Shown: positions 1 to 64,000 of the stretch, piece by piece
Numbering within the stretch: the first letter of the stretch is position 1
Layout of the letters: each line of letters opens with the position of its first letter
Source: Botryllus schlosseri
Lineage: Eukaryota
Direction of reading: 5' to 3'
NCBI GenBank assembly: GCA_051294905.1
Contig: CM119372.1
Location: 620,001-684,000, forward strand
DNA: 64,000 bases
Program-made: the position numbers and the translations under genes
The notes under the pieces: generated by a model
Seen by the model: only the letters and a program-made list of their open reading frames with translations
Database searches by the model: none
What the model was told of the DNA's origin: nothing

Positions 1-535
1 TTGAGAACCACTGTTTTGAACCATTTATAGTTGACTGTTTACGGCAGACTTGTACAATCTACCAATTTAGTTAGTCGACGGTTAACTAACCAATGTTTTT
101 TGGCTAGTTCTAGTTCTAGTTACGGATTTTACAAGGTGACTAATTCTAGTTGTATTTGCGCATGTAAAAAAATAATCCAGTCGCAAAATAACACATGTTG
201 TGTTTTGGCGTGATGTTCATGCAGCCATTGCTAGCTAACAGTTATCGCTACTAACATTGGTTAGGGGTAGGTTTTGGGGGTTGACGCCCTGATTCTGACA
301 AAACAAAAATTAATGATCTGCTTAGGAATCTGCTCAGTTGTTTTTTTATTCAGATAGTTGCGGACTGTTATAGGTCCTTAGATGTAGTTCTAGTTGCGAG
401 TTTTGAAAAGTGACTAGTTCTAGTTCTAGCGGTGCATTTCAAAAAATCCAGAAGTTTGTACAAATCTGGTACAAACGGTTAAAATTTGGATTAGAAACAC
501 ATGTTTGGACTGATTACTACCGCTAGCAAACTCAC

Positions 536-3500
536 CTTCCGCCGGTTGCCAAAAGATAGAAATACTATTCGAAGTGACGTCTCTTTCACGAACTGCCGTT
601 GGAGACGCAGGCACTTTGAAAAAACCAAAAATATGATGATTTCAAAAACTCTAAAGGGTCATAAGTTTGCTGTAAAAGGTAACCCACGCGTATTTTCAAT
701 CACTACATCACTCGAGATGCTGAGTCCGCTTCTCCCTTCTGCGCTGACCGTAATTTCATAGCTAGTGCCGGTTTCCGGTAATGTCATCACAAGGAACGGC
801 TCGGTCGTGGTTTCGCGGACATTGCGTTCCGTTTTGGTCCCAAGAGGGGTCCAATTTGCGGTGACCACGTAACTGACTGCCCCCCTCACCAGCAACCACG
901 AGATTCGCATCGAATTTGGCCCCACCTCTCCAACCTCCCTGATCGTTGGTCTGGCAGGAACTAAAACGCAGAGATTTATTATTTTAAAATCCATCAAGTC
1001 ATGTGTAAAAGCCAATAGTTTCGAGCGAGTGGCACACTAGCAAAATTATAAAATGCTCAAGGCACACTTACAGAACAAAATATTTACAAAAAATATTCAG
1101 ACGACGCAACAATGCCGTCTAGAATAGGATGCCGCAAGCTCACGAGCACGACGGCTAGATTAGAAAAACTATACGAATCACCGCATGAATCACTAGTCAA
1201 AGGAAACCCACTGGTATCAACGTTGATGGCTTGACTTTGGTCGCTTCTGTCTCCGCTGGTTCCGATTGCGGAAACGCGGAACGAATACGAAGTCCCGGCT
1301 CGTAGATTTCTCGCGACAAACTGGAAAAATGAATTTTGGTTTAATATGATAAGGCGATGAAAATACGAAAAATAATTTTTTGCCTAAAAAACTGAAAAGA
1401 GTTATCGTTCAAAACAGTATTGCGACGAAAATACGAAAACTCATTAATTTTGCAACAAAAACTGAAGAGAGTTCAGGTTGAAATCGATATCGTGGCGAAA
1501 AACTCGTTATTTCTTGTAAAAAAATCAAGACTTTGGTTCATAACGCTACCGCACTGAAACTTCGAAATCTCACTATTTCTTGCAAAATACTGAAAAAAGA
1601 GTTTCAGTCAAAAACAAGGAAAATACGAGAACTTCTTTTTTCTTGCAATAAAAACGGAAAAGAGTTTCGGTTCAAAACGATATCGCGAGGAAACAATGAA
1701 AACTCGTTGTTTCATGCAAAAAAAGAAAAAACAGTTTCAGTTCAAATCGATTTCGTGATGATACGACGAAAACTTATTATTTCATGCAAAAAAAACTGAA
1801 TAGTCTTGGTTCAAATTGATATTGTATTTGCAAAAAATGAAAAGAGTTTCGTTTCAAATGACTCATTCACCGTTTCCTCGTCCGTTCTGAAAGTGTCGAT
1901 GTCGTCATCCAGGGCAATCACAGAGACGACGTATTCTCTGGCACCTGAACAGGAAAAGAAATAAATTCGGGCTCAAAGAAGACAAAACTTGCGATTTACC
2001 AGACACTCGTTTCCACGACAACGTCACAGTTGAGTTGTTTACGGAAATGACTTCAGGTTTCTGGGGCGTTGCGATGCCTAAATGGGGAATGCAAACAATT
2101 AGACACAAAGACAGATCAATGCTTCCCAACCACTGGGCCATTCCAAATGTGACTGATTTCTAGAGCTTCTTGGAGGTACAGGACTGCAACATGCAATTGA
2201 ATAGTACTTTCATATTGAAAAAAAAGTTGAATATTTTCGCCTCACGCAAGTCAGGGGTAATTGCCATCAATTAATTGGAAATAACATTGTATATCAACGA
2301 TCGTATCATAAAATATCACAAATTTCATGCCGGTGACATCAGGTTTTGTGATACGATTGTTGTTGTCCAATGTTATTTCCAATTCTCTACTAGTTGCTGA
2401 CGATTACCCCTGACGAGTGTCAGCCGAAAATATTCGGTTCATTTCAACATGAAAATATTATTCACTTACTGTTTTCTGTTCAATATCTCATAGAGGGCTG
2501 GTTTTGGTGGTCAATGAATGCCAGCAATCTTGTTATTAATATTGCTGTAATCTTCTGGGAGCAAATAAAAAGCATGTGGGCATGGTCACAAACTGACGTG
2601 CGGCGGTTATTCAAAATTAGGTGTACCACAATTTCAGGTATTCCTGGATATTCTCCGAGGAATCCAATCTTGACCAATTCCCACCCATTGAGATGAAGTT
2701 ATAGGCTTCGAAAATTGTAGGTTGTGGTAAACTCTATCACAATTCTATCAAATCCAAAAATTTTTACTGCAATAACTTCCACGGGTTGTAATTGAACCAA
2801 ATTTTGTTATGCATCGTTATGTTTTTAGACAACGGAACAATTTCATGGGGTAGGCAGTAAAATTTGGAAAAAAAAAATTTTCTTCTATAGAATGACTCTA
2901 AACTTTCTTCCTCTACTAGCTTCGCTCGCTTGGAAATGAGTCAAGTTCAAGGTACAAAGTTTTTTTGGGCAGGCTGACCATTTTACCAAACAGCTAATAA
3001 AATTAGAGAAGTTTCTTTTTCTTTTCGCACAACCCTAAAACACTGACAATTTTGTCCAACAAATCTTACCTGTGGTAGCGACAATAGGGTCGCTCTCTTC
3101 ACTTCTGGCGCCGTTAGCTGCGATCCCGACAACAGAAAACGAATATTGCTTTCCAGGCGTGAGGTTCTCTACAATAATCTGCGTTTGAGAGGTCTCCAGC
3201 GTTTGTACGAGCAAGTTGTTGGTTCGAACTGCAACCGAGTAACGAACGGAGCCGGCCGACGCGTTCCAAGACAACGTCACTGATTGGGATTCCGTTGATA
3301 TGATAACCAGCCCGAGCACAGCGGAGGATACTGAATACAAATCAAAACTTAATTATCATGTTTATCATGTTCATTAATTGAAACAAATAGGAGTTGATGC
3401 TTCATAATTTGCTTGTATTTGTATTGTATAATTTTGCTTCTTATCCATTATGACAAACGCATAGGTACCGGTACATCTGACTTCGCATAGAGCTTATCTT

Positions 3501-6500
3501 AAAATGTCACCGTTACGCCACATTTTTCCATATCGGAATTTATTTGAATCGCTATTTCAATGTAAAATCAAACAATATATTGATATTGAAATGGACCTGA
3601 ATAATTTCGGCTGACACTCCTCAGACGTAATGAGCGGCAACTAGTAGAGAATTGAAAACAACATTGTGTATCAACAGATAAAGTGCAACGGATGTAGTCT
3701 TGAATGTGAAATTCTTTTCTTAAACCCACCCGTTTGCAGTACGAGCGGATCAGAAAACTGCGTATTTAATTTTCCGTTTTGTCCGACCGATTGCACTTTG
3801 AATTCGAATTCCGTGCCGGGCGGCAATTCCGAGAGCGTTAGCTGAAAAGCAACCGTTTAGCTTTTTCTCTTAGATGACGTCACGAAAAAAATACCCGGTT
3901 CAGCGTCGTTTCAAAGACGGCTTCTTCGTCGATAGTCAAATCTGCGACGGTAACAAAATATCCAGCGGCACCTGTAAAAAAATGTGTCGTAAATATAGGG
4001 TTACCATATTTTGAGGACACTTTGTTCAAATCGCCAATCAATGAGATCTGACTAGAATTCGAGTGATGAAAAATTTTGACTGGAAATACGGTTGTTTTGA
4101 CAAAAAATAAAAATGGACGCCCGCTCTAAGCATATGTTTTAGTCAGTCATGCATTTCCTGACGTCGAAATTCACTTTTCGTGTAATTTATGGCCTTTTTC
4201 AGTTCTGCCTGTACAATCGCCTGGATGTAAAAGCTATATAGGAGGACGAATTGCAGAAAAGGACAACATTTGGGTGTCCTCGAAGGACATTTTCCATTTC
4301 ACGAAAAATGAGGATATCACAAATTATAAAAGCTAGTTCTACAATACATTAAACATCATTTGATCATTTTCAACTAAATCTATTTCATCGCACCATCGCA
4401 GAAATGTTATTTTCACTAACATACGCGGCTTTGAGTTTTAGATGCAGTGATACAATCAATAAAAATTTTCAGGCTTCCACATTGGAAAAAAAAACATTGA
4501 AACTTCTTCTTGATAATATTACCATTAGAGGGAAGATGTGTAAAATTCAGTGCTCGAATAAAATTATCTCTTGCTCCTTGAATAAAACCATTACAATGAA
4601 TGCTCGGATAGGATTTGATAACTCGAGATGTAATTCTGCCGAGGTCGTAGCGGGAGCAACAACTCACCATTTGCGGGCTCCCAAGTCACGGTAATCGTGG
4701 TTTCCGTGACGGTGACAGCCTCCAGGTTACGTGGTACGGACGGCACTTGAAAAAAGTAGTTATGATCAAAAAAAGATTGAATGCAATCTCAACAGACTTG
4801 TACAAACAATTTTAGAAATACACAACACGAATTAGAACTAGAACTAACGATCCTTCAAAATCCTAAACTATCTAATAAAACAAGATTCAGTTCCGAAGCA
4901 ACTAAGAACTGATAATACTAGAGCCCGACCGATATTGGATTTCTGAGCCGATACCGATAAGACCGATATATTCAGCCGATATTCAAAAGATATGGAATCT
5001 AGCTCAAGGCCCATATTTAACACCTCAGAGCATTTATTTCAACAACTTTACAGCCATTGATATGCTTGAACATGAAACAAATGATCTAGGGGCTATAAAA
5101 ATATATCAAAAGCACCAATGCAGCAGTTGCAGATTACAGTTCACGAAGCACAATTTCTCGACCCTTTCTCCAAGGAGTGAACTTCTGTGGTCTTCCATAA
5201 ATGATGTATATAGTACTAAACACAGTTTCACAGTTTCACTTGGTACCATAGTTAGTGGCACAGCAAGAATTGGAAATCTTTCTTCATTTTGGTACCACCG
5301 CTCCCTTGCAGGGGATCTTTCCTTCAATGGTTTCACCAAATATTGATATTAATATTGATATTCTTCTGGCAGTGCACCTGGAGCCTTCAGCACATCATTA
5401 ACAAATAGCTGAAGAGAATGTGCAAAACAACTGAAATTGTCCACGTCTGCAACTGCTCCACCCATCCCCCTTGGGCCTTGACCGTCCATGACCAGCATTT
5501 CAACAATCAATTGATCAATATTTTACGCTCTTTTGTCAGAATTGGCCAATGTCATCATGGAATCAAAAATTTTCATATCAATTATTGGCTTTACTCCACG
5601 TTTGCTTGATTTTCTTGTCCTCTATGCTCGCATATTTCCTATCATGGTGTCCCGCAGGCCTCAGTCTGACGACTCCATGCATTACTGGTATAATTAGCTC
5701 TGTTGGTACCGAACCAATAGCACTATCTTCAGAGAAATGTTTCGACGCGACGCTTTTCTCTATCATCACAAGGGTCAGTCCAGCATGATTGAAGTTCTCA
5801 TTTCTCTTACTGATTGAAATCTTCCGCAGACAACTATCCTTCCAGCTGCTACCTGTCTTTGGTGATCGATTACTGCAGGGGGATTCCCACGAAGTCAGTG
5901 GGGCGTAACGGTGGTTAGTTATCTATAATATTTTTGGATAGGCACGCCTACTGCCGGTATGCAGTATGCACTACATGCAGCTTGGCAATTTATTTTTATA
6001 ATTTACCGTCCTCACGTCTTCTATCGACTTCTCTTGACTCCCTTCCACCATGTTGTGACGTCACGAAAATGGCCGATATTTTTTTACCTTCAATGGCCGA
6101 TACCGATATTTCTCTCCAAGCGTGATATCGACTCGATATTATCGGCGAGCCGATAATCGGTCGGGCTCTAGATAATACCAATTACTCATTATAGCAACTG
6201 ACGTCAGAAATGTTGGAGATAGAATTGGGGTTTCAAAACGGCGCGTTTTGAGTTTGAAATGGAGAAGGTTTCGACACCCAAAACCCACCCCTGGCTACCC
6301 CACTGTTAGTACTGATGACTCTGAACTAGCAATGGCTGCGGAACATTACACAATAGAACAACGTTATCATGATTCACATCAAACGACAACGCGTGTTTTT
6401 TAGTTGTTCTGCAAACTATTTTTTTACTGCGCAACTAGAGCTAGAACTAGAACTGCTCAATTTTCAAAATCTGCAAATAGAACTACAACTAGAACTACAC

Positions 6501-9500
6501 AAAAATCAGTAGTAAGTTTTTCATGAAAGAAATGAATTGGTAGCTTGTACAAGGCTGCATTTTAACGAGACTCACATGTTTGTGATGTCACTGAGGCGCT
6601 CGGAGCGCTTTCCTGACCATCAGAGCCTACAGAGACGACCGACATCGAATATTCCCAACCAGAGTCCAAGTTTTCTACCATGAAGCTGAAACAGACAAAA
6701 AATATGTCACAAGTTAATCTGAGTTTCTGAAAATCAAGCGTATTTACCTTGGAACGATCGAGTCAAATACGATGCTTTCTTCAGAACCAGATTTTACGAC
6801 CAGGACTTTGTAACCGGTAGACCCTGTCGGAATATAAAACTCGATAATTGGCTAGCATTATGAAATTTGGGCTGAAAACAATGATTCGAATACTCAAATT
6901 CGAGTCGGGTATCAGTTGGAATGACTCGAATCACGCAGTAGCACTAGGCACAACGATTCGAGTACTCTATCATTTGGAGTCGAGTACGGAGTAAGAAAAT
7001 ATTCCGTCTTCACACCTGGAGTAACATATGAATACTTTTCAATACTCCACCATTGGAGTCTCAAATCCCGGGTAGATCCAGAATTATTTTGGATGCCAAG
7101 CAACTGTGCCGCAAAAAAGAGACATCTTTGAAAGTCTCAAGTCATTATTACCAAAAAAATATCTTTGAAGAAAATTTCGAAATTTTCAGAAGTCTACATT
7201 ATAATATGTGCTACTTAAATCCTTGAGTCGCAATCGAATCACTCAGATACTTGATTTTGCCCGAAATATAATTAGAAAAAGAGCAAACCTTCGGTAGGAA
7301 GCCATGAAAGAGAGATCGAATTTGTTCTGATATTTTCAACCAACAGATTGCTTGGTCCTTGAGGTTCTGGAAACAAATCGACGACGTTTGATTACAAATC
7401 ACAACCGAAATAAAAGAAATCAATTCAGATTATATTTAATAAGAATTTGATGAATATATTATACAGTAGGGTTGCTCAAAGATAACTTTATTTGCGGATT
7501 CCGAGGATTCACTGATTACATCGTTACGTTGCATAAAAATAAACGTTGTACACCAAATTTGGGTGAATTCCAACTCGTAAAGTACTGGAGTTTCATTATT
7601 TTGAATTTATCATTAAAAAAAATTTAAAAAATTTCCAATTATACTGACAACCTCATGAAATTGTTGCGTTGTCTACAAAAACGATGCAAACAAATTCCAC
7701 GCAATTCAAAGTTATTTCAGTTTCAATAATTATTCAGGGATTACCCACCGTTAATGCTATTTTAACAAATCCAAAATTTACAACTGCACAACTTCTACCG
7801 GATGGAAATGAGCAGAAATTGTTAAGCATCGTTCTTTTAGACATCAAAACAATTTCCGTGGTTCACAGTAAAACACTGAAAAAAAATTGTTTTCAATTTT
7901 TTTATGATAAATTCAAAATATTGAACCAGCTTGACATATACCAGTTAAAATTGAGCCAAATTTGGTGTGCAAGTTTTCTTTTAGTCAAGCCTAACAATTT
8001 AATCAGCGAATCCCTTTGAACAACCATAACATACAGCGTTTTGTATGACAAAAGCAAATTTTATAAAACAGTAAACTACAATGCAAGAAAAATCAATCTA
8101 CATTAAACTATATATGATATAGAATGCAACAATACGACTCACTGGTTATTTGGATGACCGGACCGGCCCTCGCACTCTCCCTGCCACTTCTGCCCACGGC
8201 CGAAACATACAGGCGATACGTAGTCCCTGCTTTGAGTCGGTCGACGGAATGTTGAGTCGCCTCGACGTCGTCCGATCGCAATAATTTTCCTGACTCGTCT
8301 TCGGTATGGACTCGATAAAACGCGGCACCTGGTTCGAGAAATTTTGTTTCGCTAAAAATTCAAACTCGCTCACAACCACTCTTGGGCAACTAGACGCTAT
8401 TCCAAATTAGATTATAATAAGAGCGATAGCTACACAGTTTTTTCAAATTATATTACAATTAGAATGATAGCTACAGTTTTTCCAAATTAGACTACAATTA
8501 GAATGTTAGCCACACAGTTTTTTCAAATTAGATTAGAATTAGTTAGAATGACAGCTACACAGTTTTGTTCAAATTAGATCAGAATTAGAATGATAGCTAC
8601 ACAGTTTCTCCAAATTAGACTACAATTAGAATGTTAGCCACACAGTTTTTTCACATTAGATTAGAATTTGTTAGAATGACAGCTACACAGTTTTGTTCAA
8701 ATTAGATAAGAATTAGAATGATAGCTACACAGTTTCTCCAAATTAGACTACAATTAGAATGTTAGCCACACAGTTTTTTCAAATTAGATTAGAATTAGTG
8801 AGAATGACAGCTACACAGTTTTGTTCAAATTAGATAGGAATTAGAATGATAGCTACACAGTTTCTCCAAATTAGACTACAATTAGAATGTTAGCCACACA
8901 GTTTTTTCAAATTAGATTAGAATTAGTTAGAATGACAGCTACACAGTTTTGTTCAAATTAGATAAGAATTAGAATGATAGCTACACAGTTTTGTTCTATA
9001 TAAATAGAATGATCTAGTTGTTCAAGTCTTGTTCAAAACTCACCGTTTGATTCTTTCCAAGAGATCTGAATCTGCGACATGGCGACGGAACCCACAGTGA
9101 TATCAGACGGGGGCAGCGGAACTGTGGAACAGAGAGAGAGAGAGGATCTTTATTTGTCAGTACATGTAAATCAGACTTGCGCAAACTATTGGTTATTCAA
9201 AACTCACAACTAGAATTAGAACTAGAACCACTCACTTTTCAAAACTCGCAACTAGAACTAAGGGTGGAGCCCAATTTCTCTGCTGAGTAGCGATTCTCTA
9301 CTCAGCAACGATTTCGTTACTCAACTCACGCCAAAAAGTATACTCACACTCAAATGCGTCCAGATCGGCACTCAAATCTAAGTCAGCGCACCACCAGACT
9401 TAAGTGTCAATTTTCACGGTCGAGCAGCCAACTGCAGGCAACACCCGCCAAATACCGTAGTACCGGTACTGTCGTATATAGCTGATATAGGTACACTATT

Positions 9501-12500
9501 TCGTGATGTGAGGTTCTGCTGAGCGAATGAAATCAGTGGCGCTTGGACGGATGTTGTGTTTATAATTATATTTGTAATCATCTTGTACCCTTTCGACTTC
9601 TTGTCGTACGGCATCCCGGTATACCGGAACGGTAACTTTTGCAGTCTCAATGCGCTAGCATCCCCCCCGCCGTCGTCGTTCTTACGGCGACAAAAAAGAC
9701 CCGACAAAGAGAAAGCACTCACAAGGAATGGAAAGAACTAGAAAGGGACGTGGCTTCAAAAAGATCAACATCGAAAAGTACTGTGACATCGGGCACTCTA
9801 GGCCGAGGTGGATGTCAGTATAAAAAAAGATCGCAACTGCGTGTCGTTCGATATCCTCCTATCTGTTCATTACATCGCATTGTGTCTTATCGCATTGTAC
9901 ATTGTGTGTGACTTGTTCAGATGAATAATATAGCTTAACGATTATTATTATTACGCATGCTCTTTCCACAATTAAATAGATGAAACATCTTGAAAAGACC
10001 CTCAGCAGATAGAGTTCCAGGTACTATCAGGGTTAGGATGAATTAAGTCGCTATACCTTCAAGCCAGTTTAGACGATAGCAGCAATAAGATATTGGAAAT
10101 AGGAGATACTGGATATTTAAGGGAGAAAATGTCGGGTGGGTCTAGCTATATCGGGAAATTGAATGGTAGAGGGGCAAAGTGAATGGTTCAAAGAGGAGCT
10201 TCAATTGGAAAGAAATCCTGGAAATATGTTAATTTTTCAATTTATTTTCACGATATAGATGCATTCTTTTGTTATTTCAGGCCTGCACTTACGTGTTCGC
10301 CTGCTGTGAAACTTATCTTTATATATTTCGAATGGGGTTGTAGCGTCTTGCAAATATACTTCTGTGGGGGATAGGAACGTTCCGGGTATCTTCAAGGATT
10401 TATATATTTCTATTGGGTCATCTTCAAAGAGTGTGGATCAGCTGAGGCTATTCATTGCATTTAGATATATCAGTGAGAAGTGCGTCTAGTTTTTACGTCA
10501 GTGACGAAATAATGACGACAGCGTCGTGTTGTCATGACAAAATCGTTCACGCGTGTCCGGTCGAAGGCGAAAAAAATCTGGCAACGCTATCTTGGAAAAC
10601 GACGTCTGGAAATCGATACTTAACTGAGTAGAGAGAATTGGCGCGCACTCAACGCTGAGTACCAATCGATTTTTAGTTGAGTGGAGATTCGCATTTAAGC
10701 AGTACTTAGTTGAGGAGAAGAATTGGGCTCCACCCTAAATCAAGAATGAGCTACTAATAAGAATTCGCAACTAACTACCTAAACACGACTAACCAGAATC
10801 AATTATAAAGCAATCATCGTTATCCATATTCAACTGATCGAGAACGTACCGGTTTGAACTTGAATTCTGGGGCTTTCCTTGCTGGGTTTGCCCCCGACCC
10901 CCTTCGATCTGACAGAGAATGCGTACACCCCTCCTGGGAGCAGCCCCTCCACTTTGTATTCCGTGTCTCCAGTGACGATACTCCTCATCACGTCATCCTC
11001 CGATGACGAACGGATTACGATCGTGAATGTTGACGCCCCTGAAACAGATTTTTCAATAAATATTATACATAAGAGTTATTCAAAAATATCTTCAGTACTC
11101 AAAAAAACGCTGCACACCCAATTCTGTTCATTTTCAACCAATAAAAGCAAAATTGAGTTGAAAAAATTTTAATGTATGTAAGAAATTTTGAAAAATTCCA
11201 AATTTTACTGGCAACATATATGATTCGAAAAAAATAGTATTTACAGTGGGAAATTGTTCCATTATTATTATAAATTATAGAACCGGGAATTGAACCAAAT
11301 AGAACAGCGAATACAGCGCGATAAATACACAAGATATAAACTTCATGGATGGACGATCCGGGATGGCTGCAATAGCCTGTAAAATTTGAAGAAAAAAGTT
11401 GTTTTCGATCATCCCTCCTTCACATAAATTGAATAGATAAATTTAACAACATAAATTTGACGAGATAAATTAACAATATATTTTCTAATATATGAATAAT
11501 AAAAAATTCAATGTACTCACCTGTGACCTGTGACCAACGTAACGTGACGCTCGTGCTCGTCACTTCCTCAACGACAACTTCCTCCGTTGCCGCTGGAACT
11601 GGAAATGAGGAATAAAAAGCTTTATACTCGATTTTTCGATGAGTGCACGATAAGGAGCCTAACATTAACATTACTGTGCAGTGTGCACATAGACAGTGCT
11701 CATATTGGAACATGTTCAGATTTAGGATCAAGGAAGAGAACCCTTGCTTACACTCCTACGGTGGGGCAAGGATCTTGATTTATATTGTATCCATGGCTCG
11801 AATCAAGATGGTGGTTTAAGAGGCCACAATAATAACATTATGAAATTGTTGCACCATTAAAGTAATTCTTATATCGCGGATTTACTGTGATTTTAGCAAC
11901 TGTAAAGGACAGCAATTGATGAACTGAATATAATTAAAAACCTTCTAGACCTAGATCCGAATCGGATACAGAGTCGGAATATTGACATGAAAAAGTAAAA
12001 TTTGGATCAATCGCTCAATCACACCAACCCTGTTAGACTATACCACAATACCTGTGTAATGTCGCAGAGTTTCGCTGGGACTGGACCTTCGTCCACTGGT
12101 GCCGACGCCCAGGACATCGATTTCGTGACTCAAACCCGGAGTCAAGCCGTCGATCCTGAAATCGGTCGCCACAGAAACGAGTTGCCGCATATTTCCTCCC
12201 TGACTCGTGACTCGAACCTCGTAAAACTTCACCCCCTGTCCTGGGCCCCACTCGATCGATATCCAGGTCGTTCCGGTTTTCGTCACGACCACGTCGGACG
12301 GGGCATCCGGCTCTGGTGGCAAAATAGTTTTTAGATTTCAAAAATGCAGGGTAAGGTTTTATATCAAATTTTACTGCAAAAAAACGATAAACCCCAAATT
12401 TGATTCAATTCCAACCGTAAAATAGTAGTTATAAGCGTAGAATATTTTAGATTTATGACTGAAAATACAAAAAAAATATTTTAAAATTTCACTGTCTACC

Positions 12501-14536
12501 CTATAAAATTGCTAGGTTGTCTGAAAATGCTGCATAACAAATTTGACTCAATTCCAACGCGTAGAAGTGAGATAATCGGAAATTTGGGAATCGAAAGAAA
12601 CATTATTTCTATCATTAATAATTATTATCATTATTGTAATTGCCTACAGTAAATACCATTTCTATAAATCCATTATTTACCATTGTTCATGTCAGTATTG
12701 CCGCCACAAACACTATTTCTTTCTGATCCAACATCCAACATTATTAATGATAGAATTCCCTCTTGAAATACAATATTTTTCTATTGAAAAATCCAACATT
12801 TTAAAATAATGATGGAATTTCCCCTAGTAGGCTATATACTATTTTTTCAAATCCAAACTTTTACACTCCAATTACTTCTCTTCTATAGGTTGGAATTGAG
12901 TCAAATTTGTTATGCATCGTTTTTTAGGTGAATCTGACCGGATTTCATGGGTTTACTTTTCACTATTATTCAAATGGTGTGCGTCGTTTTATTTTTAGCC
13001 AACCTACCAATTTTATCGACCAGGCAGTAAAATTTGAAAAAAATCGGGTTATTTGCAGCCAAGTTATTATAAGCCGCCAACCTGTTTGGTCTCGAACTGA
13101 TTCGCTGAAACGCGACGCTCTTTGCATCGGTCCGACGGCCCCCACTCTCATTTCGTACCAGATTCCAGAAGACAGCCCCGGTATCGTGACCCCTTCTTGG
13201 GTGACCGTGATTTGTTTGTTTGTTTCGTCGTCGCCGGTAACGTCAACAATGTACTTCAGCGCCCCTGCAACGCAAAGTTCAAATCAGATTTGGACAACTG
13301 GAAAAATTTAATCTAATTTTTAATTTCGAATAAACTGAGTAGCTATCATTCTATTTCTCCAACTCTGGTTGGCAGGTAGCTGCTATTGCTACATAATTGT
13401 TACTTTTATCGATAATCTACTTTTGACATCTCTAATTTACTGACCTCGGACGGAATTCCACTTGAGATCGATGCTCGATGACGTTACATCAACTATTGTG
13501 ACTCCATCAGGTGGCGAAGGGTCTGCAGAGAAAACGTGAGTGTGAGGAAAACAAAATAGATCGGGCATCTGGGGTGATGGGGTATAGCACACTCATTATT
13601 CTCCTCTAGAACGATATTTTTCAGTTGCACAATGCCGTAAATTCAGATTTCGATACGATAGGAAACGTTACCAAATACTGCACTATACACATCCATTTCT
13701 TGTTTGAGATGAAAAAGCTTTACCATTTCGGAAACAAGCATTAAAATAACTTACTCGTTCTGCAGAATTCGAATAATGCAGCGAACAATACATTGATATT
13801 TTCAAATTTATTTACTATAAGCTTTTCACCAGTAAATACAAGGATTGCAACTCAAAATTTAAAAATGATCATGATAGCATGATGCATAATGGCAAAAGGT
13901 AATTACTAATTAGTATTATGTCTTAGGCTATATATATATATAAAATAGGTAATTTGTATTCGTCCTGCCATTTTCTGTTAAAACAATGTTAACATAAATT
14001 GACTTAGAAAGGTAGAGAAATGAAAATAGCAAATTGCCATGCAAAAATGGTGATTCCAAATACCCACGCTCAATGTATATTTGTGATACGGTTATTGATA
14101 TACAAAGTTATTTGCAATTCTCACTAGTTGCTGACGATTACACCTCACAAGTGCCAGCCAAAAATATTCGGATTATTTCAATATCAATATACTATTCAAA
14201 TGATATCTGTGACCGAATTCTATATCACTGGCCTTACCGATGACGAAAATGACGCTGAGCATAAGAACTTACAAGTGGCTTCCGATATCACTTCAGACGA
14301 CTCGCTTTTTCGTCCTCGCCCACCGACAGACACCACAAAGATGGAATACAAGCTGCCGGATCGCAACCCTGACACCGTGTGTTCCGTCGTTTGAACGTCT
14401 TCCGTCCTACGGTTTTCATCACCTTCTTCTTGTATAATAACCTGGTACGATTTCATTCCTGGCACCGGCTCCCAACGTACGCCGATTGTCGACGTGGTGA
14501 CCCCGGCTGTTCGAACACCCGTGGGTGCAAGAGGTG
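536..14536 (-). CDS. FN3 domains 23-32 (last partial): exons 14273-14536, 13445-13522, 13082-13264, 12052-12312, 11521-11598, 10850-11038, 9044-9121, 6748-6823, 6576-6685, 4668-4745, 3895-3971, 3730-3841, 3070-3330, 2000-2077, 1871-1944, 1212-1320, 688-960, 536-613
   Basis: GT-AG boundaries, compatible phases, FN3 motifs. Confidence 0.9.
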
Positions 14537-17500
14537 CTGCGAGGGCAAAGATTGTGTTGTTTTGCAATCATGTATCAGGGCTCTCAAACTGAGAGCCAGG
14601 AGGCTTTCTTGGAGGGCCGAAAAAAATTTGAAATAATTTAATATCATCCACTTTTTTGCTAATGACCCACTATATGAGTGAAAACGGGGATGGGCACATC
14701 AACGTACAACTGATACCGTTACTGGGACATAACTTAACTATTTTTTTCAACACTACATTCAATGCAGTATAATTCATTAACTTGAAGAGCCATCATAGTC
14801 CTCATAGTAAGAGTTAACGGCACAATCACGCACCGACATAGAAAGAGAGATTAAAATAATAACCAATGCGACAAAGCATGAAGTACCAATACAATTATAA
14901 AAACAACGCCAGACGAAGTCAGCTGTGGCGGTAAGTATGCGGCTGTCAGAACATACAAAACAATGAGAATCAGTTTATACAGTACACAGTGAGACATTTA
15001 AAAGTTGCATAGCAGCATATCTGAAAATTTGGTAAGTAAGGTCATCACTGACGCCAGACCTATTTAAAGCCGCAACCAAAAACGAAGGGTGGCCAAAAAC
15101 TTGTTGTCTACCCAAGAAAACTGTAAATTTGTATATTGATAACCATCACTTCGTCACACAAGTCAATAATGAGGTCAAATATTAGAAATATGGACGGTAT
15201 GGCAATCGTGACTAATACCATGATATTATTAAAATTGTTACATTATTATATTAATAAATTAAGTTAATATTAATAACAAAGTATGAGGAATAGAGTGCTC
15301 ACTGGTTTGTATTCTCTTCTGCGGGCTCTCTTGACTCTGTTTTCCGTCTTTACCCCTCCCAACCACTGAGAACGAATATGTCCTGCCCGGCTCCAAGCCC
15401 GTCACGATATGTTCTGGCAGGAAGGTCTCCATGGACGTTACAATAGTCCCGGTAATGGGATCTCGTACAATCAACAGGTAAGTCACGGCACCTGATATGA
15501 AAGATAATGTATTTTAATCGAATCAGAGGTGGTTAGCAACCATCGTGCTGTTCAAGAAAAAATAAATTCAATTTTTACTGGCTACTTGATAAAATTGTTA
15601 GGTTACCTAAAAAAATGCTACACACCAATTCTGGATCTATTCCAACCAATAGCAGCATTGCTATATAAGAATAAACTTTTGGATTTCTTCAATAGAATTG
15701 TTTTTCAAATTTTCAAATTTTACCGGCTACCCCATGAAATCGAATTGACCCAAATTCGTTGTAAATCGTTTTTTCAGACAACCCTTATGAGCGAAATGAT
15801 AGAAATTCAGACAATTACTTGTACTTCTACTTAAGTAGCAACTACTTGAGTAGCAACTCACCGATGACGGGTTGCCATTTCAGTTTGACGTTGGTTGTTG
15901 AGATTTCGACGATTTCCAGCTCCGTCGCGGACTCGGGAACTGCATGCAAATGAGAGAGCAGTTAACAACTAGAATATTTCCTGCTTTTTTCAATCACGGT
16001 ATAATTAGAATGATAGCTAAACAGTTTTTTACAAATTAGATTCGAAATAGAATTAATGAACTCGCAAAAAAAACTTACAATCAGACGGAAATACAAGAAA
16101 GTTCAAACCACAAAACCCAAACCCAGGTTGGACAACTAGAAAAGTTCCATCTTTTCAGAATTGCATCATAACTAGAATCACAGCTACTTAGATGACCAAC
16201 ATGTCACACTAATTAGTGTAATTACACAAATAGAATCATCTAATTGTGCAAGTGTACTCACCGGTAGCTACAGTAGCCGCGGCGCTCTTTTGGCTTTGCA
16301 AGCCGTTAGTAGCGACGGCCAGGACACGAATGCTGAATGTTTGGCCGGCGCCTAGTCGAGATAACGTGAAAAAGTTTCTGGTGACATTGTGAACGACTTG
16401 CCTATCGTCGTCATTTTCCACAAACAGACGGTAATGCTTCACGCCTGCGACACGATTTATTTCATCACAGATGTGAAAAAACAGAGTAGTTTGTGGTCAG
16501 CTCACCGTGAACTTTTCCCCAGCGCAATGAAATTGTCGACGTGGTGACCTCTTCCACCTCTAACGATCCTGGTGACGCGGGTACTGTTAACAGTGTAAAA
16601 TATCGGTCGGAATCTGCACATTCCTTAGTCTAATCTAAATTGCATAAGTAAAAGTTGTAAAAGCTTGAATTTTCAAGTCCAAAATTTTCATTGTTAGGTC
16701 ACAAAAATAGGTGAAAAACATTCATTTTTCAGGTCAAAAAATAATTGCCCCATATGCCGTGTCACAATCACCTGTCTGCTGCCTCACAACATTGCTCTCG
16801 TCAAAATTGATGCGACCCTTGCTTCCGACCGAACGCACTCGGAACTCGTACCAAACTCCAGCCGACAGATCTTCAATTCTCATCTGAAACGAATTTTTTT
16901 TAGATTTTTTCCATTTCTATCATTTTGGAAAAAGTTTCAATTCACGCACCACTGTCCCGGTGGTTCTCATGTCTCGGTCTTTTCCGTTTTCGTCACGGAC
17001 AGCCAGCACGTAAGCGACCGCACCTGATAAGAAAGGCAATTTTATGAGACTCTAGGGGTAAAAAAACTCCGATATGCAGATGAAGAAAAAAATTGATATC
17101 GAAATAGACCCGAATATTTTCGGCTGACACTTGTCAGGGGTAATCGTCAGCAACTAGTAGTGAATTGCAAACAACATTGTATATCTTTCCAATTCTCTAC
17201 TAGTTATTGACGATTACCCCTGACGAGTGTCAACCGAAAATACTCATTTCAGCATGAACATATCATTTCATCAAATAAGGAAATTTTTGAAGAGAGAAAA
17301 TGATTCTAACCAGTCGCAGCATCCCACTGCAAGTCGGCAGTTGATTTTGTGACGCCGTTCAGTCTCAAATTTCGCGGTCTGTCGGGGACTGAAATTTGAA
17401 AATAGCGTCTGCGTTAGGAACAATACAGCTCCGGCAAATATTTGGGGCTGGGCAAAATCATTTGAATACTCCAAACTGAATCGTGTATTCATTCACATGA

Positions 17501-20500
17501 ATCGAGTGATTGGAGAGGTTTCTTTTTGAGTATTGAAATTACACGCTCCAGGTTGCTGAGAGTTGATTTGTCAATGAGAATGATATTTTCGAGACTATTT
17601 TGCATTGTGGAACGCTGTAAACTTCGATTGGCCGTGTTGCAGCGTACAAAACTTGTAGTACAAAGCTACAAAAGTTCGTGGAAATGACATTTTTGTGAAG
17701 TTATGACCAACTAATACCCGAATAGGTACGGTAGAAAAAAAATATCTTTAACGTGATGTAGAAAAGACATGATATTATTTGTGGTGATAAAAGGTACATA
17801 TTTGAACTTTTTGCATCATTCATACTGTTGTGACGTAAAAATTAGTGATGCTAGAATACTCAAAACCTCGTCGCAGTATCAAATCTCACTCGATTTTGCC
17901 CAGCCCTACAGATAACGCACTCGTAGATTCCACAATAAATCTCGAAGGTAAACTCTCTCGTCCTCCAGAAGCCACCGAGACGACCGAGATCATGTATTTC
18001 GTCCCTGTAGATAGCTTTTCAACAACATGACGGCTAGACCGCGATTCGTCCGTACGCAGTAAGGTATCGAAAGGTTCCGTCAGTTTGATTTGAATCTTGT
18101 AAAAGGCGGCGCCTGTTTTGAAAGAGACGGATACTTTATGATTTTGAATCAACGGTGGACGGGGTATAAAAACCTTCATTGTCTTCCCAATCGAGTCCGA
18201 TGGTTGTAGTGGTGACGTTCAACACTCGGACACCTTCAGGACGCGCCGGGGCTGTCACAAAAATGCGAATCAGAGCAGAATTCCACATACTACAGTAGGG
18301 TTGTAACCAAGCTGCAAGGTTCCAAGTCGCAAGTCACTCTTAATTTGAAAGTTTTGACTCGAGTCAAGTCAAGTCATTTTCAAGTCATCACCAAGTCGAG
18401 TCCGAGTCATAGTGTTGAGAGTTGAGTCTGCGTCCAAGTCATAGCATTCATTATTTAATTAAACACTTCTGTGAAACTCTTCCGTGATATCGAAGACCTT
18501 GCATTCGCCTCGCATATGACACATTCTATGTAAATTATTCAAGTTTCGTATATTAGGATATTGAAATTGAAAAATTGGTCAAAAAAACGTATTATGTGTT
18601 AGAATAAACAAGTTCAGAGTGAGACAATTGAGTAGATTATGAATCGGACGAAGAGTCTCACAAAAGTCAACTGAACTCGATACTGAACAATAAAACTATG
18701 ACTTGAACTCAGACTCAAGCCTTAACACTATACTTGACTCATCCGTTCAATCCCTGACTTGAACTCGGACTTTTTGACTCGGCGGTGAGTTGAAAATGAC
18801 TCGACTAAAATTCAAATTGCCTTGTGGCGCGGAACCTTGTGATGGCCTCCAACGCAGACTTTGTTATCGACCAACTCTCGTATGAAAAGAATATCTTCTC
18901 ACTTGTCTGGAAATTCAGTTCCGAACTTCCATTAAAGTTGATTTTCTGATTCCGGCCGACGACAAACACCACAACGTCATGCCAAGAACCTGACGGTAGT
19001 CTCTCCAAACTGATGGACGCTTCTGGCGTAGTGAACGACGTCACGACACCATTCGATTGCCGGGTCACGTTGACGATATATCGGAAGGCACCTGAACACA
19101 ATCAGAATCTAAAAAGCTTCTTGGAGGTATAGAACTTTGATATACTATCGAAAAGTATTCACAATCACATTGAAATTAGAATTTGAATTGAGTTGTATTC
19201 ACGCAGACTTGGACAATTAGATATTTCTAGTATAATTTACTTATTACAAAGAAATGTCGGTAACTAATTTTAATCAGATTTGTAAAATGTTTCGGCACAC
19301 ATCTTATTTCTGGGTTTCCAGATAATGCTACAGGAAATGACCGTGCGAAATGAGGCGAGCTTGGAGTACAGACGTTTCTCATTCCCATGCTCATGAGCAG
19401 AAACTCTGATTTGATATGAACTGAGCTCGTTTCTTTTTAATTCATGATTTAATTTAATTTCAAGGTATTTGCGAATTCAGTACTTCCATTACTAATCTAA
19501 TTTAGAAAAAACTGTGTAGCTATCATTTGAAATTAAAATTAAAGTTTTCTAGTCACCGGACTCTGACCCCAGTCCTAACCTTAGCCCCAAAATTAACTCT
19601 AACCTAACCGTGAATTTAACCCCAAACCTAACTTTAACCAACACCTCAAGTGACGCATGCCCAAGTGTGGCATTTTACAAATTAGATAAATAAATGACCG
19701 GCATTTTACTTTACTATACCAGTAGAATGATGCAATTATTCAAGTCTGATTAGGGTCAGTTTTGGATATAAAGGATCACATGCTCAAATCGTTGCAGACC
19801 AGGACCTACCTCGGACAGACGGCCATGCCAGCGTGGCCGTAGATTCCGTAACCATGAGTAACTGTACGGCTTCAACGCGAACCGGCACTGAAACAAAGAA
19901 GATGTCTTCAATCAATAATAATCATTACGATGGCCACACTAGGAAATAACAATCATTGTGTCGGCAGGCACAAAACGGAATAATAATCATTAGGGTGGCC
20001 ACACTTCGTAATAAAAAATCACTAGATTGGTCACAGTAGGAATTAACAATCGTTAGGCTGGGCACAAAATAAAATAGCCCCTTGACCTACATGTCGTCTC
20101 ATTCAGGAAAGACTTCCGAGTGCTCACTCGCCCTTGCTGGTTGACGGTTTCCAGTTCAAAATGGTAACGAGTCGCCGCCACGAGTCCTAGCAGCTGAATC
20201 TCGCGAGACTTGGTTTGGAATTGATATCTGAATAAAAAAATAAAGAAAAATGAATGTACTATCAAGTTTGTACATTCAGTTCGTCGTATATGTTTACTGT
20301 TCTACAAAGACATAGAATGCAGGCTGGGACAGCTACATAATTCTACATGTCTAATCACAGCAAAATTACGATAATCCATTTGTGAAATGCTTCCATGCTA
20401 TCATTTTAATTCTAATCGAATTTTTTGTGTGTTTCTTTCTAATTCGGTGATTCGATGAAAATTTTTGGATTATCCAGATTATCAAGGACAACTAGAATTA

Positions 20501-23500
20501 TCAAAGAAAAACTCAAAAACTCCGCTTCTACGGGTTGGAATTGAGTCAAATTTGTTTTGCATCGTTTTGTAAGAGAGCGTAACAATTTCATGGGGTTGAT
20601 GAAAAAATTTGAAATTTCTTTTTGCATTTTTAGGTAAATTCAAAATTTTCAAACTGTACGAAATCCTCGATTACCAGTTGGAATGAATTCAAATTTGGTG
20701 TGCGTCGTTTTTTAAGGCAACCTAACGATTTAATCACCTAGCCAGCAGGATTCAGGAAAAAAAGGTTTTATCGAACAGCGCTAGTGCATAGAGAATAAAG
20801 GGTTACTCACGAAGCTTCCTCTCCTTTCACAACAACCTCCGAGCGGTCAATTGAAAACTCTTCCAATTTCGAGTACTGCAATCCGTCTTTTTTGTTATCG
20901 CTTTCTCTCTCCCACTCGACCTTGACGTCTTTACCTCGAGCGCGACCGCCGAACGGGTTCAGGATCTCGCTGCCGACGTTCCAACGCATCGTGACGACGT
21001 AGAAGTCCGCGCCTGGCAGTAATTCGATATCGATTTCAATCGCAAATTTAAATTCGGCAGACAAGACATACCGTTCATTTCTTTCCAGCTCATTTTCACG
21101 AAGTCCGTCCCGATCTCGGAGATTTTGACGTTACTCGGACGCTGGCAGACTGGTGAAAATAACACTCATGTTTACTCCGCAGTTGCCCGCAATTAATGCA
21201 TTTATCTTTAATTTGAGACCACATCATATTTAGAGCACGATGCGGCCCTAACTTCATATATTGTCAGCAACTCGCGAGCAAAGGTGGACAACTAGCTTTT
21301 CCAATTAGATTATAACTGCAATGATGGCTATACAGATATTACAATCAGAATTACTGACTTCGCAAAAAAAACAGGAAAATGAATGCAATACTGAAGCAGA
21401 ATGAAATACAACTGCAATCAAGTTCGCTTCATATGAAATCAAAAGCACGAGAGCGGCAAATGGCTGCACTCCAAGCTTGGTTCGTTTACAGTCGTTTTGT
21501 AGCATTTTCAGGAAACGCCAAAATTAAGTTAGAATTCAAATGAGACCATAGAAACATTTCACAAATTACATTAAAATTAGATTGTCTTGATTAGATAATT
21601 AGTAGGGCAAGTTTTTGCGACTTTTGCAACTTTTTTTACAGCTTCAGGCAGCTTCCTAAATACTCTTAGAATATGTAGAATGCTGTTTCAAGCTGTTTGA
21701 AGGAATCTTATAGTGCAACTTTTTGCAACTTTTGTCCATTTTTTTCATGCAATTTTTTGCAAAATTTTGCAACTTTCTCGATTTTTCATGAAATGATTTT
21801 CGATTCTGGTGAAATACACGGCCAAATTCGACAGAAACACCATGAATCAGCACCGAAGTAAGGCTTTTACGGGTATTTCGGGAGCTGAGCCAGAAAATTG
21901 ACCTTTTTTTAGTCAATCTGGGAAGTTGACCGCTTTTTTTTTAGTCAACCAGGCCAAATGTGGTCAAAATGCAACTTCTTCAACTTTTTTCAAAAATAAA
22001 TGCAACTTTCCACTGATTTAACTGCAACAAAAACTTGCCCTAATAATTAGTCTAATTAGACGCCTAGAATTATCTAGTTGTCAAAGTCTGCTCGTGAGAT
22101 ATCACTCACTTGACTTTTAAATCAAACTTTGCTGAGCAATAAAGGTAAAAAATAAAATGCGCAGAATGTTCATCGGACTTACTCGTTTGTACGCGCATAA
22201 TATCACTGGTGATACCGTTGCCTCGATTTTTCCTGTCTTTGGATTGTACGTTGACTTTGTACCATTTGCCTGGTTCTGCGTTGCGCGTAACCCATTCCGG
22301 CCTCTGTGTCTCGTAGAACGCCGGCCGGCCGATTTCAGGAGTGATTTCAACCACGTAGGAAGAAGCTCCTGCAGTAAAGTGACGCTGGAGGTTAAAAGAT
22401 GTAGGATTTTTAGAAGTTGATTTTGTTCAATTTTCACCTTCGACTTCGTTCCAACTGACTTTGAACAAACTGGTTTCGACGTCGTCGATTACAAGAGACT
22501 TGGGAGTGGCTGGGACTGAAAGCAAGGTCTCGGTTAATTTATCTTCATCCATTTAGGCTTGATGCGGAGCAATCAAAGGCCATAAATTCTGCCATCATTT
22601 GTTGGATAATCCCGCATGCGCGAAAAATTATTGAGACGACAGATTTAGCATCGTTGGGAGGGGCCGTTCATACTTTCATCTGTGTGCCTTGGAGTCTACT
22701 GTTATCAAAACACATCAGCCAAGGCCATGTCAACAAAAGGAGTTTGTGTACCACCTAAAAATAGTACATTAAACGCTCTCTCATTTGAAATTTCCTGCTG
22801 GTGACGTCATATTTCGTGTTACGATTGTTGATATACAATGTTCTTTCCAATTCTCTACTAGTTGCTGACGATTAACCCTGACGAGTGTCAGCCGAAAATA
22901 TTCGGGTTCATTTCAATATGAATATACATTATATACTATTGAATTGTATACTGCAGTTCTGCACCTCAAAAAAGCTCTTATATCACTGTGTAACACACAT
23001 CTATAGGAATGAAATAGTATAATGATTCTTCAAATACGGTATTCAAACCATTCACTCACTCGTGTTCTCAGCAAGGGGTAAACTGACCGCCGATTGTCTG
23101 CCAGAAGCCCCAACGGATTGCACTGTGATGATATAATCAGTTCCGGGCAACAATTTGGAAAAAATGATTTCCGTCTCGTCAGACTCGATGACTTTCTTGC
23201 TGCCGGAGACCTTTCTTTCCTCGTACGAAGCTCGGTACGATGCGGCTCCTGTAACAAATCCCAACATTTACGGTGACTGTGAGACGACTCAGAATCCATG
23301 ACACGCATCGCATTACCTGGAGTGGTGTCCCAAATAACAGAAATGAAATCCATTCCGACATTTTTCACTCGAAAATTGGCAGGAGTCATGGGTACTGTGG
23401 GTAGAAATTGACATTAAGATGTTAATATATAGATAGGTTATCATTTGTCACATCAAGAAACAATGAAAAAACAAAATGGCAATAATATAGATTGGGATTC

Positions 23501-26500
23501 GGTCGCCAGACAAAAGAATACCTGATGCAAACTACAGTCGATTATAAAGAAATATATATTAAACCCACACACATACACATAGAGCAACGATTTAGAATAT
23601 AGATGCTAAGAAAATGACGTAATATGGTATTGTGTTTAGAAAATGATGTAGAAAAAACTTAATAGCATATAGCAATCAATCAATATTAATGAATCATACT
23701 TAATTTCAGGAATTGCAAAGTAACCGAATCTCCCCGGAAATTTGCCATAATATTAAATTAGACTGAATATATAATAGATGGATGGAAAAATAATATTAAC
23801 ATTGAGTAGCAAAATTTGTACAGCACCTGTCTGTTCTTTGCGGCTTTTACTCTTTGCGCTTTCAAGGCCACCGGCGCCGATGGACGCCACCCAGAATTGA
23901 AACCATGTTCCCGAAGACAATTCGCGAATCGACATCTGACAAATTTATGACAAACTCAGCTACTGCAACCACATCTTATCCAAATACCGAGTATCGTAGC
24001 ATCATAGTGGCGTTACCAAGCGTATTTTGGGTAAATGAAGTCGTCGTTTTGCTTCATATGTTACGACAATCTCATCACTGTGTAATGTGTAGCGAGTAGT
24101 TCTAGTTCTAGTTGCGACTTTTGAAACGTTAGCAGTTCTAATTCCAGTTTTAGTTGCAACCTTTTCTTCTGATGTTTCCTGCTTCGTAACCGTTTCTTCT
24201 TCGAGGCCTCCATAGTAGACAGCGTACTTGACCGCGCCTGAACATTCAGAAGGTTTTGACTTTATCTCTAATACCAGTCAGCGTTAAAGATTACCTGCAA
24301 CTTTTTCCCATGCGATGATAACAGTGGAGTTTGTGACTTTGCTCACGACAGGTTGAGACGGCACCTCGGTCTCTGAAAATGAAAAAAAGCTATTCCTTCC
24401 AGCACACAAGTGTGAAATCAGACACGAACTTGTGCTCTTTACGACGGCTTGAGCATTTTCGCTGGTCCGGTCCGAGGTCACTGCGGCCACGGTGAAAGAG
24501 TAAACGGTCCCGGGCTTCAGAGATGACATGGTGGCTTCCGTCCCGTTGAACATTTTTACGTCAGGAGTCGAGCTTTCGTGACCAAAGGTTACCCGGTATG
24601 ACGAAGCCCCTGATTAACGAGAGATCGCATCAAAGATGGTGGACGGTGGTGTAGTGTCACATCACATCTTTTTTACATAAGTTGACTCGAGTCATGATTT
24701 GACTTGAGTCAACTTTTCATATGAGTTGACTCGAGTCAACCTTTCCACATGTCACGAGTCACTTTTCATATGACTTGACTTGGCTTGAGTCAACTTTTCC
24801 ACATTAGTTGACTCGAGTCATGATTTGACTTGAGCCAACGTTTTATACGCCTTGACTCGGGTCAAATATTTCCAAATGACTTGACTCGAGTCAACTTTTT
24901 TGTATCTTGACTTGACTCGAGTCATGATTTGACTTCATTCAATTTTTCATATGACTAGACTTGAGTCAACTTTTGTACATGAATTGACTCGAGTCAACTA
25001 TTTCATGACTTGACTTGAATCACTTTGAAAAAATGATGGGAACTGATTCGATGTTTTAAAAATGCAGATCGAGTCGTGACTCAAATTTCTTCGAGTCAAT
25101 TTTTCCTTCACACAAGCACATCTGTCTCGAAAGCCGAGAAGCAACTCACCTGTTACGGCGTCCCATGTCAAACTAACGGATGAAGTTGTCTCTTCCAGAG
25201 ATCTCAAGTTTTTCGGAGCGGCGGGAACAGTTTGAATTCGGATGATTTCACTTTTTTCTTTGTTTATTTGATCTTCGACCCCGACCGACAATAAATAAAA
25301 CTCAAACCAACGACCCGGAGCCAGATCGCTGAACGTGACTTCGGTTTGGGTCGAATTTTTCACGACCGATTCTTCTTTGCCATCCTCCTTCATGACGACA
25401 GAGTAGAAAACCGACCCTGTAATGGTAGACACAGTTCTCTGAACCAGATTTGGACAATTATAATGAAATATTCAGCTTTTCCAAATCAGATCAGAATTAC
25501 ATTAATTGAATTCACTAAATCCTGAAAATCTAATTCAATTGCAAATCAGAAAGAAATACAATCGGGTACACCGAGCTTGCCTCGTTTCATAGGATAACGT
25601 TCTTCTATAGCATGTTCATAAAGCCCTGAAATGAGACCAGAATGGAGCATGGAAACATTTCACGAATCAGGATGAGAATTAGAATTATAACTAAACATTT
25701 TTTTTACAAATCGGACTAAAATTTGAGTGATAGCTACAGATTTTTTCCAAATTTGATTAGAATCAGAATTACTGAATTCTGTGAATCAGAGAGAAATACA
25801 ACAATATCAAATTCAGTTCACATCGAAACAGAGATGATTCTCATAGATAAGAGAATGGCAAATGTCTGTACAGCAAGCTTGGCTGGTTTCCAACGGTACC
25901 GTTCTCCTGTAGCGTTTTCATGAAACCCAGAAAATGGATTTGAATTACATTGAGAGCATGAAAGAATTTCACAAATTAGATTAGAATTAGATTACAGGCA
26001 GACAACTAGACACCTAAAACTATCTATCACCTTGAACAGGCCGCCAAGCCAGCTGTACGCTGCTGTTTGTGACAGACACGAGTTGAGGGGCCCCCGGGGT
26101 CTCCGGCACAGTTGCGACCACGATAGGCTCGGAGAATCGCGACTCGATGAAATTTGAACCGACGCTTGCGACTCTGACCCTGTGTCGACTGCCGGCGTTC
26201 AGTCGGTTGACTTTGTAACTCGTTCGGAAAGACATGAATTTGCGAGGCTTAGCTTTGGTGTCATCGACGTACTCCAGTTCCACAGAATAATACAATGCTC
26301 CTGCAAAGGTGACAATTCCATTATTCGATTGAATAATACATTCATATTGAAATTAACGCGAATAGCTTCGGCCGACACTTTTCAGAGGTGATCATCAGCA
26401 ACAAGTACAGAAATCAAAAGAAGATTGTACGTCAAAAATCATTTCATCAAATACGATGTCACGGCATGTAGTTCTGAATAATCAAGGCGAATAGATTGCT

Positions 26501-29500
26501 ATTAAAAACTCAATGTACTATTTTTATATGATGCACAAACTCGTGTGTATTTCAATATGAATATATCATTCAATTGTCACAGAGGGCTGTGCTGTGGCCA
26601 TGGTTATGAACAAGGATATTATATTTGATGATCATGAGCTGGCATTGTTGTCTTTTCTGCACCGCACTTCCGTATTTCCATGGTTTTGCACAAAAGGTAC
26701 GCATTTCAATTGTCTTATTATAAGTCACGTCACAATGCCCAGCCCTAACTATGGCACCCCCATGTGAGTTGGGTTAAGTCTATTGTTAACAAAATTCATC
26801 GATTGAAACCAGAAGACTGCGATGCAAAGAAAAGATAGGAAGGTGTCGAAACGACTTGGAGTTGTCTTTGAAATTTGACACCCGTATGGGCCTAGGCAAT
26901 GCAAAAGAGAAGCGTGTACACTAGATGGAAAGTAAGAGATGACGATAACATAAAAGGACAACGACAAAATGGGGGGGCATATCAGACGGTGAGGTTAATG
27001 TATGATATCGTGGTTCGGTAATCTAGAGCGCTGACTAGTGTTCGTTCAGTAGATGCTACTTGCATTTCGACTTGAAAGTATATCTGTATATGCACTTTAT
27101 AACTACATACCTTTCATCTTCTCCCAAGCTACGGTAATCTGGTCCGTCGTGACACCTTCCTTCCATACCCTGTTTGGTGGCGACGTGAGAGTCTGCTCTC
27201 TCGTTTTTCGGCTTTCGTAAAAATTGACGCGACCGTTGACGCCAACCGACATCACCGTGAATTCGTATCGCGTTCCGGCGTCCAAACCGTCAATTTCAAC
27301 GCGAGTTCCGTTGCTCGGCACTTGCTTTTCGAAATCAGTTGAACGTGCGACCGCGATGTAGCTTAGAGCACCTGACATGGTAATGCAGCGAAGATTAGAC
27401 ACGGTAATGAGAGTAGAATGATATATTGATACTGAAATAAATCCTAACATTCACGACTGACACTCGTCAGGGGTAATCGTCAGCAACTAGCAGAGAATTG
27501 GAAAGAACTTTGTACATCAACAACCGTACCACCAAATATGACGTACCCAGCATGAAAATATGAATCATCGAGGAAAACACAGCTTAAGCAAAATGTACAA
27601 AGAATATTTCGAATAATTTCATATATAGTACGTTTGTTGATATACAAAATTCTTTTGAATTCTCTTCAAGTTGCTGACGATTACCCCTGACGAGTGTCAC
27701 CAACAATATTCGGGTTTGTTTCAATATGAATATACTATTTAATTGTAATTGAAATTGTTTGTTGCATGATAAAATTCTTTTTATGTATTTGGATTCGGCT
27801 AGGGAGTCAGAGAACTATAGCCTCATCCACCTCAAGGGGTAGACAATTATTTTCCCATACGCGTCAAATGAAAAAAAACATAGGTTGTCGGGCCGGGCCA
27901 TCACTTCAAATTAGGCCTATATTCCGTGGCGTAATTCATTTCAAACTATAAAAAAGTGAGTAAAACTGTTACCACAAGCTGCTGAGAGGATGTGTTAAAA
28001 TTGGGCAATGAGAAAGTGCAGTTTAATTTACAAAAAATAATATTTACTCATTCAGTGTCATTATTCAAAACAATGCAAAACATGAAACATTCTTCACTCA
28101 TTTCAATCACATTCACCCCCTGACGCCCAGAGCCCTTTTTTCTGTTAAGATACGAAATGTATTTGGGATAGTACAAAGCTGGTCTTCGAGCGGTGTGTAG
28201 CTTGGCATTTAGCCTTGTTGTTTTGAGAGCTTCAGTGGCAGATTCTCTGAAATCTGCGCTTTCTCGGTCTCAGCCGACGAGTCTGTATTTCACTGCGTTT
28301 TTCTCATAAATATATTCCTCAACACGGTACCGGTACTCAGTCTATGTTTTTAGTTCACGCATTAGTATTCAAAGGTAGACTTTGTTTTATAAACTCCAGG
28401 CTACCTTTCGTGGGCCGGTCAGAATAGCGTTGGGGGCCGCACTTTGCCCAAGTCTGACCTACTATTTCACTGCTAAACTGGGGAATATTGATCTGCATGT
28501 ATTTCCTGATGCTTACAGGTGTCCAGATACAGCCTTTGTAGTTTATTCCATGTCTAAACATAACAATGACTGTAATGCTGTTTGAAAATTTGTGTAAAGC
28601 AAGATGCTATATCTTTTTTATGTCAGCGTTATCAGTTATGCATAGACTCAAAAATCCGATATCGGTCAGGCTCTAGAAATTAGAATCCGCACAAGAGCTG
28701 TCACCTTTTGCCAAACTCCACGAGAGCGTGACATTCGTCGATCCGACCAGCAAAACGAGTGGCGCTTTTGGGGTTGCCGGCACTGAAATGGAAAATTGTT
28801 GACCAACAGATTACAAAATTTGCAATGTTTGCAGACTGTTTCTCACAAGTCCCGTCGATCAGAACACCCGGGTCGCTTTTGCTCCCGCTTTGGCCGACAG
28901 AGAAAATGCTAAATTCGTAGAGCAGTCCGGCGGTCAGGTTCGAAATGATTTTATTGGTGGGAATGCCGGCGGTCACTTCGCCTTCGACCAATCCCGCGCC
29001 CTCTTTGATCGACCGATAACGGATTATGTACGATATGGCTCCTGCGAAATTTAAACGTACAAATGAAACAGCTGGTTTGCGGTTCATAACTTGAAGATTG
29101 CCTTCATTACAACATCCATTGCTACAATACATTTAATATGACTCAACTCTTTTGGGATGACTCATATAAAGTTTTATCGCAGGGGTTCCTAAACTGGGGT
29201 GCGCGAAATAGTTTTTTTGAAATATGTCATCAGGAGACTACAAAACCAGATTATCCTTTTAGAATAATGTCGTCAGTTGGACGGTGACTACCTGGCACGG
29301 AATAGCATAAATAAAGTGTAGCTTGATGTAAGGAACTTTTTTAGTCAACAGGTGTCTATTTGAACATCAAATAGCCCAAAGCGCAGACTTGATTTTTGAT
29401 TGATTTTTGAAATTTTGGAAGCGCACGCAAACATCCACAACGGGGTCCGCGATCAATAAGGTTTAAGAACCCCTGTGCTAGAGGCAGGCCTTTGGAACCG

Positions 29501-32500
29501 GAGACGGAGCCCCGGAGCCGTCCATTTTCAGCGGAGCCGGAGCTGGAGCCAGTTCTATAAACAGTAGCTCCGGCTCCGATGTATTTCATAGGATGATATG
29601 CTCTTACTGATGGCTGAATTCGCATAATATTACGATAATCGTTCAAATAATTGACTAGCATGTCACAAAACAGGATTGATGCTTATGTGATATCAGCAAT
29701 ATACCTAATTAGTATTGAGACGAATATATAAGCGACGCCATAGGATATAACCATGACATTGCTGCACATGTTGAGAGAAACGTTGGACGAGCAAATGCAC
29801 GTTCTTCGTTGATAGTTTTTTAATCGTAGCGCCAAATTGGATAGTGTGTTGATAGTCGACGAATGACAAACAGACTGGTAACGCCTGGTAACTGTATACC
29901 TTACAAACCTCCTATTAACCTGCTTTGTTTTGTCTATGTCATGATTGTTATGTCACACTTTGCCATGTTGGTTTCACTTTAGAATCTGTTTCTATCATTT
30001 TCGTGAAGCAAAAATTCTTCGAGCTATAATTAGGGCAGAGTATGGATTGTGGGGATTCTAGTAGAGTAGTATGAAACGATTTTTTCAAGTACTGAAATTA
30101 CACATATCTTACCACTTAGACTGAATACATAACCAATAATTATAGATTCGATACTTTATTCCCACAGGTAACCTTGAAACTACGTGATCAACATCAGTGT
30201 CATAAAGTGAAACTAAACACGCATGGTCGTCAAAATACCGAATTATCCTAACGTGACGAAGAAACTGTCCTTATTTTGATTGTGGTCGCATAAAGGGTAC
30301 ATATTTGAACTTGCCACATCACCACACAATATACTCAAAGCCTAATACTGGACTCGGAATCAAATCATCCAGTACTGGATTTTGCCTAGCCTAACTTATT
30401 CTAGATCTATCATAATCATTATTGCAATGAATATTGTGACGAAAGCAAATAAAATAGTAACAAATTAACCGATATCCCACCTCGGACATGAATCCATGAG
30501 ATTTCAACGTAAGTGGTTCCCACGTCAGCCAGAAATAATTCCGGGGGCGGGCTTGGCGCGGTGATGGTAGCGGTCCGTTCGCTTTCGCGTTGGTTCCTAG
30601 AGCCTTCGATAGCCACAGAGTACAGGCCGAAGGAGTAATGAGTGGACGGCCTCAGTTTCTCAATGGTCAACTGTAAAGAAATGAGAACATAGATAATAGA
30701 ATAATATAATAGTGAAACGGTGAGAGTGAAATAGTGAGATATTTCCTGGTAGAGTCGAGATAGTTGCCGAAATTTGTGCTACTCGAGTAGAATAGTTGCC
30801 ATAATTGGCAAAATATATAAAGTCAACGAAAAGTACAGATTAAACAACCAACCTTCGAGTCCTGGGTCTGCACTTCGGTCAATCTCCGCAGATCAGAAAT
30901 AGAAACAACATAGGAAGAAGCCCCTTTGATCGGGTCCCACTCCAAAGTCACCGTGGTCGATGTCACCCCCACAACCCGGGGCTTTCCAGGAGAGTCCGGC
31001 ACTAAAATATCGGTTCGTATCAACCACACGGTGGCTACTACGGTTGTTCAAAAATTCCTCTTCAAATTTTACTGTCTCTTTGATAAAATTGTTCGGTTGG
31101 CTAAAAACACTGCGCAGGAAATTTGGATCAATTCCAACCTGTAGAAGTGAAGATACTACAGCTGGAAAAGCTTAAATTTGTTTTAAAAAGGATATTTTTC
31201 AAATTTCACTGGCAACTGCATGAAAGTTGTCAAAAAAATCAATGTATACAGTAACAAATTTAGCTGAATTCCAACCGGTAAAGGTGCAATATTGGTGTTC
31301 AAAGTTTTGGATTTCAAATAATATTATTTACTATTTGTTTCAAATCCAAAATTTTGTACCGGTACTCCAATAACTTCACTTCTACCGGTCAGAATAGAGC
31401 TAAATTTGGTGTGCAGAATTTTTCAGCCAACCTAACAATTTTATCGAAAAGAAGAAAAAGGTTATTTTTGAACAAACCCCAGTAGCTACCCATTCACAAC
31501 AACTCACTGGTCTCTATCAACGTCGGTTCGCTTTCCGCACTCTCAGCGAGATCGTAGCTGAACGCGATCAGAGTCGCAAAATAGCTCTCTCCCCCGTTCA
31601 AGTTATTGATGGTGTATCTCATATTGGTCGTGTTGCGCGATTCAACGAGACCGTCGTCACCCTCGATACGAACGTTCAAAATATAACCAACAGCACCTGT
31701 TGCAAAAAAGGGATACAGTTTCAAGCGTTGGTGAACAATAACAAAGTAATTCTGCATTTTCCGAGCGCTAGAACAAACTCTTTCCACTTGCATTGCTTAC
31801 TCAAGTGCTTTCGAGACTGCTTTCAATTCTGGTGGAACAGTTTTTGGACTAGAAAAGCTCTTACCGGTGACTTTCTTCCAAGTAACGGTGACGGAAGACG
31901 CGGACACTTTGATAATTTGCGGTTTCTCCGGTATCCGTGGCACTGAAAGGCAAAGCAGTTTCAAACAGTTGGGCAACTAGAATAGATTCAGTTTTTCAGA
32001 ATTTGATTAGATTAAGATTTGTAACTACACAGTTTTTTACAAATTAGATTGGAATTTCATTGATGGCTACACAGCTTATTTTTCAAAATTAGACTAGAAT
32101 TACGATTACCGGTAACTACAGTTTTTTCCAAAGTATATGAGAATTAGATACCCGTATATAGCTCCACATTTTGTCTCCAGATTAGATTGGAATTAGAGTG
32201 ATACCTATGAAGTTAATTATATAAAAATAAATAACAAAAAAATTGAAAATTTTCTGTTCACCCCATGAAAGTGATAGGTTGTCTATAGATACGATGTTCA
32301 CCAAATTTGGTTCAATTCCAACCAATAAAACCAGAGTTATTGCCGTCGATAAATTTGAATTTGAATAAAATAGTATTGACGGTGGGCACCAATATAATGA
32401 ATAATTGAAGAATTGGTCACCGTAAATACTATTTTATTCATAATCCAAATTTTTTTGACGGTAATAACTCTGCTTGTACTGGTTGAAATTCAACCAAATT

Positions 32501-35500
32501 TGGTGACCATCGTTTCTGTAGACAACCCAACACTTTCATGGGGTGAACAGAACATTTTCAGTTTTTTTGTTATTTATTTTTAGATAACCAAATTAGGTGT
32601 GGAGGCTTAAATTAGGTAACCTAACAATTTTATCAAGTAGCCAGTGCGATTTGAGAAAAAAAGTCATTTTTGAAGAGCCCTAGTGTACAGTTCTCCTGTA
32701 GCATTTTCATGAAAAGCAAAATTCAGATTCGGATGTAAATGAGAACAAAAAAGATTTGAATAGAATTGGATCAACGGCATTTCCTCTATCAAGTCTAATT
32801 ATACAACTAGCAATATGTAACTGTCTGGGTCCAGTTTCAAAGAAAATTCAGACAACTCACCAGTTAACCCTCGAGCAGGGTCACTAAGCTCCACGTTCAT
32901 CCGACCTCCGCTACCCACCGACCGAATCCTGAACGTGTGCCAAACTCCAGGCTTGAGATCTTCGAATTTGTAGGCAGTATCGCTGGTTCTGAGTTGTTTC
33001 GGACCGGATTCTCCGTCCGCTTGCAACTCCAACATGTATTGTATGGCTCCCTGCACGCTGTCCCACTCGAACGTGAGGGTGGAATTTGTTTTGTCCACGA
33101 GACGAGGTCGGCCGGGCACGTCCGGCACTTGGCGGAAAAATCAATTTCAGTTTGCAGCAAACGACGCTGGCAAAATTTTTAGGCTCCAAACTTTCTGACC
33201 GAATCTCATCAGGAGTGAAGTAGCAAAATTGAAATTATAGACAGAATATTGTCGTTGTGATGCATGGCGATGTTGACATATATTATATCATGTCGTATAT
33301 ATTGGTATGTGCATGAATGTTGTTCAAAAACAACTTTTTTTCATATTTACGGGATTCACTGATTACATTGCCTACGCTACACAGCAAATTTTGCTCAATT
33401 CCAACTTATGAAAGCCGATGGAGAGCCAATTGAAATTTCGAATATTTTTTGGAAACATAGTATTTACAGTGGCAAATTTCGTAACTTCGACATGACCAAA
33501 AATGCGTTACAAGCATGCCTGAAGGGAGAGTGATGCTTTTTCTGTGTGTTTACATCTTGAAAAGGGCCTGTGATAGTGTTTGGGTAAAGATATCACCAAT
33601 TAACGAAAAATAATTCTGACACTGATTAGCTGAAAACTAGTCAGCTCCATTGAAATAGCATTGTTACAACAATAATTCTTTTCAACGCTTTCAGGTGGCG
33701 ACTAACTCTGAAGGCCCCTAGCCGCGTCCTAGTCTATATTGTCATTTGTAATGTAGGCCTACCTTATTTTCCTTGTTTCTTGGTGTGATGAGTAAAAACC
33801 TATCTATCTATTCATGTTATGATGGAAACTACTCACGAACGGCATATAACACAGCGCAGTTCCGGTATAACAGAAATAAAGTGGGCAAAATTTGCTAAAA
33901 ACGTGGGTCAGTCAAAAAGCTTGGTAAATTTGCCAATATTGTTTCTATAATGAAGTTTTGAACCTCAAGAAGCCAATTTCAATTTTGAATTGCAAATACA
34001 TCGATTCTCATCAACTCACACGTTATCACCATCTGTGGGTCACTCTCCCTGCTTTGCACGCCATCTTCTCCTACGGCAGCCACAGTGATTAGGTACGTGA
34101 TGCCCGTTTCAAGTCCGTCAATTTCCGCCACTTGTTGGCTCACTCGCTCTGTCTTGAGAAGTTCTTCGGTGTTTGCGTCACGGAATCTCAGCAAATACCA
34201 CTTGGCGCCTGGTGAAAAGAAGGCATTCGATTTGCCAACAACGTGTCGAGATTAGATTTTCGAGCCAATAGTGATAAAACTGAAAACTAGCACCTTCACT
34301 GATAACCCCAATATATTCAGCCGGTATGCAAAAGATATGGTGTCTAGCTTAAGACGCATTTTTAAAACTTCAGAGGGCTTTTTTCGAGGTACAGAACTTC
34401 AATATACAATTGAGTAGTATATTCATATTGAAATGAACCCGAATATTTTCGGCTGACACTCGTCAGGGGTAATCGTCAGCAACTAGTAGAGAATTGGAAA
34501 GAACATTGTAGATCAACAATCGTATCTCGAAATATGACGTCAAGAGCTTGAAATGAGATCAAATGAGAGCAAGGCTGTAATGACTCGAGTCATGACTCGG
34601 CTCGAGTCAGACTCGAGTCACGATTTTTTGACGACTCGACTCGAGTCATTTTCTTAAAATACGGAAATGACTCGACTCGACTCGAGTCAATCTGTGTATT
34701 GACTCGATTTGGACTCGATACATTGCGCATGACTCGAATCAAGTCATATGACTCGAGACTCAGACGACCAAGACCTACATATAATTGTAATTTCGAAGAA
34801 TAGTAAAGTAACCACACAATTGGGATTCCGTCTATCTTATAAGCTACCGGTACTTGAAAATGCGACTAGAAACAGCTAAAAGTGAAGGAAATGAGTATAT
34901 TATAAATGCAAACCATTCGATATCACCAGAGTTATAAAAAGTGGGTTTAACAAGACGTTAACTGGAAACTGAGCAATCAACACAATGACTTTGACTCGGA
35001 CTCGAGTCATAATGCCATGACTCGGACTCGAACCTCTGCTTGCTGACTTGGACTAGGACTTGACTCGGTGGTGAATTGAAAATGACTCGACTTGACTCGA
35101 GTCAAAACTATAAAATTGAAATTGACTTGTGACTCGGAGCCTTGTGACTTGGTTACAACCCTGGTTCTCACATAATTCCCTCTCAACATGCAAACGCCCG
35201 TCTCCACACCATTTCAGATCAAATTGAAAATTTTCACATCGATCAGGCATTACATTTGGTGCATAACAAACTTTGTTTCAAGAAAATCGGACAATTCGTT
35301 ACAGAGTTATTGCAATTTGAAAAATGAAATTTTGTGCTCACTCGGTCGTGACGCTATACCGCTTGGAACCTGTGTCTATTTGTAATTAACATTATAGTGA
35401 TCAAATTGCTGCCGGGCAGACTTAAATTTTTGTAGTAAGATATTTTGGTATATGCTTATTGTGATAGACCTAAATTTTTAACTTTACTAATGGGGGTTAG

Positions 35501-38500
35501 GGGTCAAATGTCAATTCAAAGTCATCATGTTTTCAAAATCAGCCATGCGTAACAAATATGCAACTCTGCCTAGTGTTATTCTATTTAAACCGATTTTTTC
35601 GAGGAAGGTGTCAAATGGAAGCTTGGAAAGAGTAGAACGTTGCTGAATTGGTATTGCATGTGATATTTGACTGCCACTTGTCTAAAACTTCATTGAAAAG
35701 ATGCGCTCTAATTAGTGCATGACCTGTTCTGCATAAAGTGTCAAAGTATATTTTTAAGCGTGTTCCTGTCTTATATTCAATTCATAACCAATTCTGATGG
35801 ATTCTAATTGGTAACAGCTTTCATATGACACTTTACTTATGAATTTTGAGTTAGATAGAGTCGTGCCACAGAGTTCAGAAATATCGTCACGCATCACTGA
35901 TTTTAACATACTGGTATGTCTATTTTCAAATCAAGATTTGAACCTTGATTTTGTAATGCGGAGGGGAATTCCTAGTGAGTGAAGAACATGTACCACCAAT
36001 CATTGCTTACCAGCATTACTACCTGCAGCCTGTATAAGTAATGATCTTAGCAGTTATAATTGTACGCAAATTTCATGGTTGAGTAAGCACGAAGTCCTCA
36101 TTCTTCATACTGCAATTGCTCAAGAACCGATCAATAAAGTTATATTAATTAAATTATATTCTACTCAGAATTGGGTACTTTAGTAGTACATGATATTGCA
36201 GAGAAATCTGAGAGGGTGTGAAGACGAATTGAAATATTATTTGGATGTTGACTCAATTTACTGATAGGCGGTAAACCCAGAAGCACCCTTGCAAGTATAA
36301 TGCACGTGCAATAAATAAAAGTACTCTGAGCATGACAATAATTATCTACTGAAACACATTATCATATAAGGAGTAGAATAATGGCAAAATCAGATAATCA
36401 CTGAATTAATATAATTTAAATTAATTACAAAATGACCTATTTTGCATTATGCACCATATTATATTTTTAACCATGTTGCTGTCAAATATCAATAACAAAA
36501 CTAAGTTTCGTGCATTCTAGTTGGAAACAGCTTTCAAATGACACCTTGCTTGTGAATTTTGGTTTAAATAGAATTGCACCAGATGAGTTAAAAAATATCG
36601 TTATGCATCACCGATTTTAACATATGCCAATTTTGAAATCGCGTTTTGAACCTTGACCCAATACTGTGGAGCGGGGAAATTCGTGCTAAGTGAAGAACAT
36701 GTACCAACAATTATTGCTAAATAACATTCAAACCTTTACTCTACGTAACCTCTGAGCTTTATCAGTTACAATCATACACAGGTTTTGTGTTGCCAAATTT
36801 CATGGTTGAGTAATCACAAAATCATCATTTTTCAAACTGCAATAACTCGAGAGCCGTTCAACGAAATTGTCCGAAATAAATTTCGTTGTACTCAGAACTA
36901 GATACTTTAGTTGTATATAAATTTAGAGAAAAATCTGAGAGGGTGTGGAGACGGATTTAAAAAATATTTGCATGTTGACAGGGAATTACTCTGTAGTGAA
37001 ATAGGTATAGCTGAAAAACTACTGAACAGTCTTTAATTAATGAGATGTAGAATTGTCATTATAATATCGCTTCGAAATTGTCAATTATTCAATTTACCTC
37101 TCACTCGATTCCATTGCAGGGTAACCGAGTTTTGAGTGATGCTCTGCACACGCAAACCACCGATTTTTTGAGGCACCGTCTGCACTTTCAAAGTAGCCGG
37201 GTTTTCTGAGTCGTACTCCGAATTCTGTCCTAGTGAATAAACGTTGAATATGTACACGGTCCCAACTCCGAGGGCTTGAGCGCTGAAGAAAGTCGCTGAC
37301 ACAGTTCTTTTTATCCAATCCGGAGAGTTTATAGCCTTGAATTGTACGAGATATGATTCAACGCCGACTCTAGCGTCCCAAGTGACGTTGATAGAACGAG
37401 TTGTTCTAGAAACCAGTTCCAAACGGCTTGGGTTGGTCGGCGCGATTCTGGCAGTCACCGATGATCGTTCCTTGCTTTCTGTACCAGCGATTGTTTTTGA
37501 TGACGCGTCAAACCGATACAGTTTTCCTGACAACAACGGCTTGACAATGAACGAGGTTCCGTTGATTTCATCAACTCGAACTAGAAGATCAACTCCAGTA
37601 GATGTCTCGATGTCGTAGGTTCTCACAGAATACGTTGCAGCCCCTGAACAGACGAACAGACAGTTATTTCCAAAATAAGAAAAAAAGAATTCAAATAAAT
37701 ATGATACGGTCATATATAGCAGACCTACAACGTTATGAACATAAATATGTGTTGTAAAAAGTTTAAAGAAGAAATATGTATAGCAATATATTTGAATTTG
37801 ATATGCATATTAGGCAGGTACTTGAAAAGCGAATTTTGGAAATATGTTGGTCTGGCTCTGATGAAATGTTCCTTTTGGGTAAAAGACATAAAAAACCTAG
37901 TTTAAAATATTGAATTGCTATTCATTAATGTTTAGAAGTGGCTCAATGGATGCGAATTTCTACCCATAATTCGTCTAAAAGTGAACAGAATTGTCAAATT
38001 TAAGCAGGATGGACCATATATGATTTGGTGTATTTACTGTACTGATGTACACCAAACAAATGTCCATAAAAAGTTAAAAATGCTTTAAAAAAGAAGACAT
38101 TCCACAGTAATATTTTCATGGACTGTTTTATAATGATATCTGAAGTCCTTAGACTCTGTGCGAGGCATGTTTTTCAATTCGGTTGAAAGTCCTTCTGTTG
38201 ACACAAACTAGGTCGGCATATTTTGATTAAGTCCACTCTCCAAGGCATACAAATGAAAGTGTGAACGGCATCTTCCGACGACACAATCTCGATCATTCTT
38301 CACACAAACAGAATTATCCGACAAATGCTTGCCAACGGCAAAGTTCATGGCTCTTGCCTGTTCTGATTCGAGCTTCAGGGGATGAGTTAAGGGCGACCGC
38401 ATCATGCACGTCTTCTAATAGATCTAGTGACATGTTGATTTACGAGTGTCAGCTGAAAATATTCGGCTTTATTTCACTATGAATGTTTTATTGAATTCTA

Positions 38501-41500
38501 TAGCGAAGTTCTGTACATCGAAGAAGCTCTTCACATGTTTATCCATGGATCCCGAGCTTCTCACCTTTTACCGATTCCCACTCGAGTTTGGCCGACCGGT
38601 CCGTCACGTAGCCGAGAGAAATCTGCGGAGCGTCGGGTATCGTGTGTACGATCAGACGATTGTCGCTCTCACTTCTCTCTCCCCTGTGAAGGACGGCAAG
38701 TTCCAACACGTAGCTCCTGCCTGGGGAGAGTTCTACTGCTCGATAGCTGTTGCCAGATACACTTGTAGATATGACAACCTGCACAATTCACATGCGAAAT
38801 ATGTCATAAGGGCACAGTTAAGATTTTTGTCGCGTGTTACTACTAGGGTTGTACAAAATCAAGTACGAGTGATACAATTCTGAATCGCGTATCACATTTC
38901 GAGTCAAGTATTCCAGTATGGCTCATTACTCATTTTAGGCGTCCAGTTCTACACATCTTCAAGACTATTTGGTAATTTTTAGCAGACCTATTTCATTGCA
39001 CTTTGTGCAAATGCAGTGGGTCGGTCGTGACATCAAAGATATGTCATTTCCATTAACGTGCGTAGCTTTGAACTACATGTTTCATATGCTGTGGTACGAC
39101 CAATCGTGGTTTACAGCCTTCAATAGTGGAAAATGGTCTCGAAACTACAATTCCGGCTGATAAATCAAGAAGCGTATCATTTCATTACTCGAACCATTAC
39201 ATTTAATACACTTCAGGTTTGGGTACTCACCTCATTGGTGTCTAGTCTCTTCACCGTGATGTAATAAAATACGCCTCGTAAATCAGAGGAAGCCCAACTG
39301 ACGGTGAATGAGGTTTTTGTGACTGACAATGGATCGAGAACCATCTTTGGCACCTCAATTCCTGCACAAAAAGTATCGTTGAATGTTGATAAACGTGGAA
39401 TTTTGCGAGAATTTACCGGTAGAGAGAAAAGACACAGCCCGCGGCCCTCGTTTCCCATCGCCGTCAATGGCCCAGGCGTCGAGCGAGTACCGAGTTCCTT
39501 GCTCCAAGTCGCCGAAAGTGACTGATGTTTGATTGGATGCGGCCGTTTTCGACTGAAAAGCCTCTTTTCCACCGGAAAGTCGAATCTGCCCAAGACAACA
39601 AAGTGTATAGTAGGGCTCTTCAAAAATGACTTCTTTACTCAAGTCACACTGGCTACTTGATAAAATTGTTAGGTTACCTAATTTAAGCCTACACACCAAA
39701 TTTGGTTCAATTCCAACCAGTAGCCGCATTGCTACAGGAGAACAAAGTTTCTACTTATTATATAAAAATAAATAACAAAAAATTTGAAAATTTTCTGTTC
39801 ACCCCATGAAATTGTTAGGTTGTATATAGAAACGATGTTCACCAAATTTGGGTGAATTCCAACCAGTGGAAGCGGAGTTATCGCCGTCGAAAAATTTGGA
39901 TTATCAATAAATAGTATTTACGGTGACCAATTCCTTAATTATTTATTATAGTGGTGCCCACCGTAAATACTATTTTATTCAAATCCAAATTTTTCGACAA
40001 AAATAACTTCGCTTGTACTGGTTGGAACTCAACCAAATTTGGTGAACATTGTTTCTATAGACAACCTAACACTTTCATAGGGTGAACAGAAAATTTTCAA
40101 ATTTTTGGTTATTTATTTTTATATAATAAATAGAAACTTTCTTCTCCTGTAGCAATGCGGCTACTGGTTGGAATTGAACCAAATTTGGTGTGTAGGCTTA
40201 AATTAGGTAACCTAACAATTTTATCAAGTAGCCAGTGCGATTTGAGAAAAAAAGTCATTTTTGAAGAGCCCTAGTGTATAGGCTCCTCAAGCTTAAAGAC
40301 AAGGGTTGGGCAAAATCCAGTAATCGAGAGATTACATTGTGAACCAAGTATTAATCATCCGAGTCGAGTATTCAAGTATCATTCATTATGATGTCATACA
40401 GATGTGACTGATGTGGAATGTTCAAAAATGTACTTTTTATAAGATTGCCAAGAAAATAATTCCATTTCTATGCCCAATAAAATTAATTTGGTACTTTAAC
40501 AACATCGGACTTTCTGATCACAAAATCCCAGAAATGTCATTTGCACTAACGTGCGTGGTACTGTGGCGTACTGCTTATTTCATACGCTGTAATACAAACT
40601 ATCGTTGGAAAATATTATCAAAATGATAATTAATAAAAATATTTATTAAATTAACTCAAAATGTAAAGGAGCGTATAATTTCAGTACTCGAAGAATTTCT
40701 CTCTCACTACTCGAAGCGAATTATTACAATTAATGCTCAATTCAGATACAAGTATTCGAATACTGTGTCCAATCCTAACGAAAAGTGAATCATTTCTTCG
40801 AACCTGAATGAAATATTCCGATGCAAAAGGTTGCGAGGTCCACACGACCTGTATAGAACGGTCCGTGATGCGTCCGCGCTCCAGCTGCATTTGCGAGATT
40901 GCTGAACATAAATATTGTATGAACGGTACAATCTCACAATATGACTGACATGATACCTCCAGGGTTGCAATGACTCGAGACCGACTCGAGATGCCATTTT
41001 TGAAAATGACTCGACTAGAGTTGAGTCGTTTTTCTATATTCCTATGATTATATCAAATCATATGACTCACGAAAAATAGGACTTGTCTATTACCTATTTC
41101 AATAAACATATTAGGAGTAGATGTGGTCAAAGTACTCAGTGTTGGTCCTCAAGTAAAAGCAACAATTTGCATCTAAGCAAAAAGTACGTATTCTAGGTGT
41201 AGTTTTACCTAAAATACTGTAAGGTAAAAGTAGTAGTTTAAAATCAAAACCCCTTGAGGAAGTAGTACAAGTAGGCAAAACGTACTTGAGTACTTTGATA
41301 AAGTAGAAGTACTTCCTTACTGACCGTCTTTGGATAAGAGTGAGGCAGATGGGCATACTATGAATGCGTGGAATTCGTTTCACCTCAGCAGAGTTGTGAA
41401 AATGAGTTGAACATGGCTTAGACTGAACAGTAATACACAGTACCGTAGTCCGTATGCCTTTACGACTTCTGACTTGGACTCGGACTCGAGTCTCAACACT

Positions 41501-44500
41501 ACGACTCTGGCTTGAGTCGGTGGTGAATTGAAAATGACTCGACTTGACTCGCTTCAAAACTGAGTAAGATTGACTTGTGACTCGGAATCTATGTGACTTG
41601 GTTTCAAGACTGGTTTCACGATTGGCACTTACGTGGTTTGCAAATTGTTTCCGCGATCCATTCTTCAAATCTGACCAGATCGATGAAGGTCTGTAATACG
41701 CGAACGTGCCCCTGAGTTGGTTCTGATGCAATCTTTGACAATTCAAAGTAATTCGGTCCTGGAATACAACAACCATAGCAGAGTTGGCCAACTAGAATAT
41801 TTGCAGCTTTTCCAAATTAGATTAGAAATAGAACCCAGAGTGGAATTGGTGGAAACGTCACGGATAACTTTCGGCACTTCTTCGTTATTCCCCACACATC
41901 GAAAAAATGATCCCCATGACACCAATAAATGTTTCCCATGAACATTACCAGAAAAATTTATAAACGTCAAAATGAATTGTTCATCGCGTTGGGGTGGGAT
42001 AGACGGATATTAGGAATGGGGGAGGGGGATATTAGGATGGGTTAGGGTTAGGATATCCTAATATTAGGGTTGGGGATATTAGGGTCGGGAGATATTAGGG
42101 TGGGTTAGGATTAGGTTTGGGGATATCAGGGATGGGGAGGGGGATATTGGGGTGGCTTAGGATATCCTAAGATTAGGGTCGGGAGATATTAGGGTGGGTT
42201 AGGATATTCTAAGATTAGGGTTGGGGATATTGGGGAGGAGGATATTAGGGTGGGTTAGGGTCAAGGTTGGGATATCCTAAGACTAGGGATGGGGGAGGAG
42301 ATATTAGGGTTAGGATATCATAAGATAAGGGTTGGGGATATTAGGGTCAAGGATGGGGTTAGGATATCCTAAGATTAGGGTTGGAGGTGAAGATTACAAC
42401 ATTCCAAACCCTAATCTTGGGATACCTTGACCCCAAATTTAACCCTAATCTCGGGATATCCTACCTCAACCTTGACCCTAACCTACCCTACCACCCTCAC
42501 CCGCAACCCCAATCTTAGGATATCCTAACCACCCAAATAGCCCCTTCCGCAACCCTAATCTTAGGATATTCTAACTCACCCTAATACCGCCTTCCCCAAC
42601 CCTAATATCTCCAACCCCGACCCCAATATTCCCTTCCCAGGACCCTTATATCTCCCACCCCGACCCTAATACTCCCCTAGTCATAATCCCCAATTTATTT
42701 TGACGTGTATAAATTTTCACATGTTCATGGGAATCATTTATTGGTTTCATGGTGATCACTTCTGGATGTGTGAGGAATAACAAAGAAGTGCCGAACTTTC
42801 TGTTTAATTACCTAATTATTCTATGCAGAAAAGCTCTCATCACTCAGAATTTATTTCAAAAGATGAACCGACATTCCATAGGGCAGTGGTTCTCAACCTT
42901 TTTGGCTTCGCGGACCCCTTTTGACCGTCACGGACCCTCGCGGACCCCCTCAAGTTTCAGTTCAATTTTAGCTCTATTATGGTGCAACCTTCATCTGTCT
43001 TCTGCAAATATGAACTGTAGGCTTGTGATAAACAGCAAAATAATGATTTTTCTTGAAGATAACATCATACTATTTATGTAGAAATTGGTGGACAGTTAAT
43101 ATTTCAAAGCTAATTTTGCTGCTGTATTTCTTGAAGTACGTGGTCGTGTCTTGAAAGTCCGCGTCTTCGTTTTGATATGAACGAGGAGTGCCGACAACCA
43201 TTTCCGCAAAGATAGATGGAAGCTAATGCAATATTAACGCATAACGCTTCCGACGATACTTTTGGTGTGATCGCAACATTGATGGCACCAAAATGAAGAA
43301 ACACATATTTTATGCACGTATCACGTCCAGCATCTAGCGCAGGGACGGGCAGGGCAACATACGGACCGCGGGCCGCATTCGGCCCGCAGAGAGTTCCTAT
43401 CGTCAAAGTGAAATCCTAATCTAAAAGTATATAGACAAATTTTATGCTCCAAAGAATGGATCCACGTTTTCCAACCAGAGAAAGACTGTCATGAAACTTG
43501 TTTTGTTCGGTTTTACATATATATTTACGAGCATACATTTTCGACCATGAACAATTGAACATTAACAAGACAAGGCTGCATACCAATCTAACTGGTGATA
43601 TGAATTTCAGGGTTGGAGTGTATAATGCTTTGATAGCAACGAAACACTCCTTGTTCATAAAAAAATCAGCTTTGTCGATAGGGCATCAGCAATAAGAATG
43701 CGCCAAATCTGATAGCCGAGCTTTAAGAGCAGGTATATCATTGTCCGATTTATGACGAGTGTCAGCCGAAAATATTCGGGCTCATTTCAATAAGAATATA
43801 CTATTCAATTGTATATTAAAGTTCTGTACCTCCAAGAAGTTGTTCCTTGCATTGGGACAAATTATGGAAATACTTCGGAAATTTTTATTTCAAACGACTG
43901 TTCATTAATTTGATGAGACTGACAACTTCAAATCGAGAAGGTTTTGCATACATAGCGAAGTCACCCTGATTGACGTTATTACTATCTCCATATTTTTATT
44001 TTTTCCACAAACCCCAACAAAAGGTTTAACAGCAATATGTTTGTATCAGCAGGTTATTGGAAAATTGGCAATGAAAATGAGATTCCACACTACGATAGTC
44101 CATGTATAGGACGATTATTATGATGATATGAGTCATGAGGTTTTAGCAGTTGGGGTGCGAAACTGCCTCATGCTTTCTCAAATTAAAAAATAAAATAAAA
44201 ATTCGGTTATCAACCCTTTTAAAAATTTAGAGGTCTCGCGGACCCCCTGAAATTGCTTCGCGGACCCCTGGGGGTCCGCGGACCCCCGGTTGAGAACCGC
44301 TGCCATAGGGGATATAGCTACTAGTAAAGTTCTAGAATTACAATTCCATAACTGAATTCTGGAAAACTTGGAAATTGAATGCAATTCTGATTCAGATGGA
44401 AATCCAACAGAAATCGAGTTCACTTCATATCACATCAGAGTTCATCCTCATAAGCACAAGAATGGCAAATGTCTATACAATGATCTTGGCTCGTTTCGCA

Positions 44501-47500
44501 CTGCACAATTCTCCTGTAGCATTTTCAGGAAAGCCAAAAATCAGATTAAAATTAAAATCACAGCATAGAAACATTTCAAAAATTTGATTAGAATTTCATT
44601 TTCACTCACTATCGATGCCAAACACGATGATCCTGCAATGTTTTCGAAGTTCGGCTGCAGGCTCCGCACTCAAGTCACTGGACACCCCTTCTATTATTAT
44701 AACACAAACCGCGTCCAGCTCGGGACGACGACCTACAACACATCATATTATACATAAATATTATGCATATATTATTGCATATTGAAGTTCTGTACCTCAA
44801 AGAGACTCTTCATAAAAACTCATTCACGATTCGGTGCCCTGTTTATGCCGTTCGTTATTACAAACATAATTGTATTGTATCTATATTTCGAATTTGGTTA
44901 ACCGCATTTACCATCGTTCGCTCCTGACGAGAGTCAGCCAGCTTCCAGTGGACTAAATTTGGCAATATGAACAATTGAACATATTCTTCGACGGTGTAAT
45001 ACTATTATTGAAGTTCTGTACTTTCAAACAACTATTCAATACAGAGATGCCACTGGGATATTTCGGAAAAACCCAGATGTGGAGGCGAAATAAACCCAGA
45101 AAAACCCAGATCCTATATTTCACGCAAAAGGCACGAGATAGCTGTGAAAGTGGAGCCTGATAGCCGTCGAATACACTCATACAGTCATTGAAGCCTTTAA
45201 TATTGAATTTACAACCGTTCAGAATACACATTTTGCTTGGTTAACACTGCGAACCGCACAAAAAACATGTTGTTTTCCTCTCGACACATCGCAATGATAA
45301 AATTGGGGCGCAGCGTGAATAGTTGATAGAGTACCGGTACTAATTATATCATCGCGCTGCGAAAGTTCAATGCAATGCCATTCCCTATTTCTAAGGATGA
45401 TTTCATGTATTTCAGCGACCTGAACAGATTGAAAGTAGCTTTCGATTGATTAATCCTACGACAATCACTTTTATTTGGAATAATCACAGACCAATGTATA
45501 GTGGAAATAAATAACTGCCAAATCATGAAATTCAGGGTTAGGGTAAGGGACTTAGGGTTAGGGTTCGAATGTGCTGATAGTGATAACCAATGCCTCTGAT
45601 TAACTTAATAGTGGTGTCCAGCTAACTGACTCTCTCTCTCTCTCTCTGAGTGTCCCTGTTGGAACTATAAATATAATCAGATAACAATAGGATTATATTA
45701 GTCGGATCATCACCTGGTCTGTTCATGTGCTTGTGCATACCATACAGTTACATGATATTTATCGATACATGCCGAATTGTTCACCAAGTGCCGAGTTCGC
45801 TACTGGCAATCGTCCTATATGAAGATGACTTTCTGCGATCTGGAAGTTACCATTCAATGAAGCTCCATCGCATCAAGCCGAAGACTCTCATTTTAGTAGT
45901 GAAATAGATTCTTAACACTCTGTCGTTACAATAACAGCAAAATCCATCGACAATGGTGAACTGAAGTGCGTGCATTTTACGATATTGCGACCATACTAAT
46001 CTAATATTTAATTTTCGAGCGTAAAACTGACCTGGCGAACTGGATGTTGAAAAAAACCCAGATTTCAAGGATAAAAACCCAGAAACCCAGGTGATGCTCA
46101 AAAAACCCAGATCTGGGTGGAAAAACCCAGGAGTGGCATCTCTGATTCAATATTCATGCGTAAATTTCCATACAGGGGAGATCCCCTGCTGTATTTATGT
46201 CAGAATTATTGAACCACAACACGTCACATCAATTTCGCAGCAAATGACTATAGGTTAATAGTTATCTATAAAATGATCCAGGTTCAGCCCAGTATAGACA
46301 AGATAGAAAAATAATCTTGCCAATATACAACCGCATAGATTGAGGAATAAGATGTCAAAAATAATTTTCTACGGAACAAATCCGAAATTAGTAAATAAAC
46401 GGGAATGGAAACCGAAAATTGAAAGTCTACTGCCGTCAAACCTCCGATCTCGTTCGAAAACTTATCGGCAACATATTTCATCGCCTTTCCGACATTGGTT
46501 GCACGATTGCCTCCGCCCCAAAACTTTGTCCTCGCCAACAGCTTACGCAAAGCAGGAACGCCTGTGGTCTCGTTCAGCATCATAACGTCTTGAACTTCTT
46601 TATTAAATCTAAATATGGAGTTTTTCGATTCCTTGTGACGGCCACTATAACCAATAATGTCAACTCACACAGTGATGGAAAATCTGTTGGATTCCGGACC
46701 CACGTCGATTTGCCGCGCCACGTTCACGATAAAACTGCGAACGTTTTCAAACGATTTCCTGCCCGTGTCGCGGGAGGTTTCCACTATGAAGAAAATGTCG
46801 AGCGGTCCTTCGCGGCACTCTGCGAACAGAATGGAAGGAGTATAGTACTTGCGATCGTGAAATTCAGTTTTCGTGGAAACAGAAATGTGAAAAACTTTTG
46901 GAGATTCACGAAAATATCAAGTTTGATTCGGTGGGGCAGAATTGCAAAGCTAGAAAATATTGAGATAGCTTCCAAATTGTATAAGAAGTATAGTAATATA
47001 GCTACATCTTATTTTCCATATTAGGATTAGAATTAGAATTGCTGATTTCGCGAAAACGTGCCAAGTCAATTAATACCCGAATCGGAAAGAATCATAACCA
47101 GGACTTTGGAGCCGGAGCCCGGAGCCGGAGCCCCGGAGCCGTGCATTTTTACCGGAGCTGGAGATGGAGCCGGAGCTCTACATCAAATTCAGCCGGAGCC
47201 GGAGCTGGAGCTAGTTATTTGAGGGGTAGCTCCGGCTCCGACGTATTTCATAAGATGCTATTATATATGCAACAACCATAGCCTATCTGCTGAGTTCACA
47301 TAATTCAACAGCAGGCCTTCGCGAAATTAAGAGACTTTGGCGCTACATTTTCCGACTAACCATGTTCCTGGGGGTTTAACAGCAGAGCAGTCATATGTTC
47401 AATGCTCAATTTTCATACATGAGTGCCGAACCTCGGTACGTTAGATATGCCTGAGAATATTGTGGGTATTTGGCATACCCGCAACTTCATCCTCAGCACA

Positions 47501-50500
47501 ACCTTGTTGGCCAATCGTACGGTTCGAAAATAATGATCACTATGTATTTCGCGAAATGGGAGAGAGGATAAAAACGTGATTTCGTTTCACATGTCGATAT
47601 GAAGAGCACGAGCCGAGAAATTCCATTCATCGTTGCTATGAATCGGATGAGCAAATAGCCTACTCGTTCTTTTGTGATAGTTCTTTAATCGGGCCGCGAA
47701 ATTGGACAGTGTTATTGAGAATGCAATTATGCATGCGAATTGGAATTCATTACTGCGCATGATCGTCATTAACTCCAGTAAGGATTTTCGAGCGTGAATC
47801 GGGGATGGCAGAAGAGTAGCCCAAAACGTCTTTACTCTCGGCGAACAATTGTCGCGGTGCGAGCTACTCAATGCGATGTCCGGACCCATGGTACTTTATG
47901 TTGGAGACAAATTACTGATTTGATACGCGATTTCCAATTTGTAATCATCTGTTTCGTAAATTCATTTTTGAAGTCTGCTTGATAGCCTACTCTAGTATTG
48001 CCGGATTATCGCGCACTGTAACTTGTAAAAATGTGCAATGTGTATACTGCATAGTTTAATTCGTTATGGGCATGGCGTAATTGTGCATGGCACAGTGTTT
48101 AATTCGATTATTCGATTCGTTTCAACGGGAAAATATTATATTCCGATAAACTTGATCGACACCGGATTGACTGGTAACGAGTGCACCAATATCGAACGTC
48201 AAACCATTGACCATTTTGTACAAATCGAATTTCTATTGATCAGGTCGTGATGTCCGCCCATATTGCTCTTACCACAGTTACAGTTCAATAATAATCGCTT
48301 ATTTAAAGATTGAATTATGTATGAAGTATGGCTTAACATTAGCGAGTACAGTGCCAGTGTTAAAACGCCGCATCAGTAATTTTCATACTGTACACAGCAG
48401 TTGCATGGAGTAAAGTGCGTTCTAGTGCAACTATGATGTTCTCGACCAGGGGTCGGCAACCTTTGCTAGTCTCGGGCCAAATGTGCACTCAAGCCACTGC
48501 AGAAACTACAGCATAAAGTACTCCGAATCATAGCTAGGGCCCTAAAGGGGCCTGGCTGCCTATCCAATAAGTCGCTGCTGAAGAGATTCGGCGTCCTAAA
48601 CATAGAAGATATGCGGAAACTAGAAATCGCCAAGTTTATGTATCAGTTTCACTGCGGTCGTTGCCCCGAATATTTCAATGACTTCTTTGCCTCTGAATCA
48701 AAAGCGCACAAGTACAACACACGCGCGTCCATGTCGTCCAAATATCATATGATCGACCAAAAAGATCATCGCTATATCAAATATGCCGGACCTGATGTGT
48801 GGAACAGAATCCCGTCGGCCATCCGGCAGTCGACGAGCATGTCCACATTCAAGTCGAAATACAAGCAATTACTACAAAATAAATACACTCCATCCTCAAG
48901 ATTACCGGACCACGACTGACCTATCGATCTCGCTTCCCATGACATGCCGCCCTATTTCTTGTCGCTTCCTTTTTCTATACTATCTTTCTTACTTTGTGTG
49001 CATACTGTGCATGCATCCTCTTTACACCGCCTAGGCCAATGTTGGTGTCTGATTCCATAGACAACTCCTGGTCGCTTCGACATCTTCCTTTCTTTTCATT
49101 GTATCGCATTTTTTGTGGTGTATTGAACTGATAAAATTGCTAATAAACCAATGATGATGATGAAAAAAAAATGTCGAGTGCACAACTCGTTGGCGGGCCG
49201 CGGACTTTTCATACTATAATTCACTCTCACTGCAGTATATTGCGCTACATTTTTGCGATCTCAATCATACCAATCACAAAAAGAGCAAATGTATTCACAC
49301 TTAAACAATACAGCATCAATGTGACACTTGATGCTGTTTTCTTTTTGAACGTTTTTTTTTTGACATGTGGTACCAAGCCAGATGAAGCAAGAAACTGAAC
49401 ATTTCCTGAATGGGCGTCGGACATGCGCGATCTTAGTCTGTTCTTCGTGAATTTCATTATTGAACACAATTGTTTACTTGTGTACGTGCTACCAAATATA
49501 GATGCCATCTCTTTTGCATGTTTGGTCAAACTGGGACCACTTTCAAGGAGGTATACTTTTTTTGAAAGTCCAGCCGCGATATGCCCCTTGTATGAAATTT
49601 TTCCTCGGTCCCTGCCTTGCATTTCAATAAAGTCCATTTGAAATCTTGTGGGAATGTTATTGACGTCCACATCACACGGAGTACTGAATAGCCTGAATTT
49701 ATTTTCTAGAGAACGAATGTCGGAATCGCGTGAGGAAAATTTCGTAACTCAATTTCGTATCGCAGTGACCCATACAGTGTTGCAACTAGGTTTGCTCTCT
49801 TCCAGTGTAGGAAAGTAAGCACGATTTTTTGTCCAATTTACGTCCCATTTACACGCCCAAAGTGACGGTTTTCTTTCAAATGCGAGTAGGCACACCTCAT
49901 GTATCAGTTGTTAATTGTTTCTTGCTTCTAACCCTAAGTTGCAAATTCAATTCAGATATGACGTTGAAAAGCAAGTATAGGATACCTATTCCGGATCACG
50001 AACTTCTGTCGCGTTAGTGTTTTTATTTTCAGCTTACTCAGTCGTGCAACCATAAATCCTCGACTTAGCCAGCGAACATTGCAGAAATTCAGGACATCGC
50101 CATCTATGTTTTCTGCTTTTAGTAAGAGGTGGCGAAACTGTCGGGGATTCAGTTTGTGGGACATACTACTAGTTAGTATAGGGACTAGGGTAGTTAGGCC
50201 TATATCGTCTACGCACCAGTTCTATGCCGTAACAATAGACTAGTAAATGTACTTACATCGTGACAATGCTACGATTTTCCTGCAAAGTGCTAACTCAACT
50301 CAATAAGAAACGACGGTGATAACTAATTATTATGATGCCGCTGCTGCGGGTTGCACACCCCTGATATAGACAGACACCTTCGATAGTTTTCCGAGCCGGA
50401 GCCGGAGCTGGATCCGGAGCAGTGGTAATAATGTGGCTCCGGAGCTGGAGCCGGAGCTAGTGTATGACAGAAGAAAGCTCCGGAGCCGGAGCTGGAGCAA

Positions 50501-53500
50501 GGCAAATTTACGGCTGCTCCAAAGCCCTGAATACAACACAAATCAGGTTCAGTTTCTATCAACTCAGAGATCATTCTCGTAACCAGCATGAGAATGCCAG
50601 TAATGTCTGAATACAGCAAGCTTCGGTCGTTTCGTACTACACCGTTCTTCTACAGCATTTTGAGGGAAACCAGAAAATATATTAGAATCAAAAGGATAGC
50701 ATAGATCTCGCCTTCCGACGGATGCTAACTCTTTTGTCGCCAGTCTTTTTATACGATCTACTTTTACTCTTTTTATTCAGTTGGCATCCCTCCTTTTTAC
50801 ATCGCCTAGGCCAGGTGGGTGTCTGATTTCAAAGACTACTCAAAGTCGTTTCGACAAATCCTATCTATCCATTGTATCGCAGTCGTGTGGTGCATTAGAA
50901 TGATGAAATTGTTAATTGAGTTGAATGAATAAATATCTGGACGATTTAATTTAATAGCTCTCAGATAGGCTACATTTATATTCTATTTAATTAATAATTT
51001 TGGCGAAAAAGATTCAAAGCATCTTTAATGTACAAACGGCTTCTCGAAACATTTTGTGGAAAATAACCCGAGCTAGCGTGGCGGGAGTATTTTAACGGGG
51101 AATTACCGATCTAAAGTACGCGCAATTCATTTTACATAAATTGCGCGTTGCAAGCATTGTCGGTAGGCTATATTTTCGCGCCAAGTGCAACGAAAAATGT
51201 CGAGATTTTGCAGATTTTGTCGACTGTTAAATTTGCAATGAGAACTCAGGGATATATAGAACTGCTGTTCTCTAGCACATCATCATTAAGCACATGTCCC
51301 TACTTCCCCATATAATGCGACGCCATTTTTCTTCAGCGCCCCAAATATCGGCCACTGATCGTTTCCGCCCTCTTGGGGCGCTGGAGCCCAGGTTGAGAAC
51401 CGCTGCTCTAATTAGACAACAAGATTTATCTAGATGTAGAAGTCTGCTCTGGAGCAGCGATTCTTTACTGGGGTGCACACCAGAGTTGGATCAATTGTAA
51501 TTTGTAATTGTAATTGAGTGTAATTATTACATTTTTCAATGTAATTGTAATGTAATTGTAATTGAAGCATTTTTATTTCGTGTAATTGTAATTGTAATTG
51601 TAATTTGACAAAAATTTTGCTCAATTACAATTTCAATTACATTAAATTGCTATTGAGACCTGACAAGCACAACATAAAATAATTGACTTATAACGCATTC
51701 TCTTTAAATGTCGACAAGGAATTTGGTAGATCCATTCGCGGAAGCCCTTGACTTGGCCCTTGCGGTCGAAGTTTTTTTATTTTTACCGCTATGCTGGCCT
51801 CGGCTGCCATTGTATACAATTTTTAGATTACTAATCAACGAATGGATTCGCAACACGTGACTCACGAGTGAATACGCCGAGCAGCGAACTGCTGAGCCGG
51901 CTAAAAGCAGCAGAATTGATAGTCCCATAGCTGGCAATCCAATCGTCGAAATTTGATATGTATGGTCCTAATCGAAAGCTAGTGTCGCACTGATTCCGCA
52001 ATAAAAGTATATTTCCAGGCAATGGTACCATCCCAAAATAGTCGTGAAAGTCTGGGAATCGGCATTGTTCTGAACAATCGCTGGGCGTAATTGGTAATTG
52101 TTGTGGCCATGCTGATGCAGCGCTCTCACTTTTCAGAACAGTCGGCCTTAAACGGCTATTTTGGAGCAGTTACATTGCCCTGTATGATTTTTTTTGTATT
52201 TTCGGAATTAGTACATCAATAGCTTACGATAAAGACCAGATGCATCAAATTTGGACGCATGGATCGCCAGCTCTAGGACTACAAAGTTTGCTGCTTTTAG
52301 CCGGCTCTGCAGTACGTTTGTCGGTGCATTCATCCGTGACTCACATCTTGCGCATCTATCCGTGGGTTGGCAATCTACAATACGATTTCAGATCACGATA
52401 CTGCATCGTTACTTCGTCTGGCTAACTAACCAGACCACTGGATATTATATAACGTCTTATCTGACAAAGCACGGTTTTGTTTTACTCCTCATCCTAATTC
52501 CTACGTCCCTCGATAAAATTAATATTATTTCTTTAATTGTATACTATATACGCAAATCCAACACGTGCATTTATTATAATACTTTTTCAACGACATACTG
52601 CACCCTATCCTTAATCCTAGCCCATAGGAAATTAGGTAAATAACATTTTACATTTCCAATTACGTGAGCCATAATTACCGAGCATACAAAACACGCTTTT
52701 ATTACGTCACAATGACATCTTACATAGCATACTATGTACGCACATAAACGCATTTATTACTACACAATCTGAACTAGACTTGAATTGTTGTTAAATACGA
52801 CGCTACGGTTGTCAAGGAGCACGGTTGAATTTATGATTATTCAATTACATGTTCAACAGCAGCAATTGTAATTGTAATTGTAATGTAATTGAAGCATGCA
52901 AGGAGTAATTGTAATTGTAATTGTAATTTGATATTTTTAGCATTGAGTAATTGTAATTGTAATGTAATTGAAACATGCATGAAAGTAATTGTAATTGTAA
53001 TTGTAATTGAACTGAAATAATGTAATTGATCCAACTCTGGTGCACACTGCATACGAACCCAATATGCGTTGTTAGCCAGTCTCACGACTCGAGTCAGACA
53101 AATCATTACAACCCTGATAAATATTCATTGCCATCTTCTTGTTTTGTGTGAAAGTCATGTTTCAATGGCCTTGTTCTATTAACACTGCTGTTGTGCAGCT
53201 ATATTCTATAGTCATGTATTAGCTGTGTAATGTTGTAGATATTCTTGTGACTAAGTGAAAATTTCTGGTTCGCCGAAGGCTAGCAGTTTAGCGTAAAGGT
53301 TCGTCAGGTTCGTAAAGGTTAATTACCAATGGTTTGTTGGATTGTGACGCAAAGAAGCCATGAAATAGGTAAATTAAAATTTCTTCTCCTTGGGATTATC
53401 AAATGTCGTCACTTATTGCAGTTTATTTGTTGGTTAACGTTCGGTAACTAAACGATCAAAGAGATTATTGCCATCGAACGATTGTTTTCTGACATTTGTG

Positions 53501-53616
53501 AAAGTTTCGATCTGGTCCACACCAAACATTCGAAATATCTCGTGAGCAGCGCAACTATCAATTAGTAGTGTTATTAAAAGCGCGATCGTGATGCGTTGCC
53601 AAACGCTCAGCAACAT
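536..53616 (-). CDS. Large secreted or cell-surface protein: signal peptide + VWA + >=32 FN3 domains; 61 coding exons traced, 3' end beyond the left edge
   Basis: Exons delimited by hand using GT-AG boundaries. All splice phases join into one open frame; only the first coding exon's donor is ambiguous. FN3 motifs recur (P..P, W..V.G...Y, L.PG..Y.F.V..V...G..S). C-terminus not in window. Confidence 0.9.
1345..1860. repeat. Degenerate ~70-bp A-rich intronic tandem repeat (about 7 units)
   Basis: Recurring aaaatacgaaaactcgttatttcttgcaaaaaaactgaaaagagtttcagttcaaaacgatatcg units. Confidence 0.7.
2406..2439 (+). ncRNA. Minimal hammerhead ribozyme, intact core; right arm of inverted pair ~2162-2470
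   Basis: ACCC CTGACGA GTGTCAGCC GAAA ATAT TC GGTT. A degenerate partner lies on the minus strand at ~2225-2258. Confidence 0.75.
3595..3628 (-). ncRNA. Hammerhead variant (core intact, loop III non-palindromic)
   Basis: ACGT CTGAGGA GTGTCAGCC GAAA TTAT TC AGGT. First stem I pair changed from C-G to U-A; N7 changed to G. Confidence 0.6.
4793..6557. mobile_element. MITE of the CTAGAA-repeat family hosting the hAT element; relatives at ~46-466, 9173-9260 with 10738-10830, and 24060-24160
   Basis: Ends CAGACTTGTACAA / TTGTACAAGGCTG with (CTAGAA)n subterminal repeats; TSD not clear. Confidence 0.6.
4919..6170 (-). mobile_element. Internally deleted hAT transposon with C-terminal dimerisation-domain remnant
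   Basis: TIR TAGAGCCCGACCGAT / ATCGGTCGGGCTCTA and perfect 8-bp TSD GATAATAC (4911-4918, 6171-6178). ORF 5106..5339 (WYQNEERFPILA...RSSLLGERVEKLCFVNCN) resembles the hATC domain. Confidence 0.88.
8400..9000. repeat. 128-bp higher-order tandem repeat built from three ~41-46 bp subunits
   Basis: GACTACAATTAGAATGTTAGCC recurs at 8490, 8618, 8746 and 8874. Confidence 0.9.
9260..10737. mobile_element. Non-autonomous hAT-like element containing a LINE-like tail (~9770-9955)
   Basis: TIR AGGGTGGAGCCCAATT / AATTGGGCTCCACCCT with ACTCA/TGAGT subterminal repeats; TSD not recognisable. Confidence 0.7.
15303..24372 (-). CDS. FN3 domains 14-22: exons 24295-24372, 24161-24237, 23827-23935, 23317-23394, 23060-23248, 22438-22515, 22183-22368, 21072-21149, 20811-21012, 20091-20227, 19810-19887, 18903-19091, 18174-18251, 17921-18112, 17311-17388, 16950-17023, 16772-16883, 16506-16583, 16262-16444, 15862-15939, 15303-15491
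   Basis: GT-AG boundaries, compatible phases, FN3 motifs. Confidence 0.9.
17090..17270. repeat. Inverted pair of hammerhead-repeat copies (17108-17141 minus with G8>A; 17216-17245 plus with 3' stem I lost)
   Basis: Direct comparison with the 34437-34470 copy. Confidence 0.8.
18296..18805. mobile_element. GACTCGAGTC-family MITE; relatives at 24670-25100, 34570-35163, 40960-41612, 61798-62137
   Basis: TAGGGTTGTAACCAAG end and arrays of the palindromic GACTCGAGTC / GACTTGACTC motifs. Confidence 0.7.
22874..22907 (+). ncRNA. Minimal hammerhead ribozyme, intact core, within full repeat copy ~22803-22978
   Basis: AACC CTGACGA GTGTCAGCC GAAA ATAT TC GGGT; one stem I mismatch. Confidence 0.8.
24430..33127 (-). 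CDS. FN3 domains 6-13: exons 32861-33127, 31865-31942, 31508-31696, 30853-31001, 30481-30670, 28847-29041, 28705-28782, 27111-27371, 26031-26300, 25150-25416, 24430-24609
   Basis: GT-AG boundaries, compatible phases, FN3 motifs. Confidence 0.9.
27420..27745. repeat. Inverted pair of hammerhead-repeat copies (27441-27474 minus, GAAA>GTGA; 27683-27715 plus, GAAA>AACA)
   Basis: Direct comparison with the consensus. Other degenerate or truncated copies at ~14080-14200, 26330-26460, 38442-38530, 43753-43840, 44900-45030 and 55190-55350. Confidence 0.8.
34020..40901 (-). CDS. FN3 domains 1-5: exons 40804-40901, 39417-39585, 39231-39361, 38565-38778, 37098-37643, 34020-34208
   Basis: GT-AG boundaries, compatible phases, FN3 motifs (ORFs 37081..37713, 38539..38784, 33979..34194). 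Confidence 0.88.
34437..34470 (-). ncRNA. Minimal type I hammerhead ribozyme, perfect copy (sense to host pre-mRNA), within repeat copy ~34374-34542
   Basis: Minus strand reads ACCC CTGACGA G-TGTCAGC-C GAAA ATAT TC GGGT. Stem I ACCC/GGGU, full CUGANGA and GAAA core, palindromic AUAU loop III, UC cleavage site. Confidence 0.85.
35178..36983. mobile_element. Non-autonomous DNA transposon with long imperfect TIRs and AATT flanks
   Basis: AATT|CCCTCTCAACATGCAAA ... TTTGCATGTTGACAGGG|AATT. Inverted similarity extends ~160 bp; the right-end segment is duplicated internally. Confidence 0.7.
39611..40273. mobile_element. Foldback hAT-type MITE (663 bp, ~315-bp arms)
   Basis: TAGGGCTCTTCAAAAATGAC / GTCATTTTTGAAGAGCCCTA and perfect 8-bp TSD GTGTATAG. 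Degenerate relatives near 2740-3030, 7470-8020, 12360-13050, 15545-15790, 20440-20785, 31045-31480 and 32215-32682. Confidence 0.93.
41633..46819 (-). CDS. VWA domain exons 46669-46819, 46442-46608, 44610-44732, 41633-41758
   Basis: Spliced translation: CREGPLDIFFIVETSRDTGRKSFENVRSFIVNVARQIDVGPESNRFSITVFNKEVQDVMMLN...GGGNRATNVGKAMKYVADKFSNEIGGRRPELDAVCVIIIEGVSSDLSAEPAAELRKHCRIIVFGIDRPNYFELSKIASEPTQGHVRVLQTFIDLVRFEEWIAETIC. This matches the collagen/matrilin-type VWA pattern with flanking Cys. Confidence 0.92.
41872..42793. mobile_element. Foldback element with inverted degenerate TTAGGG arrays
   Basis: ~105-bp imperfect TIRs starting CGGCACTTC, 6-bp TSD AACTTT, G-rich array ~41990-42390 and C-rich array ~42405-42690. 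Confidence 0.85.
42884..44302. mobile_element. hAT Charlie/Buster-type non-autonomous element
   Basis: TIR CAGTGGTTCTCAACC / GGTTGAGAACCGCTG and perfect TSD CCATAGGG. Decayed transposase C-terminus (ASIYLCGNG) at ~43150-43270 minus. Nested fragments include a truncated hammerhead repeat. Confidence 0.88.
48447..50363 (-). mobile_element. Decayed Charlie/Buster-type hAT transposon (transposase pseudogene 49245-50164)
   Basis: Ends CAGGGGTCGGCAAC / GTTGCACACCCCTG; motifs VRWLSRG and FGSTY..QL.S.MK..K.RLRSR.SD.H. Confidence 0.8.
48491..49170 (+). mobile_element. 5'-truncated CR1/L2-like LINE (ORF2 C-terminus, 3' UTR and (ATG)n/A tail)
   Basis: LQKLQHKVLRII...VLNIEDMRKLEIAKFMY...HKYNTR...YAGPDVWNRIP..IR...S..TFK; ends aataaaccaatgatgatgatgaaaaaaaa. 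Confidence 0.85.
51481..53039. mobile_element. Non-autonomous hAT element with (GTAATT)n subterminal arrays
   Basis: TIR CAGAGTTGGATCAATT / AATTGATCCAACTCTG and perfect 8-bp TSD GTGCACAC. Confidence 0.92.
53439..53616 (-). CDS. First coding exon with signal peptide (MLLSVWQRITIALLITLLIDSCAA-HE...)
   Basis: Hydrophobic h-region followed by small residues. Polypyrimidine tract plus CAG acceptor 11 nt upstream of the ATG (53628-53629). Phase-1 donor candidates after 53454 or 53439 match the phase-1 VWA exon. Confidence 0.7.
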
Positions 53617-56600
53617 TTAAAAATAGCGCTGCATGAGAGAGAAATAACTGTCATGTTCAGCGGATTATTGTGGCATAATGGGAACTTCCGTCCGATTCTC
53701 TTCTAACGAGTGATCGTCCTTTTCAGATTAGAGCATGAGGCCACTTTACCGCGTAACGGGGCCGCACAATCAGTCTTATCATTAAAAACTTTGAGAAGTC
53801 TCCAATTCTGAATGGTGCACTGGAAACTTTTTGTAGTGAGACGCCCGAAATCACAACTGACTTAAACGATATTTCCCACGCGCTAGATAGTTAATAATAG
53901 GTTACGAACTTTGTAATTAGCACCAGAAACGTAATAACTTCGCGTGTCGGTGACAGTAATTTATTATCAACGCGAGTACAATGGCTAAGAATGGCGCGAA
54001 ATCGTATGTGTGTCCACTGTGGTATAGCCTCAAAACCTCGATTGGTCGTGTGGCAGCATACGGAACAAATAATGTTTACATGCAACATAGGTTAGTGAAA
54101 ATGGCATATGCTGTGAAATCGGGATCGACCGCATCATTGTTACAAAGTGCAATGAAATAGATATAGTACAAAAATCCCCTTTTATTTAATGAAACATACC
54201 GTTTAATTCGTCGCGTCACTGAGAGCGCGTTCCCTTATCAAAGATAAATACTGATATGAAGTTAGATTTGATAAAACCGGATTATAGGATTTTGGACGGA
54301 TTAGTGTCGGATTTGGAGTATATCTTAAGCTGAACGTAGATTTGTACAAAGAATTTCTAACAACTTACGATTTTGATGCGAATTTTGAAACAGATTTCAG
54401 CCAATTTCAGATACGGAATTGGATTTGAAACTTAAAACCGGAACAGGATTCGGATTGCAAAATATTAAATCTGATCATCCCGGTCATTAATCTATACAGG
54501 AACGATGCAGCGAATAACGAACCCAAATCGCGGACTCAAAAACAATAGAGTGTAAATAAGGCACTCACTCTCCTGCGCTGCTGAAAGCTGCCAGCTCCCG
54601 GAAAATAAAATCCATAAGAAACAAGCATGCTTGAAGATGTCCCGCATGAAATGCATCAAGTCACAAGTAATATCCCGATTTGAGAAAAATATGGTTCAGG
54701 GTTGGTTTAGTTAAGCTCTGAAATAGCAAATGTCTGCACGATATCAATTCCTGTGACAAATCTATAATATTTGGTTTTGGTATGCAGTGATTTCAAGGGT
54801 GAGAGACAGAAGGATTCTTCGATAAACTTTGAGTATTTGAATAAATTTTAAGCATTTTTCAAGTAACCTGCAACTACACATGCTATTTTTGTTACTTAAA
54901 ATTCTACTTTCGGATGCGTTGTTGCAACACCCGTGGGCGATGGCGACATCGGCAATTGTGTTTATGACAAAATAACCATCGTCTACACTTTGTTGTGACG
55001 TACTTCAAGCTACTTGCAAACATTCTTGCATTTCCTGATCGCGTGCATTTGAAATCTGAAATTAACGCGCGATTTAAATTAAATCCTCCCTTTATCCTGA
55101 AGTTCGAACAGTCTGACAAAGCGCCTGAACTGTTTGCCGAGAATCTAGTTTCGCGAATGAACACAAATTTTAAAACCTGTAGCTGAACTATTGAAATAAA
55201 CTTAAATATATTTATTGACACTCGTCCGGGATATAATTGTCAGCAACTATAACAGTGTATATCGACAATCGTATCACCAAATATGAAAATGCAGTTATTT
55301 CGATACGAAAATAGGCTACTAATCAATTGCATGTTGAAGTTCTGTTTTCTTTACCTGAACTACATTCAAAGTCTTACCAAACAATTTCCGCCAACGCGAT
55401 GAATATTCAACGTGTGTGAATTCAATGAAACCGATAAAATTAAATGTAAAAAAAACTGATCAATCCCCAAGCATTTTCGATGAAGAACATAATAACCTAA
55501 TACTGGCACGCTGTCAAGACAAGATCTCGCCAACTATCATTGCATACGCTGCACAAAGAAGCGAGCTAACTAGCCTTCTAATACTTCAAAGAACACGCCG
55601 CTCAATAAACAGAGTCATTAAAAACTAAAATAAAAGCCTCAACGAGCGCTGTCAACAGGATATTTCATTCTCTACGGAATTTGACTGTCGCACAACGCCT
55701 CGATTTGCTGACGAATGATTTTAATTTCAGTGGATAGCAATATTTTCGAGCAACAACTTCACGACATTTCGAAAGCATTGAGAAAACCACTTTTTTCAGA
55801 AAAATATCTGGCTACATTGTTAGGTCTCGTATCGGACGTCGATACGTGCATGGCCTGCTATATTAAATCAGATTACTTACATGCTCCTAGCGTTTTTAGA
55901 TACTTAATAATTACCAGCTTATTGAAGGGACATGTCGTTGAGATTTGACAGCTCAATCCAAAGTCTACATTTTGATCGGTTGGAATATTAGGGAAAGAAA
56001 TCAACGATTTAAATACTTTTTATGGCGAATCGGTGTACGAGGAAATGCCGCTCTCTTTAATTGCCAAAACTACTAATTGATCATATCGAAGCCGTCTAAT
56101 AATAATTTCAACCCTCAAGCGTTTTTCGGCGGTGTCTGGCGAGCAGAGAAATCGCATATTTCCGCGAACGCTTCAAAAACGAGAAAACATCCTCCCTACA
56201 ACCGTGAACATCGAAGTATTATGCACAAATATATTGCAAAGAGTTTGCCGTGTGTGTTTGACGACTTTATAATACCCGAAAAAGATGTTCAACATCGTTC
56301 CTAGTTTGTTTTCTATTCCCACTTGCAGTATAGTTTCGTGATGTCTAGACCTACCAAAAGTATCTACTCTTTTACTTGCAATTGAGTATCGCATTACTTT
56401 CTGGGGTACAAACTATCAGTGGTGGCTTTTGGGGGGGGGGGCGAGATGGGCGGTCGCCAGCCCCCCCCCTGGTCGAAGGGGGCCCCCTATTTGGATTTTG
56501 CGCTTTTTTCAAGGAGAATGACGAATAAACATGGAAATCCGTGCACCAAGCAAGAATATGATTCCGTACAGATGTGTCAATCATCATCAAATCACTGCAT

Positions 56601-57367
56601 TTGTTAGAAAAGTCCCGTATCCCGATAATCATCACGTCTCTGCATGCGGTAGAATTACTTAGTTTTGATGTAGTCTATCCTTGCACACATGCAAAATAGA
56701 CATGCACTGTTAGAAAAATCCGTAAATTTACACCTATTTAAGCAGTAAACGAATTTACACACGTTGCCGTACGTTAATTTACTGTTATTTACGGCGTATT
56801 TAATTACGGACATGAAATCGTAACTCGATTCACCGAATCAAATCCGTAAATTATTGTAGTAGTCACATGTATAGATGCGCGTTTCTTGTGATTAGGAAAG
56901 AAATATTTTGTTAAAATTGTAATTTCATATACAATAGGGTTACACAAACGAGAATAGAGTACTGAGATTTTGAAAATACGATTTTAGCACGGCTTGACAG
57001 AGACTGCTGAGTGCTGACAATCAGTAAACTGAATACTGGCGTTTACTAGTTGCAGAACTTCAATATCGCAACAATCAATATGTTCACATTGAAATAATTT
57101 CTAGGCCTGCCGTTCCAATACCAAGTAGACTGAGAAGAAGGCTACAGAAAAGAATGTATTGTGGTATATGGATTTTAAGGCTCATCATCACCTTTATATT
57201 TAATAACATGAGATATTCAGGCGTGAAGCACTAGTAGTTCGAGTATACCCAGTGATATCTAGGAGTTTTAGATATCTCTGGTATACTGTATAATATTTGG
57301 CATGTAAGTTACGCAAGCATTTCATTCATATTGCGATTGCGATCATAACTATTGGGTATTGTTGTTG

Positions 57368-57590
57368 CGTCATACTGATACACTTTGGTGAGAGATGATT
57401 GGCGGATGGCTGGCTTCTGATTGGTTGTGGAATTACTCAAAAGTTCGGGTGCAGAGAAAAATTTGTAAACGCCATTATTGTTACGTCATACTGATACAAA
57501 TTGCTGGGAGAGGATTGGCGGGCTGCTGACTTCTGATTGGTTACTGAAATACTAAAAAGTTCGGGTGCGAGATAAATCGTAAATGCTGCT
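57368..57590 (+). promoter_or_regulatory. Tandemly duplicated ~115-bp module with four inverted CCAAT (ATTGG) boxes upstream of the transposase
   Basis: cgtcatactgatac...gattggcgg...cttctgattggtt...aaaagttcgggtgc occurs twice. Confidence 0.55.
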
Positions 57591-57771
57591 TGGGGCTCGG
57601 GCTGCTGCGAAGTGTGGACTGGCGAAGAAAATTTAGGTCACGGGCGGCTTACCAGACGGAAATCAGTTTTAGTTCAGGCAGCGCACGTATACCGAGTTTA
57701 GGATTGGCAATTGTTAGTCTGGGATTCAAACGGCGGTGGTGCTGCGTATCTGCTGGTATTTCATAAAGAAA

Positions 57772-60162
57772 ATGGAAGTGGAATTGAGATGCCCTGTGGG
57801 AATATGCGGAATAGAACTCTCGTCAACAGCAGCTATGTTTCGTCACTTGAAAGGCCATATTCGATCTGGAATTATAGTTAAATGTCCATTTTCTAACTGT
57901 CTTAAAAGGTACGGTGTGGTTTCCTCGTTTTCAAGTCACGTTAGCCGAAATCATACCGTTAGTGAGCACCATCAGAATCTGGTTCAGCTTACTACTGAAA
58001 ATGCGTTAAATAGTTCAATTGCTGACGACCCGGTGCTTGATACCAATGCTGCAAACGGAGCTATGAATCAGGGAATTAATAACCCAAGCCTAATGTTTGC
58101 AACAAGGTTGGAATATAAAAACCTCATTCCGTCGTCAGTCGTCCAGGACATAATGTCGGAGCTTCATAAGTTATTAGCTTCCCATGGAAAAGAAGTTGAG
58201 AAGCAGCTTAAAGCAATCTTAAAAGGTAATACTGAAGTTACCGGTACATCTTCTACTGATAACTTCCTGTCTCAACTTAACTACGTCAATGAAAAGGTAT
58301 TGAACTTGCATCATCCATTATTGTCAGAATATTCTCGTAGAACTGCTATTGCAAATTTATAGTGCTATGTGGCTCCAGTTCCTTATTTCATCGAAAGTTC
58401 ATTTGAAGCAACTAAAACTTTTTATTACGTGCCAATTTTGGAAACCATAAAAACTGTATGTTCTACTGATTTTATGAGACAACAACTACTGAAGGTTCGT
58501 TCAGCATCGTCAACGTCAGAGTTTTCTGATATTTTTGACGGAGAAGTTTTTAAATCGAACCCTCTTTTTTCGAAAAAGAATGCTATCCAATTGATATTGT
58601 ATCAAGATTCGTTTGAAATATCAAATCCACTTGGTTCGGCTCGAAAAAAACACAAAATGTTGGCTTTTTATGTAACGTTTGCTAACGTTCCTACCTATGC
58701 TCGTTCCAAAGTTGCTCAAATTCAGCTTGTTTTGATGTGCAAAGAGAAATACATTACCGACTCGAACTTTTCTGAACTGCTTCACCCGCTCATAAGAGAC
58801 CTCAAAATCCTCGAAACAGAAGGATTAGATATTGGTATATCTGAAAAAATATGTGGCGGCATAATATGTGTCGCTGGCGACAATCTTGGTAGTCATTGGA
58901 TTGGCGGTTTCATCACCAATTTTTCAACCGGCAAGTTTTCATGTAGATATTGTGTGACACCAAGAGATAAATGGCCGGACTACAGAACTGAATGCTCACT
59001 CCGAACCATTGAGACATATAATGAATCTGTTGATCAATGTGAATCCTCTTTGATAAACAGCCATTGTGGAATAAAATTCTCTTCCCCGTTGAACGAACTC
59101 GAGCATTTCCATGTTTGTAATCCTGGTCTTCCTCCCTGTTTAGCACATGATCTGTTTGAAGGCCTCGTGGCACGAGATATGATGGTATTCATAAAATGCT
59201 TGGTTCGACGTGGGTGGTTTACAGTTCATTATTTGAATTCAAAGATAATGAATTTTCTGTATGATATTGAAAGTTCGACGTCTCGTCCAATACCAATAAG
59301 AGAAGAATGTCGTAAATTGTTGGGAAATGCCAGCCAGAATTGGTGTTTCGTTCGATATATTCCGTTATATCTCATGGGTAAAATTGATGATTATGAGGAC
59401 CCGGCTTGGAGGGCCATTTTAGTTCTCCGTATCATTATCGAGACTGTTTGCTCTCCGCGTATCACAACTGAAAATATTGCTTTATTAATTCACCATATAT
59501 CTGAATATTTTCATCTCCTCATGCTGTGTGACCCTAGCTTGACATTTCTTCCAAAGCATCACTTCTTATCTCACTACCCGTGGTTGATCACCCAGTTTGG
59601 GCCATTGGTACATGTTTGGACTCTCCGTTTTGAGAGTAAGCATTCGTATTTCAAAAATGTGGTAAGAACCAAACAAAACTTCATCAATATTACTAAAACA
59701 CTCTGTGAGAATCATCAGTTTCTCCAGGCCTATCTCATTTCCAACTCCACCTTATTTCCAACGAAAATGAGTAATCAAAAGGCCTATACAGATCCATGTC
59801 CTGAGTGGCTTGTACCGATTCTTTCCAGACAAGGAATATTTGAGCATTACCAATTGTTACGAGAAGCAACTTATAAAGGAACGCAGTACAGGCTGGAGAA
59901 CTGCTATGTTATCCTGAGTCGTGATAGCATTGATTTGGAAATTGGAAAAATCAGAATGTTGGTACAACATAAAGATGTGGTGTCTCTTATTGTTGCTCCT
60001 TGCAAAGCTGAATTTTTGCCGCATCGTGGCTGTTTTCAGATTCATGGGCCTTATGCTACTGTACTAAGGTTTGTTGATTTTCCGCAGCTGTTGGATTATT
60101 TTCCACTGCATGGGTTTCTTGTTGGAATGTCGCTGTATACAGTACTTAAGCATAATGCTTGA
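57772..60162 (+). pseudogene. CACTA/EnSpm transposase (two N-terminal C2H2 zinc fingers + DDE core), ~796 codons, single in-frame TAG at 58360-58362
   Basis: ORFs 57736..58362 and 58369..60162 are in the same frame. Motifs LYQDSFE.SNPLG, GDNLGSH.IGG, CRYC, HDLFEG, PKHHFL.HY and WTLRFESKH. Confidence 0.88.
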
Positions 60163-60337
60163 ATTCAACAAGCCCGAACGTGTATCAGTTGCAGTCTATT
60201 TGCGTATGGTTATTGGCTTTTTCATGCTTTGGGATATGCCATATGTATGTTTTCATGAATGTGTCAAATTGTCAGCAGATCATATGATAATGTTATAAGT
60301 TATAACACACATACTCTTCTTGACAGGCAAGTGCAAA

Positions 60338-63300
60338 ATGGATTTGTTAGATATCAGTAGAATGCTACCCGATCAACCTAGTGAGGTATATGAAAATATC
60401 AAAGCTCGCCTTCATGAACTCGGTGTGGAAAATGCCAAACAAGCCCGTTTTCTAAAAGAAGAAGACTTGAGAGAAGTATTAGCTCCTGTTCCGGCTCGGC
60501 AACTAATTTCTGGACTCAAAGATGATTTGAACGAATCGGCGGCATCGGCAGATTCTGATGCCTCCTGCGTGGAAAGTATACTGAACACGTCCACCAACTC
60601 TGGAACCTGTGATGCGTCATGGTGCTATTCCTTTGAAGTACCCTGGCAGTCTTTTCCCGCACCACTGATCAAATGCTGTATGAATAACAAGATTCCTCCA
60701 GATGATCAACGCAGGGAGATGGTTCGTATTCTTGCGGACAAAATAATGAAGGTTAAACACAACCCAAAGAAGAAAGAACTGGGGACGATTGCCCACGCAA
60801 TTATCTCAAAATATCCAAGCTCTTTCCTAGATATCGCGAGTGGTGTTCGCATTGGCAGTGGTCATGATTCACTTGCGAGTCAACTATGTTATAGAGTGGA
60901 AAATGAACGGCGAAAAAATAAATCAAAGGACCAAAATATGAACAATTCCAGTGTTAAAAGGAAAAAGAATGATGTGCAAGAATACGGCTGCATTAATTGG
61001 TCGCCCCCTACCAATAATATCAAAGAATTAGAAATAGACCAGCAATGGCTGCTTGAAGAAAGCAGGAAAGCCGTACGAGACATTGGAAGAGTGAGATCGT
61101 TAATGGCGACAACTTATCCACTGCAGCGATCAATAATCAATGAGCGTGCGCCAGTATCTGCAATCAGGATTAAGTGGCCCATCCTGTTTGAAGATCACTA
61201 TATGTTCGCGCACTACTCCAAGCTTACTGGTAGGGTTGATGGAAAGGAACACATCATTCGCATGATGGACAGTAGCTGGTGCCTCATTCAAAAGTAAGTA
61301 GAAACAGCTATCCCTATATTTTAATGTAGATAATGCTTAGTCACTACATGTCTCGGTCGTGATTATATTGTCTGTTGCCGAGAAAAGCTCCACAAAATCC
61401 GTTGCATTTCAATATTTAGTTGTAAATGTTTGCAGACAGCTATCTTCTCTGTTATCTTTTATAAAATGGTAGTAATTCTCTTTGCAGGGCGCTGAAAAAT
61501 GTGAAGTCGGTGAAGGTTGTCACCACAATGGAAAGAGTTTCGACAATATGCGAAATTCTTCAATCGCAATCATATACGGCTTCTATTGGCATGCTCGAGT
61601 TACTATGTTCATACTTTGATGAGCCAATCTCGCAAATATTCAGGCGAATGGTAAGAAAAAAGCCTTGTTTTTATACGTAGTAATACGCCTATACCAGGAT
61701 TTGTGTGTTAATTTCCCTTGCGTGCCTTCTTGTCCACCATTCCTCAAATCATAAAATGGTAGCCTTTGTACTATATGTTTCATATGCTACGATACCGCAT
61801 TGTTGGGATGACTCGAGTCATGACTTGACTCGATGCTTCAGAAATGCAGATTTACTCGAAGCAAATTTAGGGATCAATTTCAAGTCGTAAGTAATCAATG
61901 CCGACTAAATCGCTGCATCAGGTATAAGTTCGGATTGCTAACCAATCACTCAATGTACCCGTATCGTACTTTAAAAATTCGACTTGACTTGACTCTAGTC
62001 ACCTCCAAACACCGAGTGACTTGATTTGACTCGAGTCACCTCCAAAAATTGAGCGACTTGACTTGAGTCGAGTCAAAATGCGCAATGACTCGAGATGACA
62101 TGTGACTTGAAGATAGTGTAACTTGATCCCAACACTGCGATATCGCCAATCAAGGTTTCAACACTTAAACTTAGTATCGACACTATAATTCTCGTTGCTA
62201 AATCAACTTTCAGTGGTAAGAAGCGTATACTTTCAGTACACGATTAAAATTGATACTCGATTCAGATTCGAGTTGTCGAATCATTGTCCCCTGCGCCAGT
62301 CATTACTCGCCATCCAAGTGATGTCGATGAAGGTGTGCTGTAATGATAATCCATATCTGTTTTCAGGAAAGTGTTCGAGGAGACTTCGTGGAGGAGGCTC
62401 CAAATCATCCGTTCTTGATCGCAATCGGTAAGTTATTGTTTAGATTGCAATGCAATAGTTTTGGAAGTGACATTTTATGCTTATGATTACATCAATTCCT
62501 GTCAGCATGCGGTATTAAATTTTAGGAATTAGCGTGGAAAGTTAGTGTAGCCAATTGGTCAAACCTTTTTGAACACTCTGATAAAGGAGGCATTCTTTAC
62601 CATAACCACCTCTAAATTGGTATGATGTAGATCTGACTATAATACCCGTGCATTTTTAGGCTCGACCGTCCACTGTCCAGAAAAGTTTCTGGTCACCGCC
62701 GAAAAATCGATCATTTATTCGACAGAATGCTTCTACTCTGCAGTAGCTTATTTCTTCGTCTGCTTCTATGTTTTAAATATGGAGTACCCAGAAGAAGCAA
62801 CAGCTACATTGGAGTTCATGCAAAGGTCAGCTATGAGTGAGAGTGAGACCACAATTGAAACAGATTATACTGAATTTAAGTGAAAACAATTATAGCCTAT
62901 GCACCTGGACTCACCGAAACACGTTCTGATCTTGATTATGCCTACCTACATATGCTTTATAAGACAACAACTTATGTCTTTAATTCTTGTCCGAAGCAGT
63001 CTCTGTTGCTACTCGAGTAGAAGTAATCAATGACCTGATCCCATACAAACTACTAGAGTACTTGTGTAGATATGTTTCGTATTGGCCAACCCGAGGGACT
63101 GTGAGTGCCTTCGGTGTAATTTTCTAAATTGACCAGCCCTGGTCTACGTAAATCAGGGAGGGCCATTAGCCAACCCGCGGCCCGCGCGAAGGTTTTGAGT
63201 GGCCCATGAGGTAATTCTCATAATTAGTTATCATGTCAAAAAATTAATTACCCAGGTGATTTGATATAAATTTTCAAGGCCAGCAAAAAAATTGATCAGC

Positions 63301-63851
63301 CTGGCTGCGAAATACAGGATGTTGATGACTATGACTATGTTCAGGCCCCGAATAATCCAGTCCTTGCCAAATGAACCCAGCAGTATACGGAGGCGACCCG
63401 CAATATTCAAAGTGCAATTAGTATTGACCGAATTCATTCATTAACTTTGAACAATTTTCGCGCTTGGCGTGGCTATGTACTTTGGATTTTAATAACATAA
63501 TTGTTATCGATCGATAAGTCTTGTTTTCACCGTTACCTAACCCGGTTTGCTCTTTATTGGACGACTACTAAAAGGTTATACATATTGAAGTGGCCTGCGC
63601 AATGGTTTGTAAATCTCATGTGGCCCTTCGGCTGAAAAGGTTGGCCACCCCTGACCTAAATCGTACCAGAATACACCATCACACTCAGCTGGCAATCTCT
63701 TTGATGCTTTGTCCCTGTTAGTAATATCTATTTCATTTGCAGGTACTTTGCTGGGATAGCAGAGCAAGGCTCAAAGTCTTCTAAAAGAAGAAAAAGTGAC
63801 GTTCACCCTAAAGTGATCAAGTTTGCGAAGTTGCTGAAAAAAGCTCCATGA
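60338..63851 (+). CDS. CACTA accessory ORF2 (SAMD3-like C-terminus); exons 60338-61293, 61488-61650, 62367-62427, 62660-62825, 63743-63851
   Basis: GT-AG introns with matching phases, motif FYVLNMEYPEEATATLEFMQRYF, TGA at 63849-63851 and AATAAA at 63859. Confidence 0.8.
61798..62137. mobile_element. hAT MITE in ORF2 intron 2
   Basis: TIR CATTGTTGGGAT / ATCCCAACACTG; TSD CGATACCG / CGATATCG. Confidence 0.85.
63154..63653. mobile_element. Charlie-type hAT MITE in ORF2 intron 4
   Basis: CAGGGAGGGCCA / TGGCCACCCCTG ends; TSD ACGTAAAT / ACCTAAAT. Confidence 0.8.
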
Positions 63852-64000
63852 ATACATCAATAAATGCTTCGACGCTGCATCATTGATTGATGATTAGTGT
63901 GGGGTTTCGTGACCAGGTCTATGGGGCAAGCAAATTGTCTGTTGATATACCAGCAAATCGGGCATAATAATACTGTGATTGTGCCGTGATTACGTAGTAC

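Follow-up and report, generated by a model that had tools for sequence, protein, structure and literature searches.

The window, the whole stretch of 64,000 nucleotides of Botryllus schlosseri DNA analysed here, contains a hammerhead motif whose stem II is nearly absent, and a preliminary description pointed out that loop II of this motif is complementary to a segment upstream of stem I. The question raised by the locus is whether this pairing would stand in for stem II as a pseudoknot or would form an inhibitory alternative hairpin. Hammerheads of Penelope elements, the type of repeat in which the motif lies, have so far been described as slow and minimal, without tertiary contacts and with an unknown role.

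The complementarity itself was confirmed. GCTGACG at 22864-22870 matches loop II TGTCAGC at 22886-22892 by six Watson-Crick pairs plus G22870-U22886, and only 3 nt (22871-22873) separate this segment, here called the arm, from stem I. Stem I (22874-22877 with 22904-22907) would cross the arm helix (22864-22870 with 22886-22892), and the combined fold would be a pseudoknot. Plus-strand 7-mers that pair fully with loop II occur at 54 of about 64,000 window positions (0.08%), and the chance of meeting one when a handful of registers is allowed is therefore about 0.4%.

The motif and the element that carries it

From 22864 to 22907 the window copy reads, in this order, GCTGAC (arm), G, ATT, AACC, CTGACGA, G10.1, TGTCAGC, C11.1, GAA, AATATT, C17 and GGGT (Table 1). 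The positions of the core from C3 to A9 (22878-22884) are given in the established hammerhead numbering. All core positions, C3-U4-G5-A6-N7-G8-A9, G12-A13-A14, A15.1-U16.1 and H17, are present (22878-22884, 22894-22897 and 22902-22903), and cleavage is predicted between 22903 and 22904. Stem I is open-ended around the cut site and has four pairs in young copies, which covary across families; in the window copy one of the four is broken by a C-to-A change at 22875 that the preliminary description did not mention. Judged from its sequence, 22864-22907 is a type I hammerhead in a 3' pseudo-LTR, with predicted catalysis.

The repeat carrying the ribozyme is a Penelope-like element. Its ORF gave an RVT_1 match in Pfam, its homologues matched PF00078 and PF26215 and some of them PF01541, and longer copies contain a reverse transcriptase ORF with a C-terminal GIY-YIG-type domain. 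In the window fragment the endonuclease region ends with a stop codon at 22770-22772, and across 442 columns the fragment shares 84.8% identity with a young copy that has the reverse transcriptase and endonuclease ORF. The copy in the window is itself a decayed remnant, truncated and weakened in stem I.

The ribozyme stretch is present at more than 10 places within the window. A pattern of 28 letters in which any loop was allowed was found at 4,795 places in the 495-Mb genome, compared with 0 for a control pattern. When the flanks of the best 30 copies were compared, the 3' end was fixed, the 5' ends were variable and an inverted truncated copy often adjoined. In full-length copies two ribozymes on the same strand, 2,683-2,692 nt apart, flank an ORF of 845-848 aa, whose ATG begins at the 15th nucleotide past the predicted cut (three full ORFs, two loci). 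The ribozymes are thus located as described for Penelope dimer hammerheads, in the pseudo-LTR of an element with reverse transcriptase and C-terminal GIY-YIG domains and on both sides of the ORF. A minus-strand reading as a Helitron-type 3' hairpin followed by CTAG was rejected, because the similarity between copies crosses CTAG and continues into the reverse transcriptase/endonuclease ORF.

The window copy lies antisense to fibronectin type III exons of a host gene. Pfam fn3 matches were obtained for two minus-strand ORFs, and a similar exon was seen by eye near 23300-23410. The repeats of this gene are found at 37081-37809 and 24998-25471 on the minus strand, with many short exons between them. 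Ribozyme copies with their core at 34466, 17137 and 3624 are intronic and sense to the gene, and could in principle pair within one pre-mRNA. On the plus strand, 38431-38883 is a tandem junction at which a decayed pseudo-LTR leads into the first part of the element ORF, and a piece of the ORF is inverted at 43593-43752, adjoining the copy at 43753.

Table 1. Parts of the motif and related features in the window, and arm and loop II of the ten element families
Feature	Position	Strand	Remark
5'-truncated Penelope-like element fragment	22545-22979	+	end of GIY-YIG endonuclease region and 3' pseudo-LTR
Pseudoknot helix, 5' arm (candidate)	22864-22869	+	pairs with 22887-22892
G capping the pseudoknot helix	22870	+	invariant in 10 families; opposite first loop II position
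Linker (22871-22873) and stem I 5' strand (22874-22877)	22871-22877	+
Catalytic core C3-A9 (CUGACGA)	22878-22884	+
1-bp stem II (G10.1 22885, C11.1 22893) enclosing loop II (22886-22892)	22885-22893	+
G12-A13-A14, palindromic stem III AAUAUU (22897-22902) and C17 (22903)	22894-22903	+
Stem I 3' strand	22904-22907	+
ATG of the 845-848 aa ORF (where copies are full-length and in tandem)	22918-22920	+
Inverted partner of the decayed copy	17092-17185	-	arm and loop letters normal
Decayed copy of the preliminary description	17184-17271	+	arm 17206-17211, loop 17229-17234, cut site lost
F1 (window)			arm/loop GCTGAC/GTCAGC
F2			arm/loop GCCGAC/GTTGGC
F2b			arm/loop GCTGAC/GTCAGC; U3-A8 core
F3			arm/loop TGTGCC/GGCACC; U3-A8 core; five pairs, not six
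F4			arm/loop ACTAAC/GTTAGT
F5			arm/loop ACTGGC/GCCAGT
M1 and M2 (metagenome)			arm/loop TCTGAC/GTCAGA
M3 (metagenome)			arm/loop TGACGC/GCGTCA
M4 (metagenome)			arm/loop TCCGAC/GTCGGA

Variation of the arm and loop II within and between families

The pairing had been linked to a joint change of both sides in the copy at 17206-17234. This copy reads ATTGAC/GTCAAC, so that one C-G pair is indeed compensated by U-A, but the neighbouring G-C pair, left out of the preliminary description, is broken (A.C). Also missing from this copy are 7 nt, among them the cut site and the stem I 3' strand. Exact genome-wide counts of the 33-mer gave 3,448 unchanged, 39 arm-only and 42 loop-only places and a single place with both changes, which is the copy in question; 0.49 would be expected by chance, with P(at least 1) = 0.39. 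A double change that is unique in the genome, compatible in number with chance and located in a copy without a cut site does not serve as evidence of covariation, and it is concluded that it is post-insertion decay.

Among 113 F1 copies, 620 pair cells were unchanged, 33 were broken on one side, 9 were G.U, 1 was compensated, 1 was doubly broken and 14 were gapped; about 1.2 compensated cells are expected by chance. No covariation was therefore found within the window family, neither in these copies nor in the exact genome counts. This is expected for dead copies, yet it gives no support for the pairing. Copies decay neutrally after insertion, and selection can therefore be read only between element lineages. 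Two F1 subfamilies with 86% DNA identity are identical over the whole ribozyme.

Element families were gathered in three ways: with a core pattern that had no complementarity requirement, through DNA likeness, and through endonucleases resembling that of the element, which led to 79 loci in metagenome contigs. The core-pattern search yielded 345 matches including duplicates, compared with 116 for a control pattern, and chance matches were excluded. Ten families had a readable ribozyme of the same build. Over these, 59 of 60 arm:loop pairs are intact. The eight distinct arm/loop combinations give 47 of 48 pairs, a number reached by only one of 40,320 re-pairings, the true one (mean 31.9). When 20 registers were compared, the best one lay 7-11 nt before C3 in all families, and at 8 nt in seven of them. 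A MAFFT alignment was used unedited, with the M3 arm and the M4 3' half out of register. Of its cells 86.4% were paired, compared with 72.1% after shuffling, and 0 of 500 shuffles matched the pairing or the covariation score, a result that relatedness may inflate; slid registers gave 26-42% paired cells versus 86% for the true register. Covariation, absent among genomic copies of the window family, is present between element families.

On the endonuclease tree 14 changes of pair state were counted, of which about 12 end compensated, one leads from G-C to G.U and one is broken; about 8 compensated changes are left if M3 is taken as a single register shift rather than four separate changes. The ten families are few and related. 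The weakest is F5, with two copies in one locus (L234) and its endonuclease taken from another, more decayed locus (L235).

The surroundings of the pairing are conserved as well. The G after the arm is invariant, whereas the loop II position opposite it is U in seven families and A in the other three; the G is therefore a cap and not a required wobble. Together, the linker and the stem I 5' strand measure 7 nt in seven of the ten families, and the spacing from the cap G to C3 is only 6-10 nt throughout. Stem II is a G10.1-C11.1 pair and no extra base follows A9 (both 10/10). The catalytic core is kept, with double changes from C3-G8 to U3-A8 in F2b, F3 and M1. Stem III is AAUAUU in the window family, AAGCUU in seven families and a near-palindrome in F3 and M4, and stems I and III also covary across families. 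Taken together, these comparisons point to an arm:loop II pseudoknot that is real and under selection. The suggestion that it stands in for the loop-loop contact of the near-absent stem II is supported by this covariation between families and not by the copy originally put forward.

The endonuclease regions of the ten families are 44-62% identical to that of F1, and all ten fall into one endonuclease clade with a support of 100/99. The 11 outgroup elements were chosen for a readable core; in every one of them, as judged by eye, an extra U follows A9 and stem II is a hairpin. Five of the 16 in-clade tree rows were omitted (L101, L103, L111, L137 and L151), as the contig or element ends before the ribozyme, and so were the distant loci L156, L159, L160 and L166, for which there was too little downstream DNA. 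No relatives were found in the viral contigs searched, and the prokaryote genome contigs yielded five loci, of distant elements only.

Some further copies and motifs were seen during these comparisons. Most copies of M2 (L096 group) have U3 with G8, an unusual core pair. Within the window, a decayed copy of F4/F5 type with GAAA gone and the arm/loop match lost lies at 44880-44972 on the plus strand, and an F3-like piece at 29942-30005. The repeated motifs L034/L036/L063, L041 and L056 were left out, having no endonuclease nearby and no stem I that was clear by eye; L034, L036 and L063, with six further listed places, contain the multi-copy motif CTGATGAG...CGAAA, again without a clear stem I or a nearby Penelope endonuclease.

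Proposed fold and alternative explanations

The explanation preferred here, and considered likely, is that an activating pseudoknot replaces helix II in a dimer-type Penelope hammerhead. In the clade, helix II would be reduced to the single G10.1-C11.1 pair, and six bases 5' of stem I would pair with loop II, giving a pseudoknot helix of six pairs with a cap, G.U or G.A. If it behaves as in the solved PK hammerhead, this helix would stack on G10.1-C11.1, take the place of helix II and hold stem I alongside. The loop strand runs directly into C11.1 in eight of ten families, with one extra base in F2 and F2b; being flush with C11.1, the helix can stack on the G10.1-C11.1 pair. From there the 5' strand would pass into stem I across 7 nt, a length that hardly varies; all seven of these pair in F4 and four in F1.

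Since the arm helix needs only the 5' half of one copy, it may form first and give the 'enzyme' half its fold in advance. As the hexamer of stem III is self-complementary, the active form is probably a dimer. Following the published dimer model, it would consist of the two ribozymes flanking a full element, about 2.7 kb apart, with one cut 14 nt before the start codon and another past the ORF. Because the helix between loop and arm lies in the 5' half and would form early, a single helix, at two different stages, most likely underlies both the 'alternative hairpin' and the pseudoknot.

A different possibility is that the arm:loop II helix acts against cleavage, as a hairpin holding the ribozyme off. 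Covariation alone is blind to whether a helix activates or inhibits, and the simple arm:loop hairpin is stable in all ten families (-3.5 to -8.2 kcal/mol). An inhibitory role is nevertheless highly improbable, as the helix uses none of stem I, the core, G10.1-C11.1 and GAAA, and its register, flush with C11.1 in eight of ten families and with the G cap by G10.1, is that of the activating helix in the crystal structure; if the helix were absent, the ribozyme would lack a helix II altogether. The inhibitory hairpin of the preliminary description found no support as a separate state, since arm:loop II pairing occupies neither the core nor the stem I 5' strand and has the register of the crystallised activating pseudoknot. 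A hairpin that does bury the core (22878-22891) is formed by loop II with the core CUGAC, and is dominant in only two of ten families. It leads to a related explanation, a conformational switch in which loop II would pair by turns with the arm (on) and within this core:loop hairpin (off), with folding or the element's protein gating cleavage. In nested folding the core:loop II hairpin reached 0.81 in the window copy and 0.79 in the young copy, and the arm helix 0.06 and 0.09, with a program that does not score pseudoknots and cannot add stem I to the arm helix; as it stands, this prediction counts against the preferred fold. The hairpin dominates the predicted monomer ensembles of F1, where two other misfolds occur, and of M1 (0.90). 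For F1 the hairpin energies are -5.1 (core:loop) versus -7.8 kcal/mol (arm:loop). The accessible text on a Poseidon-type hammerhead from lizard reports cleavage only after protein addition (PMC11167929), and in the models the core:loop hairpin may likewise make F1 slow or protein-dependent. As a switch, however, it is unlikely: in the other eight families the hairpin reaches at most 0.11 and it is absent in F3, so that it is rare across families and therefore not conserved, and it follows from the resemblance of the arm to CUGAC.

In four RNA runs, of which 3-6% each was read against the young copy as reference, no pile-up of ends was observed at the cut site, nor any other position at which molecules started or stopped in numbers, and the accessible parts of a published Penelope study likewise describe none. 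Reads were on both strands and 66-98% of them continue into unrelated sequence, which fits passive transcription of scattered copies. The missing cut ends in these runs, together with the published insertion of another Penelope element in vitro without ribozyme cleavage, according to the accessible text, would be in line with a pairing that acts at the level of DNA or protein binding, as a reverse transcriptase or endonuclease signal, with the ribozyme catalytically irrelevant. Such a role is even less probable than an inhibitory helix, given that the core, including its U3-A8 double changes, is kept in 10/10 families and that covariation extends to stems I and III. Chance complementarity, or the relic of a short tandem duplication of CUGACGA, is scarcely credible. 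The preliminary description had noted a second CUGACGA within the upstream segment; 22865-22871 does read CTGACGA, but an arm CTGACGA, 13 nt upstream of the core (12 nt in M1), occurs in only four of ten families. It was rejected as a second catalytic core, since it has no stem I partner and is not conserved, and may be a relic of the arm's origin. The chance level of the double change at 17206-17234 also suits this explanation, whereas arms unlike the core (ACTAAC, TGACGC, GTGCC and ACTGGC) still match their own loops. A duplication could account for how the arm arose, but would leave its maintenance unexplained.

Relation to known hammerheads

The structural principle has been known since 2011. 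In its accessible parts, Perreault 2011 (PMC3088659) describes pseudoknotted hammerheads with a 1-bp stem II and a 6-bp pseudoknot, whose disruption or shortening slows cleavage 20- to over 100-fold; compensatory changes rescue cleavage, and the pseudoknot was reported to form first in the constructs used. In these ribozymes, as in the Penelope motif, loop II can form Watson-Crick pairs with nucleotides beside stem I, a pairing that covariation supports. The tested 1-bp example is metagenomic and of type II, whereas the Penelope motif is of type I. Highly repetitive type I ribozymes were excluded from the stem-length analysis in that study, and in the same parts no mention of Penelope elements was found (PMC3088659). 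Chrysovirus type I hammerheads with a 1-bp helix II are slow, at about 0.01 per min according to the accessible text (PMC13725137).

The closest likeness is to the PK hammerhead crystal structure PDB 8YDC, in which, as far as the accessible text describes it, a pseudoknot replaces helix II (Zhan et al., 2024, PMC11300833). In both, helix II is G10.1-C11.1 and loop II is wholly engaged in a pseudoknot with a segment 5' of helix I, and a purine cap lies next to G10.1, G:A in 8YDC (placed from the printed sequence) and G.U or G.A in the Penelope clade. In 8YDC an additional hairpin, helix IV, presents the arm in its loop and comes with an A-rich strand in the minor groove, whereas the Penelope clade has no conserved helix IV and the arm joins stem I directly; a small hairpin around the arm is predicted in F1 only and none is conserved across families. 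The pseudoknot helix has four Watson-Crick pairs and two caps in 8YDC versus six pairs and a cap in the clade, and helix III is long in the 8YDC construct while stem III of the clade is a dimer palindrome. The Rfam hammerhead models gave no match in the whole window at the gathering threshold, in 401 nt at E up to 10 or in six loci at E up to 5. With helix IV absent and no Rfam match, the Penelope motif would share the working principle of the PK hammerhead without belonging to that group.

For Penelope elements a dimer model of minimal hammerheads has been published (Cervera and De la Pena, 2014, PMC4209133, accessible parts). The motifs described there share with the present one the type I topology, the location in the pseudo-LTR, a short stem I, a palindromic stem III and the U3-A8 variant. 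All 56 representatives in Fig. S3 of that study have a hairpin helix II of at least three pairs, and nearly all an extra base between A9 and G10.1, whereas the present clade has no extra base and a 1-bp stem II with a pseudoknot, and so departs from the published consensus. In their accessible parts, reviews describe Penelope hammerheads as lacking tertiary contacts (PMC6155905, PMC7761336). No description of a pseudoknotted Penelope hammerhead was found in the accessible parts of PMC8557442, PMC6765202, PMC10085705, PMC7229834, PMC11167929, PMC6466107, PMC13725137 and bioRxiv 10.64898/2026.07.22.740005. The same holds for the open literature covered, a scope that most subscription papers fall outside. 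Lunse, Weinberg and Breaker 2017 (RNA Biol 14:1499), who reportedly found that Penelope-associated hammerhead variants with a short stem III cleave as dimers, is the likeliest place for such a description and may pre-empt the present finding.

A covarying pseudoknot in this clade would mean that Penelope ribozymes are under selection for an active fold. The natural compensatory pairs provide a short construct for asking whether Penelope ribozymes are fast and what role the cut near the start codon has. If the proposed fold is correct, the ribozymes of the clade are missed by Rfam and by descriptors that require a hairpin helix II; thousands of genomic ribozyme copies go undetected by Rfam.

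Several observations were made beside these analyses. In the accessible supplement of PMC8557442, the 3' ends of the records before '>Naiad-3_Nbra' and '>Naiad_Hcon' resemble, by look, the non-circular type-CSG permutation, which according to the accessible text of PMC10085705 is reported only from two metagenome sequences. In the window, a 167-aa frame without Pfam match lies at 49245-49748 on the minus strand and presumably resembles a transposase dimerisation region. On the plus strand, 57718-61297 contains three long open frames (214, 599 and 332 aa) with cysteine/histidine motifs and no Pfam match, which give the impression of a DNA transposon. Finally, arrays of the palindrome GACTCGAGTC are found at 24680-25026, 34584-34615 and 61980-62075, and are probably the ends of another repeat family.

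What the first reader, a model, noticed from the sequence alone, without database searches (positions are those of the whole stretch)
34374..34542. High-copy ~175-nt non-coding repeat carrying a minimal hammerhead ribozyme
Seen: about 14 copies in 64 kb (near 2230, 2406, 3595, 14140, 17108, 17216, 22874, 26356, 27441, 27683, 34437, 38442, 43753, 55200) share ACCC-CUGACGA-G-UGUCAGC-C-GAAA-AUAU-UC-GGGU. This has every invariant type I hammerhead nucleotide, a 4-bp stem I, a one-pair stem II and stem III reduced to a palindromic tetraloop. Established: such minimal hammerheads occur in Penelope-like element pseudo-LTRs and related non-autonomous repeats, and cleave as dimers through the palindromic loop III. 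Inference: this is a ribozyme-bearing non-autonomous retroelement family mobilised by a Penelope-like partner. I saw no TIR, consistent TSD, poly(A) tail or ORF.
Basis: partly seen in the sequence, partly recalled or inferred. Interest (0 to 1): 0.92.

Follow-up and report, generated by a model that had tools for sequence, protein, structure and literature searches.

The report
Penelope-like retroelement tail with hammerhead motif
The short repeat is the end piece of a very abundant, protein-coding Penelope-like jumping gene, and it carries a hammerhead-type ribozyme motif of a known kind in which one stem is replaced by a pseudoknot.

Summary
The repeat is real. It is not a separate non-coding family. 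It is the last ~95-435 bp of an autonomous Penelope-like element (PLE). [quoted passage not shown] The copies show the usual PLE traits: 5' truncation, head-to-head pairs, head-to-tail arrays, a 38-nt optional tail and a target-site duplication. The motif lies in the 145-nt spacer between ORF stop and the next ATG, and the predicted cut is 14 nt before that ATG. Relatives at 43-64% protein identity keep the same motif, with covariation in stem I, in the palindromic stem III and in the C3-G8 core pair. Rfam models do not detect the motif. Cleavage is not shown: predicted folding is unfavourable and one RNA run shows no ends at the site. Hammerheads in PLEs are known; only the stem II/pseudoknot form may be new.

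The parts
34374..34569 (-). Focal copy: a 196-bp 5'-truncated terminal piece of the PLE (unit positions 2498-2689, 91% identical to a young copy). It holds the spacer after the ORF stop, the hammerhead motif, the ORF start (first 22 codons) and the tail.
   Evidence: blastn of the 2,692-bp unit against the window and tblastn of the ORF; sequence
34437..34470 (-). Hammerhead-type motif, exact consensus. Stem I is ACCC (34470-34467) with GGGU (34440-34437). Core C3-A9 is 34466-34460. G10.1 is 34459 and C11.1 is 34451. G12-A14 is 34450-34448. The palindrome AAUAUU is 34447-34442. C17 is 34441. The predicted cut lies between 34441 and 34440.
   Evidence: structure supported by covariation in relatives
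34475..34479 (-). 5' strand of the pseudoknot (CUGAC). It pairs with GUCAG at 34453-34457 in loop II.
   Evidence: sequence; covariation CUGAC/GUCAG, CUAGC/GCUAG, CCAGU/GCUGG, CCGAC/GUCGG, GACGC/GCGUC in relatives
34361..34426 (-). Start of the PLE ORF (residues 1-22, ATG at 34426-34424), 14 nt downstream of the predicted cut. The insertion ends inside this stretch.
   Evidence: tblastn; ORF in tandem array L027
22545..22979 (+). Longest window copy (unit 2258-2690, 85% identity). It holds the last ~77 codons of the ORF (with a frameshift), the spacer, the hammerhead motif at 22874-22907 (one change that breaks a stem I pair) and the tail.
2162..2462 (.). Head-to-head pair of two truncated copies: 2162-2319 on the minus strand and 2320-2462 on the plus strand, joined at their 5' ends.
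3556..3676 (-). Truncated copy (unit 2546-2666), short 3' end class, motif decayed.
14080..14206 (+). Truncated copy (unit 2533-2662), short 3' end class, motif decayed.
17092..17271 (.). Head-to-head pair: 17092-17185 on the minus strand and 17184-17271 on the plus strand. It folds as a long hairpin and gives a sub-threshold Rfam MIR8562 match.
26319..26577 (.). Copy on the minus strand (26319-26479, plus 26510-26542) with a short inverted piece (26541-26577, plus strand).
27422..27756 (.). Head-to-head pair: 27422-27565 on the minus strand and 27629-27756 on the plus strand, with 63 bp between them.
38187..38533 (.). Head-to-head junction at 38442. An old ORF-end piece on the minus strand (unit 2191-2464, 69% identity) abuts a 92-bp terminal piece on the plus strand that begins inside the hammerhead core (unit 2601).
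43593..43845 (.). Head-to-head junction at 43752/43753. An ORF fragment on the minus strand (unit 590-747, residues 216-269) abuts a 93-bp terminal piece on the plus strand (unit 2599-2691).
44768..44812 (+). 45-bp fragment holding only the extreme 3' end with the tail (unit 2648-2692).
55189..55286 (-). Old copy (70% identity, unit 2527-2638).

Best explanation
The repeat is the 3'-terminal (pseudo-LTR) segment of an autonomous, recently active Penelope-like retrotransposon. Most copies, and all of those in the window, are 5'-truncated products of target-primed reverse transcription, often joined head to head. In head-to-tail arrays the segment links one unit to the next. It holds the 145-nt spacer after the ORF stop, a type I hammerhead-type motif, and then the ATG and first 18 codons of the next ORF. 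The motif has a full catalytic core, a 4-6-bp stem I and a stem II cut down to the G10.1-C11.1 pair. The 7-nt loop of stem II forms a 5-bp pseudoknot with the 5' flank of stem I. Stem III exists only as a 6-nt palindrome, so two copies must pair to build it. Inferred, not shown: on multimeric transcripts two motifs dimerise and cut after C17, giving unit-length RNA that starts 14 nt before the AUG. Uncut or re-joined RNA is what gets reverse-transcribed, because every insertion runs across the cut site.
For: PLE identity: the sequence upstream of the repeat is conserved among 18 genomic copies. It encodes ...VYEYRCHCDCGYVGRT...RINQH. The full ORF is 848 aa, with Pfam RVT_1 at E 7.8e-9 and GIY-YIG at E 0.028 for the own protein. 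GIY-YIG reaches E<=0.01 in 3 of 11 aligned relatives. A profile of the alignment hits RTs in the PDB, including telomerase RT at E 0.0075. The tandem array L027 has hammerhead boxes at 1625, 4317, 7009 and 9702, a period of 2,692/2,693 bp, and ORFs that start 14 nt after each box. In a protein search of the genome, 134 of 134 scored hits are 95-100% identical, out of 8,942 first-look candidates. Head-to-head arms are seen. The 3' ends fall in two classes, 14 long and 18 short among 32 terminal HSPs, and an array ends 38 nt short of the long end. One young copy has a 10-bp TSD. Motif: 22 sequences from own-genome copies and metagenome relatives show 85.0% of cells paired, against 26-42% when partners are slid. 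The covariation score is 0.349 against <=0.098 slid, and 0 of 500 shuffles reach it. The pseudoknot is 93.6% paired, with changes on both sides at 4 of 5 pairs. The C3-G8 pair is paired in 22 of 22 (CG 10, UG 7, UA 5) and G10.1-C11.1 in 22 of 22. The invariant columns are core nucleotides U4 G5 A6 A9 G10.1 G12 A13 A14 A15.1. One-base-pair stem II with a pseudoknot gives fast cleavage in another hammerhead (PMC3088659, passages read).
Against: No cleavage was shown. ViennaRNA puts the own-genome monomer in two competing hairpins at -11.3 kcal/mol. One of them pairs the core CUGAC with the same GUCAG that the pseudoknot needs. The hammerhead stems alone score +0.1 kcal/mol and the AAUAUU duplex only -0.2 kcal/mol. 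Rfam's hammerhead models give no hit even at E<=10. Raw RNA reads of one single-cell run (about 3% of it read) show no place where molecules begin or end, and almost no coverage of the ORF. None of 35 sampled genomic copies begins at the cut site, and the one BLAST start at unit 2627 turned out on inspection to extend further. Many relatives carry U3.G8, a wobble expected to weaken catalysis. For the anole PLE, ribozyme mutants did not affect insertion in vitro and no RNA ends were found at the site (PMC11167929, passages read). The pseudoknot test by shuffling gives only p 0.03-0.08 per lineage. Alignment A4 was anchored by me on the pseudoknot strand.
Confidence: 0.8

Rival explanations
1. 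The short copies are in effect a non-autonomous family. A short RNA starts at a promoter inside the terminal segment, contains the reverse-transcription start site, and is copied in trans by the PLE protein. This would give ~130-200-bp insertions.
For: 20 of 35 sampled copies begin within unit 2476-2569, only 6 further upstream and 9 further downstream. Summed contig depth rises about 50-fold over the last ~200 bp (the tool warns this is not a copy number). RNA reads lie almost only on this segment. PLE promoters lie in the pLTR (PMC6765202, passages read). A 2026 preprint derives animal retrozymes from PLE pLTRs (10.64898/2026.07.22.740005, abstract read).
Against: The 5' ends are spread over at least 70 nt with no shared terminus. 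The copies match the end of the autonomous element and extend into the ORF in many cases. No short head-to-tail tandems are seen; all adjacent pairs in the window are inverted. 67% of the laid RNA reads run on into unrelated sequence, as expected for read-through of dispersed stubs.
Confidence: 0.15
2. The motif is a conserved RNA structure derived from a hammerhead. It now serves mainly as a binding or positioning site for the element's protein, or as a 5'-UTR/promoter element, with little or no self-cleavage in vivo.
For: The predicted active fold is unfavourable and there is a competing hairpin. U3.G8 is common in relatives. No RNA ends were seen at the site. For the anole PLE, cleavage needed protein and was dispensable for insertion in vitro (PMC11167929, passages read). 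PLE hammerheads have low activity in vitro (PMC4209133, whole text read).
Against: The invariant positions are exactly the catalytic nucleotides. The 3-8 pair covaries CG/UG/UA. That pattern is hard to explain except by selection on the catalytic fold.
Confidence: 0.25
3. The resemblance to a hammerhead is a chance match in an AT-rich repeat.
For: No Rfam hit. The motif is short and stem II is a single pair.
Against: The same architecture occurs at the same place in relatives with 43-64% protein identity, with compensatory changes in four structural elements. The location matches published PLE hammerheads (PMC4209133).
Confidence: 0.01

Closest known systems
Minimal hammerheads of metazoan Penelope-like elements (Cervera and De la Pena 2014, PMC4209133; Lunse, Weinberg and Breaker 2017, not held, recalled only)
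   Same: Type I hammerhead in the pseudo-LTR. Stem III is reduced to a palindrome, which implies dimers. Stem I is short (4-6 bp). G10.1-C11.1 is conserved. U3-A8 and U3.G8 core variants occur. Thousands of mostly solitary copies from truncated elements, with pairs on opposite strands 100-700 bp apart.
   Different: The published consensus is CUGANGA-H-GNNNNN...NNNNNC, with an extra nucleotide after A9 and a hairpin stem II. All 56 representatives in their Fig. S3 have a stem II hairpin of at least 3 bp. Here there is no extra nucleotide. The whole stem II segment is 9 nt (one closing pair), and its loop pairs with the 5' flank of stem I.
Poseidon PLE of Anolis carolinensis, PAc (PMC11167929, passages read)
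   Same: Tandem units. The hammerhead lies at the pLTR-ORF junction. Reverse transcription starts at two internal sites, which gives an optional 30-40-bp tail. Uncut RNA is the template.
   Different: In PAc the cut site lies 26 nt inside the ORF. Here it lies 14 nt upstream of the ATG, so cutting would leave the ORF whole.
[quoted passage not shown] 2011, PMC3088659, passages read)
   Same: A helix of about 5 bp ties loop II to the stem I side. Stem II can be one or two pairs and still support fast cleavage.
   Different: Those are monomeric ribozymes with a normal stem III, mostly from bacteria, phages or vertebrate introns. Here the pseudoknot is combined with the dimer-type palindromic stem III of a PLE.
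Non-LTR retrozymes (PMC7229834 and 10.64898/2026.07.22.740005, abstracts read)
   Same: Hammerhead-bearing repeats without coding capacity, related to PLE pLTRs.
   Different: Retrozymes are short head-to-tail tandem monomers with canonical hammerheads that give circular RNAs. The copies here are dispersed or inverted stubs of a coding element.

Membership tests
Penelope-like element, canonical C-terminal EN+ type | Single ORF with a reverse transcriptase of the PLE/telomerase-related kind | tested here: met
   848-aa ORF. Pfam RVT_1 E 7.8e-9, above cut-off. Profile hits PDB RTs including telomerase RT, E 0.0075. The DKG motif (PDKGSG) is visible in the translation.
Penelope-like element, canonical C-terminal EN+ type | C-terminal GIY-YIG nuclease with two cysteines between GIY and YIG | tested here: met
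   VYEYRCHCDCGYVGRT...R...H lies at the C-terminus. The Pfam GIY-YIG hit is below cut-off for the own protein (E 0.028, 15.2 bits against 22.6). It is found at E<=0.01 in 3 of 11 aligned relatives, best 1.4e-4. No CX2-5CxxC linker was seen by eye, which would fit the Penelope/Poseidon clade. No phylogeny was made.
Penelope-like element, canonical C-terminal EN+ type | Partial tandems (pseudo-LTRs), inverted 5'-truncated partner copies and strong 5' truncation | tested here: met
   Tandem array with period 2,692/2,693 bp. Head-to-head arms 54-642 and 1098-1686 in L021. Head-to-head pairs or junctions at 2319/2320, 17184/85, 26541/42, 27565-27629, 38442 and 43752/53 in the window.
Penelope-like element, canonical C-terminal EN+ type | Optional 30-40-bp tail at the insertion end | tested here: met
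   The array ends at unit ~2654, whereas the long class ends at 2692, a difference of 38 nt. 14 long and 18 short ends among 32 terminal HSPs.
Penelope-like element, canonical C-terminal EN+ type | Target-site duplication of variable length | tested here: inconclusive
   A 10-bp TSD (GATATCGGTA) flanks the 99%-identical copy L123:4729-4945. None is obvious at L120:1016-1200. Only 2 copies were examined.
Hammerhead ribozyme, type I | Conserved core C3 U4 G5 A6 N7 G8 A9 / G12 A13 A14 / A15.1-U16.1 / H17 | tested here: met
   Exact in 34437-34470. Invariant columns in 22 sequences. The 3-8 pair covaries.
Hammerhead ribozyme, type I | Three helices around the core | tested here: inconclusive
   Stem I is supported by covariation. 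Stem II is only G10.1-C11.1 (22/22), and the next pair forms in 14/22. Stem III exists only between two molecules, as a palindrome. One-pair stem II has a published precedent (PMC3088659).
Hammerhead ribozyme, type I | Match to curated Rfam hammerhead models | tested here: not met
   No hammerhead family at gathering score or at E<=10 in the window. This is expected for motifs without stem III.
Hammerhead ribozyme, type I | Site-specific self-cleavage | not testable with these tools
   One RNA run shows no ends at the site, which settles nothing.
PLE min-HHR consensus of Cervera and De la Pena 2014 | Extra nucleotide between A9 and G10.1, and a hairpin stem II of several base pairs | tested here: not met
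   G10.1 follows A9 directly and the segment is 9 nt in all 22 sequences. Their Fig. S3 rows all have hairpin stems.
PLE min-HHR consensus of Cervera and De la Pena 2014 | G10.1-C11.1 conserved, palindromic stem III, location in the pLTR | tested here: met
Non-autonomous hammerhead repeat (retrozyme or SINE-like) | Own defined ends, no coding parent of the same sequence, short head-to-tail tandems | tested here: not met
   Ragged 5' ends. Collinear with the coding element. Adjacent copies are inverted, not tandem.

The most novel reading that the evidence does not exclude
This PLE lineage and its relatives in other hosts carry a hammerhead sub-architecture not described for PLEs. Stem II is replaced by one closing pair, and its loop is pseudoknotted to the 5' flank of stem I. 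This is combined with an obligately intermolecular stem III. In the own-genome version the same loop can instead pair with the core (CUGAC), which would act as an on/off switch. The cut site sits 14 nt before the AUG. Cleavage of tandem transcripts would therefore release unit-length RNA whose ends are held together by stem I and can be circularised with a whole ORF.
Probability: 0.3. Interest if true: 0.55.

Novelty: new variant of a known kind. Interest (0 to 1): 0.35.

Why it matters
Hammerheads in Penelope-like elements have been known since 2014, so the finding itself is expected biology. Three things add some value. First, the element is unusually abundant and young: 3,093 identical motifs, open 848-aa frames and tandem arrays. 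That makes it a good natural system for the open question of what PLE hammerheads do. Second, the motif escapes Rfam and differs from the published PLE consensus, yet it is backed by covariation, including the catalytic 3-8 pair. This points to a class of PLE hammerheads that descriptor searches may miss. Third, the cut site lies just ahead of the start codon, unlike in the one PLE studied biochemically. Cleavage and translation of the product can therefore be tested together.

Tried and rejected
Rfam cmscan of the window at gathering score and at E<=10 found no hammerhead. The best hit, MIR8562, is the inverted repeat pair at 17127-17230.

I considered a MITE or foldback element because of the inverted pairs. 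I rejected it because the arms are 5'-truncated PLE ends of unequal length that contain ORF sequence.

I considered the upstream CUGACGA as the true catalytic box with a long stem II. I rejected it because the required pairs are absent in the own-genome sequence, and other lineages have CCGAC, CUAGC, CCAGU or GACGC there.

My first control for the pseudoknot was badly designed, because the 'other' class contained decayed members of the same family. I replaced it.

RNA evidence: no RNA holder was listed by the look-up of sequencing runs. One raw single-cell RNA run (X24, about 3% of it read) was laid with three contig runs, and no starts or ends were reported at the site.

Genomic footprint of cleavage: I looked for copies that begin at the cut site among 35 copies in the window plus 200 kb of arbitrarily placed genome, and found none. 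The sample is small.

Lunse et al. 2017 (PMC5785218) is not held, so I cannot say whether their roughly 150,000 variants (a number recalled, not seen) include this form.

The search of earlier findings returned nothing for this genome. No structure prediction or complex prediction was run. No clade phylogeny of the RT was made.
Full report
**Observation**

blastn of the region against the window finds copies at all 14 places listed, plus two small extra pieces. None of 100 shuffles of the window gave a match.

The window is part of a 495.5-Mb, 219-contig eukaryotic assembly. The 34-nt motif occurs there 1,568 + 1,525 times exactly, against 0 + 0 for the reversed control.

In the window only 4 copies keep the motif within 3 mismatches, and only the focal one is exact. 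The others are 70-92% identical, decayed copies.

**What the repeat is**

I aligned 18 of the genomic copies most similar to window 22778-22978, with flanks.

That upstream sequence is coding. It translates to a C-terminus with ...VYEYRCHCDCGYVGRTSRRLQDRINQH..., a GIY-YIG-type motif with two cysteines between GIY and YIG.

A protein search of the genome gave 8,942 first-look candidates. All 134 scored hits were 95-100% identical, and several have 860-aa open frames.

Locus L027 holds a head-to-tail array. The hammerhead boxes lie at 1625, 4317, 7009 and 9702, a period of 2,692/2,693 bp, and there are 848-aa ORFs between them.

- The ORF has Pfam RVT_1 (E 7.8e-9).
- GIY-YIG is below cut-off in the own protein (E 0.028). 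It reaches E<=0.01 in 3 of 11 aligned relatives.
- A profile of the alignment hits RTs in the PDB, including telomerase RT.
- The PDKGSG (DKG) motif is visible, and I saw no CX2-5CxxC linker. By the criteria in PMC8557442 (passages read) this fits a Penelope/Poseidon-type element, but I made no tree.

**Anatomy of the terminal segment**

- The ORF stop is followed by a 145-nt spacer.
- The hammerhead core starts 105 nt after the stop.
- The predicted cut after ...AAUAUUC is 14 nt before the next ATG.
- The usual insertion end lies 55 nt into that ORF.

The ORF start therefore sits in the upstream partial copy, so only tandem or partial-tandem arrangements encode the whole protein. This is the published pseudo-LTR logic of PLEs (PMC4209133, PMC6765202).

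**Other PLE hallmarks**

- Head-to-head pairs of 5'-truncated copies: L021 arms 54-642 and 1098-1686, and six such pairs or junctions in the window.
- Two classes of 3' end: 14 long (unit 2681-2692) and 18 short (2638-2677) among 32 terminal HSPs. One array ends exactly 38 nt before the long end. This matches the 30-40-bp tail explained by two internal RT start sites in the anole element (PMC11167929, PMC8557442, passages read).
- A 10-bp TSD around a 99%-identical solo copy. A second copy showed none.

**The window copies**

They map to unit positions 2258-2692 and are 94-435 bp long. Copy 22545-22979 still has the last ~77 codons, and 43593-43752 is a stray ORF fragment.

**Is the hammerhead real?**

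Rfam finds no hammerhead at any threshold used. This is expected without stem III. I therefore looked at relatives.

The ORF has 843 homologues at E<=0.001, at most 64% identical to it among the 120 best listed. A metagenome scan returned 80 loci. In loci that reach the ORF end or start, the same motif recurs at the same place.

- Stem I changes with compensation: ACCC/GGGU, UUUCCC/GGGAAA, CAUACU/AGUAUG, CCCA/UGGG, UACUU/AAGUA.
- The stem III palindrome changes but stays palindromic: AAUAUU, AAGCUU, AACGUU, AAAAGCUUUU.
- The core 3-8 pair runs through C-G, U.G and U-A.
- The stem II segment is always 9 nt, G N [5 nt] A/C C.
- Those 5 nt are complementary to a block a few nucleotides upstream of stem I: CUGAC/GUCAG, CUAGC/GCUAG, CCAGU/GCUGG, CCGAC/GUCGG, GACGC/GCGUC.

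A perfect Watson-Crick 5-mer is present in 4 of 5 distinct lineage types, and the fifth has one G.U. It is present in 0 of 20 cross-combinations of distinct types.

Shuffling each upstream window gives p 0.03-0.08 per lineage, so each case alone is weak.

On a 22-sequence alignment (A4) the whole structure has 85.0% of cells paired, against 26-42% when partners are slid. The covariation score is 0.349 against <=0.098 slid, and 0 of 500 shuffles reach it. The pseudoknot is 93.6% paired with double changes at 4 of 5 pairs. The 3-8 pair is paired in 22 of 22, and G10.1-C11.1 in 22 of 22.

Caveats:
- I chose the sequence starts so that the pseudoknot strands aligned.
- MAFFT put gaps inside stem I for some rows, which lowers the stem I counts.
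- Three rows are decayed own-genome copies.
- No rows were dropped.

**Comparison with what is known**

Cervera and De la Pena (PMC4209133; whole text and supplement file 2 read, supplement file 1 not readable) describe PLE min-HHRs. Theirs have an extra nucleotide after A9, a hairpin stem II (all 56 rows of their Fig. S3 have at least 3 bp), G10.1-C11.1, a palindromic stem III and U3-A8 variants.

The present motif shares the last three features and the location, but not the first two.

Perreault et al. (PMC3088659, passages read) showed that about 40% of hammerheads use a pseudoknot between the stem I and stem II sides. They also showed that a one-pair stem II with a pseudoknot cleaves fast. 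The parts are therefore known; their combination in a dimer-type PLE hammerhead is what may be new.

I could not read Lunse et al. 2017. My searches of the held library found no description of this form.

**Does it cut?**

This is not shown, and the evidence is mixed.

For cutting: the invariant columns are the catalytic nucleotides, and the 3-8 pair covaries.

Against cutting:
- The own-genome monomer is predicted to fold into two hairpins (-11.3 kcal/mol), one of which uses the core CUGAC and the loop GUCAG.
- The hammerhead stems alone score +0.1 kcal/mol and the AAUAUU duplex -0.2 kcal/mol. The AAGCUU of relatives gives -4.3 kcal/mol and appears in their predicted homodimer.
- Raw reads of one single-cell RNA run lie on both strands of the terminal ~200 bp. 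67% of them run into unrelated sequence, the ORF is almost uncovered, and no preferred starts or ends were reported.
- None of 35 sampled copies begins at the cut site.

Every insertion longer than 69 bp crosses the cut site. The reverse-transcribed template was therefore uncut there, or had been re-joined. This agrees with the anole study, in which uncut RNA was the substrate and cleavage needed the protein (PMC11167929).

It survives only in a weak form. 20 of 35 copies begin within unit 2476-2569, which is more peaked than simple decay with length. But the ends are ragged, and the sequence is that of the coding element.

**Verdict**

This is a real, very abundant PLE terminal segment with a covariation-supported hammerhead-type motif. 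It is known biology with a possibly undescribed stem II/pseudoknot form. Catalysis is untested.

Noticed in passing
window 38442 and 43753; L114:9122; L116:4221: Four terminal pieces begin at unit 2599-2605, inside the hammerhead core/loop II hairpin. Each is joined head to head to another inverted PLE piece. This may be a hot spot for template switching or RT stalling at the structured motif. The sample is 4 of 35 copies.
   Followed up: partly
window 17127-17230: Rfam MIR8562 match (50.4 bits against a gathering score of 211, E 4.6e-6). It is simply the long hairpin formed by a head-to-head pair of PLE stubs. Such pairs are common genome-wide (for example motif pairs 72-349 bp apart) and could yield hairpin RNAs.
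   Followed up: partly
window 34570-34760; also 18354-18379, 24683-24711, 35080-35105, 61808-61833; flanks of PLE stubs in L121: A different repeat rich in the palindrome GACTCGAGTC lies directly next to the 5' end of the focal copy and next to two stubs in L121. It gives weak miRNA-like Rfam hits (mir-3931, mir-929). It may be another mobile element or a preferred target.
   Followed up: no
window 42336-42527: A cluster of weak, overlapping miRNA-like Rfam hits on both strands (MIR2118, MIR7994, MIR1888) over an inverted repeat with GGGTTAGG/CCTAATC-like units. It is unrelated to the PLE.
   Followed up: no
L027:3843-4842: RNA reads of run X24 cover both strands of the terminal ~200 bp at depths of hundreds but the ORF at 0-17. 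Two thirds of the reads continue into unrelated sequence. This suggests that most signal comes from stubs embedded in other transcripts.
   Followed up: partly
proteins P0001-P0036: Many full-length homologues sit on contigs of 2.6-3.0 kb, about one unit length. These may be transcripts or assemblies of tandem or circular forms.
   Followed up: no
L087, L088, L099, L102: Other loci with PLE RT matches carry the classical PLE hammerhead form (an extra nucleotide after A9 and a 5-8-bp hairpin stem II). Both forms therefore occur among related elements in the same metagenome sets. Whether these motifs belong to the matched ORFs was not checked.
   Followed up: no
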